DNA of 64,000 bases from Candidatus Poribacteria bacterium (lineage in GTDB: Bacteria > Poribacteria > WGA-4E > WGA-3G), in the NCBI GenBank assembly GCA_965205015.1, contig OZ242029.1:1440001-1504000 (forward strand). Reading direction: 5' to 3'. How positions within the stretch are numbered: position 1 is the first letter of the stretch; each line of letters starts with the position of its first letter. Under the pieces are notes generated by a model, which saw only the letters and a list, made by a program, of their open reading frames with translations, was not told the origin of the DNA and did not search any database. Made by a program: the position numbers and the translations under genes. Shown one piece after another: positions 1-64,000 of the stretch.

Positions 1-226
1 GAATCACACTGCCGATTAGCAACACATCCAAAAGTTGGAAAGCAGGATTGCGCGCAAAACGGGGATGCATAGGGTATCTCAGAAATACCACTATTAAGCC
101 CAGCATCGCGAAGAGTGCTAACTCCGACTGCGGTGTCAGTTGCGGGTAGTTGACCTCGGCTAAGATAAAGAGGCACAGCAGCACCGAAACTGTAAGAAAG
201 ATGTAGTTTTTTGAGTGTTGTTTCAA
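1..226 (-). CDS. TRAP transporter fused permease subunit, N-terminal part (runs off window)
   Basis: Manual translation from TTG at 226: LKQHSKNYIFLTVSVLLCLFILAEVNYPQLTPQSELALFAMLGLIVVFLRYPMHP..., hydrophobic helices resembling 4TM/12TM TRAP fusion N-termini. Confidence 0.55.
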   Translation of the reverse strand, partial: MKQHSKNYIFLTVSVLLCLFILAEVNYPQLTPQSELALFAMLGLIVVFLRYPMHPRFARNPAFQLLDVLLIGSVI

Positions 227-660
227 TGCAGTGAGCGAAATCTGCGTGGATTTTGTAGCGTAGACTTGCTTCGCAGTGAGAATCTGCGCTTTTAAAGGCA
301 CAACCTAACAGGTTATGCTACAAAGATGGTAACTCGCATTACACAGGCAAATGACGAAACATCTTATAATTGCTTTAAGTTTAACAGGAAACGAGACAGA
401 AGTCAAGGAAAAGGGATAGCACAAGCCATATACTTTGAAACATCTCTGGCTTTCAAATTTTGATTAATTCGCTGCTTTCAAATCCGCCCACTTACCAAGC
501 GACTTGCCAGCAGCCGATAGATGCCCGCGCAGCCGCACGGTCGCCACCTCTCGACGCGCCCCGGATAGCGAGACCTCTCCGAGTCGATAATAATACGGCA
601 CATTCGATTGCGCCGTTGTGTCCGTATACCAGTGATGCTTATTTGGGGGTAGGAATGTTA

Positions 661-1878
661 TTAGAAAACCTCCAATGTCCCGTCTCTTACAACCAGAACA
701 ACGGGATCATAAATCGGATCGCCGTTGGGATCAAAGGAGAACTTCCCTAAAATCGTGTCAAGATCCTTGATATTCGCCAAAGCCTCTCGGATCGCAGAAG
801 TATCCGTGGATTCAGCCTGAGTGATCGCTGCATTGAGAATATAAAGGGTTGCATACATAAATGCCGCGTATTTGTTGGGGTCCATACCATATTTGGCATT
901 GTAATTCTCCACAAACGCTTGGTTTCCAGGGGTATCAACAGTAGCACCCCATTCTACAAAAATCATCGCGCCTTCAGCAGCAGCACCGGCGGCTTGTATA
1001 TCTGTTCCGGTGAATGTGCGCATGATAAAGGGCACAGATATGCCGAGTTGATGCCCTTGGGTGAGTATCCCATGATTTTCTGGCGGTAAAGATGAAACAA
1101 AAATGACATCAGGATCCAATGCCTGTATACGGGTTAACTGTTCAGAAAAATCGGTATCACCGCTTTGGAAGGTTTCAGTGGCTATCACTTCAACCCCGTT
1201 ATGCGCGAGTGCTTCCCGAACTGCTATGTCCGCATCGGTGCTGAAAAGATCTACCGCATCATACAGTGTAGCGGCGCGTTGATAGCCAAGTTTTGCATGT
1301 GTTGTTTCAATACTGCTTGGCGTAAGCACATCTGTTGAAAGGGTAACACGGAAGACAAAATCACTCAGGGCACTGAGACCCCGGGCAGCGGATACAGGAC
1401 TTATTGCCACCACCTGATGCTCTTCTGCGATCGGAAACGCGACTTTCGCTTGAGCTGAATTCACGGGGCCGAGGATGACAGATACACCGTCTTGGTGAAT
1501 CAGCTTATTGAAGGCTTCAACGCCGCCTTCTATCGTGCTTTGGTCGTCTTCAATGGTGAATTTGAGGTGTGTACCCCTCGGTGCTGCAGCATTAATCTCA
1601 TCGAGTGCCAACTGAAAGCCTCTCGATAATGGGATGCCCATTTGATTGCTAAACCGACCTGTCAAGGGTAAGACGATACCGATGGAAATATCTTCGCTGG
1701 TTTCCATCATCTGAGGTGTGGTAGGTTGGATAATCTCGGAAACTCGGTCACAGGCGACCATGCTCAAAACCAAAACAGCCATAACGAACATAAACACGCC
1801 CGTCGTCGCAACAAAGGTATCTGCCCCGATGGTCAGCGGTGTTGAGAAACCTCGGATAGATGAAAAATTAACTCTCAA
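661..1878 (-). CDS. ABC transporter substrate-binding lipoprotein, branched-chain amino acid (LivJ/LivK-like) family
   Basis: Lipobox-like MVAC; IGIVLPLTG, LALDEINAA, GPVNSAQA, VFRVT and GKFSFDPNGD motifs of type 1 periplasmic binding proteins; true start probably downstream of 1878. Confidence 0.85.
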   Translation of the reverse strand: MRVNFSSIRGFSTPLTIGADTFVATTGVFMFVMAVLVLSMVACDRVSEIIQPTTPQMMETSEDISIGIVLPLTGRFSNQMGIPLSRGFQLALDEINAAAPRGTHLKFTIEDDQSTIEGGVEAFNKLIHQDGVSVILGPVNSAQAKVAFPIAEEHQVVAISPVSAARGLSALSDFVFRVTLSTDVLTPSSIETTHAKLGYQRAATLYDAVDLFSTDADIAVREALAHNGVEVIATETFQSGDTDFSEQLTRIQALDPDVIFVSSLPPENHGILTQGHQLGISVPFIMRTFTGTDIQAAGAAAEGAMIFVEWGATVDTPGNQAFVENYNAKYGMDPNKYAAFMYATLYILNAAITQAESTDTSAIREALANIKDLDTILGKFSFDPNGDPIYDPVVLVVRDGTLEVF

Positions 1879-1936
1879 TGGTTTGTACTCCCTCCTCTAT
1901 AACATAGTCTTTAGCATTGCCGGCTATTTCAAACTT

Positions 1937-2165
1937 TATAGTAACGTCGAAAAATAAGTTGACTTCTGTAGCATAAACTGTATGAAGATTAATTTTTTAA
2001 TTCGGTAATATGCGGGCAGGCACAAGACCTGCCCCTACAGTCGTTTTTTGGGGTAGAATTACCGAAATATTTATTTAAACTTCATTTAGTTTGTGCACCT
2101 TTCGCACGCAGACGAACAGTCTACGCTACAATAGAAATGTTCACATAATTATGGACTTTACTATA
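1937..2165. mobile_element. Nested MITE/REP composite: TATAGTA...TACTATA element whose REP is interrupted by an ATGAAG...CTTCAT element (1982-2085) carrying a GTAG-type REP
   Basis: Termini and internal GTAGCA..GCTACA REP match copy 21043-21167; inner element has inverted ends including TTCGGTAAT/ATTACCGAA and hairpin GGGCAGGCACAAGACCTGCCC. Confidence 0.6.
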
Positions 2166-2204
2166 AAACATTATTAATGCGTGAAACAAGCGGCACCGCT
2201 GATA

Positions 2205-4889
2205 CTATTTTCTTATCAACATCTTGCGCGTCGCGGTAAAGTCGCCTGTGGTGAGGGTGTAGAAATACAAACCACTCGCCACGGGTTCACCCACAGCGTT
2301 TCTGCCATCCCAATACGCAGCACGCTCCCGACTGTTATAGAAGCCTGCGGATTGATAACCGAGGGAAAGTGTGCGGATCAACCTACCGGTTGTATCATAA
2401 ATAGAGACAGAGACTGGACTGTCTTCGGAGAGTTGATACGGAATCCACGTTTCCGGGTTAAACGGGTTCGGGTAGTTCTGCAACAGGAGATTCTGCTCCG
2501 GTCTACCAATACCATCAAGTCTGACAGACAAAACGGCGTTCGCTAAATGCTCAGGGGTCACTTTGAAAGTGAGGGTCTGAGATTCAACATTTCCAGATGG
2601 ACCGATGACACGTAGCTCAACCCTGTCTCCAACTTCAACGACGCTGCGTCGCGTTAAGTCGGCAGTCGCAGCAGCGAAATAATCCCCTTGGACGGAGGCG
2701 GCTATCTCGCTATTTGTTCTCAGGTTACGGACGATGACCTTGTAGCCGTCAAACGTTGGTTTACCTTTCAAATGCCCACTGACGACGAATGCCCATGCTT
2801 CTTGGGGGGTCTGCGTGGAGAGAGCAGGTGCGGCAGCAGCTTCCGTCGTTTCGGTGGGATCCGTCCACGGTGCGCCGACGAATGCGAAGTTTCGGATTTC
2901 AGGGACATTGACGATATAGCCGTGTCCACCTTCAATGGAGAAACCGTCATTGGGGGCATCTGGTGTCCATGCCACGAATTTTTGGTTTGGCGCGTCAAAC
3001 ATGATGAGAGTTGTCGCCCCTGCCATGGCGACAAGTGCCTTGGCAGTCATCGGTGTTGCGGGTGCCAGAGGCACAGACAGCATGTTCAACCCTTTAGAGA
3101 GCGTGACGGTGTAGACGTTGCTGTAACTTCCCGCTTCCACTTGTGAGGCAGGTCTTGCGATAAACCCGTGTCTGCGTCCATCGGGGGAGTCATAGTGCCC
3201 GACGACAGAGCCGTCCTGATTGATATTCCAGCCCTCCGTGCTAACGCTCCCCGGAAACCGCAACTCACGTAGGTTGACGGGGTTGCCGATATAAGTGCGC
3301 GGGACATCACCCGCCTCTTTCGCGCGGCCAATGACACTTCTTGATTCGTTGAAGCCGTGGAGAAAAAAGTATTCCAGATTTAGGGCGGATGGAAGGTCGA
3401 TATATAAAAACCTACCCGTCCGACCCCGTACGTATGCGTGATAGGTGCCCGCCGCATCGGTGTAGCTGCCCACGATATTGCCTGCCCAACTCACAAAATC
3501 GGCATACGTTGCCGATGCGCCAGGGACCTCAATGATTGTATCGCCTGAGAACCCACGGCGAACGCCGGACGCATCTGTAAAATTACCCGTCAGTCTCCCT
3601 GTCGCATCACTGTAACCGTATATCTCCGTTTCAACAGCACCCGGAAAATCGTATGGGTGCAACTTACCCTCTTCCAAGACGACACCGTGGTAGAGACCGT
3701 CGCTATCTTGGTAGTGTCCCGCGGCGACCCCATTATTACCGAGGGCAAAGAAATAAGTGCCTTGCGAGCCAGGGTAATCGTAGGTTGTAAAAACGCCATC
3801 AATCAACGTAAAGCCGACCATTTTTTGACCATCGGCACTCCGAGTGTTCCCGGCGTAATCCTCAAAGTCACTACTTGCAGTTATCTCTAAAAAGTCTACA
3901 CCCGGCACATCAATTGTCTCGAATGTAAAGCCGGCGAGTGTGCCAGATCGTCTGCTGACGCTTGGAGCAGTGCTCTCTACCGGTTTTGCAATGAACCCGT
4001 GTCTGCGTCCATCGGGGGAGTCGTAGTGCCCGACGACGGAGCCGTCCTGATTGATGTTCCACCCCTCTGTGACAACGCTATCCGGAACCCGTAATTCTTG
4101 TAGGTTGAGGACGTTGCCCACATAAGTGCGCGGGACACCCCCTACCGGTTTGGCGCGCCCAACAGCAATCACTCTATCGTTGATACTGTGGAGAAAAAAA
4201 TAGTCCAACACTCCTTGTAGTGGAAGGTTGATCGTTGCAAAACTCCCCTTCTCACCCCGGACGTATGCATGATAGGTGCCTGCAGCATCCACGTAACTTC
4301 CCACGATATTGCTGAACCCACTCACAAAATCGGCGTAAGTTGCCGATGCGCCGGGATACGCAACGATTGTGTCGCCTGAGAAACCGCGCCGAACACCAGA
4401 AACATCTATAAAATTACCCGTCAGTCTCCCAGTGGCATCACTATAACCGAAGATTTGGGTTTCAACAGCACCCGGAAAATCGTATTGCCGCATTTCGCCG
4501 TTTTCCAAGATAACGCCATGATACAGACCGTTGCTATCTTGATAGTGGCCCGCAGCTTGACCATTATTGCCGAGTGCATAGAAATAGGTGTTCTGTGCGT
4601 CCGGGAACTCATAGGTCGTAAAAACGCCATCAATCAGCGTAAAGCCGATTTCTTTTTCACCATCGGCACTTTTCGTGTAGCCTGCGTAGTCCTCGAAGTC
4701 ACTACTTGCCGTCACCGCTAAGAAGTCTACACCGGGAACGTCGATCGTCTCAAAGGTATAGTTGGCATTGGCGGGTGCGACAACGGGTTCGGTGTTGTCT
4801 TGTGCTGCAGTATCCGTTACGAAAAAGGAAACGAGGCATAAGAATAACGTAAATATGGAAAACAAACCTGTTTTCATCTGAGTATACAT
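2205..4889 (-). CDS. Secreted protein with two tandem ~270-aa beta-rich repeat domains and a C-terminal T9SS-CTD/FlgD-Ig-like domain
   Basis: Signal peptide; (Y/F)TFETIDVPGVDFL...HGFIA(K/R)P occurs twice; ends LLQNYPNPFNPETWIPYQL...TATRKMLIRK. Confidence 0.8.
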   Translation of the reverse strand: MYTQMKTGLFSIFTLFLCLVSFFVTDTAAQDNTEPVVAPANANYTFETIDVPGVDFLAVTASSDFEDYAGYTKSADGEKEIGFTLIDGVFTTYEFPDAQNTYFYALGNNGQAAGHYQDSNGLYHGVILENGEMRQYDFPGAVETQIFGYSDATGRLTGNFIDVSGVRRGFSGDTIVAYPGASATYADFVSGFSNIVGSYVDAAGTYHAYVRGEKGSFATINLPLQGVLDYFFLHSINDRVIAVGRAKPVGGVPRTYVGNVLNLQELRVPDSVVTEGWNINQDGSVVGHYDSPDGRRHGFIAKPVESTAPSVSRRSGTLAGFTFETIDVPGVDFLEITASSDFEDYAGNTRSADGQKMVGFTLIDGVFTTYDYPGSQGTYFFALGNNGVAAGHYQDSDGLYHGVVLEEGKLHPYDFPGAVETEIYGYSDATGRLTGNFTDASGVRRGFSGDTIIEVPGASATYADFVSWAGNIVGSYTDAAGTYHAYVRGRTGRFLYIDLPSALNLEYFFLHGFNESRSVIGRAKEAGDVPRTYIGNPVNLRELRFPGSVSTEGWNINQDGSVVGHYDSPDGRRHGFIARPASQVEAGSYSNVYTVTLSKGLNMLSVPLAPATPMTAKALVAMAGATTLIMFDAPNQKFVAWTPDAPNDGFSIEGGHGYIVNVPEIRNFAFVGAPWTDPTETTEAAAAPALSTQTPQEAWAFVVSGHLKGKPTFDGYKVIVRNLRTNSEIAASVQGDYFAAATADLTRRSVVEVGDRVELRVIGPSGNVESQTLTFKVTPEHLANAVLSVRLDGIGRPEQNLLLQNYPNPFNPETWIPYQLSEDSPVSVSIYDTTGRLIRTLSLGYQSAGFYNSRERAAYWDGRNAVGEPVASGLYFYTLTTGDFTATRKMLIRK

Positions 4890-4901
4890 AGTAAAAATCT
4901 C

Positions 4902-5717
4902 TTAGTTGTCGATGTAATCCGAACGGAGTTGAAACCTATGCAGGACCTGGTTCCATTTACCTGCGGATCTCTCAAGGTGCGCTGCATCCGCCTGTATCAC
5001 TTCTTCTAAGGCGTAGTAAGCCGCGGCATCTTCCTGAGTGGCAAACGCAAATTCAACGAGTCGGTGTGGAGATTCACCGTAATAGTTGTCGTAAGAGGCA
5101 CTCGCCTTGAGTTGCATTGGGGCAAATGCCTCTATAGGCAGATCCCTGAGACTCTCCAGATATGCTTGTTTTCCACCGGGACTGTAGTCAATCAGATAAA
5201 CGTGTTTTATCTGCCAATCGCCTTCTTCTTTTGCGTGGCTATAGTCAACATCCTCGATAAATGTGTATGTGACCATTTTGCTTGCGACATCCGGGAAGCC
5301 TGCGAAAATCTCGGCGATCTCTGGGCGGTTGAGATAGGTCGCTGCATCGAGAAAACTCTTAAAATCAAACGCAACCATCCGATGTGGACGCATTTCAGGG
5401 TCTTGATTGTCGTAAGACCTGACCCTCACAAGTTCTTCGGGGGCTTGCAGCGTCTCCACAATGGTGGCGACCCCCTCAATATAAGTCTCCTTGCCGCCCT
5501 CTGGGTAGTCGATGAACAAGACCACCCGGACGGGATTGGATTGCATACCCGTCACGGTAGTGTCCGTGCCGGAGTCCGATGGCACCCCATCTATTACCAT
5601 CCTTTGTGCTTTTTCACACCCCGCCAGTGCGACGAGTGCGATGAGAAGTATCAAAGATAAATGGGGACATCTCAAATTCACGATTTTGTCTCCTTTGTAA
5701 AAAAGTAAATTGCCCAA
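4902..5717 (-). CDS. Putative lipoprotein with two repeated alpha/beta-barrel (EthD-like) halves
   Basis: LAGC lipobox; IDYxxGGK..Y ... SYDN ... PHR(M/L)V.F.F repeated twice. Confidence 0.6.
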   Translation of the reverse strand: MGNLLFYKGDKIVNLRCPHLSLILLIALVALAGCEKAQRMVIDGVPSDSGTDTTVTGMQSNPVRVVLFIDYPEGGKETYIEGVATIVETLQAPEELVRVRSYDNQDPEMRPHRMVAFDFKSFLDAATYLNRPEIAEIFAGFPDVASKMVTYTFIEDVDYSHAKEEGDWQIKHVYLIDYSPGGKQAYLESLRDLPIEAFAPMQLKASASYDNYYGESPHRLVEFAFATQEDAAAYYALEEVIQADAAHLERSAGKWNQVLHRFQLRSDYIDN

Positions 5718-5796
5718 ACCTTCGGACGGGAACGATCATTGGGAATCTCATAAACATCGGTTTCCTTCGGGCTATTATAAGGTCCTATGTGGACAT

Positions 5797-6255
5797 CTAC
5801 ATGCCGCTGTGTGCTGGCTTTCTTAGCAAATGCTCAGGTGGCAATTCTCCTGTCAAAGTCTTCAAAAATTCGACCAAATCGTTTTTTTCTTGTTCACTCA
5901 GATTGAGAGGCGCTCTCAGCACCCCCGCCATACCCGGAAACGCAGTTGTGTAGCCACCCGCATCTTTAAATTCAATCACGGACATGAGCGTCGGAAATTC
6001 ACCGGTGTGGAAATAAGGTGCCGTCACGGCAGGCAACGGCGATAATTCTGTTATAAGTACCCATTCGTCTATGCTGAAAAAGTCTGGTCCCTGTTCAAGG
6101 CTTTCGATTTCGGACAAAACATCATCAATAGGGGGCTCATCACATCCCATATAGAGTAGAGCACTACTAAAAAGAAAAATAACAAAAACCAATGAAAATC
6201 TTTTAAAATCAAATCGCATATTTGCGCGCCTCGGATTGTCGAATTTATGCTTCAA
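5797..6255 (-). pseudogene. Internally deleted cytochrome c peroxidase/MauG-family lipoprotein (signal plus C-terminal segment only)
   Basis: TAPYFHTG...LNLSEQEKNDLVEFLKTLTG matches the di-heme peroxidase C-terminus; no CxxCH in 152 aa. Confidence 0.55.
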
Positions 6256-6529
6256 TAGAGCGTCCGTGCTTATTCGCCCGGATATATCCCGATAGAAGCG
6301 CTTTCAAGCGTTCAGGTGTCCCTGGAAACGAGATGCTCATCGAGTCGGGTACCTCGACACCACACGTTACGATTATCGACTCACCCGTGATGAACTTAAC
6401 AATACAGACCCTTGAACCGACGCGTTTGATACCACTGACGCGGCTCGGATCTATGCTCTTGCTACCGAGCCGCATTTTCGGGATGCTCTGAGGGTTTCCG
6501 GTGTCCATTAAAATATCCTCCGATCTCAT
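6245..6529 (-). CDS. Hypothetical protein
   Basis: 94-aa ORF; GGAGG SD upstream of internal Met (MDTGNP); overlaps next minus-strand ORF. Confidence 0.5.
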   Translation of the reverse strand: MRSEDILMDTGNPQSIPKMRLGSKSIDPSRVSGIKRVGSRVCIVKFITGESIIVTCGVEVPDSMSISFPGTPERLKALLSGYIRANKHGRSIEA

Positions 6530-6582
6530 AGGTTGTTTTCGAGTTGACCACCACAGCTTTTAGATTTCCGCACATTTACCGA

Positions 6583-7175
6583 AAACCTTATTTTTTCAAG
6601 GCTGCCCAAGTGCCGACCTGTTTCCGTCTAACCAGACTCGGTGCCGCCGGCGCCGGTTGCTTGTAGAACCCGGGAGACCCCATGTCTTCCCGATGTCCAT
6701 AGTAATAAACCTCCGAGGGCGACTCGCTCGGGACGACCTGATAAGAGACCCGCGCCTGGTTCTGATGGAGCGGTGCCACCGGATCCCCTAACGCACCAAA
6801 AGCTTCCCGACCGAGACGGTGAATCTCTGTGCCATCGGCATCCGTCAACACCCAGCCGAGTTTGAGGACGTTCTCTATGTTCAAGTTGTAGACCTGTGTG
6901 GAAACCTCTATCCCGGAAAACTTTCTCGCCGGGAGACGTTGCGTTGCTAAGATGACAACACCGCCCCCTGGAATACTAAACCCGTCCTCTGTTGCGGCGA
7001 GTGTCAGTGTGTGGACTTTATGGGGGGCGGTGGCCGACCGTCGGGTGGCGTATTGGAACGTGTAGCCTTTGAGGTTGACGGTTTCCTCGGTGTTGGGGTT
7101 ATATACCTCAATCCACTGTGGTAATCCACCACTCCCAGCAGACCAATCTCTGACCATATACTCTGTCACGCGTAT
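6583..7175. repeat. Direct repeat copy 1 of the constant 3' half of the paralogous genes (copy 2 about 8140-8726)
   Basis: Long identical DNA runs, e.g. GCTGCCCAAGTGCCGACCTGTTTCCGTCTAACCAGACTCGG at 6601 and 8158. Confidence 0.9.
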
Positions 7176-7850
7176 CGGTTGCATCAGCGGAGACCCGGGG
7201 CGCCTTTCTTGAGACGCATTTGTCTCAATAGGGACCACCGATTGCGGGGGACCGGATGTCCTTGCCGGCGATTCAGTTGTGGTGTCTGGGGTGGTAGCCG
7301 GTGGACTGTTTCCCGTCCCTGTTGTAACGGGTATATCAGACACTGGGTCCACTGGAGGATCCGGTGTTGGATTCACTACTGCGGGATCTGGTGTTATATC
7401 CCGTTGACTTACCCTTAAACCTAAACCAGTCTGACTGCTACCTCCTCCCCGTTCCTGAACAGGCGGTTCCGGGTACCGTGAAGGATCCCACTCCGGTGAA
7501 GGCACTGACGGTCTCGGCGGTATCGTATTCTTATCACGGCTAAAATGAGCAATTAGGGTCCTGCCATCAGAATATTTATATTCATGCGTATGGACCCCTT
7601 CTTCGCCAGCTCTGGCAACATCGTGATAAGTCATCTCAACAGTAACCCCATCTCTTTTTGGTTCTTCAACCTCATGTGCGCTCACATACGATACTGTAAA
7701 TATAACCGCAGTCAAAGCGAGGGCACAGAGAATAGATAAAATGCTGAATCTAAACATTTTGAAATTCATTTTTACATACCCTGCTGTGGAGATGGTCAAA
7801 AAAAAGGGGTCTCTATTAGTTTTCATACGCGTTAGTAGAAAGACTTTCAT
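6588..7850 (-). CDS. Secreted protein, paralog 1: variable N-domain, Pro/Thr linker, lamin-tail-domain-like C-domain, KQVGTWAALKK tail
   Basis: Signal peptide (MNFKMFRF...VSAH); TEYMV...QWIEVYNP...VNLKGY LTD-like motif; C-terminal ~195 aa highly similar to 8145..9440. Confidence 0.75.
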   Translation of the reverse strand: MKVFLLTRMKTNRDPFFLTISTAGYVKMNFKMFRFSILSILCALALTAVIFTVSYVSAHEVEEPKRDGVTVEMTYHDVARAGEEGVHTHEYKYSDGRTLIAHFSRDKNTIPPRPSVPSPEWDPSRYPEPPVQERGGGSSQTGLGLRVSQRDITPDPAVVNPTPDPPVDPVSDIPVTTGTGNSPPATTPDTTTESPARTSGPPQSVVPIETNASQERRPGSPLMQPIRVTEYMVRDWSAGSGGLPQWIEVYNPNTEETVNLKGYTFQYATRRSATAPHKVHTLTLAATEDGFSIPGGGVVILATQRLPARKFSGIEVSTQVYNLNIENVLKLGWVLTDADGTEIHRLGREAFGALGDPVAPLHQNQARVSYQVVPSESPSEVYYYGHREDMGSPGFYKQPAPAAPSLVRRKQVGTWAALKK

Positions 7851-7897
7851 CTTGCGAAGAGGACTGAGCGCCAGAGGCGGGTCGCTTGACGCTTCAA
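7847..7897 (-). CDS. 16-aa leader peptide MKRQATRLWRSVLFAR (copy 1)
   Basis: AAAGGAGG SD, TTG start; TGA overlaps the ATG of 6588..7850 (ATGA); peptide identical in copy 2. Confidence 0.5.
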   Translation of the reverse strand: MKRQATRLWRSVLFAR

Positions 7898-7986
7898 ACG
7901 TCTCCTCCTTTCTAATGCCCTATAGTTACTTGGGTCACTTTTTACTTATTTATCATATAAAATATAAATGACATAGGTAACTAAGG

Positions 7987-8015
7987 ATTATACAAAATTT
8001 TCAGATAAAAAGCAA
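7987..8015 (-). promoter_or_regulatory. sigma70-type promoter TTGCTT-N17-TATAAT (copy 2 at 9927-9955 has -10 TATCAT)
   Basis: Motif and spacing read directly and conserved in the duplicated leader. Confidence 0.6.
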
Positions 8016-8102
8016 ATTATATCTACAAAAATTGCTAATTTTTCTTAAAAAACGATGTCAACCGATGTAGATCGCCATGAGAATGCACGCAAAGCCGCTG
8101 AA

Positions 8103-8135
8103 TCTTGTGGGGGTCTATCGGTGCCCCCCACAAGA
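8103..8135 (-). terminator. Hairpin downstream of paralog 2
   Basis: TCTTGTGGGGG ... CCCCCACAAGA 11-bp stem about 10 nt after the stop. Confidence 0.5.
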
Positions 8136-8144
8136 GATAAAACC

Positions 8145-9440
8145 TTATTTTTTCAAGGCTGCCCAAGTGCCGACCTGTTTCCGTCTAACCAGACTCGGTG
8201 CCGCCGGCGCCGGTTGCTTGTAGAACCCGGGAGACCCCATGTCTTCCCGATGTCCATAGTAATAAACCTCCGGGGGCGACTCGCTCGGGACGACCTGATA
8301 AGAGACACGCGCCCCGTTCTGATGGAGCGGTGCCACCGGATCCCCTAACGCACTAAAGGCAGCCCTACCGAGACGCTGAATCTCCTTGCCATCGGCATCC
8401 GTCAACACCCACCCGCGTTTGAGGACGTTGTCTATGCTCAGGTTGTAGACCTGGGAGGCTCCAATACCGGAAAATCGCCATGCCGAAACTGTTTCGGTTG
8501 ATAGGATCGCGACACCGCCTCCCGCGATGCTGAACCCGTCCTCTGTTCCGGCGAGTGTCAGCGTATGGACTTTATAGGGGGCGGTGGCTGACCGTCGGGT
8601 GGCGTATTGGAACGTGTAGCCTTTGAGGTTGACTGCCTCGGTGTTGGGGTTATACACCTCAATCCACTGTGGTAATCCACCACTCCCAGCAGACCAATCT
8701 CTGACCATATACTCTGTGATGCGTATGGGTAATAAAGGTTGAGGCTCGGGTTGCGTTTCTGGTGTACCCTCAAGCGTTGTTCCGTATTTTTGTTGGGCTC
8801 TGAGGAAATTTTGTTCTGTGCTTGTGTCCACAGGGGTTCCGCTATCACCTGTTTCGGATGTCCCTTCAGATGTGCCACCCGTTGCTACCGTTGTGGGTTG
8901 AGGAACCGTCGGTTGGGTAACCGTTGGTTGATTATTAGGCGGCTGATTATTCGGTGGTTGATTATTCGGTGGCTGATCCACAGTCGTATCTGTGCGCCTA
9001 CCTACTCCATCGTGGTCGAAACTCCATGAAAGACCCGGGTGCGTGTGATCATCATCTCCTAGAGTATACGCGTGCGTGTGTGTCCCTGTATGTGTGTGAA
9101 CCACGTAGTCGTCATGTTGGTGGGTATAAAGGGTATGCGTATGCTCTGTATCGACGAGCTCTTCGCGCACCCAGTCTGTAATACCCTCATCATTAGAATG
9201 GAGATCACCGTGGGGAGTTTTCCAATGCTCGTGATACCGGGCGGGATCACCCTCCCCTCCGCCAGCCGTCGTCCCATAGTGCGAGTGGATTGCATTGCTA
9301 TGACAATGCCGCTTTCCATCATGATCATGACAAATAGTAACGTAATTAGGATTAGCAGGTGTGTGTGCGTATACAGATGAAATAGCCGTCAATACACTAA
9401 AAACGAATAAGACGCTAAAAGTCAGTATTCTTGAAACCAT
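8145..9440 (-). CDS. Secreted protein, paralog 2: His-rich N-domain, NNQPP/Thr linker, LTD-like C-domain
   Basis: Start moved to ATG 9440 (AGGAGA SD, signal peptide MVSRIL...VYAH); HTHTLYTHQHDDYVVHTHTGTHTH; shared C-terminus with paralog 1. Confidence 0.75.
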   Translation of the reverse strand: MVSRILTFSVLFVFSVLTAISSVYAHTPANPNYVTICHDHDGKRHCHSNAIHSHYGTTAGGGEGDPARYHEHWKTPHGDLHSNDEGITDWVREELVDTEHTHTLYTHQHDDYVVHTHTGTHTHAYTLGDDDHTHPGLSWSFDHDGVGRRTDTTVDQPPNNQPPNNQPPNNQPTVTQPTVPQPTTVATGGTSEGTSETGDSGTPVDTSTEQNFLRAQQKYGTTLEGTPETQPEPQPLLPIRITEYMVRDWSAGSGGLPQWIEVYNPNTEAVNLKGYTFQYATRRSATAPYKVHTLTLAGTEDGFSIAGGGVAILSTETVSAWRFSGIGASQVYNLSIDNVLKRGWVLTDADGKEIQRLGRAAFSALGDPVAPLHQNGARVSYQVVPSESPPEVYYYGHREDMGSPGFYKQPAPAAPSLVRRKQVGTWAALKK

Positions 9441-9723
9441 TTTTCTAAATCTCCTTTTTTTGTAGACGTTGAAAGAATAACCGTTATCAAAACAAACGGT
9501 CGCGATACTTGCTGTAACAAAAATAGCCCGCAACGCGGCAAGCGTGTGGAAACGCAGCGCGGGCGGGCGCGCAAAAAAAAACCGCGACAGCAGCAGCGCT
9601 GCGGACGCAGTTCATGAGATAGATATGTAAAATTACTCTACTTGAGTTGAGTGGGGGGGGGAGACTCGCGTCTTGACTAACGACACACCAGCCGGATACC
9701 GGGACCCAGCACAGAGGCACGTT

Positions 9724-9988
9724 TGCTGTGGAGATGTTCAGAAGAAGGGGGTCTCTATTAGTTTTCATACGCGTTGGTAGAAAGGCTTTCATCTTGCGAA
9801 GAGGACTGAGCGCCAGAGGCGGGTCGCTTGACGTTTCAAACGTCCCCTCCTTTCTAATGCTCTATAGTTACTTGGGTCACTTTTTACTTATTCATTATAT
9901 AAAATATGAACGGCATAGGTAACTAAATGATACAAAATTTTCAGGTAAAAAGCAAATTATATTTACAAAAACTGCTAATTTTTCTTAA
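9724..9988 (-). repeat. Duplicated leader copy 2, including uORF 9789-9839
   Basis: Matches 7782-8048; uORF differs only by a synonymous AAG>AAA change. Confidence 0.85.
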
Positions 9989-10110
9989 GAAAGTGGATAA
10001 CATTTTAAGATTTGACCGAAAATGAAATGCGTGATAATATACACTCTTAACTTATATGAAAAGGTCAATGGCCTCGCCTTAAATCACCTGACTGTCCTTA
10101 GGGAAATATA

Positions 10111-13035
10111 TTGATGACAACCAACACCTTGCAAGACCTGATTGCACGTTGCCACCAACGGCACGAGAAACCCCTTAAGCAACGCAAGTCGATCGTAGGA
10201 CCCCTGCTTTATCAAGGACTTCCTTACCATTTCACAGTCTATTGTGCACACAGACACCCTGTGATGCTTCAAGACTTGGAGGCGGCAGATATTTCCTTTA
10301 TGCCGATAGGACGGGTCCCGGGCAACGATCGCCCGCCGCGAGCTTTTGGGGGCAAACGGTTCTTGAAACGCCAACAGGCGACAGACTGGGAAATCCTTTA
10401 CTGGCATAAGTCGTGGGGGGTTCAAGTGTATACGGGTATCCCCTCAGCACGCGACAGCGCGTCATGGCATGACATCGACTTTAAGTATGAAGCCATCTGC
10501 GCCGCACCCGATGCCGTTTTTGCCTGCGTTCAGGCACTCGTTGATGCCGTTGAGAACCCGTTGCTAACGCTGTCAAAGTCGGGGGGACTGCGTTTTTCTT
10601 GCAGGATACCGGGGTATCTACATCCGAACACCCAGCAGGCACGGCTGTATATTCATAAGCACACACCGACATCGGAGAATCCGCACCAGCACGACACGTA
10701 TCTTGAAATTTTGGGTGAGCAGGGATATAGTTGCTGGGATGCGCGCTATGAAATTCTGCTCGGAGATCTGTTAGATCCGCCTGTGATTTCCAAAGAGGTG
10801 CTTTTTCCGCCTATTGACGCGCTTCGCGCTGCACTTCACAAACCTATCCCCCAAAACGTCCAACACGAGGCGCACCGCCCCGAGGCACCATATTCTCTCG
10901 GATCGGGTAACCTTAACCTCGCGAAAGAGGCATTTTTCAAGCGCGGGTTTTCTTATGCCAGACAAGCGGATGGAATTCACTATTGGAACCAACGGGGGAG
11001 TGAGACGGGCAATACAGAGGTATCATTGTGGGAGCGCGAAGGGACCGTATGGATATGTGCGTCTACACCTGAAACCGGGGTGCCTACAGACGCAACGCCA
11101 ATCACAGATGTTTGGAACGATACCGGGATCCTGCCACCGATCCCCGAGACAGGGCTGCCTATAGACGATAAGGTGCTTGCCATTCGGGAAGGAAAACTCA
11201 GTCCACTCTCAATGAAACGTCCCAAGCCGGTGTTAGACAAGTTGAGACCTACCGAAAAGATGGATGAAACACGCGAAGAAATTTGGGTTCAGATGCAGCG
11301 TGCTATCGATGCGGGGGTGAGCGTTCTTGGATTTATTCCCGCGGTAAATTCAGAGAAAGACGGTGAAGTCGGCACCACCCTGCGTCGCAATGGCGCAATC
11401 TGTTTAAATGTGCCGGATGCTGCGCTTGCGGCAGGCATAGAACAATTTTTTCAAAAGCAAAATGTGGGATCAGACGCACAAATACGCCAAGATTACCGAT
11501 TGTTTTTGGACCCACAATACGCAAAAATAGCCGAACAAATTCTCGAAGTGCGCGATGGAACACAGCAGCTCTGTATCATCAATATCACGAGAGAGAATGA
11601 CCTGTTTCTTAAATGCGAACTCCCAAAAACGACCTTGGAGAACTGGATTGCCAACTATCAGGAGAGTGCCTTAGGATACCTTGCCACAGCCCTCCTGAAT
11701 GCAATCGAAATCAGAGATAAATCTCATGTCAATTTTATCAAACGACTTCGGACAGTGATACAGGCATTTCAATGGCGGGAAGCAGAGATCATCCAACAGA
11801 TGTGCCACGGCGAGGTGGCGACGGTTGAAAACATTCAAGAGTTTCCAACCGTTTCTTCGGATCCAAACTGGACGTTTTGGCATCAAGTCAAACGCTTCTT
11901 TGCACATTACACGCGGGACACTGATGCTCCGATGCGATGGAAGAACCAAGTGCTACGCTTCTGGGTGCCGCCGGTGCTGCATCCACGCATCAAACACCTT
12001 TTTGTCACCTCATCGGCGCTCTACGGCGAGCATCTCCGTCGAGCGTTCCTGGATGCGGAAACCGAGACCCTTCCTGCCCAACCCATGGCGTGGGTACCTG
12101 GAAACTGCGTTTTTCAGATTCGCACCGGTACGTATCCACGGCGGACACTCTTAGACCTCTACAACACTTGGGACGTTTTTGGAATTTCTGAAACCGGGCA
12201 GCAGATTTTTTCCAGGATCCAAACTGAAATAGAAAGGGATCCGAGTGTTAAGCACGGCATTCTCACCCACGATCAGGCAATTAAACAGTTGGGGAATATC
12301 GCGAAAAATGAGAATGTCTGTTTCCTGACGGGATTCCGAAACAGAAAAGGATTGGAAACCGCTTTTCAAGAAGCAGAAGTCATCTGGATAGTGGGCATGC
12401 CGGAAATGGGACCCCGCGCCATTTTACAGCGCACCCAGGTCCTGTTTGGAAACGACGAAGAACCGCTTTCTTATGAAATGGAACGTGAGTCCTACCGTTA
12501 CAAAGACGGGCGCGCCCAGAGCGTCTATGAAAAGGATATCGTCTCCATATTCACACAGGTTATAGCGTTAGCGCAACTCAACCGTTTGGCAAATAAGAAA
12601 GTTATGTTGATTACGGGTTTGCGAATTCCTGGGATTACCGACAGACCTGAAACCCACCTTTTTGACTGGGAAGATCTTGAGGTCGCCGGTCGCTTAGACA
12701 AACTTTCTGAGGCGATAGCGACACGCCAACGCTTTGAAAGAGAACGGGACAATCTAACGGCTGAATCCAGCAGAAAAGAGGTAGAGCGGGTTCTCGGATG
12801 CTCCCCAAGGCAGGCGAGTCGAGTGTTGCAAAAGTTAAGGGGCGGGAAAATTGTCCGAGCGCCGCTCCGCGAGCAGATCCTCGCGCTTCTTGCCGATGGA
12901 GAGAAAAAAACACCCGAACTCACCGCAGCGATTCAAGGACACCCAAAAGCAATAAATACAAAACTCACGCGCCTTGTCAACGCCGGTGAAATTGTAAAGG
13001 TGCGACGGGGCGTGTATAGGCTGCCAGAACATTAG
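10111..13035 (+). CDS. Large hypothetical DNA-acting protein: possible primase-polymerase-like N-domain, degenerate helicase-C-like region, C-terminal winged HTH
   Basis: HDIDFK and LSKSGGLRF motifs; EAEVIWIVGMP; ends LTRLVNAGEIVKVRRGVYRL (AbiEi-N-like wHTH). ORF is solid, domain calls are inferred. Confidence 0.55.
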   Translation: MMTTNTLQDLIARCHQRHEKPLKQRKSIVGPLLYQGLPYHFTVYCAHRHPVMLQDLEAADISFMPIGRVPGNDRPPRAFGGKRFLKRQQATDWEILYWHKSWGVQVYTGIPSARDSASWHDIDFKYEAICAAPDAVFACVQALVDAVENPLLTLSKSGGLRFSCRIPGYLHPNTQQARLYIHKHTPTSENPHQHDTYLEILGEQGYSCWDARYEILLGDLLDPPVISKEVLFPPIDALRAALHKPIPQNVQHEAHRPEAPYSLGSGNLNLAKEAFFKRGFSYARQADGIHYWNQRGSETGNTEVSLWEREGTVWICASTPETGVPTDATPITDVWNDTGILPPIPETGLPIDDKVLAIREGKLSPLSMKRPKPVLDKLRPTEKMDETREEIWVQMQRAIDAGVSVLGFIPAVNSEKDGEVGTTLRRNGAICLNVPDAALAAGIEQFFQKQNVGSDAQIRQDYRLFLDPQYAKIAEQILEVRDGTQQLCIINITRENDLFLKCELPKTTLENWIANYQESALGYLATALLNAIEIRDKSHVNFIKRLRTVIQAFQWREAEIIQQMCHGEVATVENIQEFPTVSSDPNWTFWHQVKRFFAHYTRDTDAPMRWKNQVLRFWVPPVLHPRIKHLFVTSSALYGEHLRRAFLDAETETLPAQPMAWVPGNCVFQIRTGTYPRRTLLDLYNTWDVFGISETGQQIFSRIQTEIERDPSVKHGILTHDQAIKQLGNIAKNENVCFLTGFRNRKGLETAFQEAEVIWIVGMPEMGPRAILQRTQVLFGNDEEPLSYEMERESYRYKDGRAQSVYEKDIVSIFTQVIALAQLNRLANKKVMLITGLRIPGITDRPETHLFDWEDLEVAGRLDKLSEAIATRQRFERERDNLTAESSRKEVERVLGCSPRQASRVLQKLRGGKIVRAPLREQILALLADGEKKTPELTAAIQGHPKAINTKLTRLVNAGEIVKVRRGVYRLPEH

Positions 13036-13135
13036 GACAGAAGGATGCGTCTTATGCACCAGCTGCACACCAGTGAGGTGGCTACAGAAACCCACCCTAT
13101 CTATTAAAGCCCATAATCACCTATTCACCTTTTAT

Positions 13136-13164
13136 AGTTGGCGAGGTTAGGAAACCTCGCCAGC
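13136..13164. repeat. REP-like palindrome GTTGGCGAGGTT-AGGA-AACCTCGCCAGC (second copy 19533-19560)
   Basis: Near-identical hairpin at two loci. Confidence 0.8.
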
Positions 13165-13192
13165 AAAGCGAGAGTAGGCGTAGTCCAGTTAG

Positions 13193-13593
13193 GTCAATGT
13201 ACCCAAGCCTAAAGGCATTGGGCTTGTAAAAAGCCTGTTTGCCTCGTGCTTCGTTAGTGTTTCTCGTTTCATAGAGGGTCGTAACCGACCGCTCTCCACG
13301 AAGGGTGCAAGCCACCCTAAAAAAGTTTCTCGCTGGCGGTTAAGCCAATACAAAATGCGAGAGTGCCCACCTCAAGTTTCTGTTTCTTTTCCGTATTGTG
13401 CTGTAGCTTTACACAAGTCGCACACGGGGATAGCGAACAGCAGCATAACTTGCAACCTTGCACTACGAAAGATATTATACCACAACTTCGGACCAAGTGT
13501 CAAAGAAAAAATGAACACTTTGGTCCTTTCCAAGAGGGCGGATTTTCCTCCCAAACTTAAAAGTTTGGGCTTCCAATCCGTAAACTTAGGTGA
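13193..13593 (-). mobile_element. Non-autonomous IS200/IS605-family element (PATE-like); no TnpA or TnpB ORF
   Basis: Right end AAGCCCAATGCCTTTAGGCTTGGGTACATTGAC and left hairpin CCCAAACTT-TT-AAGTTTGGG match the subterminal palindrome pattern of IS605-group ends. Confidence 0.75.
13474..13503 (-). promoter_or_regulatory. Consensus promoter TTGACA-N18-TATAAT with extended -10 TG, inside the IS200/605 element
   Basis: Minus strand reads TTGACACTTGGTCCGAAGTTGTGGTATAAT. Confidence 0.7.
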
Positions 13594-13609
13594 AAGAACC
13601 CTACCGTGT

Positions 13610-14428
13610 TTAAGTACCCCACGATTCAAGCCCAAGGAGTTTTTCTCCTAAAGGGGTCAACTCGGCTGTCTTACCCTGGTAATGCTCTTTCTCTTTTGTC
13701 TCTCTTCCGAGGCCCGTTAGACGTTCACGCCATCCCTCAATTCGGGACGCAGCATTGCCATTCTCCGGTGCAGGCGACATCGTGATGTATTGCGCCATGC
13801 GGGGACGCTCAGCGGAGTTCGGACTACTGCCGTGTGGCAATGCGCTATGCCAAATGACCAAGTCTCCAGCTTTCCCTGCGACCGGCACCGCCTCCGCTTG
13901 ATAGTCTCGCACGACTTCTTTCGGATTCGCGTCATCAGGTAAGCCGTTCAACCAGTTTTCCAACTTCCGATGAAAACCCGGAATACAGGTGAATGCGCCT
14001 TGATTCCCAGGGGTATCCGCCAGATACAAAACACCCTGCACCTTTAAGCGCACCGGCATATTGTCCAATGACATATCCCAATGCAAAAACGGACCCGTGA
14101 ACGTATAATCCGAACGTTCGGGTGGGTTCATACTCGCCCGATCAAAACTGACCCAGAGTTTCTCAGTACTCCAAATCTCAGAGAACGCCTGATGCACACG
14201 AGGATATTGACGGTTATCCCATAACGCTTGGTGTTGATAAATCTCCACCATGATGCTTCGGCGCGGTGGGTCGGGATACCAACTGTCCGGATCATCACGG
14301 TCCATTTCAAGAAAATCCCAGACAGCCTGTTCCGCGGCTCGGCAATTCTCAAGTGGCACCGCTTCCGGCACAACGACGTAACCGTTCTCTTCCCAAAATT
14401 CTAAGGCTTCTGCGTCAAAAACTGGCAT
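13610..14428 (-). CDS. Phytanoyl-CoA dioxygenase (PhyH) family Fe/2OG dioxygenase
   Basis: EENGYVVV, HWD, CIPGFH, GDLVIWHSALPHGS motifs; start set at ATG 14428 after AAGGAG. Confidence 0.85.
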   Translation of the reverse strand: MPVFDAEALEFWEENGYVVVPEAVPLENCRAAEQAVWDFLEMDRDDPDSWYPDPPRRSIMVEIYQHQALWDNRQYPRVHQAFSEIWSTEKLWVSFDRASMNPPERSDYTFTGPFLHWDMSLDNMPVRLKVQGVLYLADTPGNQGAFTCIPGFHRKLENWLNGLPDDANPKEVVRDYQAEAVPVAGKAGDLVIWHSALPHGSSPNSAERPRMAQYITMSPAPENGNAASRIEGWRERLTGLGRETKEKEHYQGKTAELTPLGEKLLGLESWGT

Positions 14429-14738
14429 GAGTCTCTCCTTAACGTGAGTTCGGTAAATCATAGTACATTTTTCTATAGACCTATTGCTCCGATGGAGCAA
14501 AAAACGACTTCGTGTGACGCGAGTTGGGTCACCCGTGTAGCATTCGTTAGATCGCAACTTGGGTTAACGTAGTTTTAAGAATACCACAAAAGATTACGCA
14601 AATCAAACTTTTCGATGACACTCGCGTGTCATCCAACGTTTGAAAAATTTTCTTGCAATCAATTGCGCCTTGTGCTAAAGTACGGATACTCCGATCTACA
14701 AAATTGAGTGAACATTGAGACGAAGGAGAAAGCTCACA

Positions 14739-15692
14739 ATGCTTAAAGCAGGATTTATCGGTGCAGGGGGACGCAGTCAGGGGGCGCATTATCCAAACGT
14801 GAATCGACTGGAAGATGATGTCGAGATGCTCGGCGCCTGTGAACTCGACGAGGAGAAACTCGCGCAGGTTGCCCAGAAATATGAGTTTCCGCACACCTTC
14901 ACAGACCACCGGAAGATGCTGGACACCTTAGACTTAGATGTCGTTTATTGTGTGATGAACGAGAAGTGGATTTTGCAACCCGCTCTGGATTGCCTCAACG
15001 CCGGCAAGCATCTGTTCATCGAAAAACCACCGGGGGCGAATAGCGATGAAACGCAACAACTCCTTGAGGCAGCAGTCGCCAACGATGTCTACTGCATGGT
15101 CGGATTTCAGCGTAGATATGCCGCCGTTACGCGCGAAGCCATGCGACGCGTCGCAGAAAAGGGACCCGTCACGTTAGCCGTCACCACCTTTAACAAGCAA
15201 ATGCTCGGGGGCAACCGAGAATTTACGACAACGCTTTGGAACGATGTCTGCCACGTCGTCGATCTCCTCCGCTATATGGCAGGGGGTGAGCCGGTGGAAG
15301 TTACGGCGCATCGCGACACATTCGATGCCGAACAACGCAACTTCTACACCGCCTTCGTCCGGTTCGATAACAACGTTACAGGTGTGCTTTTTGGGAGCCG
15401 TGCCTCCGGCGGACGCGTGTTGCGCTCCGAATTGCACGGTGTCGGCATCGGCTGTTACATGAAAATTCCAGAAGAAATCGAAATTTATGAGGATAACGAC
15501 AGATCCGTTATGGGAGGCTGGGAAGTTGACGGCGTGGACGAGCGCGACACCCCCAACTATGAAGGCGTGCTAACGATGCATCGCCATTTCGCCGATTGCG
15601 TCCGTAACCGGCAAGTCCCCCTCACAGACCTCCGTGATGTTATACATTCTATTCGTTTTGTTGACCAGATAGAGGGTCCGCTACCGGATTAA
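14739..15692 (+). CDS. Gfo/Idh/MocA family oxidoreductase
   Basis: GFIGAGG Rossmann motif, GKHLFIEKP, VGFQRRY; AAGGAG SD before ATG 14739. Confidence 0.9.
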   Translation: MLKAGFIGAGGRSQGAHYPNVNRLEDDVEMLGACELDEEKLAQVAQKYEFPHTFTDHRKMLDTLDLDVVYCVMNEKWILQPALDCLNAGKHLFIEKPPGANSDETQQLLEAAVANDVYCMVGFQRRYAAVTREAMRRVAEKGPVTLAVTTFNKQMLGGNREFTTTLWNDVCHVVDLLRYMAGGEPVEVTAHRDTFDAEQRNFYTAFVRFDNNVTGVLFGSRASGGRVLRSELHGVGIGCYMKIPEEIEIYEDNDRSVMGGWEVDGVDERDTPNYEGVLTMHRHFADCVRNRQVPLTDLRDVIHSIRFVDQIEGPLPD

Positions 15693-15851
15693 CCGTAGGA
15701 CTTACGCCCTCCACGCCTTTATTGGTGGTAAACTTTGGACCGAAGGCGGAGCAAAACCGTTCTCCACCCTTCCAATTTTCCAATTTTCCAATCGTATCAG
15801 CGACGAAAGGGATTTTGCGGAAGTCCTCACAACGAATTGGAGATTTAACCT

Positions 15852-16715
15852 ATGCTTGACGAACGCCATCTACAACATCAGATTACCGACGAACAACGTC
15901 GCGAGCTGAACGAAAACGGGTATTTTACTGTTCAAGACGCGCTTCCACCAGATCTCGTCGAACGGCTTGAGACCAAGGTGGACACCATCTACCAGAACCA
16001 TCTTGACGCTGGCTACGATCCATACAGCAAGCGTCAACTCACTGCGCATAACAACTTCTTCTATCCGAATTTTCTCGGCACAGATCAAGTTTTCGTGAAT
16101 ATTTTAGATTGGTATAAAACGTTCCCGAAAGTCTGGGGAATCTTGGGATGGAATATTTACTCCTATCATAGCCATTTCATCATCACGCCGCCGCGCCCCG
16201 ATGCGGTCCGCGGTAAACCCACCCCACTTGGCTGGCATCAGGACAGTGGACGCGTTAACTTCGAGATCGAAAGCTCACCGCGCCCCCGTCTTTCCATAAA
16301 AGTTGTCTATTGGCTATCCGACTGTTCCGAAACGGGACGTGGGAATTTCTATGTCATACCGGGAAGCCACCTCTGGGATAAACTCGATCGACCCGAAGAC
16401 GGTTCGATGCCAGACAGGGCAACACCCGTCTGCTGCAAGCCCGGGGATGCAGTCTTTTTCGACCGACGGATATGGCACGCCCGCAGCGAAAACGATTCAG
16501 ACATCACCCGAAAGGGACTTTTCTATGGGTACGGCTACCGATGGCTACGGAGTAAGGACGACATGACGATCCCCACAGAGATGTTTGAACGGAACGATCC
16601 GATTCGACAGCAACTCCTCGGGGGTGGCACCAACGCAAACGGGCATTTTACACCCAAGGATGTAGATGTACCGTTGAAGGTATGGCTTGAAGAAAAAGGG
16701 ATCATTTCTCACTGA
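15852..16715 (+). CDS. PhyH family dioxygenase
   Basis: GWHQD, VIPGSH, PGDAVFFDRRIWH. Confidence 0.85.
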   Translation: MLDERHLQHQITDEQRRELNENGYFTVQDALPPDLVERLETKVDTIYQNHLDAGYDPYSKRQLTAHNNFFYPNFLGTDQVFVNILDWYKTFPKVWGILGWNIYSYHSHFIITPPRPDAVRGKPTPLGWHQDSGRVNFEIESSPRPRLSIKVVYWLSDCSETGRGNFYVIPGSHLWDKLDRPEDGSMPDRATPVCCKPGDAVFFDRRIWHARSENDSDITRKGLFYGYGYRWLRSKDDMTIPTEMFERNDPIRQQLLGGGTNANGHFTPKDVDVPLKVWLEEKGIISH

Positions 16716-16767
16716 AATCACGCGGTTAACGCAGCCCAAATCAGTGGCATGCTAAACGCAAATTTAC

Positions 16768-16796
16768 TTGACATCCACAGCAAAATAGCGTATAAT
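16768..16796 (+). promoter_or_regulatory. Perfect sigma70 promoter TTGACA-N17-TATAAT
   Basis: Exact consensus upstream of the GGAGG SD and ATG 16834. Confidence 0.8.
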
Positions 16797-16833
16797 TCCA
16801 TTAACTTAACGTATTTACCGGAGGCATAACGCG

Positions 16834-17844
16834 ATGTTTCAAACGCAGCTGAATGCGAGCGTCTGGGCTGTTATCCTCATAACAGCGATTTTGATTCCAG
16901 CAGCTTCAGGGGAGGAAGCAGTGACAACGCCAAACACACTAAAAGTAGGCATGGTCGCCCCAGATTTTACATTGAAAGATGAAGAAGGCGTTGAGCGAAG
17001 TCTCAGCGATTATTTAGGCAAGAAGAATATCGTTCTCGCTTTCTATCCAAAAGATTTTACAGGTGGCTGAACAACTGAACTTTGCTCGCTCCGGGATAAT
17101 TTGAGCGAGATAGAAGCGACCGGCAGTGTCCTGTTCGGGGTCAGTGTTGATTCTGTTGAATCGCACAAGCGGTTCCGGGCAGAACAGAAATTCGGATTTT
17201 CACTCTTAGCCGATACCGAATTTAAGGTGAGCCACCAGTATAGTGGTATCATTGAAAGTTTCAATGCCTCAAAACGAGTAACTTTCATCATTGATAAAGC
17301 CGGATACATCCGTGCCATTGATACGGATGTCAATGTCAAAACGCACGGTGAAGATGTCGCAGCCCTGCTTAAGGAAGTCTTACCGAAGATAGAGGTTGGG
17401 CAACCCGCCCCAGATTTTATTGCAGCCGATGGGACCGGTAAAACGCACCAACTCAGCGAATGGCATCAGGAAAAGAATGTCGTATTAGCCTTCTATCCAC
17501 GCGATTTTGGGCGTGGCTGAACGACTCAAGTTTGCTCACTCCGGGATGAGTCGAGTTATTTTGAGAAATACGATGCACAGATTTTTGGGATTACGTCGAA
17601 TGATGCGGCTTCGCACCAAAAATTTTCGGAAGAAAATCAGCTGAATTTCCCGCTCTTGGTAGACACCGGACGTAACCTCGCCCTCCTCTTTGGTGCGACG
17701 AATGCCCCAGACGGGAAGATTCAACGGTTAGCTGTTATCATTGATAAAACTGGAAAGATTCTTGAGATTGATAAAGAGGTCAACGCCAGTACGCACGGTG
17801 CGGACTTAGTTGATTTCTTTAAAAATTTGGAAACGTCAAATTAA
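16834..17844 (+). CDS. Secreted tandem BCP/PrxQ peroxiredoxin selenoprotein (336 aa; Sec at TGA 17068-17070 and 17518-17520)
   Basis: Three track ORFs share one frame: FYPKDFTGG-U-TTELCSLRD and FYPRDFGRG-U-TTQVCSLRD; each TGA sits at the peroxidatic Cys position and is followed by a hairpin. Confidence 0.9.
17085..17109 (+). promoter_or_regulatory. Candidate SECIS 1
   Basis: CTCGCTC-CGGGATAATTT-GAGCGAG starting 15 nt after the TGA. Confidence 0.7.
17534..17555 (+). promoter_or_regulatory. Candidate SECIS 2
   Basis: GCTCACTC-CGGGAT-GAGT(C)GAGT starting 14 nt after the TGA; same CGGGAT loop start as SECIS 1. Confidence 0.65.
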
Positions 17845-18462
17845 TTGATGGAGCGTAGCGATTTATCGACAATGCCGGCGCGCATCGCGTGGGGTACCTC
17901 TGTTCTCTTCAGTCCATTTTTGGTTCCAATCGCAACCGCCGTTGGTGTGATCCAAAAACATGCGGCGCCCCAAAACGCACTCCGCTGGTTGGTAATTGTT
18001 GTCCTATTTGTTACCGTGCTACCGGTACTATCCATTGCGGTGATGGCTCGGTATGCTAAAGTCAGCGATCTGCACTTGCATAATAGGGAAGAGCGACTCC
18101 TGCCTTTATGCTGTACGGTTGTCAGTATGGTTGTAGGGACTGTCCTACTGCATCAACTTGGTGCGGCACGGGAAATCGTCTGGGCAGGCATTGCTTACAT
18201 CGTAAACAGTCTTATTTTTTCGGCAATTACCCCGATGTGGAAAATAAGCTTTCACAGCAGTGTCGCCACCGGATGTGTCACCGTCCTCGTCATGCTCGTC
18301 AATCCACAATTCGGCTGGCTATTTTTGCTGACGCCGCTGATCGCTTGGGCACGGGTTTACCGAAAACGACACACACTTCTCCAAACCGTCGTCGGCGCAG
18401 TGCTCGCCGTTGGCAACACAGTATTCATTTTGTATATGGCGAACCTTGGGGGTCAAAGTTAG
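17845..18462 (+). CDS. PAP2-like integral membrane protein
   Basis: About 6 TM helices; WKISFHS and WARVYRKRHT..Q motifs. Confidence 0.7.
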   Translation: MMERSDLSTMPARIAWGTSVLFSPFLVPIATAVGVIQKHAAPQNALRWLVIVVLFVTVLPVLSIAVMARYAKVSDLHLHNREERLLPLCCTVVSMVVGTVLLHQLGAAREIVWAGIAYIVNSLIFSAITPMWKISFHSSVATGCVTVLVMLVNPQFGWLFLLTPLIAWARVYRKRHTLLQTVVGAVLAVGNTVFILYMANLGGQS

Positions 18463-18477
18463 AAGGCAGGTGCCACC

Positions 18478-19260
18478 TCATCGTGGATGTTTCAGGGGCG
18501 GTAGGTTATCCCAATCACACTCAAGGCAGAAAACGCCTTCCCTGCCGAGTTGGCGTACCCGCCCGCCACACTCTGGACACTTTATAAGCGGAAGGGAGTT
18601 TGCCTCTTCAGAACTCGGTGGAAACATGAGCAATTGCTCTATCGGTAAAGTCTGTCCCTGTTCTCCCACGAGTTCCAATTGTACACTCTCAATTATATCG
18701 CGGGTATCCAGTTTAAACGGCGGTGGTGAATTTAGAGTGAGATTGATAAAATCACTACGGTAGACCCGAATGGTGTCGTCTTCCCGCACCTGTCGTATAA
18801 AAAGCGTATATTTATCCGGGGCTATCAAATAAGCGGCGGTATCCAAAATGTATCTGCGCGGTTTGATTGCTATCTCATAGCCTCCGTAGTGCAGGATGGA
18901 AGGACTTGTATCAGGTTGCATCTGACAGATTTCAAAGAGTTCGTGAGAAGAGGATGCAGAAAGAATCAAGGCATACTGCCGACACGTGTGTTGAGAGAGG
19001 CGTTCAAACGGCAGAAAAGCCTCCGGTTCCGCCCTATCTCGGAGGAACCCGGTAAATGCCGCATAAGCGTTCTCAGTGGCTTCGTCCAAGATTACCTGGC
19101 TTAACCGCCGAGATTGCGCCGTCCGCTCCGTATCGGCACGGTCAATTTCCCGCGAGTAAAGTTCAATTTGCACATCAACATCAATCGGCTGGTTTTGATC
19201 ATTGATACGCTGCAAACGCTCTATCGGTTGGTCGGCGATCTTCAGAATAAAAGGTAACAT
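18478..19260 (-). CDS. Hypothetical protein with C-terminal zinc ribbon
   Basis: CPECGG...CLECDW. Confidence 0.6.
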   Translation of the reverse strand: MLPFILKIADQPIERLQRINDQNQPIDVDVQIELYSREIDRADTERTAQSRRLSQVILDEATENAYAAFTGFLRDRAEPEAFLPFERLSQHTCRQYALILSASSSHELFEICQMQPDTSPSILHYGGYEIAIKPRRYILDTAAYLIAPDKYTLFIRQVREDDTIRVYRSDFINLTLNSPPPFKLDTRDIIESVQLELVGEQGQTLPIEQLLMFPPSSEEANSLPLIKCPECGGRVRQLGREGVFCLECDWDNLPPLKHPR

Positions 19261-19498
19261 AGCAACCTATACAGACTCCTTAAAAGAAGATTGTAACAAG
19301 TCTATCACAGATTCCGAGTTTTGTCCAATTTTTTAATGATTCGCAAGGCATTAAATCACCTGATGGGTTTAATATGAGTTTTCGCTCGCTGACTGTTCGT
19401 TCGATGAAGTTTGCCTTCATTGGGCGTTTAAGGGAACTGTAACGCCATGTGCGGTACAGATTTTAGTTTCATCTTTTTCCATCTTATGGTATATTAAT

Positions 19499-19617
19499 TA
19501 TAGTAGATCCTACAATTAAATGGACACCCAAGAGTTGGCGAGGTTAGAAACCTCGCCAGCGGCGGCGCAGGGTTTTGTGTTTTAGAGAGTGTTCACTTAT
19601 TTCTGGGTTTTACTATA
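19499..19617. mobile_element. MITE with TATAGTA/TACTATA termini carrying a REP hairpin
   Basis: End TGTTCACTTATTTCTGGGTTTTACTATA closely matches the reverse complement of the 21043 end. Confidence 0.6.
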
Positions 19618-19637
19618 AATCAGAAAGGATAGACACC

Positions 19638-20384
19638 ATGTCAGGACACTCCAAGTGGTCAACAATCAAACATAAAAAAGCAGCAAACGATTCCAGACGC
19701 GGCAAACTCTTCTCAAAGTTGGTGAAAGAAATTACCGCAGCAGCGCGCGTCAGTGGCGGGGATATTGACATGAACCCAAGACTCCGCACCGCAATTGCAG
19801 CAGCAAAATCAAGCAACGTCCCGAATGATAACATTGAGAAAGCCGTCCTTCGAGGTACAGGTGAGCTTGAGGGTGAAACCTATGAGGAAATTCTTTATGA
19901 AGGCTACGGACCCGGGGGTGTCGCAATCATGATAGAAGTTCTGACCGACAACCGTAACCGAGCAGTCGCAGATATTCGACACGCTTTCAGCAAACATGAA
20001 GGGAGAATTGGGGAGCGCGGGTGCGTCGCATGGGGCTTTGATAAATGCGGATTGATCGTCGTTACACCTGAGAGTATTGACGAAGAAGCACTGTTTCTCA
20101 TCACGGTTGAAGCCGGTGCTGAAGATGTAACCACCTCCGAAACAGGTATGGAAATTGTCACACCCTTTGAGATGTTCGATAGCGTCTTAACGGCAGTTCA
20201 AGAAACATCCGCTGAAATCCAACTCGCTGAAATTAGTATGATTCCGCAAAATACTGTGAAACTGGATGGGAAAGAAGCGGAACGGATGCTACGCCTCATG
20301 GACGCCCTCGACGAACTTGATGACGTCCAGAAAGTCTACGCCAATTTTGATATCCCCGATAATCTTTTAGAAGCTGCAGCCTAA
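19638..20384 (+). CDS. yebC: YebC/PmpR family protein
   Basis: MSGHSKWSTIKHKK, YEGYGPGG, DDVQKVYAN. Confidence 0.95.
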   Translation: MSGHSKWSTIKHKKAANDSRRGKLFSKLVKEITAAARVSGGDIDMNPRLRTAIAAAKSSNVPNDNIEKAVLRGTGELEGETYEEILYEGYGPGGVAIMIEVLTDNRNRAVADIRHAFSKHEGRIGERGCVAWGFDKCGLIVVTPESIDEEALFLITVEAGAEDVTTSETGMEIVTPFEMFDSVLTAVQETSAEIQLAEISMIPQNTVKLDGKEAERMLRLMDALDELDDVQKVYANFDIPDNLLEAAA

Positions 20385-20387
20385 CTC

Positions 20388-20927
20388 ATGCAAAACCCAC
20401 CTCACCGAACCGAAAGGAAAATTAAAAAGATTCTTGGTATTGATCCGGGCATCGCGAACACCGGATACGGCGTGGTCGAAGCACACGCGAACCGTCTCGT
20501 TTCGCGGGGTTTCGGAAATATCAGAACCAGCGCAAAAACAGCGTCGGAGTTACGGTTGAAACACATTTACGATACCGTAACGCATCTGATCGCCAAATTC
20601 GCTATTGAGAGTATCGTACTTGAGGATATTTTCTTCAGTAAAAACATAAGCAGTGCGTTCGCTGTAGGTGAAGTTAAAGGTATCGTGAAACTCGCAGCCG
20701 CGAATGCGGACTGTCCCGTTACTGTGTATACACCGACCCAAGTTAAACAGGCAGTTGTTGGTTACGGAAGAGCCACAAAATCCCAGATGCAGAAGATGAC
20801 ACAAGCACTGCTTAAACTCAAGGAACCGCCTCGCCCTGATCACGCAGCAGATGCCCTTGCGCTCGCACTCTGTCATGCCCGTTCCTACAAAGTCCTTCAA
20901 CGTCGTGAAAAATACATGCAGTCGTAA
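20388..20927 (+). CDS. ruvC: Holliday junction resolvase RuvC
   Basis: ILGIDPG, VVGYGRATK, DHAADALALALCH; gene context. Confidence 0.95.
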   Translation: MQNPPHRTERKIKKILGIDPGIANTGYGVVEAHANRLVSRGFGNIRTSAKTASELRLKHIYDTVTHLIAKFAIESIVLEDIFFSKNISSAFAVGEVKGIVKLAAANADCPVTVYTPTQVKQAVVGYGRATKSQMQKMTQALLKLKEPPRPDHAADALALALCHARSYKVLQRREKYMQS

Positions 20928-21042
20928 TTGATGACATTTGCCGAAAGAAATCAGAAGGCACATTAAAAAAGCAACGCATCCACAAAAACATAAGCCTGTA
21001 ATGGAAGGGAAGGGCGACTCCTAAGGAAGACACCTCACAGTT

Positions 21043-21167
21043 TACAGTAAAACCCAAAAATAAGTGAACATTCGTAGCACAAACTGTCCAGTTTGTGCAG
21101 GGGAGGCACGCAAACTAACAGTTTGCGCTACAATCGGGGTGCCCAAGTAATTATTGACTCTACTATA
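21043..21167. mobile_element. MITE (inverted relative to 19499-19617) carrying a different REP (GTAGCACAAACTG...CAGTTTGCGCTAC)
   Basis: Shared termini, different internal palindrome. Confidence 0.6.
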
Positions 21168-21203
21168 AAATCACGTCATTTCACCGCAAGGAAGAATAAA
21201 AAA

Positions 21204-21803
21204 ATGATTTCTTATATCAAAGGGGTTCTCGTAGATAAAGAAACAACACAGGTTATTGTAGATGTAAATGGCATTGGGTATACGATCAACGTGTCACCGA
21301 GAACCGTAACGGATTTACCCCCTATAGGTGATACTGTTACGCTTTATACATACTATCATCAAAACCGAGACAACAAAATTACGCTCTACGGGTTCACCTC
21401 AAAGGATGGACTGAAAGTTTTCGAATTGGCTCTGACGGTCTCTGGTGTAGGACCCACACTCGCACAAAACATCGTCGCGAGGCTGTCACCTTCACAATTC
21501 CAACGCGCCGTTCACCGCGGAGACGCAACGATCCTCATGCGGGTTCCACGTTTAGGCAAAGACCTCGCCCAAGTCATCATCACTAAACTCAAAAAGAACA
21601 TTATGAAATTGAAACTCGACGGTGAGGTCGATCTCGGAAAACCCACGGGGACTCCAGATGCAGAGGCAATCAAAATCCTTGTCAACCTTGGTGCATCGGA
21701 ATTTGAAGCAGAACAAGCCGTCGATAAGGCACAGCAAGTTCTCGGTGCGTCTGCACAACGAGAAAACCTCATCGCGCAGGCACTCCGCTATATCCGAAAT
21801 TAA
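21204..21803 (+). CDS. ruvA: Holliday junction branch migration protein RuvA
   Basis: MISYIKG, VNGIGY, LYGF, VSGVGP; start at ATG 21204. Confidence 0.95.
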   Translation: MISYIKGVLVDKETTQVIVDVNGIGYTINVSPRTVTDLPPIGDTVTLYTYYHQNRDNKITLYGFTSKDGLKVFELALTVSGVGPTLAQNIVARLSPSQFQRAVHRGDATILMRVPRLGKDLAQVIITKLKKNIMKLKLDGEVDLGKPTGTPDAEAIKILVNLGASEFEAEQAVDKAQQVLGASAQRENLIAQALRYIRN

Positions 21804-21903
21804 ATCAGGATTATTGCGATTTGTGTGATTTACCATGATACAGTGAATCATAAAAATCATAGTTCAGACTTTTTCTGATAACTATCCGTGTTAGGACCCA
21901 AAA

Positions 21904-22929
21904 ATGGATAACCACGAAATACCAGATTTCGACCGGATACAAGATTTGGCAGCAGATGACGACGCCCTTGGATACAGCCTCCGTCCGGAAACGTTAAGCG
22001 AATTTATCGGACAGGAAAAAGCGAAAGAACAGCTCCGTATTCATATTGAAGCTGCCAAAAAGCGCGGGGATGCGCTCGAGCATGTGCTGCTTGTGGGTCC
22101 ACCAGGGCTTGGAAAAACCACACTTGCAAGGATCATTGCCAATGAAATTCAGACCAACCATAAACAAGCGATCGGTCCGGTCATGGAGAAACTCGACCTC
22201 GCCTCAACCTTGATGAACCTTGACAAAGGCGATATTCTGTTTATCGATGAAATTCATCGGATGAAAGGGTATGTTCAAGAATTGCTCTACCCTGCGATGG
22301 AGGATTACCAACTCGACTTAGCCATCGGTCAAGGTCCCGCATCGGATGTCGTCCAAATGTCTCTTAAGCAATTCACCCTCGTTGGTGCGACGACACGCGA
22401 AGGGTTACTGACCGGTCCTTTTCGCGACAGGTTCGGCATCCGGATCCACCTTGACTACTACGAACCCAAAGACATCCAACAGGCTATTCGCATTAACAGT
22501 GCAAAGCTCAACATTAATATTGACGAAGATGCGGAATACACATTAGCGTGCCGCTCGCGTGGCACGATGCGCATCGCAAATAAACTGCTTGCTAACGTCA
22601 GGGACTATGCCCAAGTCGAAGCAGACGGCTCTCTCTCGCTTGCGGTTGTGGAAGAAGCACTCAAATTCTTTGACATTGATGAACGCGGATTAAACAGACA
22701 AGACTACGCCTATTTTCAAACACTCATTGAAAAATTCAATGGACGTGCGGGGCTGAAGGCACTTGCTGTCGCTTTGAGTGAGGACGAACGCACCATCGCA
22801 GAGGTTTATGAACCTTATTATATTAAAGAGGGGTTTTTGATGCTAACACCGGGTGGACGCATCGCAACCGATGCCGCCCATGCGTATTTCAACTACCCTA
22901 TAGAGTCCCAACCCTCACTGTTCTATTAG
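21904..22929 (+). CDS. ruvB: Holliday junction helicase RuvB
   Basis: LRP..L.EFIGQ, GPPGLGKTT, FIDEIHR, TLVGATTR. Confidence 0.97.
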   Translation: MDNHEIPDFDRIQDLAADDDALGYSLRPETLSEFIGQEKAKEQLRIHIEAAKKRGDALEHVLLVGPPGLGKTTLARIIANEIQTNHKQAIGPVMEKLDLASTLMNLDKGDILFIDEIHRMKGYVQELLYPAMEDYQLDLAIGQGPASDVVQMSLKQFTLVGATTREGLLTGPFRDRFGIRIHLDYYEPKDIQQAIRINSAKLNINIDEDAEYTLACRSRGTMRIANKLLANVRDYAQVEADGSLSLAVVEEALKFFDIDERGLNRQDYAYFQTLIEKFNGRAGLKALAVALSEDERTIAEVYEPYYIKEGFLMLTPGGRIATDAAHAYFNYPIESQPSLFY

Positions 22930-23076
22930 TTGTCAGTTGTCAGTGCGGTTTTTCGCAGAAAAACCTTTCAGTCGTCAGTAAAGACGTAAGCGTTACAGAA
23001 TACCTCTTGTTCCTGATAACTACCATAACTGAAAACTGAAAACTATTTCCTCTGATAACTGAAAACTGATAACTAC
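22927..23076. repeat. Heptamer-flanked repeat element (GTTGTCA.../ACTGAAA...) with GGTTTTTCGCAGAAAAACC hairpin; related copies about 49852-50000, 57887-57935 and 58681-58825
   Basis: Tandem 7-mers in inverted orientation; the hairpin recurs at 57895-57915 and 58764-58782. Confidence 0.7.
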
Positions 23077-23079
23077 TAT

Positions 23080-24108
23080 ATGAAACTCACAGATTTCGAC
23101 TACCATCTACCGCCTGACCGGATCGCGCAAAGCCCACTTCAACAGCGTGATGCGTCCCGACTCTTGGTAGTCGATCGCGACACCCGTGCTTTTTACCACA
23201 CTCAGTTTTCGCAGATTGGGAAATACTTACCCGACGATGCCCTGTTAGTCCTAAACGACACGAAGGTAATCCCTGCACGGTTAATCGGTAGCAAAAGCGG
23301 AACTGGCGGAAAGATAGAATTGCTTCTCATCCGCGAAAAAGAACCAGACACATGGGAGGTACTCGCCAAGCCGCGGCGGAGTCTTCGAATCGGCACACAG
23401 GTTGCATTCAGCAACAGTACCCTAACAGCAGAGGTCCTCGCGAAACCGGAGGACGGACATTGTATCGTCCGTTTCAACTATAGCGGTGAGTTTTCAGCCA
23501 TTCTTGCAGATGTCGGTAGGATGCCTTTGCCGCCTTATATCCGCCGTCCACCGAACGCTGAAGATAAGGTCCGTTATCAATCAGTCTATGCCGCCACTGA
23601 AGGCGCAATTGCAGCCCCTACGGCAGGTCTGCACTTTACACAAGAATTGCTGGAAGAATTGAAAAACAACGGGATAGAAACAGCGATGCTAACGCTACAT
23701 GTTGGACCTGGAACGTTCCAACCCGTGAAAGTGGAAAATATTCAAACCCATAGGATGCATGCCGAATATATCCACCTCGCTGAAACAGCAGCGAACCGGA
23801 TCCGCATCGCGCGGGAGGCGGGAAGGAAAATCGTTGCCATCGGTACCACAGTCGTGCGCTCCTTGGAAACCGCAAGCACGACAGGCACTGTCCATCCCTA
23901 TAGCGGTTACAGTGAACTTTTTATCTATCCCGGTCACCGATTTAATGCGGTAGATGCGTTGGTCACCAACTTCCATCTCCCCAAATCAACTTTACTTATG
24001 CTCGTGAGTGCCTTCGCTGGAAAGGACCTGATTCAGCAGGCTTACCAAGCAGCACTCCAACATGAATACCGTTTTTACAGTTATGGCGATGCCATGCTAA
24101 TTTGTTGA
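23080..24108 (+). CDS. queA: S-adenosylmethionine:tRNA ribosyltransferase-isomerase
   Basis: DFDYHLP..RIAQ, AAPTAGLHF, TNFHLPKSTL, YRFYSYGDAMLI. Confidence 0.97.
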   Translation: MKLTDFDYHLPPDRIAQSPLQQRDASRLLVVDRDTRAFYHTQFSQIGKYLPDDALLVLNDTKVIPARLIGSKSGTGGKIELLLIREKEPDTWEVLAKPRRSLRIGTQVAFSNSTLTAEVLAKPEDGHCIVRFNYSGEFSAILADVGRMPLPPYIRRPPNAEDKVRYQSVYAATEGAIAAPTAGLHFTQELLEELKNNGIETAMLTLHVGPGTFQPVKVENIQTHRMHAEYIHLAETAANRIRIAREAGRKIVAIGTTVVRSLETASTTGTVHPYSGYSELFIYPGHRFNAVDALVTNFHLPKSTLLMLVSAFAGKDLIQQAYQAALQHEYRFYSYGDAMLIC

Positions 24109-24121
24109 TTTTTTAACAGCA

Positions 24122-24148
24122 GTAGGGGCTGGGGAAACCAGCCCTTAC
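24122..24148. repeat. GTAG-type REP hairpin
   Basis: GTAGGGGCTGG-GGAAA-CCAGCCCTTAC. Confidence 0.65.
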
Positions 24149-24182
24149 AAGCAAGTTACGTCAAAAGAGAAGGAGAGATTTC

Positions 24183-24485
24183 ATGGACCAGATAACAGGT
24201 TTGCTTGTTCCGTTCATCGCGATGGGTGCTATTATGTATTTTTTGTTATGGCGGCCCGAACAAGCCAAACGTAAAAAACATCAGAATATGCTGGAGAACC
24301 TGACCAAAGGCGATGAAATTGTAACGAATGGCGGGTTACACGGCAAAATTCTTGGACTTAGCAATGATAAGAACGTCATCCTCATCTCCGTTGGAGAGGT
24401 GAATAGCCAAGAGGTAAAGGTTCAAATTTCGCGGAGTGCTGTTGCTTTTCTCAAAAAGGGAGGCGAACTCATTGAAGGCGAGTAG
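24183..24485 (+). CDS. yajC: Preprotein translocase subunit YajC
   Basis: TM helix, RPEQAKRKKHQNML, KGDEIVTNGGLHGKI. Confidence 0.9.
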   Translation: MDQITGLLVPFIAMGAIMYFLLWRPEQAKRKKHQNMLENLTKGDEIVTNGGLHGKILGLSNDKNVILISVGEVNSQEVKVQISRSAVAFLKKGGELIEGE

Positions 24486-24684
24486 TTGCTGTCCAGTCTA
24501 AAAATTAATGCTCAGAAATTGTCAAGAAAAATGCCATCAACGGCAAAGTTCACCTCCAATTCAATCCACTGAAAGCATGTTCAGCAATCAGACTGTCATG
24601 TGCGCCTGCTTCATGTGGAATGGACCCTCACGGGTTGGTAGAATATTCGCCTAATGCGAAGAGCCACCCGACATGCTCTATTTC

Positions 24685-25020
24685 TCAGTCCCTGAGATCG
24701 ATGAATTCTTTGCCCTTCTTGATTGCCGTTTGGATCTTTTTATAGGCGACTGCTGCGGTTTGAACATCGGGGAATTCTGCGACCTTCAGTGGCAGTGAAA
24801 CGAATTTTTTATGGTGCCGGTCGTATATGGAGCCGAGTGGTTTTGCGAATAGGATTCTCCCGTGTCGATAGATCTCACACCCCGCGCAATCGGTAGAACC
24901 GAGATGGCTATGGATAACAAACTTCATGGCAACTTCCTCACTACCGACCTTTCGCACAACACGTCGCCTATTCTCCAGAACAGAAAACGTTTTAGGCATT
25001 TCGAGATCATAAATCACCAC
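24685..25020 (-). CDS. Hypothetical protein
   Basis: 111-aa ORF overlapping the upstream stop. Confidence 0.5.
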   Translation of the reverse strand: MVIYDLEMPKTFSVLENRRRVVRKVGSEEVAMKFVIHSHLGSTDCAGCEIYRHGRILFAKPLGSIYDRHHKKFVSLPLKVAEFPDVQTAAVAYKKIQTAIKKGKEFIDLRD

Positions 25021-25382
25021 TTGTGGATACGCGGCAGGAGCCTTCCCATGAAGATGCCGAATAAGGTGCCGACAGTAAAAAGAGCGACGTTCTCATAGAG
25101 TTCGCTGCCTCTCTTATCCCTTATGTCTTCACGAAGCTGTTGTAGTTCCTGCTCTTCTCTTGCCATTTCCCGTTTGCGACGCTGCCGTTCGACCGCCTTC
25201 TGTTCTCGCTTTGCCGTCTTTTCCACTCGCCTTGTTGATTTGAGTGCTTTTTTCTCTGCCCTGTCTACTTCCTTTGGGGTAGGTAGTTGCTCGGATGCCC
25301 AAGCGTCTCTGACACACAAACTCATCAGAACTGCAGAGACAATGACACAGACGAGCGTTGAGCGTGTCAATGGCTTTTGCAT
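25014..25382 (-). CDS. Hypothetical protein: signal peptide, coiled coil, C-terminal TM helix
   Basis: GGAGG SD; sequence features. Confidence 0.55.
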   Translation of the reverse strand: MQKPLTRSTLVCVIVSAVLMSLCVRDAWASEQLPTPKEVDRAEKKALKSTRRVEKTAKREQKAVERQRRKREMAREEQELQQLREDIRDKRGSELYENVALFTVGTLFGIFMGRLLPRIHKW

Positions 25383-25433
25383 ACGATTGCCTCCATAAAG
25401 CAGGCTTTGCTTTCGTTAAGTGCCGAAGGGTCC

Positions 25434-25961
25434 TTAGCGAAACACCGAGAGCAGAATATCATCGGTATCCGCGCTGTGCTGGTCGGCGATTTGCTCAACT
25501 GTCATTTCGGGATTCTCAACGGGAAATCCGTCGTTGCCAAGTTTATTAACGAGTTCTTTGACATCCACACCGACGAACGGTGCGAGACGGGTGACAGACG
25601 TTTGCTCCATCTTATCCATTATCAATTCTTCGGGTTCACCTCTGTCGAAAATGGCGGTTCTTGTGACAAGGCCTACCCCGAAAAAAAAAGCGAGTGCGAT
25701 GATGATGACACCTTTTTGAGAAAAATATCGCTTGAAGGGTCGCCAATTCGTATAGATGTGAAGCACAATAGCAACTGAAAACCCGATGCCAACGAGTTCA
25801 TGTGCGTATTTGAAGGGATTTTCCGAACCAAAAAACATCAGCAGCCCCGTGATTGCCGAAAAGATGCCAGCCCCGATAATGAGGGGTGTCGAAAACGATC
25901 GAATGTTTAGTTTTTTCATCAACCTGCTCCTTTTGCTTTTTAAATCTCTTGCAAGTTGCAA
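25434..25961 (-). CDS. DUF4405-like membrane protein (His-containing helices, cytochrome b-like)
   Basis: SAITGLLMFF, AHELVG, LHIYTNWRPFKRY; likely start is MKKLN after AGGAG. Confidence 0.65.
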   Translation of the reverse strand: MQLARDLKSKRSRLMKKLNIRSFSTPLIIGAGIFSAITGLLMFFGSENPFKYAHELVGIGFSVAIVLHIYTNWRPFKRYFSQKGVIIIALAFFFGVGLVTRTAIFDRGEPEELIMDKMEQTSVTRLAPFVGVDVKELVNKLGNDGFPVENPEMTVEQIADQHSADTDDILLSVFR

Positions 25962-26022
25962 AGTCGCATGGGAAAATTTTTATCCTCATTTTATTGAGGG
26001 TGGTGCATAAATAAAGTTGTGA

Positions 26023-26094
26023 AGCATCAGGATAATGGGTATGCTTTAATGAAATCACCCATATAAGGCATACCCAATGTATTATCCTGACGCT
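26023..26094. repeat. Long imperfect inverted repeat
   Basis: AGCATCAGGATAAT-GGGTATGCTTTA ... TAAGGCATACCC-AATGT-ATTATCCTGACGCT. Confidence 0.8.
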
Positions 26095-26149
26095 AAAGAG
26101 TATATCACATTTTTGTTTTCTTTGCTTGACGAGTTTTCTGATTAAGTGT

Positions 26150-26748
26150 GGCGATATACGCTTTAGGTCTTGATAACCACCTTTACTTTATTCCCTATTC
26201 ATAAGTCATCGACTTCTATAGGTTGCCTGTTTTCACAAGATTTCAACGCTATAGATAAAATGTTTTCAGGAGTGTTTCAAAGCACTTAACCTGATTATGC
26301 TTGCGTCTCTTGACGCTACCTAATCTCCGCAACCTTATGGACTACGAGAGTCCACTTAGGTTCTCTCTAATTTCCTGATAATAGACGTCTTGAGTTGATT
26401 GAGTGTTATCCTATACCCCAGTTCGTTAGGCATCCTAACGTTGTGTCTATTGGGTCTACTCGAATGCTGAACTATAAGCAACATTCCTTGAGACACCACG
26501 GTTTTTCAAGGCATTCTGTGTCGATACTTATGAGGCTTACGGATATTCAACTTTCGTTTACACGTGTCAATTCTTACCTGACGTATCAATTTTGGGTCTC
26601 TTGTGAGTTGCCTGTCCCTCAGATATTCGCCATTTTCCCTTGCTTCCCACAGAGTTGTTTCCAATATGCAGTTAGGGTAAGGTATGCGGTGTTAGACTCA
26701 CCGAGTAGGGATTGAACCTACATTCTATTATCGCTTATTAGAGCGCAC
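26150..26748 (-). mobile_element. Group II intron 5' half (DI-DIII, start of DIV); no RT ORF and no DV/DVI seen
   Basis: Starts GTGCG at 26748; EBS1 loop (26470-26476) and EBS2 (26521-26527) are complementary to the 5' exon; DIII-like GCGGAGA...TAGCGTC...GACGC...GTGCTTTGAAACAC resembles IIB/CL-class introns as I recall them. Confidence 0.8.
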
Positions 26749-26784
26749 TATAGTTTGTATCAAATGACCCCATGAGTTAAACTG

Positions 26785-26826
26785 AGGACTTACGCATTGA
26801 TACGATAAATCGCATCACTACAAACA
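26785..26826 (+). repeat. 42-bp direct repeat AGGACTTACGCA...CGATAAATCGCAT.ACTACAAACA (second copy 31045-31086)
   Basis: 37/42 identical by manual count. Confidence 0.8.
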
Positions 26827-26942
26827 TAAGGACCTTTGGCTGTTAGGTGTGTTTACATAGCACGCCATAGGTGCCAAGGGCGTGTATAGGGTGCGTGTCA
26901 GAGCGATAAGCATCGCTCACACCCTAACCGAGAAGAAGGACC

Positions 26943-27184
26943 GTAGGTTGGGTTGAACGGTATCCGAATCAAACGCTGGTGTGCCAAAATACATCACATC
27001 TGACCCACTCACACATACATCCACGACCCCAGTGAAACCCAACATTTTTCTTTTTCAACTCCTACAACCGTGTCGGTATGACGTTGGGTTTCGCTATCTC
27101 CTTGATTGCTATGAGGGTGTCGGGTGCTGAAATGTGCTTGGGGTCTCCAGAGTGTCTTTCTCAGTTCCGCTCAACCCAACCTAC
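26943..27184. repeat. REPIN-like doublet
   Basis: GTAGGTTGGGTTGA ... GAAACCCAAC ... GTTGGGTTTC ... TCAACCCAACCTAC. Confidence 0.75.
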
Positions 27185-27256
27185 TACGATACTCAGCAAC
27201 GATCGCTGGGAAACTAATAAACATCGGCATCCCAGCTATCCTATGGTCATTTGATA

Positions 27257-30200
27257 CTATTTGCGTATGAGCATCTTGCGTGTTGCGGTAAAGTCGCCTG
27301 CCATCAAAGTATAGAAATAGACACCACTCGCGACACGTTCACCTTGTGCATTTCTGCCATCCCAATATGCCGCACGGCTCCGGGTCCGATATACCCCTGC
27401 GCGTTGATGCCCTAATGCCACCGTCCGCACCAATGCCCCGTTCACAGCATAGATACACAGTGTCACTTCCGCAGGTGTCGCCAACTGATAGGGTATCCAC
27501 GTCTCCGGGTTGAACGGGTTGGGATAATTCACCAATAGAGCTGTCTCTTCCGGCGGTAACGCCGTCAAGAGACGTTCCAGCCAATCAATTCCGCGCTGCA
27601 AACGCACATCAAGGCGCGGTAAACGATATGCTGCTGCCAGCCACTGCTCTATTGTAGCACGCGACGACAGTGCCGCAGAAGTGCCAAGCGAAGCCGAAGG
27701 CGCAGCTGTAGCGCCGCCCAACTCACCCGCTACCAATACCAGATCCTGAATATTAACGACACCATCACCGTTGACATCCGCCATATTCTCACCCGTCTCT
27801 CCCAAATGCGAGGAGACCAACACCAAATCCTGGACATTCACCACACCATCTTCATTGACATCTGCACTCGGCCCGGTGTTCTGAGAAGGTTCTGTGAGTG
27901 AGTCAAACTCTACTTCAATCCCTCTTGCCTGCATCGAAGGAATATGTGTGTTAATGGAAGCATCGCTCAGTGGGTTCCGTCGAAGGTACAATCCTGGGTG
28001 GTTTCCCCGTGTCCCTGTCAGGTTTAACCTTTCCAGTGGGGACACATCCGAAATATTATTACCAGTAAGTTCCAAGTACTTGAGTTGTTTGAGTTCAGCG
28101 AGGGCGGAGACATCCGAAATGTTATTCCACGGAAGTTCCAAATACCAGAGTTGTTTGAGTCCAGCAAGCGCGGATATATCCGTGATGCTATTATGCCCAA
28201 GATCGAGTTCCCTGAGATTGTGGGCATGTTGAAGACCGGTGAGATTTTTTATCCCGCCACTATAGACCTTAAGCTTTGTTAGATTCAGCAGTGTGTGCGT
28301 CGTGATGGAGCCCTCAATCTCTTGCCGGATTGCGGCTGCCAAATTGGTATCTGGTATAGAGACAACTTCGGGAGGTGGTAGTAGGGAGGTAACATCATCC
28401 ACTGGAAAACTTGTCCATGAGTATGGGAAATTTCCATGAACATCCATAACATGCAGGCTTACAGTCTCGTTTCCCGGTTTTAAAGCAGTGGTGACAAAAT
28501 CAAAAGTACGGCTTGGATTTCCGTTTAAGTGCTTACAAGTAATCACTTCCAGAGAACCCGTTGCGGATCCACTCAGCGTTGTTGTAAGCAGCTGCACCTG
28601 GTGAAGTCCATCTGGATCGGTTACCTTGAAACGAAAGCGGATAGCATTGGGGGGAGAGACAAGGCTCGGTGGGAGCATCTCAATTTTAGTTTTTGCGTTG
28701 GCAGTGGTTTGGTGGGTGTTGAAGTAGCGGTGGACATCCAACCACTCCGCAGCACATTGCGACAATTCCCTGCGGACAGTCCCGTAAGACATCATGTAAG
28801 TATTACTACGGAAATCGTGACGCAAGCCAAAGGCATGTCCAAGTTCATGAGCAACTATGCTAAAATCAAGACAATCGAGGCCGTAGATGTTCGCTGATCC
28901 GCTATGACTTCCGCCGCCCCCACTACCGCATATTTTACGAGAATAAAAACTACGATCCAACACAACAAGACGGATACGTTTTGAACCGCGAAGCTGCTCC
29001 CCAATTTCTGAGAATGGGTTGTTATCGTGATCCGCGTAATCCGCATCCTCAAATCTCCCGACAATATGATACACAACGGCATTCCCGTGTGCGTCGGTTT
29101 CAAACTGGAAAGTTTTCCTACCGAATCCGTGTGCCTTCATCTGATCGGCATAAAATTGTTGGACATCCTTTATCAATTGATCCATCTTTACGTTTATGTT
29201 CGGAGGCGGTTGACGGTCGCGTGGACGGAAATAGATGAGCCGGACCACATACGCCGACTGCGTCAAGTCATTATCGAAACGGACATCTACGCCTGCCCCC
29301 TGTAGCCACGGGATATGTGTGCTGACGGCGGTGTCGCTCAGAGGATTGCCTTGCAAATAGAGCATCTGTAGACTTGTTGACGCTCTTAACTGCGCTAAGT
29401 CTACAAGGAATGATACATTTGATATCCAATTGTCCCTGAGTGCCAAGGTTGTCAGTTGTGTCAAGCCTACCAACGGCGACACATCCGAGATACTGTTGTT
29501 GTTAAGCGATAGGATTGTGAGATTTGAGGCGTGCTGCAGCCCGGTGAGGTCGTGAATGCCCGCATCGTTCGCGATCAGTGCCCTCAACTTCAGCATATCC
29601 GCAGCAGTCAGTGTTGCATCGGGCGGTTTCCGAAGGGTTTCCGTTATCCGTGCGCGGAGGTTGTCATCAGGGACAGACACGGGTGTGCTGCGCGGGCGAG
29701 CCGTCGCCGTAAACTGAACGGGTTTTAAAACATGTGCGGCGGTCACACGGACAGTCGTCGTGCCGAGGGTGGGTCCCATCCTCAACTGTGTTGCCGCCTT
29801 ACCTGTGGTATCCGTTGTTACAGTTGTCGCACTGAGTTTGCCGCCGCCACCCGTGATAGTAAACCGCACCGGCACGCCTGCAAATGCAAGATTCTGCTCA
29901 TCCCGCACTTCCACGACGAACGGGAACGGCACTGTCGAATTGATTCCGCCGTGTTGCGCGATCCCTGACACTTTCACGAGCGTCGTCGGGACGCGAGTGT
30001 CAAATTCTACCTCAATCCCTTTCGCTTGCATGGCGGGAATATGGGTGTTGATGGAAACGTAACTCAGTGGATTTCCCTCAATATCCAATCCTGTGCGGTT
30101 CCACTCCGTCCCTGTCAGATTTAGTCCCACTATAGGGGACACATCTGAGATGTTATTCCAAACAAGCCCCAACCCAGTGAGTTGCTTGAGAGTAGAAAGA

Positions 30201-31015
30201 GGGGATACATCCGAAATATTATTACCCCCAAGCTCCAACCCAGTGAGTTGTGTGAGGGCAGCAAGCGGGGATAGGTCCGTGATGTTATTACTGGAAAGCC
30301 CCAACTCGGTGAGTTGTTTAAGGGTAGCGAGAGGAGATATATCTGAAATATTATTTCTCCCAAGCTTCAACCTTTTGAGTCGTTTAAGTTCGGCGAGGGT
30401 GGATATATCCGAGATGCTATTCACCCCAAGATCCAACCCAGTGAGTTGTTCGAGTCCAGCAAGCGGAGACACATCCGAGATGTTATTAAACCGCAGGTCT
30501 AACCCAGTGAGTTGTTTGAGGGCAGCAAGCGGAGATATGTCTGAGATGTTATTCCAAACAAGCCCCAACCCAGTGAGTTGCTTGAGAGTAGAAAGAGGGG
30601 ATACATCCGAAATATTATTACCCCCAAGTTCCAACCCAGTGAGTTGTGTGAGGGCAGCAAGCGGGGATAGGTCCGTGATGCTATTACTCCGAAGCACCAA
30701 CCCAGTGAGTTGTTTGAGAGCAGAAAGGGGGAATAGGTCCGATATTTCATTCGTGTTAAGGATCAATACCTCGAGGTTGCGTGCGTGTTCAAGACCGGTG
30801 AGATTTTTTATCCCGCGACCAGGGGCTTCAAGCCGCGTGAGCTTCAGCAGCGTGTGCGTCGTGATAGAATTGCCAATCTCTTGCCGGATTGCGGCTGCTA
30901 AATTCGCATCGGGTATGGACACAACTTTAGGCTGTCCCTGTTGTGCTTGTGAAAAGTTTGCGATTAACAGACCGAATAGAACCGCGATCCTAACAAATAG
31001 ACGTTTGACGTGCAT
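27257..31015 (-). CDS. Secreted internalin-like LRR protein with Ig-like domain, metzincin metallopeptidase, dockerin-like repeat and T9SS-CTD-like tail
   Basis: 22-aa LRRs; HELGHAFGLRH plus Met-turn (YMMSY); DVNEDGVVNVQDL / DVNGDGVVNIQDL; NYPNPFNPETWIPYQL. Confidence 0.9.
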   Translation of the reverse strand: MHVKRLFVRIAVLFGLLIANFSQAQQGQPKVVSIPDANLAAAIRQEIGNSITTHTLLKLTRLEAPGRGIKNLTGLEHARNLEVLILNTNEISDLFPLSALKQLTGLVLRSNSITDLSPLAALTQLTGLELGGNNISDVSPLSTLKQLTGLGLVWNNISDISPLAALKQLTGLDLRFNNISDVSPLAGLEQLTGLDLGVNSISDISTLAELKRLKRLKLGRNNISDISPLATLKQLTELGLSSNNITDLSPLAALTQLTGLELGGNNISDVSPLSTLKQLTGLGLVWNNISDVSPIVGLNLTGTEWNRTGLDIEGNPLSYVSINTHIPAMQAKGIEVEFDTRVPTTLVKVSGIAQHGGINSTVPFPFVVEVRDEQNLAFAGVPVRFTITGGGGKLSATTVTTDTTGKAATQLRMGPTLGTTTVRVTAAHVLKPVQFTATARPRSTPVSVPDDNLRARITETLRKPPDATLTAADMLKLRALIANDAGIHDLTGLQHASNLTILSLNNNSISDVSPLVGLTQLTTLALRDNWISNVSFLVDLAQLRASTSLQMLYLQGNPLSDTAVSTHIPWLQGAGVDVRFDNDLTQSAYVVRLIYFRPRDRQPPPNINVKMDQLIKDVQQFYADQMKAHGFGRKTFQFETDAHGNAVVYHIVGRFEDADYADHDNNPFSEIGEQLRGSKRIRLVVLDRSFYSRKICGSGGGGSHSGSANIYGLDCLDFSIVAHELGHAFGLRHDFRSNTYMMSYGTVRRELSQCAAEWLDVHRYFNTHQTTANAKTKIEMLPPSLVSPPNAIRFRFKVTDPDGLHQVQLLTTTLSGSATGSLEVITCKHLNGNPSRTFDFVTTALKPGNETVSLHVMDVHGNFPYSWTSFPVDDVTSLLPPPEVVSIPDTNLAAAIRQEIEGSITTHTLLNLTKLKVYSGGIKNLTGLQHAHNLRELDLGHNSITDISALAGLKQLWYLELPWNNISDVSALAELKQLKYLELTGNNISDVSPLERLNLTGTRGNHPGLYLRRNPLSDASINTHIPSMQARGIEVEFDSLTEPSQNTGPSADVNEDGVVNVQDLVLVSSHLGETGENMADVNGDGVVNIQDLVLVAGELGGATAAPSASLGTSAALSSRATIEQWLAAAYRLPRLDVRLQRGIDWLERLLTALPPEETALLVNYPNPFNPETWIPYQLATPAEVTLCIYAVNGALVRTVALGHQRAGVYRTRSRAAYWDGRNAQGERVASGVYFYTLMAGDFTATRKMLIRK

Positions 31016-31094
31016 GTAAGAGTCTCCATAGCACTATTCTGAGTAGGACTTACGCAGACATGCGATAAATCGCATGACTACAAACAGATATACC

Positions 31095-31799
31095 TTAGAA
31101 ATCTGGCTGTATCCATAACTGGTAGCCAACGCCCTCGGAAGTCAATGCCACAATGTTATTCTGTTCTGGAACCGCTAATACATCGTTGTGATACAATCGC
31201 ACGCGTACTGTCTCTACGGGGCGCGTGATATCAAAAGTAGCAACGCCATCGGCATCTTGGAATCTGTGCAGACAGACTGCTTCCGCGCCTGTAAGCATTG
31301 CGTGTGCATCCCATGCCTTTACACCTGCCTCCGCCGATAGGACATTTTCCCGTATCCTGAGGTGCGTCTCACTTTCATCCATTGTCTCCCCTGCCTCTAA
31401 AATAATTGCAGCAGATTCGGCATAGGATGGTACCTTGCAAACCGCGATTTCAATTCCGGTTTCGCCTGGTAGCACCTCATAAGTAGTATGATGTGGAATA
31501 TGCGCTACACACGCCGCGCTGTGAAAAACGTCCGGACGCTCGCCCAAAATTCCGTTCGCTTTGTTGCCGTTATGTCCGATCAGTAAGGTGCCCTGTCCAC
31601 CTAACGCAATCAAGGCGACTTCAGTATCATCAGAATGGTCAAAAAAGGGGGTTTCGGGGGTGAGATTCAGAATTCCGAAATGGAGTTTCGTGATGCCCAT
31701 TTCGCCGGGCGTTACAATTTCGGTGTAGCCCTCGGTAGGTTTTTTAATTTTACCTTGCGGATAAGTATCGTGATAAGAACTTTGAAAGTTTTTGATCAC
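31095..31799 (-). CDS. IolB/KduI-like cupin protein (5-deoxy-glucuronate isomerase family, divergent)
   Basis: LHFGILNL, EVALIALGG, LGERPDVF; the expected His-rich active-site segment is not obvious. Confidence 0.55.
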   Translation of the reverse strand: MIKNFQSSYHDTYPQGKIKKPTEGYTEIVTPGEMGITKLHFGILNLTPETPFFDHSDDTEVALIALGGQGTLLIGHNGNKANGILGERPDVFHSAACVAHIPHHTTYEVLPGETGIEIAVCKVPSYAESAAIILEAGETMDESETHLRIRENVLSAEAGVKAWDAHAMLTGAEAVCLHRFQDADGVATFDITRPVETVRVRLYHNDVLAVPEQNNIVALTSEGVGYQLWIQPDF

Positions 31800-31840
31800 G
31801 AGTCGCCCTCCAAATGTAAAGCAAAGACAAATTATGCCAT

Positions 31841-32494
31841 TTAAGGTATAATTTCATTACGGGCTACGGTTTTGGTATCAGAGTTTTCAGTAGACTTGGG
31901 AAAGTTTGATAGGCGTTCAACGAGGCTCGCTAACGGCAGCCCAACGACATTAAAATAACACCCCTCAATGCGCCGAACGAACGCTGCGCCCCGTCCTTGG
32001 ATGCCATACGCGCCCGCCTTATCTGATGCTTCCCCGCTCGCAATATAGGCGGCTATCTCGGTACTATGCAATTCCCGAAAGTAAACCTGTGTTGTTTCTG
32101 ACCAGACGCTCTCGCGTCCTGTCCCTGCTTCCACCAAGGCTACACCTGTAACAACCTCATGGCATGTGCCACTCAGGCGTGTCAACATTTCGAACGCGTC
32201 TGTATCGTCGGTCGGTTTACCGAGAAGTGTCCCCTCCAACGATACCAAAGTATCCGCACCGATAATTATACTTTCATTAAAGTGCTGCGCAACATCTATT
32301 GCCTTCAGCAAGGCGAGTTTCTGTGTTACTTCACTCGCAGGGCTATTTAAATACGCGTTGGGTGATGGTTCTATAATATCACTGGGACGCACCTCAAACG
32401 TTATGCCGATCTGGGATAATAAAGCAGAACGGCGAGGTGACGCAGATGCCAGAACCAATCGCGGGATTTTTAGAGCGGATTCGCGCGTTTGCAT
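31841..32494 (-). CDS. maf: Maf family nucleoside triphosphate pyrophosphatase
   Basis: LVLASASPRR, IGADT, LGKP, DKAGAYGIQG, NVVGLP. Confidence 0.95.
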   Translation of the reverse strand: MQTRESALKIPRLVLASASPRRSALLSQIGITFEVRPSDIIEPSPNAYLNSPASEVTQKLALLKAIDVAQHFNESIIIGADTLVSLEGTLLGKPTDDTDAFEMLTRLSGTCHEVVTGVALVEAGTGRESVWSETTQVYFRELHSTEIAAYIASGEASDKAGAYGIQGRGAAFVRRIEGCYFNVVGLPLASLVERLSNFPKSTENSDTKTVARNEIIP

Positions 32495-32495
32495 G

Positions 32496-32804
32496 CTACT
32501 TCAGGTAGTATAAGCGTGTACCTTGTTCTGTGCGGATTTGCAATAAATCCACCTCGACCAACTCTTGCAGCGCGTTCCTAAGACCCCGCTTAGAAAACCC
32601 GATATTTTTAAGACGCTGGTCGGATTCTGGTACACGAAACCATCCCGGTTCTTCACCAGAACAATATGCCTTTTTCATAACCCCTAACACACTATACAAA
32701 CGCAAAGTCTTCGGAGGTAAGCCAACAAGGGGATTAATTTTAGCAAAGGATTGAAGGGATCCATTCCGCATTGCTTCAGTCCATAAAGAGATAGAATTAC
32801 TCAT
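32496..32804 (-). CDS. Small winged-helix-like hypothetical protein
   Basis: GFSKRGLRNALQELVEVDLLQI; directly upstream of maf. Confidence 0.55.
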   Translation of the reverse strand: MSNSISLWTEAMRNGSLQSFAKINPLVGLPPKTLRLYSVLGVMKKAYCSGEEPGWFRVPESDQRLKNIGFSKRGLRNALQELVEVDLLQIRTEQGTRLYYLK

Positions 32805-33109
32805 ATCTTGAGTAACGCCTCTATCTACAAACTGGTTACAAAAAAATTTTTAATTATATCTTGCGGTTCGGTCAAGTGGTTTGTGATATTCACGTTCTCC
32901 TCCGTATATCCGCCTGCGTGTTTTTGCAAACGCTGAAATCCAATGCGAAGAAAGTCTTTGCTTGGTGTCTTTGCTTGGGTGTTTCTGCGTATTTCTGCGT
33001 ATTTCTGCGTATTGTTGCAGGCTATGTCATCTTCTAAATTATAGTTGAATTTGACAAATTCAGGACATCATGATAAATTCTATTAAATTTTATAGAGGAC
33101 AGGGCACTA

Positions 33110-35080
33110 TTGGCTCCAATAAACGAAAATCGTCTCTCAGGACGTTCCTTCCTGCTCGGCACCTGCTTCGTTATTGTTATATGTTGCATCGTCTCCTACG
33201 CCGAATTAGTAATTACCTACATCCAAATTGGGTTTCTGCAACTTCCACCCGCGGTTATTGGGCTTTTCTTCTTTCTGGTATTAGGGAATCGGTTGCTTGA
33301 AAGACTGAACGCCCGATTTGGGTTGTCACCCCGCGAATTGATGTGCATTTACTGTATGATGCTCGTCGCATCGATGATTTCATCGCGTGGTGTTATGGAA
33401 AAACTCATCCCTGCCCTCATTGCCGTCAACTACTTCACCAACGAAACTAACAGTTGGGACACGCTCTTTTTCCCACACATCAAGCCGTGGCTGATTCCCT
33501 TTTCACCTGAACAGAAAGGACAAGCAACGATCGCCATCAGTTTCTATGAGGGTATACAAACAGGCGACACTGTTCCGTGGCAGGCATGGGTAGAGCCCCT
33601 ATGCGTCTGGGGTGTGCTTGTCTTTTTGGTGTTTACGGCGTTTCTCTGCTTAGCAGCAATTCTCCGGAAACAGTGGATTGAGAACGAGAAACTCACATTC
33701 CCGTTAGTCTCATTACCGCTTGAGTTTGTACACGAGGGACGCGGCTTCCTTCGGAACCGCCTGATGTGGTTCGGGTTTGCACTGCCCGCTCTCATCTTTA
33801 CGTTGAACGGACTTCACGAAATCTGGCCCCAAATCCCGAATCTATCGTTGAGGTACGTACTCAATCAATACTTCACAGAACGACCCTTCAACGCTATGGT
33901 GTACACCCCGATTTTCCTGTCCTTCGCGGCGGTAGGATTCTTTTATCTGCTCCCCACTCAACTCCTTTTCAGTCTATGGTTCTTTTTCTTACTCACACGG
34001 TTCCAAGATGTTATCGCTGCGATATTTGGTTGGCGGGTAAGCACGATGCCGCTCTACCCAACCCGACTCTATATCGGTTATCAAGTTGCTGGCGCTTATA
34101 TGGTACTCGTAATTTCGTTCATCTACATGGGGTTCCCACACTTTCGGCAGGTGTTTCGTCGCGCCTTTACGGGATGGGGAACCCAGCCCCTACCGAAAAC
34201 GGATGACACGGCGGAACTTTTGCCCTACCGCACGGCAGCTTGGGGACTCGTCGTCAGTTTAATCCTTGCGATAGGGTGGTGTTACACGGCAGGGCTGAAT
34301 TTAGGCTTCGCGGCGTTCGAGATACTGGTTTATGTATGTATTGTTGCCGTGGTGATGGCACGTAGCACAGCGGAAGGTGGACTGCTCATGACGGAAACAT
34401 CGTTCCGACCTCTGGATCTCTATCAACTCATCTCAACCAAAGCCGCCCTGGGGGCGCAGAGTCTCACTGTACTGTCATTTCTCGATGCAATCTTCACACG
34501 CGATCAGCGCGGTCTCATCCTCACAGGCTTCTTAGACGGCTTAAAAATTAGGGATCGGGTGGGAATGTCGTATCGTTCGTTGGTGGGGGTGTTTGTGTTA
34601 GGGAGTACACTCGCATTTCTGTGTGCCGCCGTCATTCATCTATGGCTCCCGTATACCCACGGCGCCAATTACATGTATAGCTACACCTATCGCGGCAATC
34701 CGCTCTGGGCATTTCAGGACAACGTCGCAGCGATGGAAGGATTAGGGACCGACCTCCGCACAACAGGAGGGCTCTTTTTTGGCATTGGCGCGTTCGTAAC
34801 AACAGGCTTAGTTATCTTGAGAATGCTATATTGGTGGTGGCCCCTCCATCCCCTTGGATATGCACTATCGGCTTCGTGGACACTGATCGTGTTCTGGTTT
34901 CCCGTTTTCATCGCATGGGGCATCAAAACGCCGCTCCTCCGTTACAGCGGTATCCGACAATATCAACGGCTCCGCCCCTTCTTTTTAGGCATGGTCTTCG
35001 GAGAATTTAGCATGGCGGTTCTCTGGACGCTTATCAGTTGGAGTACGAATGTGCCTGCCCCGTTCTTTCCCTGGCCATAA
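33110..35080 (+). CDS. Polytopic membrane protein, DUF6785/DUF6784-like (putative transporter)
   Basis: Many TM helices; RKQWIENEKLTFPL, WWPLHPLGY, PFFLGMVFGE. Confidence 0.7.
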   Translation: MAPINENRLSGRSFLLGTCFVIVICCIVSYAELVITYIQIGFLQLPPAVIGLFFFLVLGNRLLERLNARFGLSPRELMCIYCMMLVASMISSRGVMEKLIPALIAVNYFTNETNSWDTLFFPHIKPWLIPFSPEQKGQATIAISFYEGIQTGDTVPWQAWVEPLCVWGVLVFLVFTAFLCLAAILRKQWIENEKLTFPLVSLPLEFVHEGRGFLRNRLMWFGFALPALIFTLNGLHEIWPQIPNLSLRYVLNQYFTERPFNAMVYTPIFLSFAAVGFFYLLPTQLLFSLWFFFLLTRFQDVIAAIFGWRVSTMPLYPTRLYIGYQVAGAYMVLVISFIYMGFPHFRQVFRRAFTGWGTQPLPKTDDTAELLPYRTAAWGLVVSLILAIGWCYTAGLNLGFAAFEILVYVCIVAVVMARSTAEGGLLMTETSFRPLDLYQLISTKAALGAQSLTVLSFLDAIFTRDQRGLILTGFLDGLKIRDRVGMSYRSLVGVFVLGSTLAFLCAAVIHLWLPYTHGANYMYSYTYRGNPLWAFQDNVAAMEGLGTDLRTTGGLFFGIGAFVTTGLVILRMLYWWWPLHPLGYALSASWTLIVFWFPVFIAWGIKTPLLRYSGIRQYQRLRPFFLGMVFGEFSMAVLWTLISWSTNVPAPFFPWP

Positions 35081-35173
35081 AGAAAACATTCCGTTGCGAA
35101 TTAGTTTGGCAGATGATATAATTGCCTTAACTTCAGTTTCAACTTACTGCAAAAACGTGGCGAATTAGGAGAA

Positions 35174-36676
35174 ATGACGATGAGTCAAATTAGAGATATG
35201 CAGCAGCACCCGAACGTCGAAATCTCAGTTAGAAATTTCGGACCGATTGCAGAAGCGAACATTGACCTGCGTCCATTGACGGTATTTATCGGTCCCAGCA
35301 ATACCGGCAAGACCTATTTTTCCACGCAAATCTACACACTACATAGCATTTTCAACGGCTTTTCAGAGTCGGGTTTTTTATCTCCTTTTGGACCAACGAG
35401 TTTCATGGAACTGATGACAGGTAACAATCCAGAACGTGGAATCCTGTTAGATCCTGCTATTGCGGAAGAAGAGATCCAAGAGTTGGCGAAACTGGTAAAA
35501 GCGAGTGAAGGACCGATCAAATTATCAGATTTGACTACGAGAATGCAAAATCAGTTACAGGATATTATCAAGGAATCGAAGGTTTTCAGAGAACCGCTAC
35601 AAGAAGGACTCAAAAATTGCTTCGACCTGAATTCTATTTTGCCTCTAATAAGGTTGACAGAGACACAGCATAATGAAATGTTAGTCTCTCTGAAAGTCAG
35701 TAAAGGAAATAAGGAATGTTGGAAAATCAATCTAAAGGTTTCCGAGTCGGGGATTGTTGTTGACGGGTCAATCGGTGAGGGTATACACCTATTTCCAGAA
35801 GGATGGTCGATGTCCATAAGTGGGTTAGCAGAAAATGAACAGAGAGTTTCTTTTAACCATCCTTGGCCGAATTCACTAAAAAGAAATCGGTATTATTTGC
35901 CAGCTGCTCGGAGCGGCATTATGCAGAGCCATCGAGTTATAATGAGTTCCCTTGTTAAACGCACTACTCGAGTCGGTTTAGAACGTTTCCCAGAGGTGCC
36001 AACCTTGCCAGGAGTGATAGCGGAATTCATGCAACAAATCATTCTTTACGAAGAAGACAGGGTCCCTAACGGAGAAATACAGCACATTGCAGATGTATTA
36101 GAAACTGATGTACTTGCTGGGCAAATACATGTGAAACCATCACCAAGTGGATATCCGGACTTCCGTTACCGTCCATGCGGGACAAAAGAGGATATGCGTC
36201 TAAGTCAAGCCTCATCAATGGTATCTGAACTTGCCCCTCTGGCCCTGTTTATTCGAGGTCTCATCCGCCCTGGCGATACACTTATCATTGAAGAGCCCGA
36301 AGCACATTTGCACCCGGGTGCCCAGACAGAAATCGCCGCTACCTTAGGACGCTTGATACGCGCCGGAGTCCGCGTAGTGGTAACAACGCATAGCGATTGG
36401 TTACTCAAGGAAATCGGGAATCTGATTCGTGAAGGCGTTCTTATGGAAAAAGGTGAATTGCGGAAGAAATCTAACGGACCAGAAAGTTGGCTACTGCCAA
36501 ATGAGGTCGGGGCGTGGCAATTCCACAGGGAAAAACCTGTGGAACCACTACACTTTACGAATCTTGATGGAATAGATCCACCGGATTACGAGGAATTAGC
36601 ACTGAATCTGTATAACCGCTCAGCCGGACTCCACAACCAACTCGAGGTAACGGAAGGCGATAATACCAGTGAATGA
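35174..36676 (+). CDS. ABC-type AAA_15/AAA_21 ATPase
   Basis: NFGPI, GPSNTGKT, YLPAARSG, ASSMVSEL, IIEEPEAHLHP, TTHSD. Confidence 0.85.
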   Translation: MTMSQIRDMQQHPNVEISVRNFGPIAEANIDLRPLTVFIGPSNTGKTYFSTQIYTLHSIFNGFSESGFLSPFGPTSFMELMTGNNPERGILLDPAIAEEEIQELAKLVKASEGPIKLSDLTTRMQNQLQDIIKESKVFREPLQEGLKNCFDLNSILPLIRLTETQHNEMLVSLKVSKGNKECWKINLKVSESGIVVDGSIGEGIHLFPEGWSMSISGLAENEQRVSFNHPWPNSLKRNRYYLPAARSGIMQSHRVIMSSLVKRTTRVGLERFPEVPTLPGVIAEFMQQIILYEEDRVPNGEIQHIADVLETDVLAGQIHVKPSPSGYPDFRYRPCGTKEDMRLSQASSMVSELAPLALFIRGLIRPGDTLIIEEPEAHLHPGAQTEIAATLGRLIRAGVRVVVTTHSDWLLKEIGNLIREGVLMEKGELRKKSNGPESWLLPNEVGAWQFHREKPVEPLHFTNLDGIDPPDYEELALNLYNRSAGLHNQLEVTEGDNTSE

Positions 36677-37166
36677 GCGTCAGGTTTTTGGCGAAATTCA
36701 AAGACAAATCAACAGAGATAGCTTGATCAATTCCTGTAGTGGTGAAGGTTGTACCGTGGACATGGAGGGCGTTCCGTCTAAACGAATTATAGTCCATGTG
36801 GAAAATGAATTTGATCTTCAAAAGAGGACTGAAAAGCGGTGTGACCGGCTTCTTTTTTTCGTTAACACAGAAAACAGACTCGTAGCAGTGCCGATTGAAC
36901 TCAAGAGCGGCACAGCTCAAGAATCTGATGTCGTTGAAAAATTGGAAAACAGCCTGAAGTTTGCCGAAAGAATTGCCGCAGCAACGAGCACTCCTCGGAC
37001 AGAATACTGTCCGGTTCTATTTCATGGTCGAGGCATTAAATGGAACAACCCGAGAGGACTCAAACAACTCAGAGTGCGATTCCGTGGGGATTTGCTAGTC
37101 CTGAGAGGAAAGTGCAGTGGTAAAAATCATCTAGCAAATCTCCTGATTAACTCTGGCTACCTCTGA
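36669..37166 (+). CDS. Putative PD-(D/E)XK-fold nuclease, partner of the ATPase
   Basis: RCDRLLF...PIELKSG motif; 8-nt overlap with the ATPase gene. Confidence 0.6.
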   Translation: MNERQVFGEIQRQINRDSLINSCSGEGCTVDMEGVPSKRIIVHVENEFDLQKRTEKRCDRLLFFVNTENRLVAVPIELKSGTAQESDVVEKLENSLKFAERIAAATSTPRTEYCPVLFHGRGIKWNNPRGLKQLRVRFRGDLLVLRGKCSGKNHLANLLINSGYL

Positions 37167-37220
37167 TCTGCTATGCGATATGCTTGTTGCAACAAGAAAC
37201 GTACTTTTTACAAATCTCCT

Positions 37221-38351
37221 TCACGCAGCAGTCCGATTCCGTGCGATGACCTCCCATGTCCCACGACAATACCCATCCGCATCCACGACATAGTAAAAAG
37301 GATGTAGTGCCACACACGGACAGATATGCGTCGGACAGACGTAAATTTCTTGTCCGATATGTATCGGTGTGCTGTCAGGAACGTTAATCGCCCAATGCTC
37401 CTCGTGCTGTTTGTCCACATCAGCACCGTCAACATTCAAAACAACGCCACGCGCACCGTCAGGATCCGCGGCAATGGCTTTATGTCCCAAATCAAGCGTA
37501 ATCCTATGAGGCGTAGGAATACTAATCACACGGCTCAGGAGCAGTGCTGCAGGGGTAAAACCGAGATCGGGAAAGTGGGTGCTGTAACCGTAATCATGAA
37601 AAACAAAAGTGCCAGGGGATGCCTCTACACCCGGTGTCTCTGCATAGATAGGAAAGGTCGGTGTACCACCCATCACAACCAATGGCACGTCAAGTCCTTT
37701 GGAAGCAAGTCTATCTTTCATATCTTCTACCTGCGCGAGACTTTTATCGCAGGACACCTTTCGATCAGCGACATCTTCATCGTGAATATGTCCATCGTAG
37801 ACGTGCAATCCCCACGGTTGTAATCCGTCTACCGTTTCAATCTGTGCGTAGACATCCACAGCGGCATCACCGACAGGTATCCCCGTGCGATTCATGCCTA
37901 CATCCAGGTCCAGCATAACTTTGACGGTCACACCGTGCTTCGCCGCTGCTGATGAGAGAGCTGCCACCGATTCTTGATGATCGACAACGACCTTGAAATC
38001 AGCATCTGGATACTGTAGTTGTAGCGAAACAAAACGGTTGACATTCGGTCCTACCATCTGATAGGCAATCAGAATATCCTCTATACCGTTCTGCGCCAGC
38101 ATCTCTGCTTCCCGCAACGTGGCGCATTTGTGTTTGAGGATACCGGCATCCCGTTCCATAGCGATAATCTCTGCGGTTTTATGCGTCTTCGCGTGCGGTC
38201 TGAGCCTCGAGACATCTCCACCGACGGTCGCAATCGCATGTTCAATGTTATACCGAACCTGCTCGAGATAGACAACCAGCGATGGACTCGGTATCGTCTC
38301 AACGTTCTGAATACGGTATCTTTTATCCACGGTTTTACCCCTTTCCGACAC
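37221..38351 (-). CDS. D-threonine aldolase/D-serine dehydratase-like PLP enzyme (fold type III)
   Basis: LRPHAKTHK, DVGMNRTG, YDGH, GGTPTF, PTHICP. Confidence 0.9.
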   Translation of the reverse strand: MSERGKTVDKRYRIQNVETIPSPSLVVYLEQVRYNIEHAIATVGGDVSRLRPHAKTHKTAEIIAMERDAGILKHKCATLREAEMLAQNGIEDILIAYQMVGPNVNRFVSLQLQYPDADFKVVVDHQESVAALSSAAAKHGVTVKVMLDLDVGMNRTGIPVGDAAVDVYAQIETVDGLQPWGLHVYDGHIHDEDVADRKVSCDKSLAQVEDMKDRLASKGLDVPLVVMGGTPTFPIYAETPGVEASPGTFVFHDYGYSTHFPDLGFTPAALLLSRVISIPTPHRITLDLGHKAIAADPDGARGVVLNVDGADVDKQHEEHWAINVPDSTPIHIGQEIYVCPTHICPCVALHPFYYVVDADGYCRGTWEVIARNRTAA

Positions 38352-38381
38352 TTCTGTTGGTATACACCACCAAGTTTCCCT

Positions 38382-39803
38382 TTAAGTCAATGTTGCAGTA
38401 CGCAGGATAATCCGATCCTCTGTCCAGTTATCGCGATACCACGTACACGCTTCAAAGGTATCGTTAATCGCATTCATGCGCTGCTGTAAGACGATTCGGA
38501 ATTGATCTCGAAGTCTGGTCGATTCGGGTTCGTCCATCAGATTACGGGTTTGGAACGGATCCGCGACATTATCAAAGAGTTTCTCACTTCGATCTGGACG
38601 GTGGATGGCGTAGGTATATCGCTTTGTCCGGAGGGCGCGCCACTCATAACCATCTTCCCACTTGGCAGTACATCCCATTCCTTGCATGAACGCCGCATCC
38701 GGTTCATCAGCGGATTGGTGAAACGGGACGTTGCTGAAATCTCTCCCTTCAACAGTTTCTGGAATCGGCAGATCCATCATAGATAACAAGGTCGGCATGA
38801 TGTCGGGTGTGTTCAGGCATGCATCTGAGACATGCCTCTTCGGAATTTGTCCGTGCAACCGAACAAGGAACGGAACGCGCACTGCCTCTTCATAAAAGAT
38901 GTTCTTTGCGCGGCGACCCTGTGCACCAAACATCTCGCCGTGATCGGAAGTGAACACAAAGATCGTATCGTCTCGCAATCCGAGATCATCAACGGTTTGT
39001 AGCAACCGCCCAATATTCCGATCCAAGTTGGCAGTCATGGCGTAATAGACACGCATCCACTCAGGCAATTCGGCACGTTCTGCGGGGGACATAATTGCCC
39101 ATGTATCGCCGTAAGGGTCATTTTCATCGCGATAATTTGGTGGTAACGGGAAATCAACATCCTGGAACATCTCATAATCGGCAGATGGAACGTTGTCTTG
39201 CGTCCACGGGTCGTGCGGTGTCCCGATTGAAAGAAAAAGCGCGAACGGATCATCACTTGTTGCAGCCCGTTGCAGATAATCAATTGCCATATCGGTTTGA
39301 CCGTCCGGTTCATAACCCGGTAGCACGATCTTTTCAGGCGAATCCCTGTGGTAATATGTGTCAAAGTACAAATGATGAAAATTGTATGCTGACCACTCAC
39401 CCTCAAAACCGAGCCGATGTGGTCCCGGCGGAATGTAAGAGTTCTCGGGGTCGTTGTGTCTCCCCAATTGATTTGCCCACAAATGCCATTTCCCGATGTA
39501 ACTTGTCTGGTAACCGTTGCGATGTAAAACATGCCCGAAACAGTCATGATTCGGGTTCATGCGAAGCTCATTAATCGCCATACCGGTACTACTTGCGTAT
39601 TTGCCGGTGAAGAGTGAGGCACGATACGGAGCACACATCGGGCTACCGGAAACAGCGTTGCAGAAATTTGTACTCTCCGTAGCGAGCTGATCGATATTAG
39701 GTGTACGCGCGCGGGCATCGCCAGCGTAGCCACACGACTGGTAGCGGAGCTGATCGGCGAAAACATAGACCAGATTCGGTCGCTTTCCAACTGAACGAGA
39801 CAT
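38382..39803 (-). CDS. Sulfatase (Cys-type)
   Basis: CAPYRASLFTG, GKWH, SDHG. Confidence 0.92.
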   Translation of the reverse strand: MSRSVGKRPNLVYVFADQLRYQSCGYAGDARARTPNIDQLATESTNFCNAVSGSPMCAPYRASLFTGKYASSTGMAINELRMNPNHDCFGHVLHRNGYQTSYIGKWHLWANQLGRHNDPENSYIPPGPHRLGFEGEWSAYNFHHLYFDTYYHRDSPEKIVLPGYEPDGQTDMAIDYLQRAATSDDPFALFLSIGTPHDPWTQDNVPSADYEMFQDVDFPLPPNYRDENDPYGDTWAIMSPAERAELPEWMRVYYAMTANLDRNIGRLLQTVDDLGLRDDTIFVFTSDHGEMFGAQGRRAKNIFYEEAVRVPFLVRLHGQIPKRHVSDACLNTPDIMPTLLSMMDLPIPETVEGRDFSNVPFHQSADEPDAAFMQGMGCTAKWEDGYEWRALRTKRYTYAIHRPDRSEKLFDNVADPFQTRNLMDEPESTRLRDQFRIVLQQRMNAINDTFEACTWYRDNWTEDRIILRTATLT

Positions 39804-40135
39804 TTTTTAATTATACCTTGCGGAGAAAGGACGGGGGTTAGAACTTTGACGTACCTTCCTTAAATCTGAGGAAACGCCCAAGCAAAAACCCTTCCATTTC
39901 ATTACAGGCTATGGGTTTCGAGCTAATTCCAACGAGGTCTGAACCCCGTAGGCGTGAAAATTGTTACGTTTATGATGCCTACAGTATAGCATATTCCAGC
40001 AGATTATTCAAAAAAAAACAAGCACTCGCGAGGCACACAAAAGCCAAAAAAGCGGGAGTTTTTTGCAAGATATGAAAAAGTGGGCGTTGTAGAAATGACG
40101 ACACCGCTGCACGATGGCCTTTTCTTTCCCCGCTT

Positions 40136-41569
40136 TCACTTATCAGATGGCTTTCTCCATTGCCCTCCAGTGACCTGATCTATCAGCATACGCGCTTTTT
40201 GACTCGCTCGAACCTGCTTCTCGATTTCAACAGGATCCCACTTCGCTAACAATTGTGCTTCAAGCTCTTGGCAGATTCCTTGATATGCCGCTTCATCGGC
40301 GAGATTCCGAAATTCGTTCGGATCTTCGGCAATATCGTAAAGTTCTGGTGCATCGCCGAGGCTGTAGTTGAATTTGTACCGTCCTTTCCGCAGCATCGCC
40401 ATGGGGCGTTCAACACCGTGCGCTAGGTATTCAGAAAACGCGAGATCCTTCCAATCACTTGCAGTATCCTGCACTAAAGGCATCAGACTATCCCCATCCA
40501 GTTGACTCAAGAACTGTGCCCCTGCAATATCAACGAGCGTCGCTGTTAGATCTACGAGGGACACGATCTCATCAACGCATTTGCCTGCGGATAAATGGTC
40601 GGGAAACATAATCTGTAAGGGGATGCGAGCGGATGCCTCGTAGAAATTCGATTTGCGCCACATGCCGTGTTCGCCGTTCATCTCACCGTGGTCGCTGGTA
40701 TAGACGACGACCGTATTCTCCAACTGATCGGTCTCCTCAAGTGCCTTGAGCAAGTTGCCAATCTTTTCGTCAAGGTAGGTAATCAACCCATAATAGCCCG
40801 CCCTTCCGCGACGCACCAGTTCTTCGGGGAAGTCAACACACCCGAACATACGCCGCATCCGTTGGTAGACGGGATGTTGGTTTTCGAGGTGTCCCTCTGG
40901 AATGTTGGGTAGATCGATCTCATCAAGTGGATAGAGGTCCCAAAACCGCTGTGGCACGATGAGCGGGAAATGCGGCGCGATAAACGAGACATTGAGTGCC
41001 CACGGCTGTTCGTGGCGTACCGGATCTCGGAGATACGCCAAAGCCTCTGTTTCCGCGAGGTCATCGACTTCAATTTCCTCCATTGTTCCCGGACGTGCCT
41101 GTGCGAGCCCTTGCCAGGGACGCGGTGCCGGTGGTGTGCCGTTATTCCAGTCCGTCAGTCCGTGCTGTCGTTCTGCGTGCAGATCGCGGGCGAGTTGTGC
41201 CCGAAATCCGTGGAGCTGATCCATACCACCGAAGTGCTGTTTCCCAGAGAGCACGACATCGTAGCCTTCTGCCCGCAGGAGATGTGCCCATGTGACAGCA
41301 TCTGGACGCAGGGGCGCGGCGTTGTCCCATGCACCGATTTTGTGGATATATCGACCCGTCATAAATGACATCCGAGATGGCATACAGAGCGGTGAATTGC
41401 AGTAGGCATTGGTGAAGGTGACACCCTCTTCAGCGAGCCTGTCCATGTGCGGCGTTTGGACGAGTGAGTGTCCGTAGGGACCGCTGTACATCGGGGCATG
41501 TTCGTCGGACATGATGATAAGGAGATTGGGTTTCTGTTTTGAGGGCATAGTGTTTCTACATGGACTCAA
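40136..41569 (-). CDS. Sulfatase, choline-sulfatase-like
   Basis: CMPSRMSFMTG, GKQH, SDHGEM..EHGMW.K..FYE. Confidence 0.9.
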   Translation of the reverse strand: MSPCRNTMPSKQKPNLLIIMSDEHAPMYSGPYGHSLVQTPHMDRLAEEGVTFTNAYCNSPLCMPSRMSFMTGRYIHKIGAWDNAAPLRPDAVTWAHLLRAEGYDVVLSGKQHFGGMDQLHGFRAQLARDLHAERQHGLTDWNNGTPPAPRPWQGLAQARPGTMEEIEVDDLAETEALAYLRDPVRHEQPWALNVSFIAPHFPLIVPQRFWDLYPLDEIDLPNIPEGHLENQHPVYQRMRRMFGCVDFPEELVRRGRAGYYGLITYLDEKIGNLLKALEETDQLENTVVVYTSDHGEMNGEHGMWRKSNFYEASARIPLQIMFPDHLSAGKCVDEIVSLVDLTATLVDIAGAQFLSQLDGDSLMPLVQDTASDWKDLAFSEYLAHGVERPMAMLRKGRYKFNYSLGDAPELYDIAEDPNEFRNLADEAAYQGICQELEAQLLAKWDPVEIEKQVRASQKARMLIDQVTGGQWRKPSDK

Positions 41570-41644
41570 TCAATCCATAGGCAATCAACTTTAAGATTAA
41601 CAAGTAATTGTTCAAGGCTCGTTCCGTCTTGGAGATGGGATAGG

Positions 41645-43315
41645 TTAGATATGTATAGCGTTTGGATTTGACCTTGCTTGCTGCGCCCACATTTCAGCGA
41701 TCCGTTCAAAGGAGGGACGATAAATCTCACTTGAGGGTCGAAATAGACTTTCCTCTATGGGTTGGATTAGAGTCTCTTCTTCCTGCTGCACTAACATCAA
41801 TGAGAGGTCATCAGGTAACTTAACACCGATCTGCTTCTCAAAATCTGGTATGCTTTGATAGTCATCATGAAATAGAGCAACAATGTCTACATCCATGTCT
41901 TTAGCATCTGTTAAATCCGCTTTCGCTTTCTCCCACTCTTGTTCGTGTAACCACACCTTAGCACGACCATAATAAGCCTTTGCATAACGGCGGTTGAGTT
42001 GTATGGTCGTATTAAAATCTGCAAGAGCCATATCAAAGCCCCCTTCATTACCATAAACGTTACCACGATTATAATACGCTATCTCCAATAATGGGTTGAG
42101 TTGTATCGCTATCGTATAGTCTCTAATGGCATGGTCAATTTCACCTTTGTTACTATAAGAGATGCCGCGATTGATATAAGCTAGAATGTAGTCGGGTTGG
42201 AACCTAAGGACTACATTATAGTCTCTGATGGCATTATCAAAATCACCTTTTCCACTATAAGCAATACCACGATTAAAATAGCATTCAATGCTATGATGTG
42301 GGTTGCGTTCTATCACTTTCGTATAGTCCGATATGGCTTTGTTAAATTCGTCCCTGCTGCTATAAGCATTACCGCGTTCATAATACGCATTGAGGTAATT
42401 GGGTTGCAATTTTATCGTTTTTGTATAGTTTGCGATAGCCGATTCAAAATCGTTTTTGTTGCTGAAAGCCATGCCGAGAATCAGATACGCATCCGCAGCA
42501 TTCGGATTACGTTCCAACGCTTTTTCACAGTCTGCAATAGCGGAGTCAAATTCCCCCTTAAGACTATAAGCAGTTGCGCGGGTGATGTACGGATGAGCAG
42601 CGTTTGAATTGAGTTCTATCACCTTTTGGAAGTCCGCTATAGCGGAGTCAAATTCCCTTTTAAGTAAGTGAACATAGCCTCGCATAACATAGACTGTTGG
42701 GTAATTTGGTTTCAGTTCTATTGCCCTGCTATAGTCTGCAATAGCTTTATCATCTTCCTCCTTGCTGCGGTAAGCATTGCCACGAATAGCGTAAACCTCA
42801 GCAAAATCCGGCTTGAGTCGGATCGCCTTGCTATAGTCCATAATGGCGGAGTCCAGCTCATCTTTGTCGTTGTAAGCATTCCCTCGAATAAGATAGGCTT
42901 CAGCAGCATCAGGATTAAGTTGTATTGCCCTGTCACAGTCTTCAATGGCACGGTCGAAATCTTTCTTGCTAACATAAGCATGAGCACGCTGATAATAGGC
43001 CTCAGCGTAGTCCGGTTCGTATTGGATTGCCTTGGTGAAGTCTTCAATCGCCGTGTCAATGTCACCTTTAGCCCCATGTGCCATACCGCGACCATAATAA
43101 GCCCTAGCGGGTTGCCGAGTCCAGAAAATCGCGTCGGTATAATCCTTAATCGCGAGGTCAAATTTACCCATTTTGTGGTAAACATTACCGCGGTAGACGT
43201 AAGATAAAGCAAAATTTGGTCTCAAGTCAATGGCTCTACTATAGTGTTTGACAGCTTCTTCATAATGCGCCATTTTCACTGGGTTAGCCATTCTCTGAAT
43301 CTCCTCTTTGTTCAC
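41645..43315 (-). CDS. Tetratricopeptide repeat protein (about 13 TPRs), probably the C-terminal part of a frameshifted FRG-TPR fusion
   Basis: Repeated AY..RG.AY...G....AI.DY..AI.L.P. Confidence 0.85.
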   Translation of the reverse strand: MNKEEIQRMANPVKMAHYEEAVKHYSRAIDLRPNFALSYVYRGNVYHKMGKFDLAIKDYTDAIFWTRQPARAYYGRGMAHGAKGDIDTAIEDFTKAIQYEPDYAEAYYQRAHAYVSKKDFDRAIEDCDRAIQLNPDAAEAYLIRGNAYNDKDELDSAIMDYSKAIRLKPDFAEVYAIRGNAYRSKEEDDKAIADYSRAIELKPNYPTVYVMRGYVHLLKREFDSAIADFQKVIELNSNAAHPYITRATAYSLKGEFDSAIADCEKALERNPNAADAYLILGMAFSNKNDFESAIANYTKTIKLQPNYLNAYYERGNAYSSRDEFNKAISDYTKVIERNPHHSIECYFNRGIAYSGKGDFDNAIRDYNVVLRFQPDYILAYINRGISYSNKGEIDHAIRDYTIAIQLNPLLEIAYYNRGNVYGNEGGFDMALADFNTTIQLNRRYAKAYYGRAKVWLHEQEWEKAKADLTDAKDMDVDIVALFHDDYQSIPDFEKQIGVKLPDDLSLMLVQQEEETLIQPIEESLFRPSSEIYRPSFERIAEMWAQQARSNPNAIHI

Positions 43316-43997
43316 GGGTTAAGCCTATATAATGCGACTTGTATACTTCCAGATGGATGCTCTGATCCTTAATGAAACCATGGATATCATTGTAAATGGT
43401 TTCAACAGATATACCGTGAGAGTTTCGCAAATGCCCCAGTATAGGTTGTTTGAGCACTGCTGGAATATTAATTACATCATCCTCATTTGGACCAATAAAG
43501 CCATCGGGATGTCTAATAAATACGCTTTTCTGAGCGATAACACGATTTATTGGCTCGTAAGGCTTTTCAATGTAGGGACTTATCAGTTCCTTCTTTTCCA
43601 AGATAACCCTGCCATTTTTGCCAGGGGAGCCATCACATGCCATGAATAACGCGACGAGGTAATCCTCCGTGAAATCAATGAGGTTGGTTTTACCGCCGTA
43701 ATGTTGGATTTCGGCAAGGCGTTTTATCTCGCTAGCTGGTTCGCGGGAAAACTCTTTAACCGTTTCCAACATACCCATTTGGACATTTTCTATATCAAAT
43801 CGCGCGGTCTCAACATCAAAACCTTCTAGCTCCAGAAAAACGCGGTAAAGATTTGAAGAAACTTTCCCATAGTAAGGCTTCTCCTGATAATGTTCAGGTT
43901 CTCCCCGGTAGATGTATTCTCCAGTGTCCGCTTTTTCTTCTATTTTTCGGAGTATGTCGTCAACCGTACTTGGCTCGTTTGGTTTTTCTTTGTCCAT
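43284..43997 (-). CDS. FRG-domain protein
   Basis: YIYRGE, QHYGGKTNLIDFT, ALFMAC, RVIAQKSVF. Confidence 0.85.
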   Translation of the reverse strand: MDKEKPNEPSTVDDILRKIEEKADTGEYIYRGEPEHYQEKPYYGKVSSNLYRVFLELEGFDVETARFDIENVQMGMLETVKEFSREPASEIKRLAEIQHYGGKTNLIDFTEDYLVALFMACDGSPGKNGRVILEKKELISPYIEKPYEPINRVIAQKSVFIRHPDGFIGPNEDDVINIPAVLKQPILGHLRNSHGISVETIYNDIHGFIKDQSIHLEVYKSHYIGLTREQRGDSENG

Positions 43998-44179
43998 CCA
44001 CTTTCCTTTACGATCACAATGCTGCTTAAAATAGTAACACGTTCCACAAAGGATGTCAACTGAATTTAACAGCCTGAACGGTCGCGAACTGTAGCTCGCT
44101 TCTACAGTATTCTGCTTGAATTATTCTTGGTAAGGTGCTATGCTGATTTTATTAATACATATAACATAAAGGAAACAGT

Positions 44180-45691
44180 ATGCCTGAAACCAGACCTAAT
44201 ATCCTACTTATTACCAGCGATCAGCAGCATTGGAATACTTTGGGCTGCCTCAACCCCGAAATACAGACCCCGCACTTAGACACATTGGCGCAACAAGGCA
44301 CGCTTTTCAATAGAGCCTATTGCCCGAACCCTACCTGCACACCGACGCGCGCATCTATTATCACTGGAAAATACCCGAGCCAACACGGTGCGTGGTCGCT
44401 CGGCACGAAACTCTCTGAAGATGAACATACCGTCGGTGAGGATTTCACGGATGCTGGCTATCGGACTGCCCTCGTCGGAAAAGCACATTTTCAACCGCTC
44501 CACGGGACAGAGGAATTCCCGTCTCTCGAATCCTACCCGATTCTCCAAGATTTGGACTTTTGGCGCAGTTTCAACGAGCCGTTTTACGGGTTTGAGCATG
44601 TCGAACTCGCACGCAACCACGCCGACGAAGCACACGTCGGACAACACTATGCGATCTGGATGGAAGAGAACGGCTGTACCAATTGGCGCGACTATTTCGC
44701 ACCGCCGACAGGGAACGCTCGCGGGCAATACCGCAAGTGGCACATCCCAGAAGAATACCATTACGATACCTGGATTGCGGAACGTACCAATGCGCTCATG
44801 GAAACGTATCAACAGAACGGTGAGAACTTTTTCCTCTGGGCGAGTTTCTTCGATCCGCATCCGAAATATCTTGTTCCAGAGCCGTGGGATACGATGTACG
44901 ACCCAGAGGCGTTGACGGTGCCCTCCGTAACCGAGGGAGAACACGATAACAACCCACCGCATTTCCAGCTAACACAACAAGAAAAGCCGGATTTCTCCGC
45001 TTGGCGTGAAAGTGGGAAGGGGGTACACGGCTTCAACTCACATCTACGCGATCGGGACGAACTCGCTAAAGACATTGCTGTCTATTACGGCATGGTGAGC
45101 CTGATGGATAAGTATATCGGGAAAATCTTGGCGAAACTGGACGAATTAGGGCTTGCAGAGAACACGTTGGTCGTGTTCACTTCCGATCATGGGCATTTTT
45201 ACGGACAACACGGACTCGTCGCAAAGGGAGCATTCCACTACGAGGATGTCATCCGAGTGCCGTTTATCGCGCGGTATCCAGGGGTCGTGCCTGCGGGGAA
45301 ACACTCCGAGGCATTGCAGACGTTGGTAGACTTAGCACCCTCATTTCTCAGCGCTGCTGGCATTGACATTCCTCTTCCAATGACAGGCGTAGATCAGATG
45401 CCGGTCTGGTCAGGACAAGCAGAACAGGCACGCGACCATATCCTCGTTGAAAATCATCATGAACCGACAACGGTGCACGTCAAAACCTATGTTGACGATC
45501 GTTATAAGATTACCGTCTACTATAACAGAGATTATGGCGAGTTATTTGATTTGCAAGCGGATCCTGGAGAAGTCAACAACCTATGGAATTCCGCTGAGCA
45601 TGCGGCACTGAAGGCGGATCTGGTGATGAAACTGTTGTTCGCGGAGATGGGGAAAGAACCGTTATGGATGCCGCGAACTTCGGGGGCATAA
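44180..45691 (+). CDS. Sulfatase (Cys-type)
   Basis: CTPTRASIITG, GKAH, SDHG. Confidence 0.92.
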   Translation: MPETRPNILLITSDQQHWNTLGCLNPEIQTPHLDTLAQQGTLFNRAYCPNPTCTPTRASIITGKYPSQHGAWSLGTKLSEDEHTVGEDFTDAGYRTALVGKAHFQPLHGTEEFPSLESYPILQDLDFWRSFNEPFYGFEHVELARNHADEAHVGQHYAIWMEENGCTNWRDYFAPPTGNARGQYRKWHIPEEYHYDTWIAERTNALMETYQQNGENFFLWASFFDPHPKYLVPEPWDTMYDPEALTVPSVTEGEHDNNPPHFQLTQQEKPDFSAWRESGKGVHGFNSHLRDRDELAKDIAVYYGMVSLMDKYIGKILAKLDELGLAENTLVVFTSDHGHFYGQHGLVAKGAFHYEDVIRVPFIARYPGVVPAGKHSEALQTLVDLAPSFLSAAGIDIPLPMTGVDQMPVWSGQAEQARDHILVENHHEPTTVHVKTYVDDRYKITVYYNRDYGELFDLQADPGEVNNLWNSAEHAALKADLVMKLLFAEMGKEPLWMPRTSGA

Positions 45692-45692
45692 A

Positions 45693-46508
45693 TCAATACC
45701 GCCGTTTCCAGTGCCAACTGTCGCTTCCTGAAATGAGCGGACGGATGTCTTCGGGCAATGTCTCAATAAATTCAGGACTGACTTCGTTGCCGGGCCATTC
45801 GCGTACCATCGGTGGTGTGTACCCGGAGATGAGGATGACACGCTCTTTATCGCTACGGATGGCAGTTGTGCTGTGAATCAACGCCTCGGCAAAAAGAAGG
45901 ACGGACCCCGCGGATGCTTCGACTTGGTAGATGAGTTTGTCGTCAGAGAGTGCCGCTTCGATCATTTCTTTGTGATCCCACGTTAGGCGATGGCTTCCGG
46001 GTATAACGCACGTTCCACCATCGTCTGGACCGACATCGGTGAGGTAGGCGAGCGTTTTTACGAAGATACAGTGGAACTTGTTCTGTTCCACATAAGTGCC
46101 CCACCCGTGTTGCGTCCCGCGATGAAATCCTGTCGGGTTATAGCGGCGTTTATAGAGGTCGTCCAATTCTGTCTCAGGGTTACGACTATTAATGATCGCT
46201 TCGGTCTCTTCAAGGCGTACTGCCCCTCCTACCACCTCTTCAACCAACGGCACGAGTTGTGGGTGCGCGGCGTATTCTAAGAGTGCTGGGTCATATTCAA
46301 CGAGATTGCCGAAAAGGATATGGTGTTCTCCGCCGGGACGGGCATAGACACGCTTGGCATCCCGATTTTCGTCGGCTTTCATCCTGTAGAGGGCACCTTT
46401 CATGCGTGCAATTTCATCGTCGTTTAGGACGTTCTCTAACAAGACAAAACCGTAGATGTCAAAATGGAGTCTTTGTGCTGGCGTGAGGCGAACCGTTTCA
46501 TTGCGCAT
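45693..46508 (-). CDS. PhyH family dioxygenase
   Basis: FDIYGFVLL, VIPGSH, AGSVLLFAEALIH. Confidence 0.8.
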   Translation of the reverse strand: MRNETVRLTPAQRLHFDIYGFVLLENVLNDDEIARMKGALYRMKADENRDAKRVYARPGGEHHILFGNLVEYDPALLEYAAHPQLVPLVEEVVGGAVRLEETEAIINSRNPETELDDLYKRRYNPTGFHRGTQHGWGTYVEQNKFHCIFVKTLAYLTDVGPDDGGTCVIPGSHRLTWDHKEMIEAALSDDKLIYQVEASAGSVLLFAEALIHSTTAIRSDKERVILISGYTPPMVREWPGNEVSPEFIETLPEDIRPLISGSDSWHWKRRY

Positions 46509-47244
46509 GATTTTCTTCCTCGTAAAACTTTTTTATATCCTTCGCAAGTTTTCGCTTTAGTTCCTCAGAAATCGGATATCTACCAATTTCCTCTCGAATT
46601 TCTTCACAAGTTTTGCCATCTTCTTCTAATTTAACAATTACTGCTGAGAACACCTTCTCAAAACCAAATTTGGTGAGTGCTCTTGACATAAATTGTAAAA
46701 CTCCCAACGCAGCGATTCCACCGAGCATCCCAAATGGTCCCAAAGCGGCAAGCGATGATGTTATCGCTGCCGCACCGAACCAAGGTGAAGAGGTCATTAA
46801 CATAACCAACACAAGACCAGGCACTCCGAACCCGGCAATTACTTCCGCTATTTTGTCTAAAGGCAAGTCATCTACTCTTGGGATTTGTATCTCATTTATA
46901 GAAGGAATCGCTTTCTTCAATTTATCAAGGACATTTTTCAGATTCCACCACCACTCAGCCACAGGTAGATCCGGCATCTGTGTTTCTGCTTTAGTTCTTA
47001 GAGAATCAATAGCATCTTGCAAATCCTGAATAGCCTCTCTCAACTTTTTCAACTCATCTAATCCAGCCTTCCGTACAACACTCACGGATCTTCTTAAGGC
47101 TTGAATAGCTTCTTTAGGATTTGGGATCCGTTCCTTGTCTATAGAAAGGATGGCATCTTTCAATTCTTGAAAGGTATTTGTCAGATCTCGCACCCATGCA
47201 CCTGTAGTGCGAGCACGCTCTCCCAGATCTCGTATCAATCTCAT
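46498..47244 (-). CDS. Hypothetical coiled-coil plus Gly/Ala-rich hydrophobic hairpin protein
   Basis: AT-rich ORF; GFGVPGLVL...GAAAITSSLAALGPFGMLGG. Confidence 0.55.
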   Translation of the reverse strand: MRLIRDLGERARTTGAWVRDLTNTFQELKDAILSIDKERIPNPKEAIQALRRSVSVVRKAGLDELKKLREAIQDLQDAIDSLRTKAETQMPDLPVAEWWWNLKNVLDKLKKAIPSINEIQIPRVDDLPLDKIAEVIAGFGVPGLVLVMLMTSSPWFGAAAITSSLAALGPFGMLGGIAALGVLQFMSRALTKFGFEKVFSAVIVKLEEDGKTCEEIREEIGRYPISEELKRKLAKDIKKFYEEENHAQ

Positions 47245-47280
47245 AGTTTAAATATTTCCACAACTAAAAATAAGCGAAGC

Positions 47281-47360
47281 ATTTCTACAAATGCCGCCCC
47301 TACGGGGCTTGGTCTTTTGTTGATACATATTTCTACAAAGATGCCGTCCCTACGGGACTG
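47281..47360. repeat. Tandem REP-like doublet ATTTCTACAAA..TGCCG(C/T)CCCTACGGG
   Basis: Two copies with GCCCCTACGGGGC and GTCCCTACGGGAC hairpins. Confidence 0.7.
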
Positions 47361-47445
47361 AAGAAAAATATACACATCATAATTGATAGACGACACAATA
47401 AGACTTCCGCTCGTAAACTTCGGAAGTCACGACTCCAAATCGTTT

Positions 47446-48219
47446 TTATTTGAGCGTTGACTGTTTCTTAATATGTCCCCAGAGTGTTGTGAGTTTTCCG
47501 TTCGGATCAACGGCAAGGTCGAGTGGATCTGCCCCTTCATAGATTAACAAGTCATCAACGTAACCGGGTGCTGTCATTCCCCACGTATAGAAAGCGACCC
47601 ACTTGGCGACGGGACCGAGCGCAGCATTCCGAAAAGGAAGCCCTTTCTCCGGCTTGGCACCTAAAGCGTCATTCCTGTCGTTCCCTACGTAGAAATCGAA
47701 TTCGCTTTTATCGACATTGGCTACGACCCGAACGTATTTCCATGTATCGGTTTCAAAATCACCAATAGGTTGCCACGCGGCACCATCATAGAGGCGAACC
47801 ATATCGGCATTCCAATTGATGTAGGTGCACCCGTTGTTCTCGCCAATGCCGTCAGCAGTAGCGACTTTGAGATTGAAAGACCTACCGCCACTCTCTATGT
47901 AAACCCAGAATTCAACAGAGATGATAGGGTTCTCGGTTTCTATAGGCACACCGAGTCCATCTCCGTCTCCACCACCCAAAATAGCGAGTGCTTTTTTATC
48001 CGTTTTGACAGTGTCGCCAGAAATTTCAAAGTCCCCGCCAATTACCTCCCAATCGTCAGGCAGTTTACCGACAGAAAATTCCTCGAACCCAGTTTGTACA
48101 TAAGCCTCTTGTGCAATTGCGGTTTTTACACTGGCGAGGCTCAAAACAGCAACGAAAGTTAACACGACATATTTGCAAAAGGTAATCCGCTCCCTCTGAA
48201 TCATCTTCCATTCCTCCAT
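47446..48219 (-). CDS. Secreted beta-sandwich (LamG/CBM-like) protein with AVDP.GKLTT.W tail
   Basis: Signal peptide; GYVDDLLIYEG; C-terminal motif. Confidence 0.65.
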   Translation of the reverse strand: MEEWKMIQRERITFCKYVVLTFVAVLSLASVKTAIAQEAYVQTGFEEFSVGKLPDDWEVIGGDFEISGDTVKTDKKALAILGGGDGDGLGVPIETENPIISVEFWVYIESGGRSFNLKVATADGIGENNGCTYINWNADMVRLYDGAAWQPIGDFETDTWKYVRVVANVDKSEFDFYVGNDRNDALGAKPEKGLPFRNAALGPVAKWVAFYTWGMTAPGYVDDLLIYEGADPLDLAVDPNGKLTTLWGHIKKQSTLK

Positions 48220-48229
48220 TCAGTCTTCA

Positions 48230-49012
48230 TCACGGCATCCAGAGATTCCACTCCCCTTTTTTCTCCCATTTGCGACAGGCGAGACATAAGCACATATATC
48301 GGATTGCGAAGCGCGGGGCAGAACCGACATTCATTGCGCCACAATGTGGTAATAGATGGTGGAAAAACAGGACATCTCCCTGTTTGGCAACGACTTCCAT
48401 CGGTTCGCCTAAATCCATCTTTGGAAAGTGGGCACCAACATCGCGAACATGGTTTGAAAATTCCGGGTTTTTCTCACGGAATTCTCGAATCCGTTGTGCA
48501 CCTTTGGGCCATATCACGGTCGCTCCGCTGTGCGCATTCACGTTCGTGAGGTAGGTTAAACTGGTTACTCGGAATGTCCCAGGATCCAGCCGTAAATCCC
48601 GAAAACCGCCATCCAAGTGAGGGGACGGCCATTTCCACTCGGAATCCGAAACAGGAAATTGATTGAGTGCCCAGATACCATCAGGAGAGCAACTCTCACA
48701 ATGCGGAATTTCTGGGTATCGGGACGCGAGTTGTTTGAGAACAGCGAGATACTCAGGCGTGCAACACGCCAAGACATCCAGATGGGTAACGCCGTAGAGT
48801 TCAATCCGCTTTCCATCTGCCATTTTCTCCATATAAAAACCGGCGAGCGGTGGACGTTTGAAGTGGTCCCATGAATTCGGGTCATCCGCGTCCATGCCCA
48901 TCATCTTCCACATTGCTGCCTCCGCTTTTGTGACAGTCTCTTGCGGAATCAATCCGGGAAGCAGTAAATAGCCCTCTTCTTCAAATTGCGCCAACTGTTG
49001 CTTTGAAAGCAT
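48230..49012 (-). CDS. PhyH family dioxygenase
   Basis: FEEEGYLLL, PHLDG, GDVLFFHHLLPH. Confidence 0.8.
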   Translation of the reverse strand: MLSKQQLAQFEEEGYLLLPGLIPQETVTKAEAAMWKMMGMDADDPNSWDHFKRPPLAGFYMEKMADGKRIELYGVTHLDVLACCTPEYLAVLKQLASRYPEIPHCESCSPDGIWALNQFPVSDSEWKWPSPHLDGGFRDLRLDPGTFRVTSLTYLTNVNAHSGATVIWPKGAQRIREFREKNPEFSNHVRDVGAHFPKMDLGEPMEVVAKQGDVLFFHHLLPHCGAMNVGSAPRFAIRYMCLCLACRKWEKKGEWNLWMP

Positions 49013-49029
49013 TTAACACCCCTTATCGT

Positions 49030-49842
49030 TTAATCCCCAATCGTGAATTTGGTGATATCAACAGAAGGTTCGGGATACTTCATGTCGAGTTTCCGGAGCG
49101 TCTCAACGATACACTCTGTGATAACGAGGTTCCGATACCACTTCTTATTCGCAGGAATTACGTGCCACGGTGCCCAGTCGGTACTACACTTCTGGAGCAT
49201 TACTTCATACGCCTGCATATAATCATCCCAATACGCTCGTTCACGAACATCGGATTCCTCGACTTTCCAATGTTTCGTCGGATCGCTAATTCGAGATTCG
49301 AGACGCGCCTTCTGTTCATCTTTTGAGATGTGAAGGAAAAATTTTAGGACGACCGTTCCACTTTCAACGAGCATCTTTTCAAAATCGTTAATCTGCTGAT
49401 AATGCCGCGACCAGGCCGCCTCTGGTACGAGATTGTGTACCCGAACAACGAGGACGTCTTCATAATGCGAACGGTTAAAGATACCGATTTTCCCTTTCGA
49501 TGGAACGGCTCTATGGGCACGCCATAAGAAATCACGGGAAAGTTCATCCGCAGAAGGGACTTTGAAATTAAAGACATCGCACCCCTGAACGTTGATGCCA
49601 GCCATTACCCGCCGAATGGTGCCATCCTTGCCACATGTATCCATGCCTTGCAGGATGATGAGAAGTGCATGCTGACTTTCAGCGTAAAGCAGTTCCTGAA
49701 GTTTCAGGAGTTGCCTATGGAGTTTTTTCAGCCTGCGCTTGGTTTGACCTTTTTTTTCGTAATCCCCCGTGAAATCGGGGGGGTAATCGCTCAGCTTGAT
49801 GAGCCCGCCGGGTTTAATGATATTCTTCGTTTCAAGTTCCAT
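49030..49842 (-). CDS. ppk2: Polyphosphate kinase 2 family (class III-like)
   Basis: QGMDTCGKDGTI, FKVPS, FNRSHYEDVL. Confidence 0.92.
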   Translation of the reverse strand: MELETKNIIKPGGLIKLSDYPPDFTGDYEKKGQTKRRLKKLHRQLLKLQELLYAESQHALLIILQGMDTCGKDGTIRRVMAGINVQGCDVFNFKVPSADELSRDFLWRAHRAVPSKGKIGIFNRSHYEDVLVVRVHNLVPEAAWSRHYQQINDFEKMLVESGTVVLKFFLHISKDEQKARLESRISDPTKHWKVEESDVRERAYWDDYMQAYEVMLQKCSTDWAPWHVIPANKKWYRNLVITECIVETLRKLDMKYPEPSVDITKFTIGD

Positions 49843-50001
49843 ATTTTTAATAGTTGTCAGTTATCGGTTTAGACTCTCCCACACTTACTGACATAAAACT
49901 TTTGAAGCGCGTGGGCGAGTCTGGGTTATTGGAGGAATAGTTATCGGTCTTCGGAAAAGCGGAGGATTTCGTTAAACGAAAACCTCTTAACCGAAAACGA
50001 A

Positions 50002-53000
50002 TTATTGCGACAAAGACTCGTAGTAATCATCAACAAGTCTACGGTACTCAGGTGGAACATCTTCCCTTGCGACTTGAGCGAGCCGTTTTTTCTCTTGGAG
50101 CGTGTTAAGCCGCTCTTCGAGCGCGGATTCCAGCTGATCAAGATCCCTAATAACGAGGTCATAGTTAGGGAATGGATTTGAGCGATTTCCGGGTCGATAG
50201 TCCATTGTATCAAGCATACCGAGCCAGAGTCTTTCAATCTCCCTGTTTGACTCCCTGCCCCCTGTACGGGAAACCTCCTGATCTGCGGGTTCATCGGAAC
50301 CAGGTTGGTTCCCACTTTGTCGTTGCATCGCCTCCTGTGCGCGTTGCATCTGCTCTTGAATTTGTTGTTGTTGCTCTGCGAGCTGCTCCCGCCGACGCTG
50401 TTGTTCTTCCGTCTGCTCCTGACCTTCCATCGCTTGAAGTTCGCGTTGGATGTCCTGCATCCGTTCTCGCGCCTGTTGGAGTTGTTCAAGTGCAGCTTCA
50501 AGTTGTTCTTCTTCGGTATTCGCCATATTGGCTCGCGCCTGCTGCAGATCCCCTTGTGTCTGTTCCAATGTATCTAAGACCTCTTGCTGATTCTGGTCAG
50601 CGGCTCGGAAACTCCGCCATTGCAAGGCGCGTTGCGCAGTCGCCATATCTCCCGTAGTCTGTTCTTCAGCGAGTCGTCTTGTCGCATCCGCTACATTTTG
50701 GGAGGCTTCTGGATTGTCTGGAGCGAGTTGTTCTTGAATGTTTCTCAGTGTGCGCTCAAGTGTCTCCAGATTGCGCTGAAGTTCGCGCTGCTGATTGGCG
50801 AGCTCAGACGCTTTTCGGAAATCTTCAGGACGCATCTCTGATTGCTGAGAACGCCCCCTGAGTTCCTGTGTCTGTTGCTGAACATCAGACTGTGTTTCTG
50901 TCAACTCCTGAAGTTGTTGAGAGGCTCTATCAAGCGCGGCATCTGTGTATTCTGCGGCGACCTTCTCTAACTGCTCAATGGCTTCCTGAAGTCTTTCTTC
51001 CGCCTTTTGCCCTTTGGCAGCACTCAACTGCGGTTCCTCCTGTTGCATGCCTTGTGCGGCTTCGTCCATCTGCTCACCCGCTTGTTGCATCGCTTGTCCG
51101 GCTTGGTTTAGGCGTTGCCCTTGGGTACTTTGCCCATTTTGTTGCATGGTGTCGAGCTGCTGCGCCATCCGTTGTGCTTGTTGCGCCAACTGTCCCTGTT
51201 GTTGACTGTTCTGCTGCATCTCACTCGGCGAGGGTTGATCTTCACGTCCTAACTGTTGGCTTTGTTGGCTCAACTGCTGCTGTTCCCCTAACATCTGACG
51301 CGCCTGATCTAACATCTCCTGCGTCTGCTCTTGCATCTCCGTGTCGAGTTCGTTCTGCTGATTCTCAAGCTCACTTTGCAGTTCCTCCATTTCAAGCTCA
51401 AGGTTCTCAGCGAGTTGAGGATTACTGTTCCGCATCTGCATCAGTACTTTGGGGATCTCAAGACTCACTTTTATCAGGAGTTCAAGGGCTTCCTGTTCCG
51501 GTGGAATCGCTTCATCGGGACGGACAGCGTTCAAACTATCGCTCGCTTCACCCATTTTGTCTATTGCGTCCTCCAAGTTCATCAGAATCTCAGGCGTGAC
51601 AGCGGATTCCCCTTGCATCGCAGCACTAAATTCATCTACAACTCGCTGCGTCTTATCCTTTAACTCGGTTTGTCTTTCGCCCGTTTTCCTGACTGCAGCC
51701 TGATATGTTTCGGTAATCGCTGCAGGTTTCGTGAGAACGTGCCTCGATGTCTCTCGGATAATCTCCTTCTGTGAGCTAATTACATCCAAAAGCGGATTCG
51801 GCTCAGCCTCCCCCGGCTGGCCTTCGCTTTCGCCTTCATGGAAATCCTCATTAAAGGGACGAATTTCAATGAAATAAATCTCGCTACTGGCTTCGCCGGG
51901 ACCGGTGCGCGTGTTATTATCGGTCGCGTGCGCGTAGTAGGAGATAATATCGCCCGGTTCAACGTCAAATTCCTCCAGATAGAAGGTATAGGTCCCCTCT
52001 GCATACTCGCTTTCAGGTAAGAGGTTTTCGTTACTGACGGAAACCGATTCTTTCGAGGATTCCATCACGAGTTCCTGTAATTCATCGGATCCAACGCGAT
52101 ACATGAGTTTTAATTCTGCAACGCCGTAGTCATCTGTTGCTTCAGCAATGATTTCCACCTCATCTAACTTCGTAGCTTTCACATCTCGACCCGGTTCCTT
52201 GATAACGACCTCTGGAACGGCATCCGGAATGGCTTTAATCATGTATTCGATCGGTATCTCGTTGTTGAACCCATCAATACATAGCAGTTGAATAGCATAA
52301 CTCCCATCCTCGACAACATCTATAGGGGTCGTCAGCGTGTTTCCATTAGAAATAATCATTTGGCTATCGGCGGAATAGAGGTCAGCAGTCAGGTCGGGTT
52401 GCTGATCACTGACCGCTTTTCGGCTGATGGCTATTGACGCAGTTTGAATCGCTTTGTTGGTGATAAGCTTTATCTCTGCTTGCGTACCGACGACAGCCCG
52501 AATATCCCCTGTCCCCGTTTGCACAACAGGTTTAAGACCCGTATAGTCAGGATACGTATAAGCGACCGAAATTTCAGTCACCTTCGGCATTTCAAAAACC
52601 TCAACAGTGTAGCGTTCTGAAATCGTCTCGTTCGCAACGACATAGTATTCCATATCGGCATCAATGTTGAAAATTTCATAGGCAAACCCGCGTTTATCGT
52701 CCGGATTTTGCAGCATGCCAATCATAGTTTTGGACTGTTGTTCGTCTGTGTTAACCTCGGATGTGGAGGGTTGCTGCGCGCCAATATCCCCATACGTCAA
52801 GACGACCTTTCCAGCAGATTTACCGGTGACAGTGACATGAATCGGCAGGCTCTTGCCGCGGAGGATACGTGCATTTCCCGGTTCAACAGTGAGTCTGGTT
52901 GTCAAAACCGGATCCGTTTTCTCCCAAGGGACCAATACACGGAGCAGGCTGGTATGGATTTCTGTCGGAAATAACAATGAAAGGATAACACAACCGACAA

Positions 53001-53481
53001 TAACCAAAGTCGCAATGCCGACATGCTTACGGGTTTGACTGTGATCGATCGTTGCTTTGAAATTGATACCTTTTACACGCGCAACGGTATCCTCAAGCAA
53101 ACGTTGAAGCATGTGTGCCTCAATCGGATCCGCCGATTCTCGGTTTCCGAATTCGATGGCACTCACCAGCCTATCTTCCAGGTCGGGATGATTGCGTTCA
53201 ACGTTAAGGGCGACATCCCGGAGCGTAAGCGATGCCCGGAGCGGTTGAATGAGATACTTATACAACAGGTAACCGATAACACCTGCCCCGATAACTAACA
53301 AAGCGATGCGTACAGCACTCGGGAGCGGCATCAGCCAATCAACGATAGCTTCACCCACAAACAGAGCGATAACACCCGTCAGGACAATAGCAAATCCTGT
53401 CCAGAAGAGGCTGCGTTTCCAGACGCGCCGTGCGTCTAAAACTCTCGTTTGTAATTCCGTATAATTTTCTTTTGTATTCAC
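50002..53481 (-). CDS. DUF4175-like membrane-anchored protein with Ig-like domains and Gln-rich coiled coil
   Basis: 3 TM helices, DRLVSAIEF, A.DDYG, VPPEYRRLVDDYYESLS. Confidence 0.75.
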   Translation of the reverse strand: MNTKENYTELQTRVLDARRVWKRSLFWTGFAIVLTGVIALFVGEAIVDWLMPLPSAVRIALLVIGAGVIGYLLYKYLIQPLRASLTLRDVALNVERNHPDLEDRLVSAIEFGNRESADPIEAHMLQRLLEDTVARVKGINFKATIDHSQTRKHVGIATLVIVGCVILSLLFPTEIHTSLLRVLVPWEKTDPVLTTRLTVEPGNARILRGKSLPIHVTVTGKSAGKVVLTYGDIGAQQPSTSEVNTDEQQSKTMIGMLQNPDDKRGFAYEIFNIDADMEYYVVANETISERYTVEVFEMPKVTEISVAYTYPDYTGLKPVVQTGTGDIRAVVGTQAEIKLITNKAIQTASIAISRKAVSDQQPDLTADLYSADSQMIISNGNTLTTPIDVVEDGSYAIQLLCIDGFNNEIPIEYMIKAIPDAVPEVVIKEPGRDVKATKLDEVEIIAEATDDYGVAELKLMYRVGSDELQELVMESSKESVSVSNENLLPESEYAEGTYTFYLEEFDVEPGDIISYYAHATDNNTRTGPGEASSEIYFIEIRPFNEDFHEGESEGQPGEAEPNPLLDVISSQKEIIRETSRHVLTKPAAITETYQAAVRKTGERQTELKDKTQRVVDEFSAAMQGESAVTPEILMNLEDAIDKMGEASDSLNAVRPDEAIPPEQEALELLIKVSLEIPKVLMQMRNSNPQLAENLELEMEELQSELENQQNELDTEMQEQTQEMLDQARQMLGEQQQLSQQSQQLGREDQPSPSEMQQNSQQQGQLAQQAQRMAQQLDTMQQNGQSTQGQRLNQAGQAMQQAGEQMDEAAQGMQQEEPQLSAAKGQKAEERLQEAIEQLEKVAAEYTDAALDRASQQLQELTETQSDVQQQTQELRGRSQQSEMRPEDFRKASELANQQRELQRNLETLERTLRNIQEQLAPDNPEASQNVADATRRLAEEQTTGDMATAQRALQWRSFRAADQNQQEVLDTLEQTQGDLQQARANMANTEEEQLEAALEQLQQARERMQDIQRELQAMEGQEQTEEQQRRREQLAEQQQQIQEQMQRAQEAMQRQSGNQPGSDEPADQEVSRTGGRESNREIERLWLGMLDTMDYRPGNRSNPFPNYDLVIRDLDQLESALEERLNTLQEKKRLAQVAREDVPPEYRRLVDDYYESLSQ

Positions 53482-53615
53482 CAGTCGCCTCCAGTTATGT
53501 TTTGCATAGGAACGGTCTTCGTGTCAGTTTCTACAGTTTCCACCTGTCATTTGTCGCGTGCTGTTCACAGTGAACTGTAGCGTATCACTCGCAAATTGCG
53601 TAAGCCCCAATATAC

Positions 53616-54293
53616 TTAGGAGGCAAAGAGGACTTCAGACAGAACCATGAGTATCCACAGAATCACCGCAGCGATACGGGATCTGGTCTTTTCCATATCA
53701 GCAAGCGCGGCGATTGCTATTGCTATCACTGCGATTAGCCATAGACTCAGCGGATTCATGTGACTGAGGAACACCAATAACTTAGTGTTTGCCCCAGAAT
53801 CAAACAGCATGTGGAGTCCCGGGATCATTTTGAAGTCCACTCCGCTTTTGACATCTCCCACGTCTCTAAAAACAAGTAAGAGTGCGGTGTTGACGAGCTG
53901 TATGACGCAATTGATCAACGAAATATGGATAACAGCGGCGTAGATATGCTGGAACCTTAATGTCTCATTTTTTAGCAGATATCGCGCGCCTAATTTGAGG
54001 AGAGCACTGCCAACGATAAACCCTACCACCGTAAAAAGCGGGCCCAGAAAGATGATAAGCGCTCCCATAACCCGGGCGATGGTTTGAAGTTGTTCGGAAG
54101 GTGCATCCCCCTCTGCCATGCCTTTAGACATCAATTGTTGCATGTAAGGCGCGATAGCCCACAACAGTAGAACAGAAAATAGGTAGAAGATAACAAAGGC
54201 GACTCCCGACCTCGGTTGGGATTTAAGACGTGTAAAGGTACTCCTTGGCTCAGCGACGAGGTCCCCGATGTTCTGTAAACTCTCGTTCATCAT
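53616..54293 (-). CDS. Yip1-domain membrane protein
   Basis: EPRSTF..LK..P start; about 5 TM helices. Confidence 0.7.
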   Translation of the reverse strand: MMNESLQNIGDLVAEPRSTFTRLKSQPRSGVAFVIFYLFSVLLLWAIAPYMQQLMSKGMAEGDAPSEQLQTIARVMGALIIFLGPLFTVVGFIVGSALLKLGARYLLKNETLRFQHIYAAVIHISLINCVIQLVNTALLLVFRDVGDVKSGVDFKMIPGLHMLFDSGANTKLLVFLSHMNPLSLWLIAVIAIAIAALADMEKTRSRIAAVILWILMVLSEVLFAS

Positions 54294-54403
54294 TTTTTCC
54301 TACAGATTAGACAAGATTTTCTTGAAATTGATTGTAACCCCTTTTTAAACTGCCCTAAACTTTTCAGTAGCAACTATTGGGACATCTATCCTACAGAAAA
54401 ATC

Positions 54404-55582
54404 TCAATCAGAAGTTTGTTCATACAGTTTACTTTTTTCTACCTCTAACTGTGCCTTCTGCCAACTGTAATCGACACCGCCGTCATAGAATTTATCCGGA
54501 TGCTCCACTGCCCAAATTTGTTTATGAATAATCCAGTTCTGCGGGTCTAATGCCAAAGCCTTCCGCCATTCCGCCATCGCCTCTTCTTTTTTACCGACCT
54601 CCAACAAGACCAGACCCAGTTGGAAACGTGCAGTAGCTTCAGTAGTCGTTTGCGCATTTAGCGTATCTAAGGGTTTCGCATCATGGAGCAATTTCGCATT
54701 ATAATCGGGGTCTGACAACCATTTTTCAAGCATTGCGAGGGTTTCTTGATCTGCGACATTGATGTTGAACGGTCCTTTTACCAATCGCCCTGCTTCATCA
54801 ACCATAACACCATACGGAATCGCTTTGAGGTCATAGCGGTTTCCGAACGTATTTTGTGAATCAACGAGCGTGACAAAATCGGCGTTTGCCGCCTGATGCC
54901 AAGGGCGTACGACGGATGCGCCTTGTGCATCAAGCGCAATAGAGACAAGGTTTAACGTCTCGCGGTGTTTGGCATAAAACCTCTGCCAGCCTGGCAGTTG
55001 TTCACGACACCCTCACCACGATCCCCAAACATAGAGGAGTGTCTTTTTTCCTCTGAAATCGCGTAAGCGTTTTGGCGTCCCTTCAAGGTCGGGGAGCGTA
55101 AATTCGGGAGCGAAGTGCATGGGTTGAACAACCTCTAACCGATTTGCTGATACTTCGTAGACTTCAAAGCCGAAGGGTTCCGCGACAAGCACCGGTTGGA
55201 CATAAGTTACGCCATCAATATCAACAACACCCTTCTTACTATCTTCGAATTCGAGGGGCACACAGAGTTCCGATGCTACACCGCCGCAGAGAACCACCAT
55301 CTTTGCACCTTCCGGGTACTCAACCTTTAACCCGAGCCGTTTGGCGAAAGGTTCCAAAGGCACGAACCAATTACCATCTTCAAGAATAGGAGGTGCGGCA
55401 AATCTGAAAGGTTGGGCATCTATCGAAATATGAAAATCCTTTTTGTTCATATTCCCCTCTTCGGTCACCCCCATCCATACACCTACTGTACAGGTCAACG
55501 CCGCTACCAACATTGCGAACCATGTTACAATAGGGCGCAACTTGGAAGGGCGCAACTTGGAAGCCAGCATTGCAATAATCAT
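54404..55582 (-). CDS. TlpA/ResA-like thioredoxin-fold selenoprotein (WGSW-U-GC) with N-terminal anchor and C-terminal TPR; 392 aa, Sec at 55013-55015
   Basis: Frame stays open across the TGA: ...APEFTLPDLEG...YVWGSW-U-GCREQLPGWQRF...SIALD...TLVD...AIPYGVMVDEAG, joining ORF 54404..54805. Confidence 0.88.
54983..54997 (-). promoter_or_regulatory. Candidate SECIS
   Basis: CTGCCA-GGC-TGGCAG starting 16 nt after the TGA. Confidence 0.65.
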
Positions 55583-55947
55583 TGTGTTTTTTTCTCTCGA
55601 TGTTCTGAATCGTAGATCAGAAATTTAATGATTTCTTCCGCGGTCTTTGGCGTAAGCCCTGAACCCGGTTTCCGCATCATCTTATAGACATATTTTCGCC
55701 ATTCCGCTGCGGCAAAAGTCGAATTAATCGGGCGTGCAACGGTATGGCATCGGCTACATTTACGGGCAAAAAGTTCGTAAGCCTCCTGCATCTTGGGCGG
55801 ATAGGTGGTAACATCAATAAAGTTGGGTCCCTTATCCGCGGGATAGGTTTTAGGTACCGCCCGCGGGGCGCGCAAGGCGTAAATCATCCCAATCCCAACG
55901 AGGAGGATAACCCCCAAGACAGTAAACCAGACGATTGTGTTTTGCAT
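55579..55947 (-). CDS. Membrane-anchored mono-heme c-type cytochrome
   Basis: N-terminal TM, CSRCH, W..YVYKMMRKPGS with distal Met candidates; ATGA overlap with the selenoprotein gene. Confidence 0.85.
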   Translation of the reverse strand: MQNTIVWFTVLGVILLVGIGMIYALRAPRAVPKTYPADKGPNFIDVTTYPPKMQEAYELFARKCSRCHTVARPINSTFAAAEWRKYVYKMMRKPGSGLTPKTAEEIIKFLIYDSEHREKKTQ

Positions 55948-56021
55948 GTTTATCGGCGGTCATCCATCAGCGTATTGGCTATCGGCTTTTAGAAAAAGGA
56001 CCTTTTTGCTGACGGCTATTC

Positions 56022-57866
56022 TTACTGAAGACTTTTAACTTTTTCCACAATAGTGTCGGCACTAATGCCGTGATGTTCCAAAAGTTCTTCCGGTTTCCCT
56101 GACCTCGGCACTCCTGTAACTGCGAGTTTGTAGACGCAGACGCCTTCAGTTGCCACAGCATCAAGGACAGCATCACCGAGACCACCTTCAGGATAATGGT
56201 CTTCAACGGTGATTAGGGTGTTGCTTGTCTCAGATGCCGCCTTTCGTAGTGCGTCCTTATCAATCGGCTTGATAGAATAGAGATCTATAATTCGGACGGC
56301 AATCCCTTCTTGCGCAAGTATTTCATGTGCTTTCAACGCTTCGTGAAGGGCAACACCTGCGGCAACAACGGTCGCCTTATCTTCACCACTTTCCCGAATA
56401 ACTTTACATCCACCGATTGGGAAACTCTCATTAGCATCGTAGAGGATAGCGGTTTTTGGACGTGAGGTGCGGAGGTAAACAATCCCTTCGTATGCAGCAG
56501 CTTCTGAGACGAGCCGTTCCGCGGCAACCGCGTCGCTTGGATACAGCACGACCGCTCCCGGAATTGCGCGGAACATCGCGATGTCCTCTAAACCCATCTG
56601 TGAGGGACCATCTTCACCAATAGAGACGCCACAGTGTGAACCGGCATATTTAATATTCGCTTGTGAGATCGCAGACATCCGAATCTGATCATAGGCACGG
56701 GATAAAAAGGCAGCAAACGTGGAGACAAACGGAATCTTCCCGCGTTTCGCCAAACCGATGCCAGCACCGACCAAATTTTGTTCCGCGATAAACATCTCGA
56801 AATAGCGATTCGGATGGAGGTCCATAAATTGTTCAGCATACGTGGAATTTTTAGTGTCCCCGTCCAAGGCGACAACAGTGGGATTCACGCTGCCGAGTTT
56901 TGCCAAACCTGCGCCGTAGCCACTCCGCGTTGCGACTTCTTCGTCCACCGGATAGTCAGGCGGTTCACATTCAGTTAGGGTTGAACCATCGGTACTCGCA
57001 TTTATAGGATTCGGGGCTTCAATCTGAACGGGAACCTCCACATGCAACGGACCGAGTTCAGCTAAAGCCTTATCAAGTTCGTCACCCTCGGCAAGTGCTT
57101 TTCCGTGCCAGTTGTCGGCGTTTTCAAGGAACGAAACCCCTTTCCCCTTAAAAGTTTTGGCGACTATCATCGTCGGTTTCTCGTCCGAAACCTTCGCCTC
57201 GTCGAGTGCGGGAAGGATTTCATCAAAATCGTGTCCATCAATGCCGATGGCTTGCCAACCAAACGCCTCAAAACGCTGACAATAGGTATCAACATCGAAG
57301 GCATACATTGTCCGCTGACTCTGTCCAAGCGCATTTACATCCACAATCCCAATCAAATTATTAAGTTTGTAGTGCGATGCCAAAGCAGCCGCCTCCCAGA
57401 CGCCACCTTCGGCAGTCTCGCCATCACCAAGGAGGACATACACCCGGTAGTCAGCATTGTCTAAGTATTTGCCATTGAGAGCCATGCCGAGTCCAAGCGA
57501 TAAGCCCTGTCCAAGGGATCCAGTTGCGACTTCTGTCCATTCGAACCGAGGGGTCGGATGCCCCTCGAAAATGCTATCAATTTGTCGTAGTGTGCGCAGT
57601 TTCTCGGTTGGAATAATCCCGGCTTCCGCGTAAGCCGCGTAAAGCAGTGGTGCGGCATGTCCTTTGGACAAGATGAATCTATCGTTGTTGGGGTTCTGCG
57701 CATCGGTCGTGTCATAACGCATGGCGTGAAAAAAGAGTGCTGAGACGATATCCGCAGCCGAGAGACACGTGGTTGGATGTCCAGAACCCGCCTCCGATGT
57801 AGAGATGACGGAATGAATGCGTAGGTTAGTCGCTTTCTGTTTGAGAAAATTTTTCAAGGTTTCCAC
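56022..57866 (-). CDS. tkt: Transketolase (short, eukaryote-like type)
   Basis: GSGHPT, LSKGHAAP, GDGETAEG, IAEQN, GEDGPSQM. Confidence 0.93.
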   Translation of the reverse strand: METLKNFLKQKATNLRIHSVISTSEAGSGHPTTCLSAADIVSALFFHAMRYDTTDAQNPNNDRFILSKGHAAPLLYAAYAEAGIIPTEKLRTLRQIDSIFEGHPTPRFEWTEVATGSLGQGLSLGLGMALNGKYLDNADYRVYVLLGDGETAEGGVWEAAALASHYKLNNLIGIVDVNALGQSQRTMYAFDVDTYCQRFEAFGWQAIGIDGHDFDEILPALDEAKVSDEKPTMIVAKTFKGKGVSFLENADNWHGKALAEGDELDKALAELGPLHVEVPVQIEAPNPINASTDGSTLTECEPPDYPVDEEVATRSGYGAGLAKLGSVNPTVVALDGDTKNSTYAEQFMDLHPNRYFEMFIAEQNLVGAGIGLAKRGKIPFVSTFAAFLSRAYDQIRMSAISQANIKYAGSHCGVSIGEDGPSQMGLEDIAMFRAIPGAVVLYPSDAVAAERLVSEAAAYEGIVYLRTSRPKTAILYDANESFPIGGCKVIRESGEDKATVVAAGVALHEALKAHEILAQEGIAVRIIDLYSIKPIDKDALRKAASETSNTLITVEDHYPEGGLGDAVLDAVATEGVCVYKLAVTGVPRSGKPEELLEHHGISADTIVEKVKSLQ

Positions 57867-57939
57867 AAATTTTGCTAATCCTTTTTAGTAGTTGCGGGTT
57901 TTCGTAGAAAACCCGTACTGATAACCCTTCCTCTGACGG

Positions 57940-58656
57940 CTATTTTGGGTTCAACTGAGTCGCTCGTCGCTCTGCGGCTAACGAAAGATAATGTTCTTGA
58001 CACGTCTGGATGAGATTCTCAAAAGTTACAATGGCTTGCGGGATGTCTTGCATTTTGACGTACGCTTCTGCTTGCCAGTACATCGCCTTGGCTACAATCG
58101 AATTGGAATTTGTCACATTCTCCGGCGTGCCTTGGGCTTCGTTTTCTATAGCCTCCGCAAATTTTTCGATTGCGCGTTGATAATCTTTCTCCTCATAGTA
58201 GGCTTTCAGAGCATCTGCATAAGCGAAATTGTTTTGTTCCTGTGGTCGTAAAAATTCAACTTCAACCGGAGGTAATTCCAGCGGGGGGACCGCCTCTAAA
58301 TCTGCTTCGTCCGGTAATGCCTCTATTGCTTCTAAATCTTCTTCGTCTGGTAATGCATCTATCGCTTCAGCGAGTCGTTGTTCGTATGATTCAGTGTCAT
58401 CGCTACCTCTTTCTTTCGGAGTGTCTTCCTTTTCATCTTCAGGCTCTTCCACTGCCTCTTCATCTTCATCCTCTTCTACTTCCTCAACTGCTGCGGCTTC
58501 ACGAAATGCGTGAGAGAGTGCAGTAGCAGAATCCTCTAAATCATCTTCCAAATCAACGACATCAGCATCCTCTTCATCCAGATAGGAATCCTGTGATTCA
58601 TCATCAAAATCGTCTATTTCGTCAAAGTCGTCTGTTTCGTCAAAACTAAATACCAT
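57940..58656 (-). CDS. Acidic low-complexity protein with C-terminal TPR (CpoB/BamD-like) domain
   Basis: D/E-rich N-half; AMYWQAEAY...AIVTFENL. Confidence 0.65.
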   Translation of the reverse strand: MVFSFDETDDFDEIDDFDDESQDSYLDEEDADVVDLEDDLEDSATALSHAFREAAAVEEVEEDEDEEAVEEPEDEKEDTPKERGSDDTESYEQRLAEAIDALPDEEDLEAIEALPDEADLEAVPPLELPPVEVEFLRPQEQNNFAYADALKAYYEEKDYQRAIEKFAEAIENEAQGTPENVTNSNSIVAKAMYWQAEAYVKMQDIPQAIVTFENLIQTCQEHYLSLAAERRATQLNPK

Positions 58657-58825
58657 TCGTTCCTCCAGATTTCTGTTTTTTCAGTTGTCAGTAATCGGAA
58701 GAAGGGTTGTCGGTTACAAGAGGAAACCTTTGTTAAACGAAACCTCTTTACCGATAACTGAAAGGGTTTTCGTAGAAAATCCGAGTCGATAACCGACAAC
58801 CATAAAACCGATAATTGATAATCAC

Positions 58826-59650
58826 TTAGTACTTGATTTTCACATCTGCCCAAGTGGTTGCCACCTTGTCAGCAGGATCAATCGCTAAGGCTGAATGCAT
58901 ACCGTTCAACAACTCTTCAATATCCGCTTGCGCCAAAGCGACATCGAAGATTACAACCTCATCAATAGTCGCTGCACCGTAGCGTGCGCCACCACAGCAA
59001 TCATCAAATCCGATATTGACGGGACCGCTATCGGCATCAATGGGATTCTTAGCCAAATCTAATGTACTGGCTTCTTCCGCATCAATATAGATAGCCCACT
59101 TACCGGTTTTACTATCAAAAGTGGTTGTGTACATGTGCCACTTGGTAATATCTTTGGTGCCAACATTACCGTCATTCCAACCGCCGGGTTTATTCCAGCA
59201 GCCTCCGTTGCAAATGGGCCAAGCAATATTTTTTGTTCCTTGATTGGGATGGATGATATAGGCGTTCCGCTTTTCAACCATCCAGCCGTGTTGGTTCCAA
59301 GTATCCCCTGCACTCTTCGCCCAAGCTGAGACCGTGATTGCCTGAGTTGGATTATCATGCTCGACGATCTGAACGTAAGCACCTTTACCATCAAATTCAA
59401 GTGCTTGCCCAAACTGTCCCTTAACCCATTTCGGCTTACCTTTGAAGTCCCCATCCAGTCCATTTCCTGAGTCATCGGTTGCCATATTTCCTTTGCCCGC
59501 ATCAAAAAGCCACATCCCGACAATCGTATCAGGGTCGATCTCGGCAGAGGTGGTGGAGACGCACAATACACCAACCCCAAAAAGACTGAAACACACGAGG
59601 ACTAAGCTTACAAGCAAAAATTTGCTGCCAGAAATAATACTGAAATTCAT
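58826..59650 (-). CDS. Secreted LamG/concanavalin-like domain protein
   Basis: VGMWLFD.G.G..A.D.SGNG, G.FG.ALEFDG, IDEVVIFD.AL; tail DKVATTWADVK. Confidence 0.85.
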   Translation of the reverse strand: MNFSIISGSKFLLVSLVLVCFSLFGVGVLCVSTTSAEIDPDTIVGMWLFDAGKGNMATDDSGNGLDGDFKGKPKWVKGQFGQALEFDGKGAYVQIVEHDNPTQAITVSAWAKSAGDTWNQHGWMVEKRNAYIIHPNQGTKNIAWPICNGGCWNKPGGWNDGNVGTKDITKWHMYTTTFDSKTGKWAIYIDAEEASTLDLAKNPIDADSGPVNIGFDDCCGGARYGAATIDEVVIFDVALAQADIEELLNGMHSALAIDPADKVATTWADVKIKY

Positions 59651-59988
59651 TTTTACCTCCTGCTCAATATTACAAACTCAAGGACTGTATACACATATCT
59701 GTGCGATTTACACGGACACCCCAACTGCGGGGAAGTATAAATCGCCGCTAAAATATCACATACATCTATCATATCAGATTCACAGATACATGTCAAGAAA
59801 AATTGAAATTCAGGTAGGGTCATTTCGTTTTAAGAAATTATTGAGTTTCTCGCCTTTTTTCAACGATCCGGTGTCCCTTCCCCGTAACGGGTGGGAACCC
59901 TGGTTAGAAAACCGCACCTACCGGCCCGGGGATCAAAAACGTCTAAAAAACGGAAAACGAAATAGCCCTAACTATATCTAAAAAATCG

Positions 59989-60016
59989 TTGACATGACAG
60001 GAATTTTCATTATAAT
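59989..60016 (+). promoter_or_regulatory. sigma70 promoter TTGACA-N16-TATAAT
   Basis: Consensus hexamers upstream of the plus-strand gene cluster. Confidence 0.6.
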
Positions 60017-60063
60017 GTTTCCATACACTTATCTTAACATAGAGGAATTCAGGGTGTTTTTGC

Positions 60064-61173
60064 TTGGGCGTTTCCCCAGAAACCCCTCCCACAGGAAATA
60101 TGAAGCGGATAGGATTTATCTCTTTACTCTTGATCTTTGGTATTCTGCCCGTTTTTGGACATATATCAGAGAACACGGTGCAAATTTTAGACTCGCGACA
60201 CCCCACCCTTGCGCATGAAAAGCCGGCGAGAGGTGTTCTTATTGCACAAAACTTAATGGCACAGAATTTGGAAGATGCTCCTGACGCGTCTACAAAGCAA
60301 AGCGATGCGGTTGATTTGGAGAAAGTGAAAGCCAGAAATGAAGGGCATATACAGCAGAAAGAGACACGACGGATATTTAAGATTATTAACGACTATCAGT
60401 TAGCAAAAGGCGAGGTATTAACAACACTCGTTATTATTGCGGCAGACGCGAGATTACAAGGACAGGTGACGGGCAATGTATTAGTCATCGGTGGAGACGT
60501 TCAATTGTCGTCAGAGGCACAAGTGAATGGCACTCTACACATTATCGGCGGGCAGATTACTGGAAATACACAAGGCGTCGCTAACCTTCACGTAAGCAAT
60601 GACTGGCATCTGGTACCCGCTGCGGGACACCTTGCCATGCATCCACATCGTCTGTGGGGTATCAGCAAGCAAGCGAATTTTCGCCTAACACTCATCAAAC
60701 TTGGATTTTTCCTCTTGATGTATCTATTGATAGTAGCCGTGCTTTCAAAGCCGATAAACGAGATAAGCGAACTCTTCGCGAGGCGACCCATCGGTAGCAT
60801 ATTATTTGGCATCTTGATGTTAGTTATGATCCCCTTTGTCCTCGCGGTGTTGACCCTGTCAATCATTGGGGTGCCATTCATGCTTTTGACGCTTTCGGTC
60901 TTGGTTCCCTTGGCAATCTGTGGTAAGGCAGCGATTTTCCTGACGCTCGGCAGTACCCTCTTCTCAGGGCGCTGGAGACCGCTCGCAGTCATATTTGGTT
61001 ATCTCCTCTACTTCATGGCAACATCCGTGCCGTATATTGACTGGGTAGTGTTTCTCATTGTCAATAGTATCGCTATTGGACTCTGCTTGCTCAGCGGCAT
61101 CAGTATGATACGTTCGCAAGAGCCCCGTAGAAACATCTCTCCACTCACGAGCAATGAGTGGGGATCTCGGTAG
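60064..61173 (+). CDS. Membrane protein with beta-helical (bactofilin-like) domain and C-terminal TM bundle
   Basis: GQVTGNVLVIGGDVQL...VNGTLHIIGG; 5-6 TM helices; probable start ATG 60100 (MKRIG). Confidence 0.6.
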   Translation: MGVSPETPPTGNMKRIGFISLLLIFGILPVFGHISENTVQILDSRHPTLAHEKPARGVLIAQNLMAQNLEDAPDASTKQSDAVDLEKVKARNEGHIQQKETRRIFKIINDYQLAKGEVLTTLVIIAADARLQGQVTGNVLVIGGDVQLSSEAQVNGTLHIIGGQITGNTQGVANLHVSNDWHLVPAAGHLAMHPHRLWGISKQANFRLTLIKLGFFLLMYLLIVAVLSKPINEISELFARRPIGSILFGILMLVMIPFVLAVLTLSIIGVPFMLLTLSVLVPLAICGKAAIFLTLGSTLFSGRWRPLAVIFGYLLYFMATSVPYIDWVVFLIVNSIAIGLCLLSGISMIRSQEPRRNISPLTSNEWGSR

Positions 61174-62246
61174 GAAAGAGTGTCGTCAGTATGCAGTTAG
61201 CGTCCCCGTTCTCCCTGAGCTTGTTCATTGTAATTCCGCTACTGATATTCGCTTTACGGCACCTCCGTAGAGGCGAGGTGACCTCGCCCGTACACAGGCG
61301 GGGACCCCGGTTACGTGGACAGACAATCGCACCCGTCGTGCGTTTTTCTGATTTTAAACATGGGTTTGCAGCAAGCATTCAGCAGATGCGGCATACCTCT
61401 TCCGTTAAAGCGTTTCCGATACTGAGAGTGATCAGATTTATTGTTCTCGCGCTCCTCATTTTCTCCCTTGCTCGTCCGCAACTGTCCCAAAGCCGTGAGC
61501 ATCAATTCACTGAAGGTATTGATATTTTCTTAGTACTCGACACCTCGGAGAGCATGCGAGCAGAGGATTTTGAAGGGTCCAATCGCATTCAAATCGCTAA
61601 ATCCGTCGTTAATGATTTTTTGAGACACCGCCAAAACGATCGTATCGGTTTAGTTGTTTTTGCGGGTGAAAGTTTTACGCTCTGTCCCCTAACGTCAGAT
61701 TATTCCGTGTTAGTCGAATTGCTCCGAGATGTAGAGATTGGACAGCTCAAGGATGGCACGGCTATCGGTGATGCGCTTGCAACTGCCACCTATCGGTTAC
61801 GTGCCTCGGAATCTCAAACGAAGATTGTTATCCTCTTGACCGATGGTGAAAACAACGCTGGTAGCATTGCGCCGGGAGCCGCGGCTTCCCTCGCAGAATC
61901 TTTCGAGATTAAGGTTTACACGATCGGGATGGGAAAAGAGGGCGGCGCACGCATTCCTTACGCCGATACAACCTTTGGCAAACGCTATCGCGAGGTTTTA
62001 ACCTATCTCGACGAGGATACCCTTAAACAGATTGCCAACATAACAGGCGGACGCTATTTTCGTGCAACAGACACGCAATCGCTGAAACACATCTACGCAG
62101 AAATTGATCGTTTTGAGAAGACGAAATTTGAGACGGTCTCTTTAGTTGCACACAAGGCGTTGACGGCATACTTCTTAATACCCGCAGTACTCTTACTGGG
62201 AACCGAGATTTTACTGAGCAACACAGTGTTACGGAAAATTCCTTAG
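61158..62246 (+). CDS. batA: BatA-like VWA domain protein
   Basis: LARPQ, GIDIFLVLDTSESM (MIDAS), GTAIGDAL, LLTDGENN, TGGRYFRA. Confidence 0.85.
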   Translation: MGISVGKSVVSMQLASPFSLSLFIVIPLLIFALRHLRRGEVTSPVHRRGPRLRGQTIAPVVRFSDFKHGFAASIQQMRHTSSVKAFPILRVIRFIVLALLIFSLARPQLSQSREHQFTEGIDIFLVLDTSESMRAEDFEGSNRIQIAKSVVNDFLRHRQNDRIGLVVFAGESFTLCPLTSDYSVLVELLRDVEIGQLKDGTAIGDALATATYRLRASESQTKIVILLTDGENNAGSIAPGAAASLAESFEIKVYTIGMGKEGGARIPYADTTFGKRYREVLTYLDEDTLKQIANITGGRYFRATDTQSLKHIYAEIDRFEKTKFETVSLVAHKALTAYFLIPAVLLLGTEILLSNTVLRKIP

Positions 62247-62301
62247 GCAGAAGTCTGAATCGGGATTTTCGTGATTCGTTACCGCAAGGAAAATTTTAAA
62301 A

Positions 62302-63063
62302 ATGGAAAATATTATTGCATGTAATTTGGGAAGCTACCGACAGTTTCGCGCTGGAGCATACACGCACTTAGCAGAAATCGGTTTGACGAACGTGGAAATC
62401 GGTGTACCCGCGCCTGAATCCGTTGAGGCACTTCGTTCGGAATTGAATACGCACGGACTCACCGCTACGAGCCTACTTGGCAGTTGTGACGTTCAATCTG
62501 AAACGATCGTCTCAGATTTCCAGACGACGCTGGACATCGCTGATCAGATGGGCGTGAAGATTATTTTTGTCAGCGTGCACGCGGGTGAAACTGACATCAA
62601 CGCCGTCTATGATCGACTCCGTGCCATCGGCGAAAATGCTGCACCCGCAGGCATTAAAGTCTGTCTGGAAACACACCCGGATATGGTACATAATGGTGAT
62701 ATCGCACTTGAAACGATGCAAGCCGTGAATCATCCGAATATTTGCGTCAACTTCGACACCGGAAACGTCTACTATTACAATCACAATGTAACAGCGGTTA
62801 CGGAGGTCCAGAAAGTGATCGGGCATGTCGGTGCTGTCCACCTCAAGGATACAAACGGCGGTTATCGAACGTGGAATTTCCCGACGCTCGGTGAGGGCGT
62901 TGTCGATTTTAAGGCGGTATTTCAGACATTGAACGATGCGGGTTTCTACGGTCCTTTCACGATGGAATTAGAAGGGGTTGAGGGTGAAAACCTTGACGAA
63001 GCAGGCGCCAAGGCACGGGTCGCAGACTCGCTGCAACACCTGAAAAATATTGGAGTCATCTAA
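62302..63063 (+). CDS. Sugar phosphate isomerase/epimerase (xylose isomerase-like TIM barrel)
   Basis: LETH, NFDTGN, VHLKD, GEGVVDF, MELE. Confidence 0.85.
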   Translation: MENIIACNLGSYRQFRAGAYTHLAEIGLTNVEIGVPAPESVEALRSELNTHGLTATSLLGSCDVQSETIVSDFQTTLDIADQMGVKIIFVSVHAGETDINAVYDRLRAIGENAAPAGIKVCLETHPDMVHNGDIALETMQAVNHPNICVNFDTGNVYYYNHNVTAVTEVQKVIGHVGAVHLKDTNGGYRTWNFPTLGEGVVDFKAVFQTLNDAGFYGPFTMELEGVEGENLDEAGAKARVADSLQHLKNIGVI

Positions 63064-63428
63064 TGGATACGAATCTTTGTGTTATTCGATTGAGTGAGGG
63101 AGAGCGCATCGGTGATGTGCTCGGGAAAGTCTTGGATACCCCAGACATGACAACGATCGGGGCTTTCGCCGTTTCAAAGGAAAATCCCACTGAACTTCAC
63201 TATCACGATTTCGACGAGTACTGGTATTTCACAGAAGGCATGACGACAGTGACACTCCGAAACGCTGATGGAGAGTCTGAATCCTATCGTATCGGTCCTG
63301 GAGATTTGGTTGTTACGCCTAAAGGTGTCGAACATGGACACATCCCGGACGATGTCGTTAAAGGGGTGCAGTGGGTGAGCGTGATTCCCTCTGATGCCCG
63401 CCGTGGACATTTGCATCGCGATTTATAG
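63063..63428 (+). CDS. Cupin domain protein
   Basis: HYHDFDEYWY..G, GDLVVTPKGVEH. Confidence 0.8.
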   Translation: MDTNLCVIRLSEGERIGDVLGKVLDTPDMTTIGAFAVSKENPTELHYHDFDEYWYFTEGMTTVTLRNADGESESYRIGPGDLVVTPKGVEHGHIPDDVVKGVQWVSVIPSDARRGHLHRDL

Positions 63429-63455
63429 GCATATCCCGTTGTGCCGTAGCAAGGA

Positions 63456-63773
63456 ATGCCCAATATGAATACAGCAATCCTTACCAAAAGCGAGATCAAA
63501 CAAACGCTTCTCAGCCACCAGAACACACTGAGAACCTATGGTGTGAAACGCCTGGGCCTTTTCGGATCCTATGTTAAAAACACTGCTCATAGCGAGAGCG
63601 ACATCGATCTGCTTGTAGAACTTGAGGAAGTGTCATTTGACCGGTATATGGAACTCCGTATTTTTCTCGAAGACCTATTTCAGAAGAAGATTGACCTCGT
63701 CATTGCTGATTCACTCAAACCACGTTTGCGACCACGCATCGAAAAGGAAATTGAGTATGTCGCAGGACTCTAA
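63456..63773 (+). CDS. Minimal nucleotidyltransferase (MntA-type antitoxin), no adjacent HEPN gene
   Basis: LFGSY...SDIDLLVE...KKIDLV. Confidence 0.85.
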   Translation: MPNMNTAILTKSEIKQTLLSHQNTLRTYGVKRLGLFGSYVKNTAHSESDIDLLVELEEVSFDRYMELRIFLEDLFQKKIDLVIADSLKPRLRPRIEKEIEYVAGL

Positions 63774-63792
63774 TATCAAGAAAGGCAAAATT

Positions 63793-64000
63793 ATGTCAAT
63801 ACAAGAAAATCCGTTGCCATTGCGACGCTTAGGACGAACAGAATTAGAGGTTACATGTCTCGGTATGGGAGGCGCAGGCGTCGGCAGAGGCGATGTTACT
63901 GACGATGAAGCAATTGAAGCCGTCCACCGAGCCATCGACTTAGGGATAAACTATCTCGACACCGCACCGCTCTACGGTGAGAGTGAGAGACGGGTAGGAC
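63793..64000 (+). CDS. Aldo/keto reductase, N-terminal part (runs off window)
   Basis: Manual translation: RRLGRTELEVTCLGMGG...AIDLGINYLDTAPLYGESERRVG. Confidence 0.9.
   Translation, partial: MSIQENPLPLRRLGRTELEVTCLGMGGAGVGRGDVTDDEAIEAVHRAIDLGINYLDTAPLYGESERRVG

Follow-up and report, generated by a model that had tools for sequence, protein, structure and literature searches.

Three open-reading-frame fragments lie in one frame on the forward strand of a 64,000-nt stretch of DNA from a sponge-associated Candidatus Poribacteria bacterium (the window), and raise the question of whether they are independent pieces, or parts of a single gene in which two internal TGA codons specify selenocysteine (Sec). 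Reading of positions 16834-17844 (+) as a single frame gave 336 residues followed by TAA, interrupted by TGA alone, at 17068-17070 (residue 79) and 17518-17520 (residue 229), as a first-pass annotation of the DNA had claimed. Under translation table 11, the same stretch yields ORFs of 78, 139, and 62 aa, and public records store the gene as separate proteins of 78, 139, and 64-67 aa, so that the predicted splitting in three by standard callers has indeed taken place. Seventeen full-length database homologs carry Trp for TGA (site 1 in 17/17, site 2 in 16/17), which corresponds to a code-4 gene-model reading. The locus is very probably one real gene for a tandem BCP/PrxQ enzyme, with Sec from UGA in each domain. 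We hold with high confidence that the 336-residue protein comprises an N-terminal export or anchor segment and two BCP/PrxQ Sec domains, with SECIS-read UGAs, all in one gene (Table 1).

Table 1. Features of the tandem peroxiredoxin locus (window coordinates).
Feature	Position	Strand	Details
Sigma-70-type promoter	16768..16796	+	TTGACA 16768-16773, 17-nt spacer, TATAAT 16791-16796; consensus match 12/12
RBS GGAGG	16820..16824	+	9 nt ahead of ATG; GGAGG/GAGG at the same place in related loci inspected
Whole CDS, 336 residues with U79 and U229	16834..17844	+	TAA stop 17842-17844; full-length relatives
N-terminal hydrophobic segment, residues 1-33	16834..16932	+	Probable signal peptide/membrane anchor; from sequence and pLDDT <50
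BCP/PrxQ domain 1, residues 34-184	16933..17385	+	P72, T76, U79, C84, R148; Pfam AhpC-TSA residues 38-161
UGA 1, putative Sec79, peroxidatic position of domain 1	17068..17070	+	TGA in 100/100 covering tandem loci
SECIS-like hairpin 1	17085..17109	+	7-bp stem CUCGCUC/GAGCGAG, loop CGGGAUAAUUU
BCP/PrxQ domain 2, residues 185-336	17386..17841	+	P222, G226, U229, C234, R298; Pfam Redoxin residues 188-318
Codon GGG, Gly226, where PxxxTxxC has Thr	17509..17511	+	Gly in 17/33 aligned rows, Thr in 16/33
UGA 2, putative Sec229, peroxidatic position of domain 2	17518..17520	+	TGA in 102/102 covering tandem loci
SECIS-like hairpin 2	17534..17556	+	4+4 bp stem, one bulged C, loop CGGGAU
Next gene, multi-pass membrane protein with weak PAP2 likeness	17845..18462	+	Begins right at the peroxiredoxin stop codon

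Pfam searches of the read-through protein identified two AhpC-TSA/Redoxin domains (E 7.9e-69), and the NCBIfam model PRK09437 scored 180.5 bits, above its cut-off of 140. The closest solved chain to domain 1 by sequence was 3drn, Bcp1 (E 5.3e-26). The AF2 model (pLDDT 89.1, pTM 0.85) matched the fold of 3drn with a TM of 0.91, and TM values to Bcp1, BcpB, and AhpE ranged from 0.84 to 0.91. The active-site motifs read YPKDFTGG-U-TTELC in domain 1 and YPRDFGRG-U-TTQVC in domain 2, and the resolving Cys was found to be retained in the window protein, as had been proposed, five residues after each U (C84 and C234). The PxxxTxxU motif is complete in domain 1 (P72-K-D-F-T76-G-G-U79), and lacks Thr in domain 2 (P222-R-D-F-G226-R-G-U229). 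The replacement of this Thr, pointed out in the first-pass annotation, holds true but is confined to a single clade, and Thr is kept in 16/33 members of the family. The change to Gly may hint at different chemistry in domain 2, and the peroxidase activity of this domain is less certain in the window's clade because the active-site Thr is missing there.

Alignment of 33 sequences revealed that U79, U229, R148, R298, and P222 are invariant. P72 (Leu in L060) and C234 (32/33 rows) are nearly so, and C84 varies within the family, many rows having N, Q, R, S, or E instead. R148 and R298, within RxTF[IV]ID, we take to be the catalytic arginines, from the alignment to 3drn and what is generally known of peroxiredoxins. 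Purifying selection acts on the frame over its full length. In a quick LG+G4 tree of 89 domain rows, from which 14 near-duplicate rows of the 33-sequence alignment were left out, the domain 1 and domain 2 sequences formed separate clades with SH-aLRT values of 99 and 100; there was no supported order among domain 1, domain 2, and a single-domain soil group, on which a placement of the duplication inside or outside Poribacteria would depend.

The two TGA codons were found to be conserved throughout the tandem family. Among 103 tandem relatives (L001-L103), TGA is present at every covered site, with both sites covered in 99 and a single site in the four partial loci (L050, L091, L093, and L100). 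TAA or TAG in homologs had been named beforehand as evidence against recoding; neither these nor any sense codon was found at the covered sites of the 103 loci. Farther out, 57 loci (L104-L160) divide at site 1 into 48 with TGA and nine with TGC. Cys (TGC) takes the place of Sec in single-domain relatives at greater distance, and one tandem protein, P0023, carries Cys at both Sec positions; together with the TGA of all tandem relatives, this pairing supports the placement of Sec at the peroxidatic Cys. In a species-representative genome collection, 77/80 kept loci were labelled Poribacteria and three “uncultured bacterium”. As far as seen, the tandem family is confined to Poribacteria and to marine or sponge metagenome contigs.

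The machinery for Sec insertion was sought in the five closest Poribacteria genomes, in which the copy of the peroxiredoxin gene is 93-96% identical, and all four genes expected under the Sec proposal were present in each. selA (594-601 bits) and selB (346-351 bits) were detected in 5/5, and tRNA-Sec (selC) adjoins selB in 5/5, with the anticodon TCA confirmed in the three loci scanned. A Sec-containing selD, with its own in-frame TGA, is also present in 5/5. Within the 64-kb window, none of selA, selB, selC, and selD was found, and a tRNA scan detected no tRNA. The genetic code of the window is standard, since TGA ends 9/41 long ORFs, including ORFs with full-length Pfam matches.

The window was also searched for a second Sec gene, defined as frames joined by TGA alone with at least 60 codons on both sides. 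Apart from the peroxiredoxin gene, the candidates were antisense to long ORFs and were set aside; one, at 54389-55624 (-), was found to be two separate ORFs that share a frame by chance. A genome-wide scan of one complete Poribacteria genome with the motif TGA-N9-21-CTCCGGG-N1-4-GAG returned six matches, compared to one in the reversed control, of which selD alone was recognisable. The motif misses the peroxiredoxin sites of the scanned genome itself, because site 2 carries CGU and the site-1 loop is long, and the matches are no count of the selenoproteome.

Two other readings of the TGA codons have to be weighed. If both were true stops, the locus would be a degraded pseudogene or a set of three separate small genes, as the three table 11 ORFs and the listing of the pieces as proteins in public records might suggest. 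However, TGA falls at precisely the two catalytic positions in 103/103 loci where covered, and across these loci protein identity drops to 48% with no other internal break seen. In eight loci the alignment met one TAA or TAG at the 3′ end, and none was found inside the gene in L052, L060, L078, and L097, the loci covered by the inside-gene check (the remaining four are L077, L089, L098, and L103). Moreover, the 78-aa piece stops one residue short of the active site and cannot fold alone, and the purifying selection over the whole frame speaks against a pseudogene; this explanation is scarcely credible. It is slightly less remote, although still very improbable, that one of the ordinary amino acids, such as Trp, Gly, or Cys, is inserted at UGA by a deviant code or by SECIS-independent read-through. 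The full-length proteins with W at both sites, produced by gene callers, agree with such a reading, whereas the termination of long ORFs by TGA in the window argues against a deviant code. A peroxiredoxin with Trp or Gly at the peroxidatic position would be a dead enzyme. A complete Sec system exists in the closest relatives, and the hairpins match it. Recoding of both UGAs as Sec is the preferred explanation.

A hairpin with a loop beginning CGGGAT had been reported 14-15 nt after each TGA. Both hairpins and their loop starts were confirmed, but the unpaired spacers count 13-14 nt. The CGGGAU loop start occupies bases 25-30 from the T of TGA in both hairpins, and loop positions 1, 2, 4, and 5 (C25, G26, G28, and A29) do not vary among the 79 and 83 sequences compared, with G or U at position 3. 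Hairpin 1 folds with -10.7 kcal/mol, a value equalled in 3/200 shuffles; in its register, 87.1% of cells are paired over 83 sequences, with two compensatory pairs, and an 11-base string, CUCGCUCCGGG, is common to this hairpin and the selD SECIS of Poribacteria. For hairpin 2, 99.4% of 632 cells are paired over 79 distinct sequences. Compensatory changes convert C-G to U-A in three sequences and G-U/A-U to U-A in five, and the covariation/pairing score was matched by 0/500 shuffles. The core of hairpin 2 alone folds with -7.0 kcal/mol (z -0.86), and with -14.4 kcal/mol when the lower stem of the window is added. This lower stem, CUCAAG/UUUGAG, is present in the window but not conserved in relatives, and was therefore left out of the element.

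The bSECIS model, as given in the Fig. 2A legend of PMC13188914, specifies an apical loop of 3-9 nt above an upper stem of 4-16 bp, G within the first two nucleotides of the loop, as a rule with G/U next, a UGA-to-apical-loop distance of 16-37 nt, and an MFE of -7.5 kcal/mol or lower. Both hairpins covary and largely fit these constraints. The loop sequence C-G-G-G-A-U agrees with the loop-G rule at both sites, and the distance from UGA to the apical loop, 21 nt at both, lies inside the range. Site 2 conforms in loop and stem size (6-nt loop, 4+4 bp), but its core MFE is slightly weaker than the model asks; the MFE of site 1 is inside the limit. In the window's clade, the 7-bp stem of site 1 closes a loop of 11 nt, which is too long, unless two G-U pairs are counted to leave a loop of 5 nt. 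The relative L062 gave MFE values of -9.6 (site 1) and -11.5 kcal/mol (site 2).

Among 66 distinct gapless genes, the mean synonymous difference was 0.21 in codons 80-93 and 0.15 in codons 230-243, compared to 0.42 in the rest of the gene; equally low values were found in 14/288 and 3/288 14-codon windows, respectively. The need to encode the conserved peptide S-L-R-D accounts for part of the hairpin conservation. No Rfam model matched either hairpin, and the Rfam scan gave no hit in the 64-kb window. The CGGGAU hairpins inside the CDS are probably bacterial SECIS elements.

The elements expected for expression precede the gene. The perfect TTGACA-N17-TATAAT promoter of the first-pass annotation was verified at all consensus positions, and a perfect TTGACA-N16-18-TATAAT lies no more than 110 nt upstream in 49/72 related loci examined. 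The consensus promoter and the strong RBS plausibly offset the yield loss that two successive recoding events would cause. The product of the downstream gene resembles PAP2 with E 2.1e-4 and 21.5 bits, under the 27.2 cut-off. A PAP2-like gene follows the peroxiredoxin gene in 67/96 evaluable loci and is missing from more distant clades; it is a possible operon partner of the peroxiredoxin gene, and no part of the enzyme. The peroxiredoxin gene is covered by RNA-library contigs from four studies, which are assembled and stem from related strains, and so speak for cover only, not for strand, ends, expression level, or Sec insertion, and are no proof of transcription. One metatranscriptome contig of 2537 nt spans 16984-17824, and therefore bridges both TGAs, and runs on into the PAP2-like gene.

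Residues 1-33 are hydrophobic and have AF2 pLDDT values under 50. Their hydrophobic character is kept among relatives though the sequence varies, and the n-region of the window protein has no positive charge, with Q5 at the place of R or K in the closest relatives. It is plausible that the segment is a signal peptide, and the enzyme is probably exported, a reading for which the hydrophobic N-terminus is the basis. A search for a redox partner by synteny found no thioredoxin, DsbD, or CcdA gene nearby, and four loci of other clades had unrelated neighbours.

The proposed mechanism begins with an old internal duplication, which would have placed two BCP/PrxQ-type domains in one polypeptide. The UGAs at 17068 and 17518 would be read as Sec because each is followed in the CDS by a hairpin with a CGGGAU apical loop 21 nt downstream, to which SelB carrying Sec-tRNA(Sec) would bind. 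The selenolate of U79 or U229 would then attack the hydroperoxide to give a selenenic acid, which C84 or C234 would resolve to an intramolecular selenenylsulfide, and a thioredoxin-fold reductant would reopen the latter. In this scheme, we infer that Sec is inserted at both UGAs, that both domains are active peroxidases, that C84 and C234 act as resolving residues, that the protein is exported, and what the reductant is.

Location and division of labor could each be read differently. The protein might be cytoplasmic, or membrane-anchored facing inward, the leader being an anchor or the true start lying farther downstream. The uncharged n-region is consistent with this, as is the lack of a periplasmic reductant gene nearby in the four loci of other clades examined. 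However, the ATG at 16834, with its conserved GGAGG, is kept in related loci inspected, position 5 is R/K in the closest relatives, where a motif of small residues (A-A-S or A-L-A) comes after the hydrophobic core, and the Cys/Cys tandem P0023 likewise begins with a hydrophobic leader. A cytoplasmic or inward-facing location is rather unlikely, though it deserves the most weight among the alternatives, and export remains the favored reading. A second possibility is that domain 2 is no second peroxidase but a Sec/Cys redox relay (U229-C234) that recycles domain 1 or hands electrons on to it, with the loss of Thr marking its specialisation. Gly226 replaces Thr in 17/33 aligned members, all in the window's clade, and C234 is kept in 32/33 rows while C84 is often missing, so that domain 1 of most relatives has no resolving Cys of its own; the pTM of the model may also suggest a fixed packing of the two domains. 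On the other hand, the ancestor of domain 2 seems to have had a full peroxidase site, because Thr is kept in 16/33 members, and P222 and R298 in all 33, and Sec, owing to its low pKa, may simply tolerate the loss of Thr. The relay is doubtful on balance; if it were true, the exported peroxidase would need no thioredoxin partner of its own beyond the cytoplasm. Similarly speculative is the broader proposal that the U79 and U229 centres are non-redundant, that domain 2 is a built-in selenenylsulfide relay, and that CUCCGGG, a loop motif common to both peroxiredoxin SECIS and the selD SECIS, is a lineage-specific SelB recognition code of Poribacteria. Two peroxidase domains, each with its own Sec, remain the preferred model.

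The Sec “Prx” selenoprotein family (COG1225/Bcp, PF00578, TxxU) was described with 43 Sargasso Sea sequences (PMC1088965), and the table of a 2026 review (PMC13188914) gives its proteins a single Sec each. The product of 16834-17844 is very probably a true selenoprotein with two Sec residues, and represents a tandem form of this known family (COG1225, TxxU). It shares with it the domain family, the Sec position, the SECIS inside the CDS, and, in domain 1, PxxxTxxU. Single-domain metagenome relatives have YPKDFTGG-U-T in common with the tandem protein, and most of those inspected have a hairpin loop starting with CGGGA at the same distance from UGA. Compared to the family as these sources present it, the tandem protein differs in its two fused domains, two Sec residues, and two SECIS elements, in its hydrophobic leader, and in the change of Thr to Gly in domain 2 of one clade. 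The Cys-type BCP/PrxQ proteins (Sulfolobus solfataricus Bcp1, 3drn; M. tuberculosis BcpB, 5epf; E. coli-type BCP, PRK09437) have the same fold and the resolving Cys at the same place as here, five residues past the peroxidatic one, but they are single-domain, cytoplasmic, and use Cys, whereas the tandem protein has Sec.

Another peroxiredoxin with Sec at the peroxidatic position is PrxU of Eubacterium acidaminophilum (Sohling et al. 2001, cited in PMC13188914), but it belongs to a different Prx subfamily; the tandem protein is no PrxU member, since it scores 115.4 bits with NF040737 (cut-off 270). As in the bSECIS consensus of the legend quoted above, a stem-loop directly follows each UGA, with G at loop position 2, then G, and a spacing of 21 nt; the departures from it are the site-1 loop of 11 nt (5 nt with two G-U pairs) and the site-2 core at -7.0. 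Bacterial two-Sec proteins in the table passages of PMC13188914 covered here include “double selenoprotein” fusions and Prx-like UxxC/UxxU proteins with one or two Sec. These share with the tandem gene the recoding of more than one UGA per mRNA, but here, the Sec pair arises from duplication of a whole catalytic domain with its SECIS. Those table passages hold no entry for a two-Sec TxxU-type peroxiredoxin.

The enzyme type is known, and its doubled form is absent from the reviews consulted. A literature search, with subscription journals and supplements outside its reach, found no description of a tandem or two-Sec peroxiredoxin. Here, a catalytic domain has been duplicated together with its recoding signal, and the pair is kept in every Poribacteria locus examined. 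The gene would be useful for studying the efficiency of, and SelB recognition in, serial recoding, as a clean natural example in which two UGA-to-Sec events follow each other on a single bacterial mRNA, both with an in-frame SECIS of their own. Redox inventories of sponge symbionts undercount the gene, because it is split or mistranslated in public databases. selA and selB were reported to be enriched in sponge-symbiont bins (PMC5649159), and the tandem gene adds to the picture of sponge symbionts investing in selenium.

Judged from its sequence, the interval 16834-17844 of the window is a genuine, conserved tandem BCP/PrxQ peroxiredoxin gene with two predicted selenocysteines, each with its own predicted in-frame SECIS. 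A single frame with 336 sense positions runs up to a TAA stop and is interrupted only by TGA at 17068 (site 1, U79) and at 17518 (site 2, U229), as claimed in the first-pass annotation, which had described three same-frame pieces split by TGA alone. Translation with the standard code yields ORFs of 78, 139, and 62 aa, and public records list the pieces as separate proteins ("redoxin domain-containing protein", "peroxiredoxin", "hypothetical protein"), in line with the proposal that standard callers break the gene into three. The read-through protein contains two AhpC-TSA/Redoxin domains (Pfam, E 7.9e-69), and among curated models it scores best against PRK09437, for BCP-type thiol peroxidases (180.5 bits vs. 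a cut-off of 140). Both TGAs were found to occupy the peroxidatic Cys position of the BCP/PrxQ motif, as had been read from the sequence: YPKDFTGG-U-TTELC in domain 1 and YPRDFGRG-U-TTQVC in domain 2. The Cys reported as retained after each U is present in both domains (C84 and C234), and the protein has no other cysteine. The promoter described as perfect matches the consensus throughout, and is perfect in 49/72 related loci. The tandem peroxiredoxin is probably exported.

A protein search revealed 17 full-length tandem homologs, with W in the caller translations at site 1 in 17/17 and at site 2 in 16/17; these residues are TGA codons translated by a code-4 model. TGA terminates 9/41 long ORFs of the window, several with full-length Pfam matches, which indicates that the standard genetic code is in use. 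From a species-representative genome collection, in which 213 stretches encode a relative, 80 loci were kept (77 titled Poribacteria, and three "uncultured bacterium"), and a further 80 were added from a metagenome collection. The codons at both sites were taken by a script from alignments of every locus with the window protein, with TGA scored as Cys, giving a slight bias toward such alignments; TGA was found at both sites in 99 of 103 tandem loci, and at whichever site was covered in the remaining four, which are partial. No other codon, including the TAA or TAG that the annotation had named as counter-evidence, occurs at any covered site of these 103 loci. One TAA or TAG lies at the extreme alignment end in eight loci (L052, L060, L078, L097, L077, L089, L098, and L103), and was verified in the first four as an alignment overrunning the gene's own stop. 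Site 1 reads TGA in 48 and TGC in nine of 57 more remote loci, which are largely single-domain and often lie on short contigs; Sec/Cys pairs thus exist. The suggested search for Cys/TGA pairing was also answered by P0023, a more remote tandem protein with Cys at both positions.

A hairpin with a loop beginning CGGGAU follows each TGA, as originally noted; these six bases are bases 25-30 from the T of TGA, leaving a UGA-to-loop gap of 21 nt at both sites. The site-2 hairpin has a 4+4 bp stem with one bulge, and 99.4% of 632 cells (79 distinct sequences) are paired, with C-G replaced by U-A in three sequences and G-U/A-U by U-A in five. Its covariation score was reached by 0/500 shuffles, and pairing dropped to 26-39% when the partner was slid by 1-3 columns. 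Over 83 sequences, site 1 has the register of site 2 in more distant clades; in the window's clade the register is shifted, with a 7-bp stem (CUCGCUC/GAGCGAG) and an 11-nt loop, 87.1% of cells paired overall, and G-C for C-G in six sequences. The conserved peptide S-L-R-D accounts for part of the hairpin conservation, and synonymous differences were therefore measured in 66 distinct gapless genes, giving 0.21 for codons 80-93, 0.15 for codons 230-243, and 0.42 elsewhere; equally low windows of the same size numbered 14/288 and 3/288, respectively. Codons 21-30 (16894-16923), at the leader end, show a difference of just 0.08, below the SECIS sites, which may reflect few comparable pairs or an RNA-level constraint. 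No Rfam match was found within the 64-kb window. When checked against the bSECIS constraints on loop, spacing, and stem published in the Fig. 2A legend of PMC13188914, the SECIS assignment stood in its loop G, spacing, and stem length at both sites, as it did in covariation, and was borderline in site-1 loop length and site-2 core energy (-7.0 kcal/mol).

The 64-kb window contains no tRNA, and the Sec machinery was searched in five genomes carrying a 93-96% identical copy of the gene. All four genes named for checking were found in these relatives of the window: selA, selB, and selD are present in 5/5, and tRNA-Sec adjoins selB in 5/5, with ARAGORN calling tRNA-SeC, anticodon TCA, in all three selB-adjacent loci scanned. 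The selD gene has one in-frame TGA at the N-terminal active site; in two Poribacteria genomes (loci L168 and L169) it lies at codon 11 of the match (...KCAG-U-ASK...), and their selD is predicted to be a selenoprotein too. Within 60 nt after this TGA lies CUCGCUCCGGG, identical to window 17085-17095, 11 bases of the site-1 hairpin arm and loop start. An unrelated selenoprotein gene from this lineage thus has the same loop-proximal motif, which is taken as independent support for the hairpins as SelB targets. We infer that they are what Poribacteria SelB binds, and the common motif may be a lineage-specific SECIS flavour.

An AlphaFold2 model (33 sequences) had a mean pLDDT of 89.1 and a pTM of 0.85, with residues 1-33 below 50. 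Each domain matches solved BCP-type peroxiredoxins, led by Bcp1 (3drn; TM 0.91), then BcpB and AhpE. In the 33-row family alignment, U79, U229, R148, R298, and P222 are invariant, and P72 (Leu only in L060) and C234 nearly so; C84 occurs mainly in close relatives of the window, with N, Q, R, S, or E elsewhere. The reported replacement of the PxxxTxxC Thr in domain 2 was confirmed as Gly226, which is found in 17/33 rows, all of the window's clade, with Thr in the other 16. It is therefore a trait of one clade, not of the whole family, and the "different chemistry" it had been taken to hint at would be a derived trait of that clade, domain-2 activity being predicted.

Features of the window
Feature	Positions	Strand	Details
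Promoter TTGACA-17-TATAAT	16768-16796		12/12 consensus matches
Ribosome-binding site GGAGG	9 nt 5' of ATG		
Tandem peroxiredoxin	16834-17844	+	
Multi-pass membrane protein	17845-18462	+	begins at peroxiredoxin stop codon; PAP2 likeness sub-threshold, E 2.1e-4
Sulfatases (three)	38382-39803, 40136-41569, 44180-45691		
PhyH-family dioxygenases (four)	13610-14557, 15852-16715, 45693-46508, 48230-49012		
1251-aa protein	27257-31015	-	many leucine-rich repeats, dockerin, Big_1, FlgD-Ig, weak metallopeptidase matches; has the look of a eukaryote-like surface protein with repeats
974-aa protein	10111-13035	+	single Pfam match, C-terminal AbiEi_4 piece; possibly defence-related
500-aa AAA_15/AAA_21 (AbiEii-like) ATPase	35174-36676	+	possibly defence-related
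Short ORF	25014-25382	-	OrfB_IS605 transposase match, sub-threshold (27.1 bits vs. cut-off 30.5); probably a transposase remnant

The downstream PAP2-like gene is syntenic in 67/96 evaluable loci, only in the clade with Gly226, and the upstream PhyH-family gene in 59/89. In the examined loci of other clades, no redox partner was found near the gene, and the neighbours are unrelated. The gene is covered, at 88-99% likeness, by RNA-library contigs from four studies (sponge or marine), of which one contig spans both TGAs and continues into the next gene; these contigs are weak evidence for transcription and uninformative on recoding. A metatranscriptome contig from a related strain (run X1) has 136 other letters in place of the 18 bases at window 17824-17843, between gene end and next gene.

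Sec-containing peroxiredoxins (COG1225, TxxU) are recognized as a selenoprotein family (PMC1088965, PMC13188914), and sponge-symbiont bins are reported in PMC5649159 to be enriched in selA and selB. The family as presented in PMC13188914 has one Sec per protein, whereas the window gene has two predicted; two-Sec bacterial proteins are known there from other families. Searches of full-text literature outside subscription journals and supplements turned up no account of a peroxiredoxin that is tandem or has two Sec.

When the two domains were separated and placed in a quick tree, each formed its own clade (SH-aLRT 99 and 100 for domains 1 and 2), and the two clades branch in parallel internally. 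This pattern suggests a single old duplication, after which both domains co-evolved; P0023 is an independent duplication. L105-L111, among the more distant loci, may have a second domain in degenerate form, site 2 being Tyr or Ile there. AhpC-TSA domain matches number 13-23 per genome (G001, G003, G006, G007, and G008), several with one in-frame TGA. G001 and G003 have six such TGA matches each, two being the tandem gene, and Poribacteria thus seem to have about four more Sec-containing Prx or Prx-like genes. Single-domain metagenome relatives (L104-L160) carry YPKDFTGG-U-T and represent a widespread Sec-PrxQ group; most sequences inspected have a hairpin with loop CGGGA, 21 nt after the UGA. 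The same hairpin at the same distance suggests that a single-domain Sec-PrxQ ancestor probably already had the SECIS, which would then have been duplicated together with the domain.

Follow-up and report, generated by a model that had tools for sequence, protein, structure and literature searches.

The minus strand of an intergenic spacer in the genome of Candidatus Poribacteria, a sponge symbiont, carries what looks like the start of a group II intron directly beside the end of a dispersed repeat. The locus raises the question whether an intron has homed into that repeat end and, if so, how much of it is left. The window analysed here is the whole stretch of 64,000 nucleotides that contains the spacer. 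The spacer itself is non-coding and 1.3 kb long, and the genes on both sides of it were identified by Pfam scan. The upstream gene (27257-31015, minus strand) encodes a 1252-aa LRR/dockerin/FlgD_ig protein with a type IX sorting-type C-terminus, and the downstream gene (25434-25961, minus strand) a DUF4405 membrane protein, the relatives of which align from residue 15 on. Beyond the latter, a 122-aa ORF (25014-25382, minus strand) scores 27.1 bits for OrfB_IS605, below the cut-off of 30.5; it may be what remains of a TnpB gene, or an artefact of low complexity.

Read on the minus strand, the last base of the 5' flank ...GGTCATTTGATACAAACTATA is 26749, and from 26748 there follows GTGCG (26744-26748), corresponding to the 5' splice-site consensus GUGCG. 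The original prediction was of a group II intron whose EBS1 and EBS2 recognize the terminal repeat of a MITE, and the elements on which it was built (GTGCG, EBS1 in a hairpin loop and EBS2, the complementary sequences of both in the flank, and a repeat of 509 bp) are all present on this strand, at the coordinates given below. We conclude, with a probability of about 0.9, that a small ORF-less group II intron, belonging to a IIB-like poribacterial lineage, survives in decayed form at positions 26748-26142 of the minus strand, having homed into the repeat end and later been truncated at its 3' end.

Homology to full-length introns

The 150 genomes of the order around G001 were searched with window positions 26790-26100 as the query. 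Some match was obtained in 95 of them, in many cases to a 35-nt repeat end only, and the intron body was matched in at least 44 of the 150 genomes, counted among the matches listed. More than 12 matches span the query from position 42/43, the G of GTGCG at 26748, to positions 644-649 (26147-26142), and the top E-values of such end-to-end matches range from 5e-266 to 2e-81. When 12 full-length relatives were compared with the window, all 12 aligned from 26748 to 26142-26147, with 70.9-92.8% identity and E-values from 3e-61 to 0.0. This homology delimits a fragment of 607 nt (26142-26748, minus strand), and no other fragment of the family was found in the window, as the 12 relatives match nowhere else in it; a blast of the spacer against the window did not reveal a second copy either. 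The full-length relatives are ORF-less as well, measure 686-727 nt and end in ...CTACCCTAC or variants thereof.

In a MAFFT alignment of full-length copies with their flanks, all 14 continue into a domain V of textbook form (...CCGTGTGCGGTGAAAGTCGCACGCACGG...), and the window row departs from them after ...CACACTTAA. The Rfam model RF00029 (Intron_gpII, domains V-VI; gathering threshold 40 bits) gave 10 hits in the loci of 9 of the 12 relatives, with scores of 46.5-74.8 bits, and an additional hit of 67.6 bits for the copy in G141. Each hit sits directly 3' of the homologous part, and the model is matched over all 77 positions in the full-length relatives. The sole G120 copy that was scanned (L026) stays below the gathering threshold, though its domain V sequence is visible. 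No Rfam family reached its gathering threshold anywhere in the 64-kb window, and at E ≤ 10 the region 25500-27500 returned five weak chance hits of snoRNA/sRNA type and no group II family. For the Rfam group-II-D1D4 families there was no hit at gathering in the loci of the 12 relatives, and none at E ≤ 10 in 25500-27500. Rfam thus misses domains I-IV of this lineage; no curated model underlies their assignment to group II, which is founded on homology and covariation.

The homology to full-length relatives bearing RF00029, together with the covariation described below, bears out the claim that the stretch is group II intron RNA. The covariance-model check that had been proposed for it came out differently for the two: the window copy has no Rfam match, but its full-length relatives match RF00029. 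The original prediction was to be given up if no covariance model matched; as identity is shown here by homology to relatives that do match, this rule would have wrongly discarded the finding.

Three genomes reached through the DUF4405 neighbor (G001-G003, Poribacteria) contain repeat ends only, without an intron body or RF00029 hit, and the four Poribacteria loci found with the DUF4405 protein have no synteny or intergenic similarity in common. Parts of the stretch recur with 85-96% identity in contigs of sponge metagenomes and metatranscriptomes. In a scan of metagenomes, the exact 19-mer across the junction of repeat end and intron gave no hits, and a conserved 18-mer gave 70 loci, none of which was homologous by blastn.

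Fold and recognition of the 5' exon

An alignment of the 12 relatives and the window copy (A1, 13 sequences) was folded with RNAalifold. The family fold predicted in this way has six domains and 197 pairs, 86 of them with compensatory changes, and the window copy holds the first four domains. The initial GUGCG fills columns 1-5 and is invariant in 13 of 13 sequences. Domain I (26365-26743, minus strand; columns 6-456) is closed by helices with compensatory changes, and its label is our reading of the fold. Domains II (26331-26362, minus strand; columns 459-490) and III (26293-26325, minus strand; columns 496-528) are labeled from the order of the helices, the inner helix of domain III showing covariation (GC:10 CG:3, CG:7 UA:6, GC:7 CG:6). 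Domain IV (26142-26291, minus strand; columns 530-686) contains no ORF and is cut at its 3' edge. The minimum free energy fold of the window fragment alone is unremarkable, with z = -1.26 and 2 of 20 shuffled sequences folding as well. A 106-aa ORF on the plus strand inside the fragment was rejected as a gene, as it belongs to no Pfam family.

EBS1 is presented by a hairpin at 26462-26486 (minus strand) with a stem of 8 bp, which covaries in the family (columns 289-294/323-328; GC:7 CG:5, UA:8 AU:5). Its loop, TATAGTT (26476-26470), forms seven out of seven Watson-Crick pairs with AACTATA (26755-26749), the IBS1. EBS2, GTATCGA (26527-26521, minus strand), likewise pairs over seven out of seven positions, one of them G-U, with the IBS2 TTGATAC (26763-26757; positions -15 to -9), and a single A separates IBS2 from IBS1 within the target at 26749-26763 (minus strand). 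This full target is found once in the window, at the occupied site, and the next matches have three or more mismatches. The TATAGT termini at 1937 and 19499, which the original prediction placed on other MITEs of the window, do not appear among the 11 matches to AACTATA in the window and are not targets, and this part of it was not upheld.

Across the family, the EBS1 loop covaries with the 5' exon over at least eight target sequences. Besides the pair of the window type (TATAGTT/AACTATA), the EBS1/IBS1 combinations CTGATT/AATCAG, TCACAAT/ATTGTGA, GCACAAT/ATTGTGC, CATTTG/CAAATG, ATAGGA/TCCTAT, CCTAC/GTAGG and TGGGAGT/ACTCCCA were observed. The last six exon nucleotides pair at all six positions with the cognate EBS1 window in 17 of 34 distinct exon/intron combinations, compared to 5.1% for non-cognate ones. 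For IBS2/EBS2 the pairing is imperfect in many relatives, and the corresponding values are 9 of 34 and 4.6%; in the G120 lineage the EBS2 position covaries as well, with GACAA pairing with TTGTC. The excess of cognate over non-cognate pairing in these 34 combinations indicates that EBS1 and EBS2 were both correctly assigned from the single sequence.

The repeat end and the loss of the 3' part

[quoted passage not shown] With a lower limit of 50 aa, the element contains one ORF of 58 aa (27078-27254) and, in addition, the opening codons of another frame, which is 54 aa long and has its start at 27251. The 13-nt inverted-repeat motif occurs in the window at this element only. Copies with both ends were found on contigs C15, C18 and C20 of G001, and a 21-mer of the right end, with up to two mismatches, has 19 sites in five genomes, or 3-6 per genome. 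Under a strict pattern, both ends occur together at only 6 of these 19 sites, and in G001 the left-end module has about eight matches versus three for the right end. No clear target-site duplication was visible by eye at the repeat ends, and "MITE-like" is the safer label than MITE.

In all cases the MITE-like repeat has its left end at the stop codon (...AAATAG, followed directly by TATCA...) of a gene with a FlgD_ig/type IX sorting-type C-terminal domain. The last ~90 coding and ~60 post-stop bases of that gene end are 77-86% identical between loci and genomes, in a comparison of window positions 27245-27343 with L008, L011, L012, L061, L062, L066, L067 and L072. Either the repeat targets the end of FlgD_ig genes, or gene end and repeat travel together. 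Other short repeats were noticed as well. One of 42-52 nt with a small palindrome occurs inside the MITE-like element (26785-26836) and just upstream of the start of the LRR gene (31045-31096), the two being 83-88% identical; and two intergenic regions (~2140-2170 and ~19585-19620, minus strand) share TTATAGTAAA, followed after 16-17 bases by GTGAACA.

The two closest relatives, G087a (L019/L073) and the copy in G141 (L020/L067), with 92-95% identity, sit at the same ...GATACAAACTATA repeat end, and the original prediction was right to see in the 5' exon the end of a dispersed element with inverted repeats. A third close relative, G087b, lies at a look-alike site, ...GATATAAACTATA. Of the 19 repeat ends in the five genomes, 2 are occupied and 17 are empty. 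The empty ends mostly run on with A(G/A)TA-type sequence or similar, and the 3' exon of G087a starts with AGTAGAG; this match between empty ends and the 3' exon of an occupied site indicates that the intron went into the repeat and not the reverse.

Introns of other lineages were found at other targets, with EBS1 covarying. A sister lineage, with EBS1 CATTTG/CATATG, occupies the other inverted end of the same repeat, and its exons rejoin to TATCAAATG followed by ACTATAGGATAGCTGG. A third lineage is represented by 17 ORF-less copies in G120, which are 98.9-100% identical to each other and lie in a short repeat, between ATTGTCTGAATCAG and GATT. Sites of this type number 16 occupied and 52 empty in G120, and 2 occupied and 72 empty in G110. 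The multicopy landing site that had been proposed for the window intron therefore needs to be qualified: the 21-nt repeat end is indeed dispersed, but its copy number is low and few of the copies are occupied. Homing into multicopy non-coding repeats holds as a general idea, with the window's own target, at 3-6 per genome, on the low-copy side. It is conceivable, if somewhat doubtful, that the lineage has specialized in the ends of short repeats as harmless landing pads, to be retargeted repeatedly through changes in EBS between repeat families or ends. It might still be bursting in some genomes by means of a protein acting in trans, as may be suggested by G120, where 16-17 ORF-less copies are nearly identical and 52 sites are still empty, and transposition of the repeat could carry copies along. 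If so, an RNA retroelement would, through its repeat-borne copies, have a second way to spread, at the level of DNA.

With regard to the extent of the intron, originally put at 26150-26769, the lower bound is within 8 nt of the end of homology at 26142, but the stretch is not a whole intron: it is cut before domain V. The window row stops at column 686 of A1, and the relatives go on to domain V (columns 692-728) and domain VI (731-767), which places the break about 10 nt before domain V and leaves the window copy without ~80 nt of domain V-VI that are present in every full-length relative. No domain V was detected in the window, whether as a hit to RF00029, as the core motif, or as a blast match to the domain V-VI of the relatives better than E 1.5. 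Domain VI and the 3' splice site are absent from the window copy, and no reverse transcriptase gene or intron-encoded protein was found in the window (best tblastn E 0.36). Domain V is the catalytic center of all group II introns. Lacking domains V and VI, a 3' splice site and an intron-encoded protein, the window copy would be unable to splice or move by itself and, judged from its sequence, is a dead 5' fragment.

The break at 26142/26141 coincides with the edge of a second small dispersed repeat of ~151 bp (25991-26141), which abuts the truncated end of the intron. This repeat forms a long hairpin (26023-26094; arms 26023-26036/26081-26094 and 26036-26048/26064-26076). A sequence with 95% identity to it is present in G080, and G125 gave 15 matches, many of them at contig ends. 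A DNA contig of 754 nt from run X3 is identical to the window and covers both junctions (26025-26778), making an assembly error unlikely as the cause of the truncation. A contig from an RNA library (run X17; 26667-26782, one difference) crosses the 5' junction unspliced, for which carry-over of DNA is an equally possible explanation. Such contigs give neither expression level nor strand, and the analysis made no use of parts without RNA cover or of the many joints with short sides inside the repeats of the upstream gene.

The process of homing bears on the order of these events. Target-primed reverse transcription begins at the 3' end of the intron, and incomplete copying gives 5'-truncated copies. 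Incomplete reverse transcription would thus have removed sequence from the 5' side, and the 3' loss seen here would be due to a later deletion. Such a deletion agrees with the way in which bacterial introns decay according to PMC4181065. In the history that we propose, a full-length intron of ~690 nt would have been mobilized in trans by a reverse transcriptase/maturase encoded elsewhere and would have reverse-spliced into the right end of the MITE-like repeat, between ...TTGATACAAACTATA and A(G/A)TA..., with base pairing of EBS2 and EBS1 determining the choice of the site. Subsequently, the part beginning ~10 nt ahead of domain V would have been lost up to the edge of the repeat 25991-26141, and with it the last two domains, the 3' splice site and the 3' exon, leaving domains I-IV; both this order and deletion as the mechanism are what we infer. 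The remnant, which has the same sense as both flanking genes, could be transcribed within the intergenic RNA, without splicing catalysis or autonomous movement.

Several other explanations have to be weighed against this history. The ~600-nt stretch might be a complete and active miniature group II intron, and the correct 5' GUGCG, EBS1 and EBS2 as well as the shared sense with the flanking genes would be in line with this. Yet the lack of a domain V-VI that all full-length relatives possess, together with the lack of an RF00029 hit, makes such an intron extremely unlikely. Could it instead belong to a split intron that is spliced in trans, its other half, with domain V-VI and the 3' exon, being encoded elsewhere in the genome? 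In organelles, group II introns that undergo trans-splicing are mostly divided within domain IV, and the break here is at the 3' edge of that domain. Against this, the "exons" are non-coding repeat ends, so that nothing selects for splicing, and the edge of a further repeat lies exactly at the break. Moreover, loss of the 3' part is a documented decay route (PMC4181065), and among the 15 joints listed of 70, none starts from 26749. We consider a split intron very improbable.

It may also be asked whether the repeat was inserted beside a pre-existing intron, with the match between EBS and IBS being incidental, as both elements look mobile and adjacency alone does not give an order. This sequence of events has very little probability in our view: the 15-nt match over IBS2 and IBS1 is a specific one that shows covariation between lineages, G087 and G141 have the same junction, and empty ends in five genomes carry the target together with sequence matching the 3' exon of the occupied G087 site. 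Finally, the spacer might resemble an intron by chance, or the stretch might be another kind of RNA or MITE. Either could account for the absence of an Rfam hit, the ordinary z-score of the fold and the lack of a second copy in the window, but their probability is practically negligible in view of end-to-end homology to elements bearing RF00029, with E-values down to 5e-266, and the 86 covarying pairs.

Relatives and known systems

A helper protein may be found among the relatives. ORFs bearing a GIIM domain number one each in G120 and G141. In G120, the intron containing the ORF is 2334 nt long, has 68-79% identity in its domains I-III with the ORF-less family and encodes a 564-aa protein with RVT_N, RVT_1, GIIM and HNH domains. 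This protein is most like chain C of PDB entry 6ME0 (E 8e-97), the structure described as the Th.e.I3 intron complex of T. elongatus (PMC8643678). On a possible CL/IIB1-like placement of the family, the observations are this match and the presence of EBS2. The 2334-nt intron interrupts a tRNA-SeC (tca) gene (L078, G120:C1:410000-414400), which ARAGORN recognizes in the exons joined in silico; in five interrupted loci as they stand, the program found no genes.

The closest parallel is provided by T. elongatus, for which Mohr, Ghanem and Lambowitz (2010, PMC2882425) describe 28 related IIB1 introns, 17 of them ORF-less and 3 of them fragments. The TeI3 and TeI4 (CL/IIB1) families differ mainly in their EBS and hence in their targets; three introns are located at a conserved site in ISEL1, of the IS200 family, others inside intron ORFs, and one ORF-containing intron, TeI4h, in a tRNA-Ile gene (PMC2882425). 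The poribacterial introns are similar in having ORF-less copies beside an ORF-containing relative, several EBS1 types, targets in mobile DNA and fragments, and the location of the ORF-containing G120 intron in a tRNA gene resembles that of TeI4h. In contrast to the IS element and the intron ORFs named there, the poribacterial targets are short non-coding repeats (MITE-like ends and a short repeat of 50-70 copies). The host also differs, being sponge-associated Poribacteria and not a cyanobacterium, and the poribacterial introns are known here from sequence alone.

A second precedent is RmInt1 of Sinorhizobium meliloti, the homing site of which is in IS elements of the ISRm2011-2 group (Toro et al., 2014, PMC4181065). 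According to that report, introns of this type decay by loss of the 3' part, and fragments from the 5' side of the ribozyme are retained in intergenic regions beside genes (PMC4181065). The window copy, a 5' ribozyme fragment in an intergenic region, is like these remnants; unlike what is given there for RmInt1, the ORF-containing poribacterial relative has an HNH domain, and the copies at issue are ORF-less.

Each feature of the window locus has a precedent in the introns of T. elongatus or in RmInt1, and the fate of the copy and its kind of target are ordinary. The new aspects are the phylum of the host, targets that are MITE-like or short repeats, and a lineage that is missed by the Rfam models for domains I-IV. 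In the literature searched, no report links Poribacteria in substance with group II introns, and among the papers listed, judged by title or abstract, none has a group II intron that homed into a MITE; PMC4853749 describes the presence of a MITE in an intron of group I. For annotation, a third of the 1.3-kb spacer is explained as an intron remnant invisible to Rfam. The analysis further defines a family of ORF-less group II introns of ~690 nt in Poribacteria and, beside T. elongatus, adds a second natural case of ORF-less multiplication, retargeting through EBS and homing into multicopy non-coding repeats.

Some further observations were made on the relatives. In the closest one, L188 (G141:C62:27700-30400), domain IV contains on the opposite strand a gene for a 421-aa TnpB-type protein (OrfB_IS605 and Cas12f1-like_TNB); with the intron located at a repeat end, this makes three nested mobile elements. 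Introns also border on each other: in L031 the domain V-VI of one copy is directly followed by a 5'-truncated copy, and in L159 the 5' exon ends with ...GGCTACCCTAC, which is the 3' end of another intron. Four related introns (L036, L038, L040 and L041, in G107, G103, G100 and G113, respectively) have the 5' exon GCGCCTGTAGCTCAGGGGA(T/C)AG in common, which looks like the half of a tRNA gene that comprises the acceptor and D-arm, and these loci end before the 3' exon. In another intron lineage (L025, L029, L032, L037, L045, L054 and L055) the common target is ...CTAAACCAAGATTGTG(A/C/G), directly before the intron. Three copies of this lineage have the target and then TA(T/C)AAT, and the two together resemble an extended -10 promoter box.
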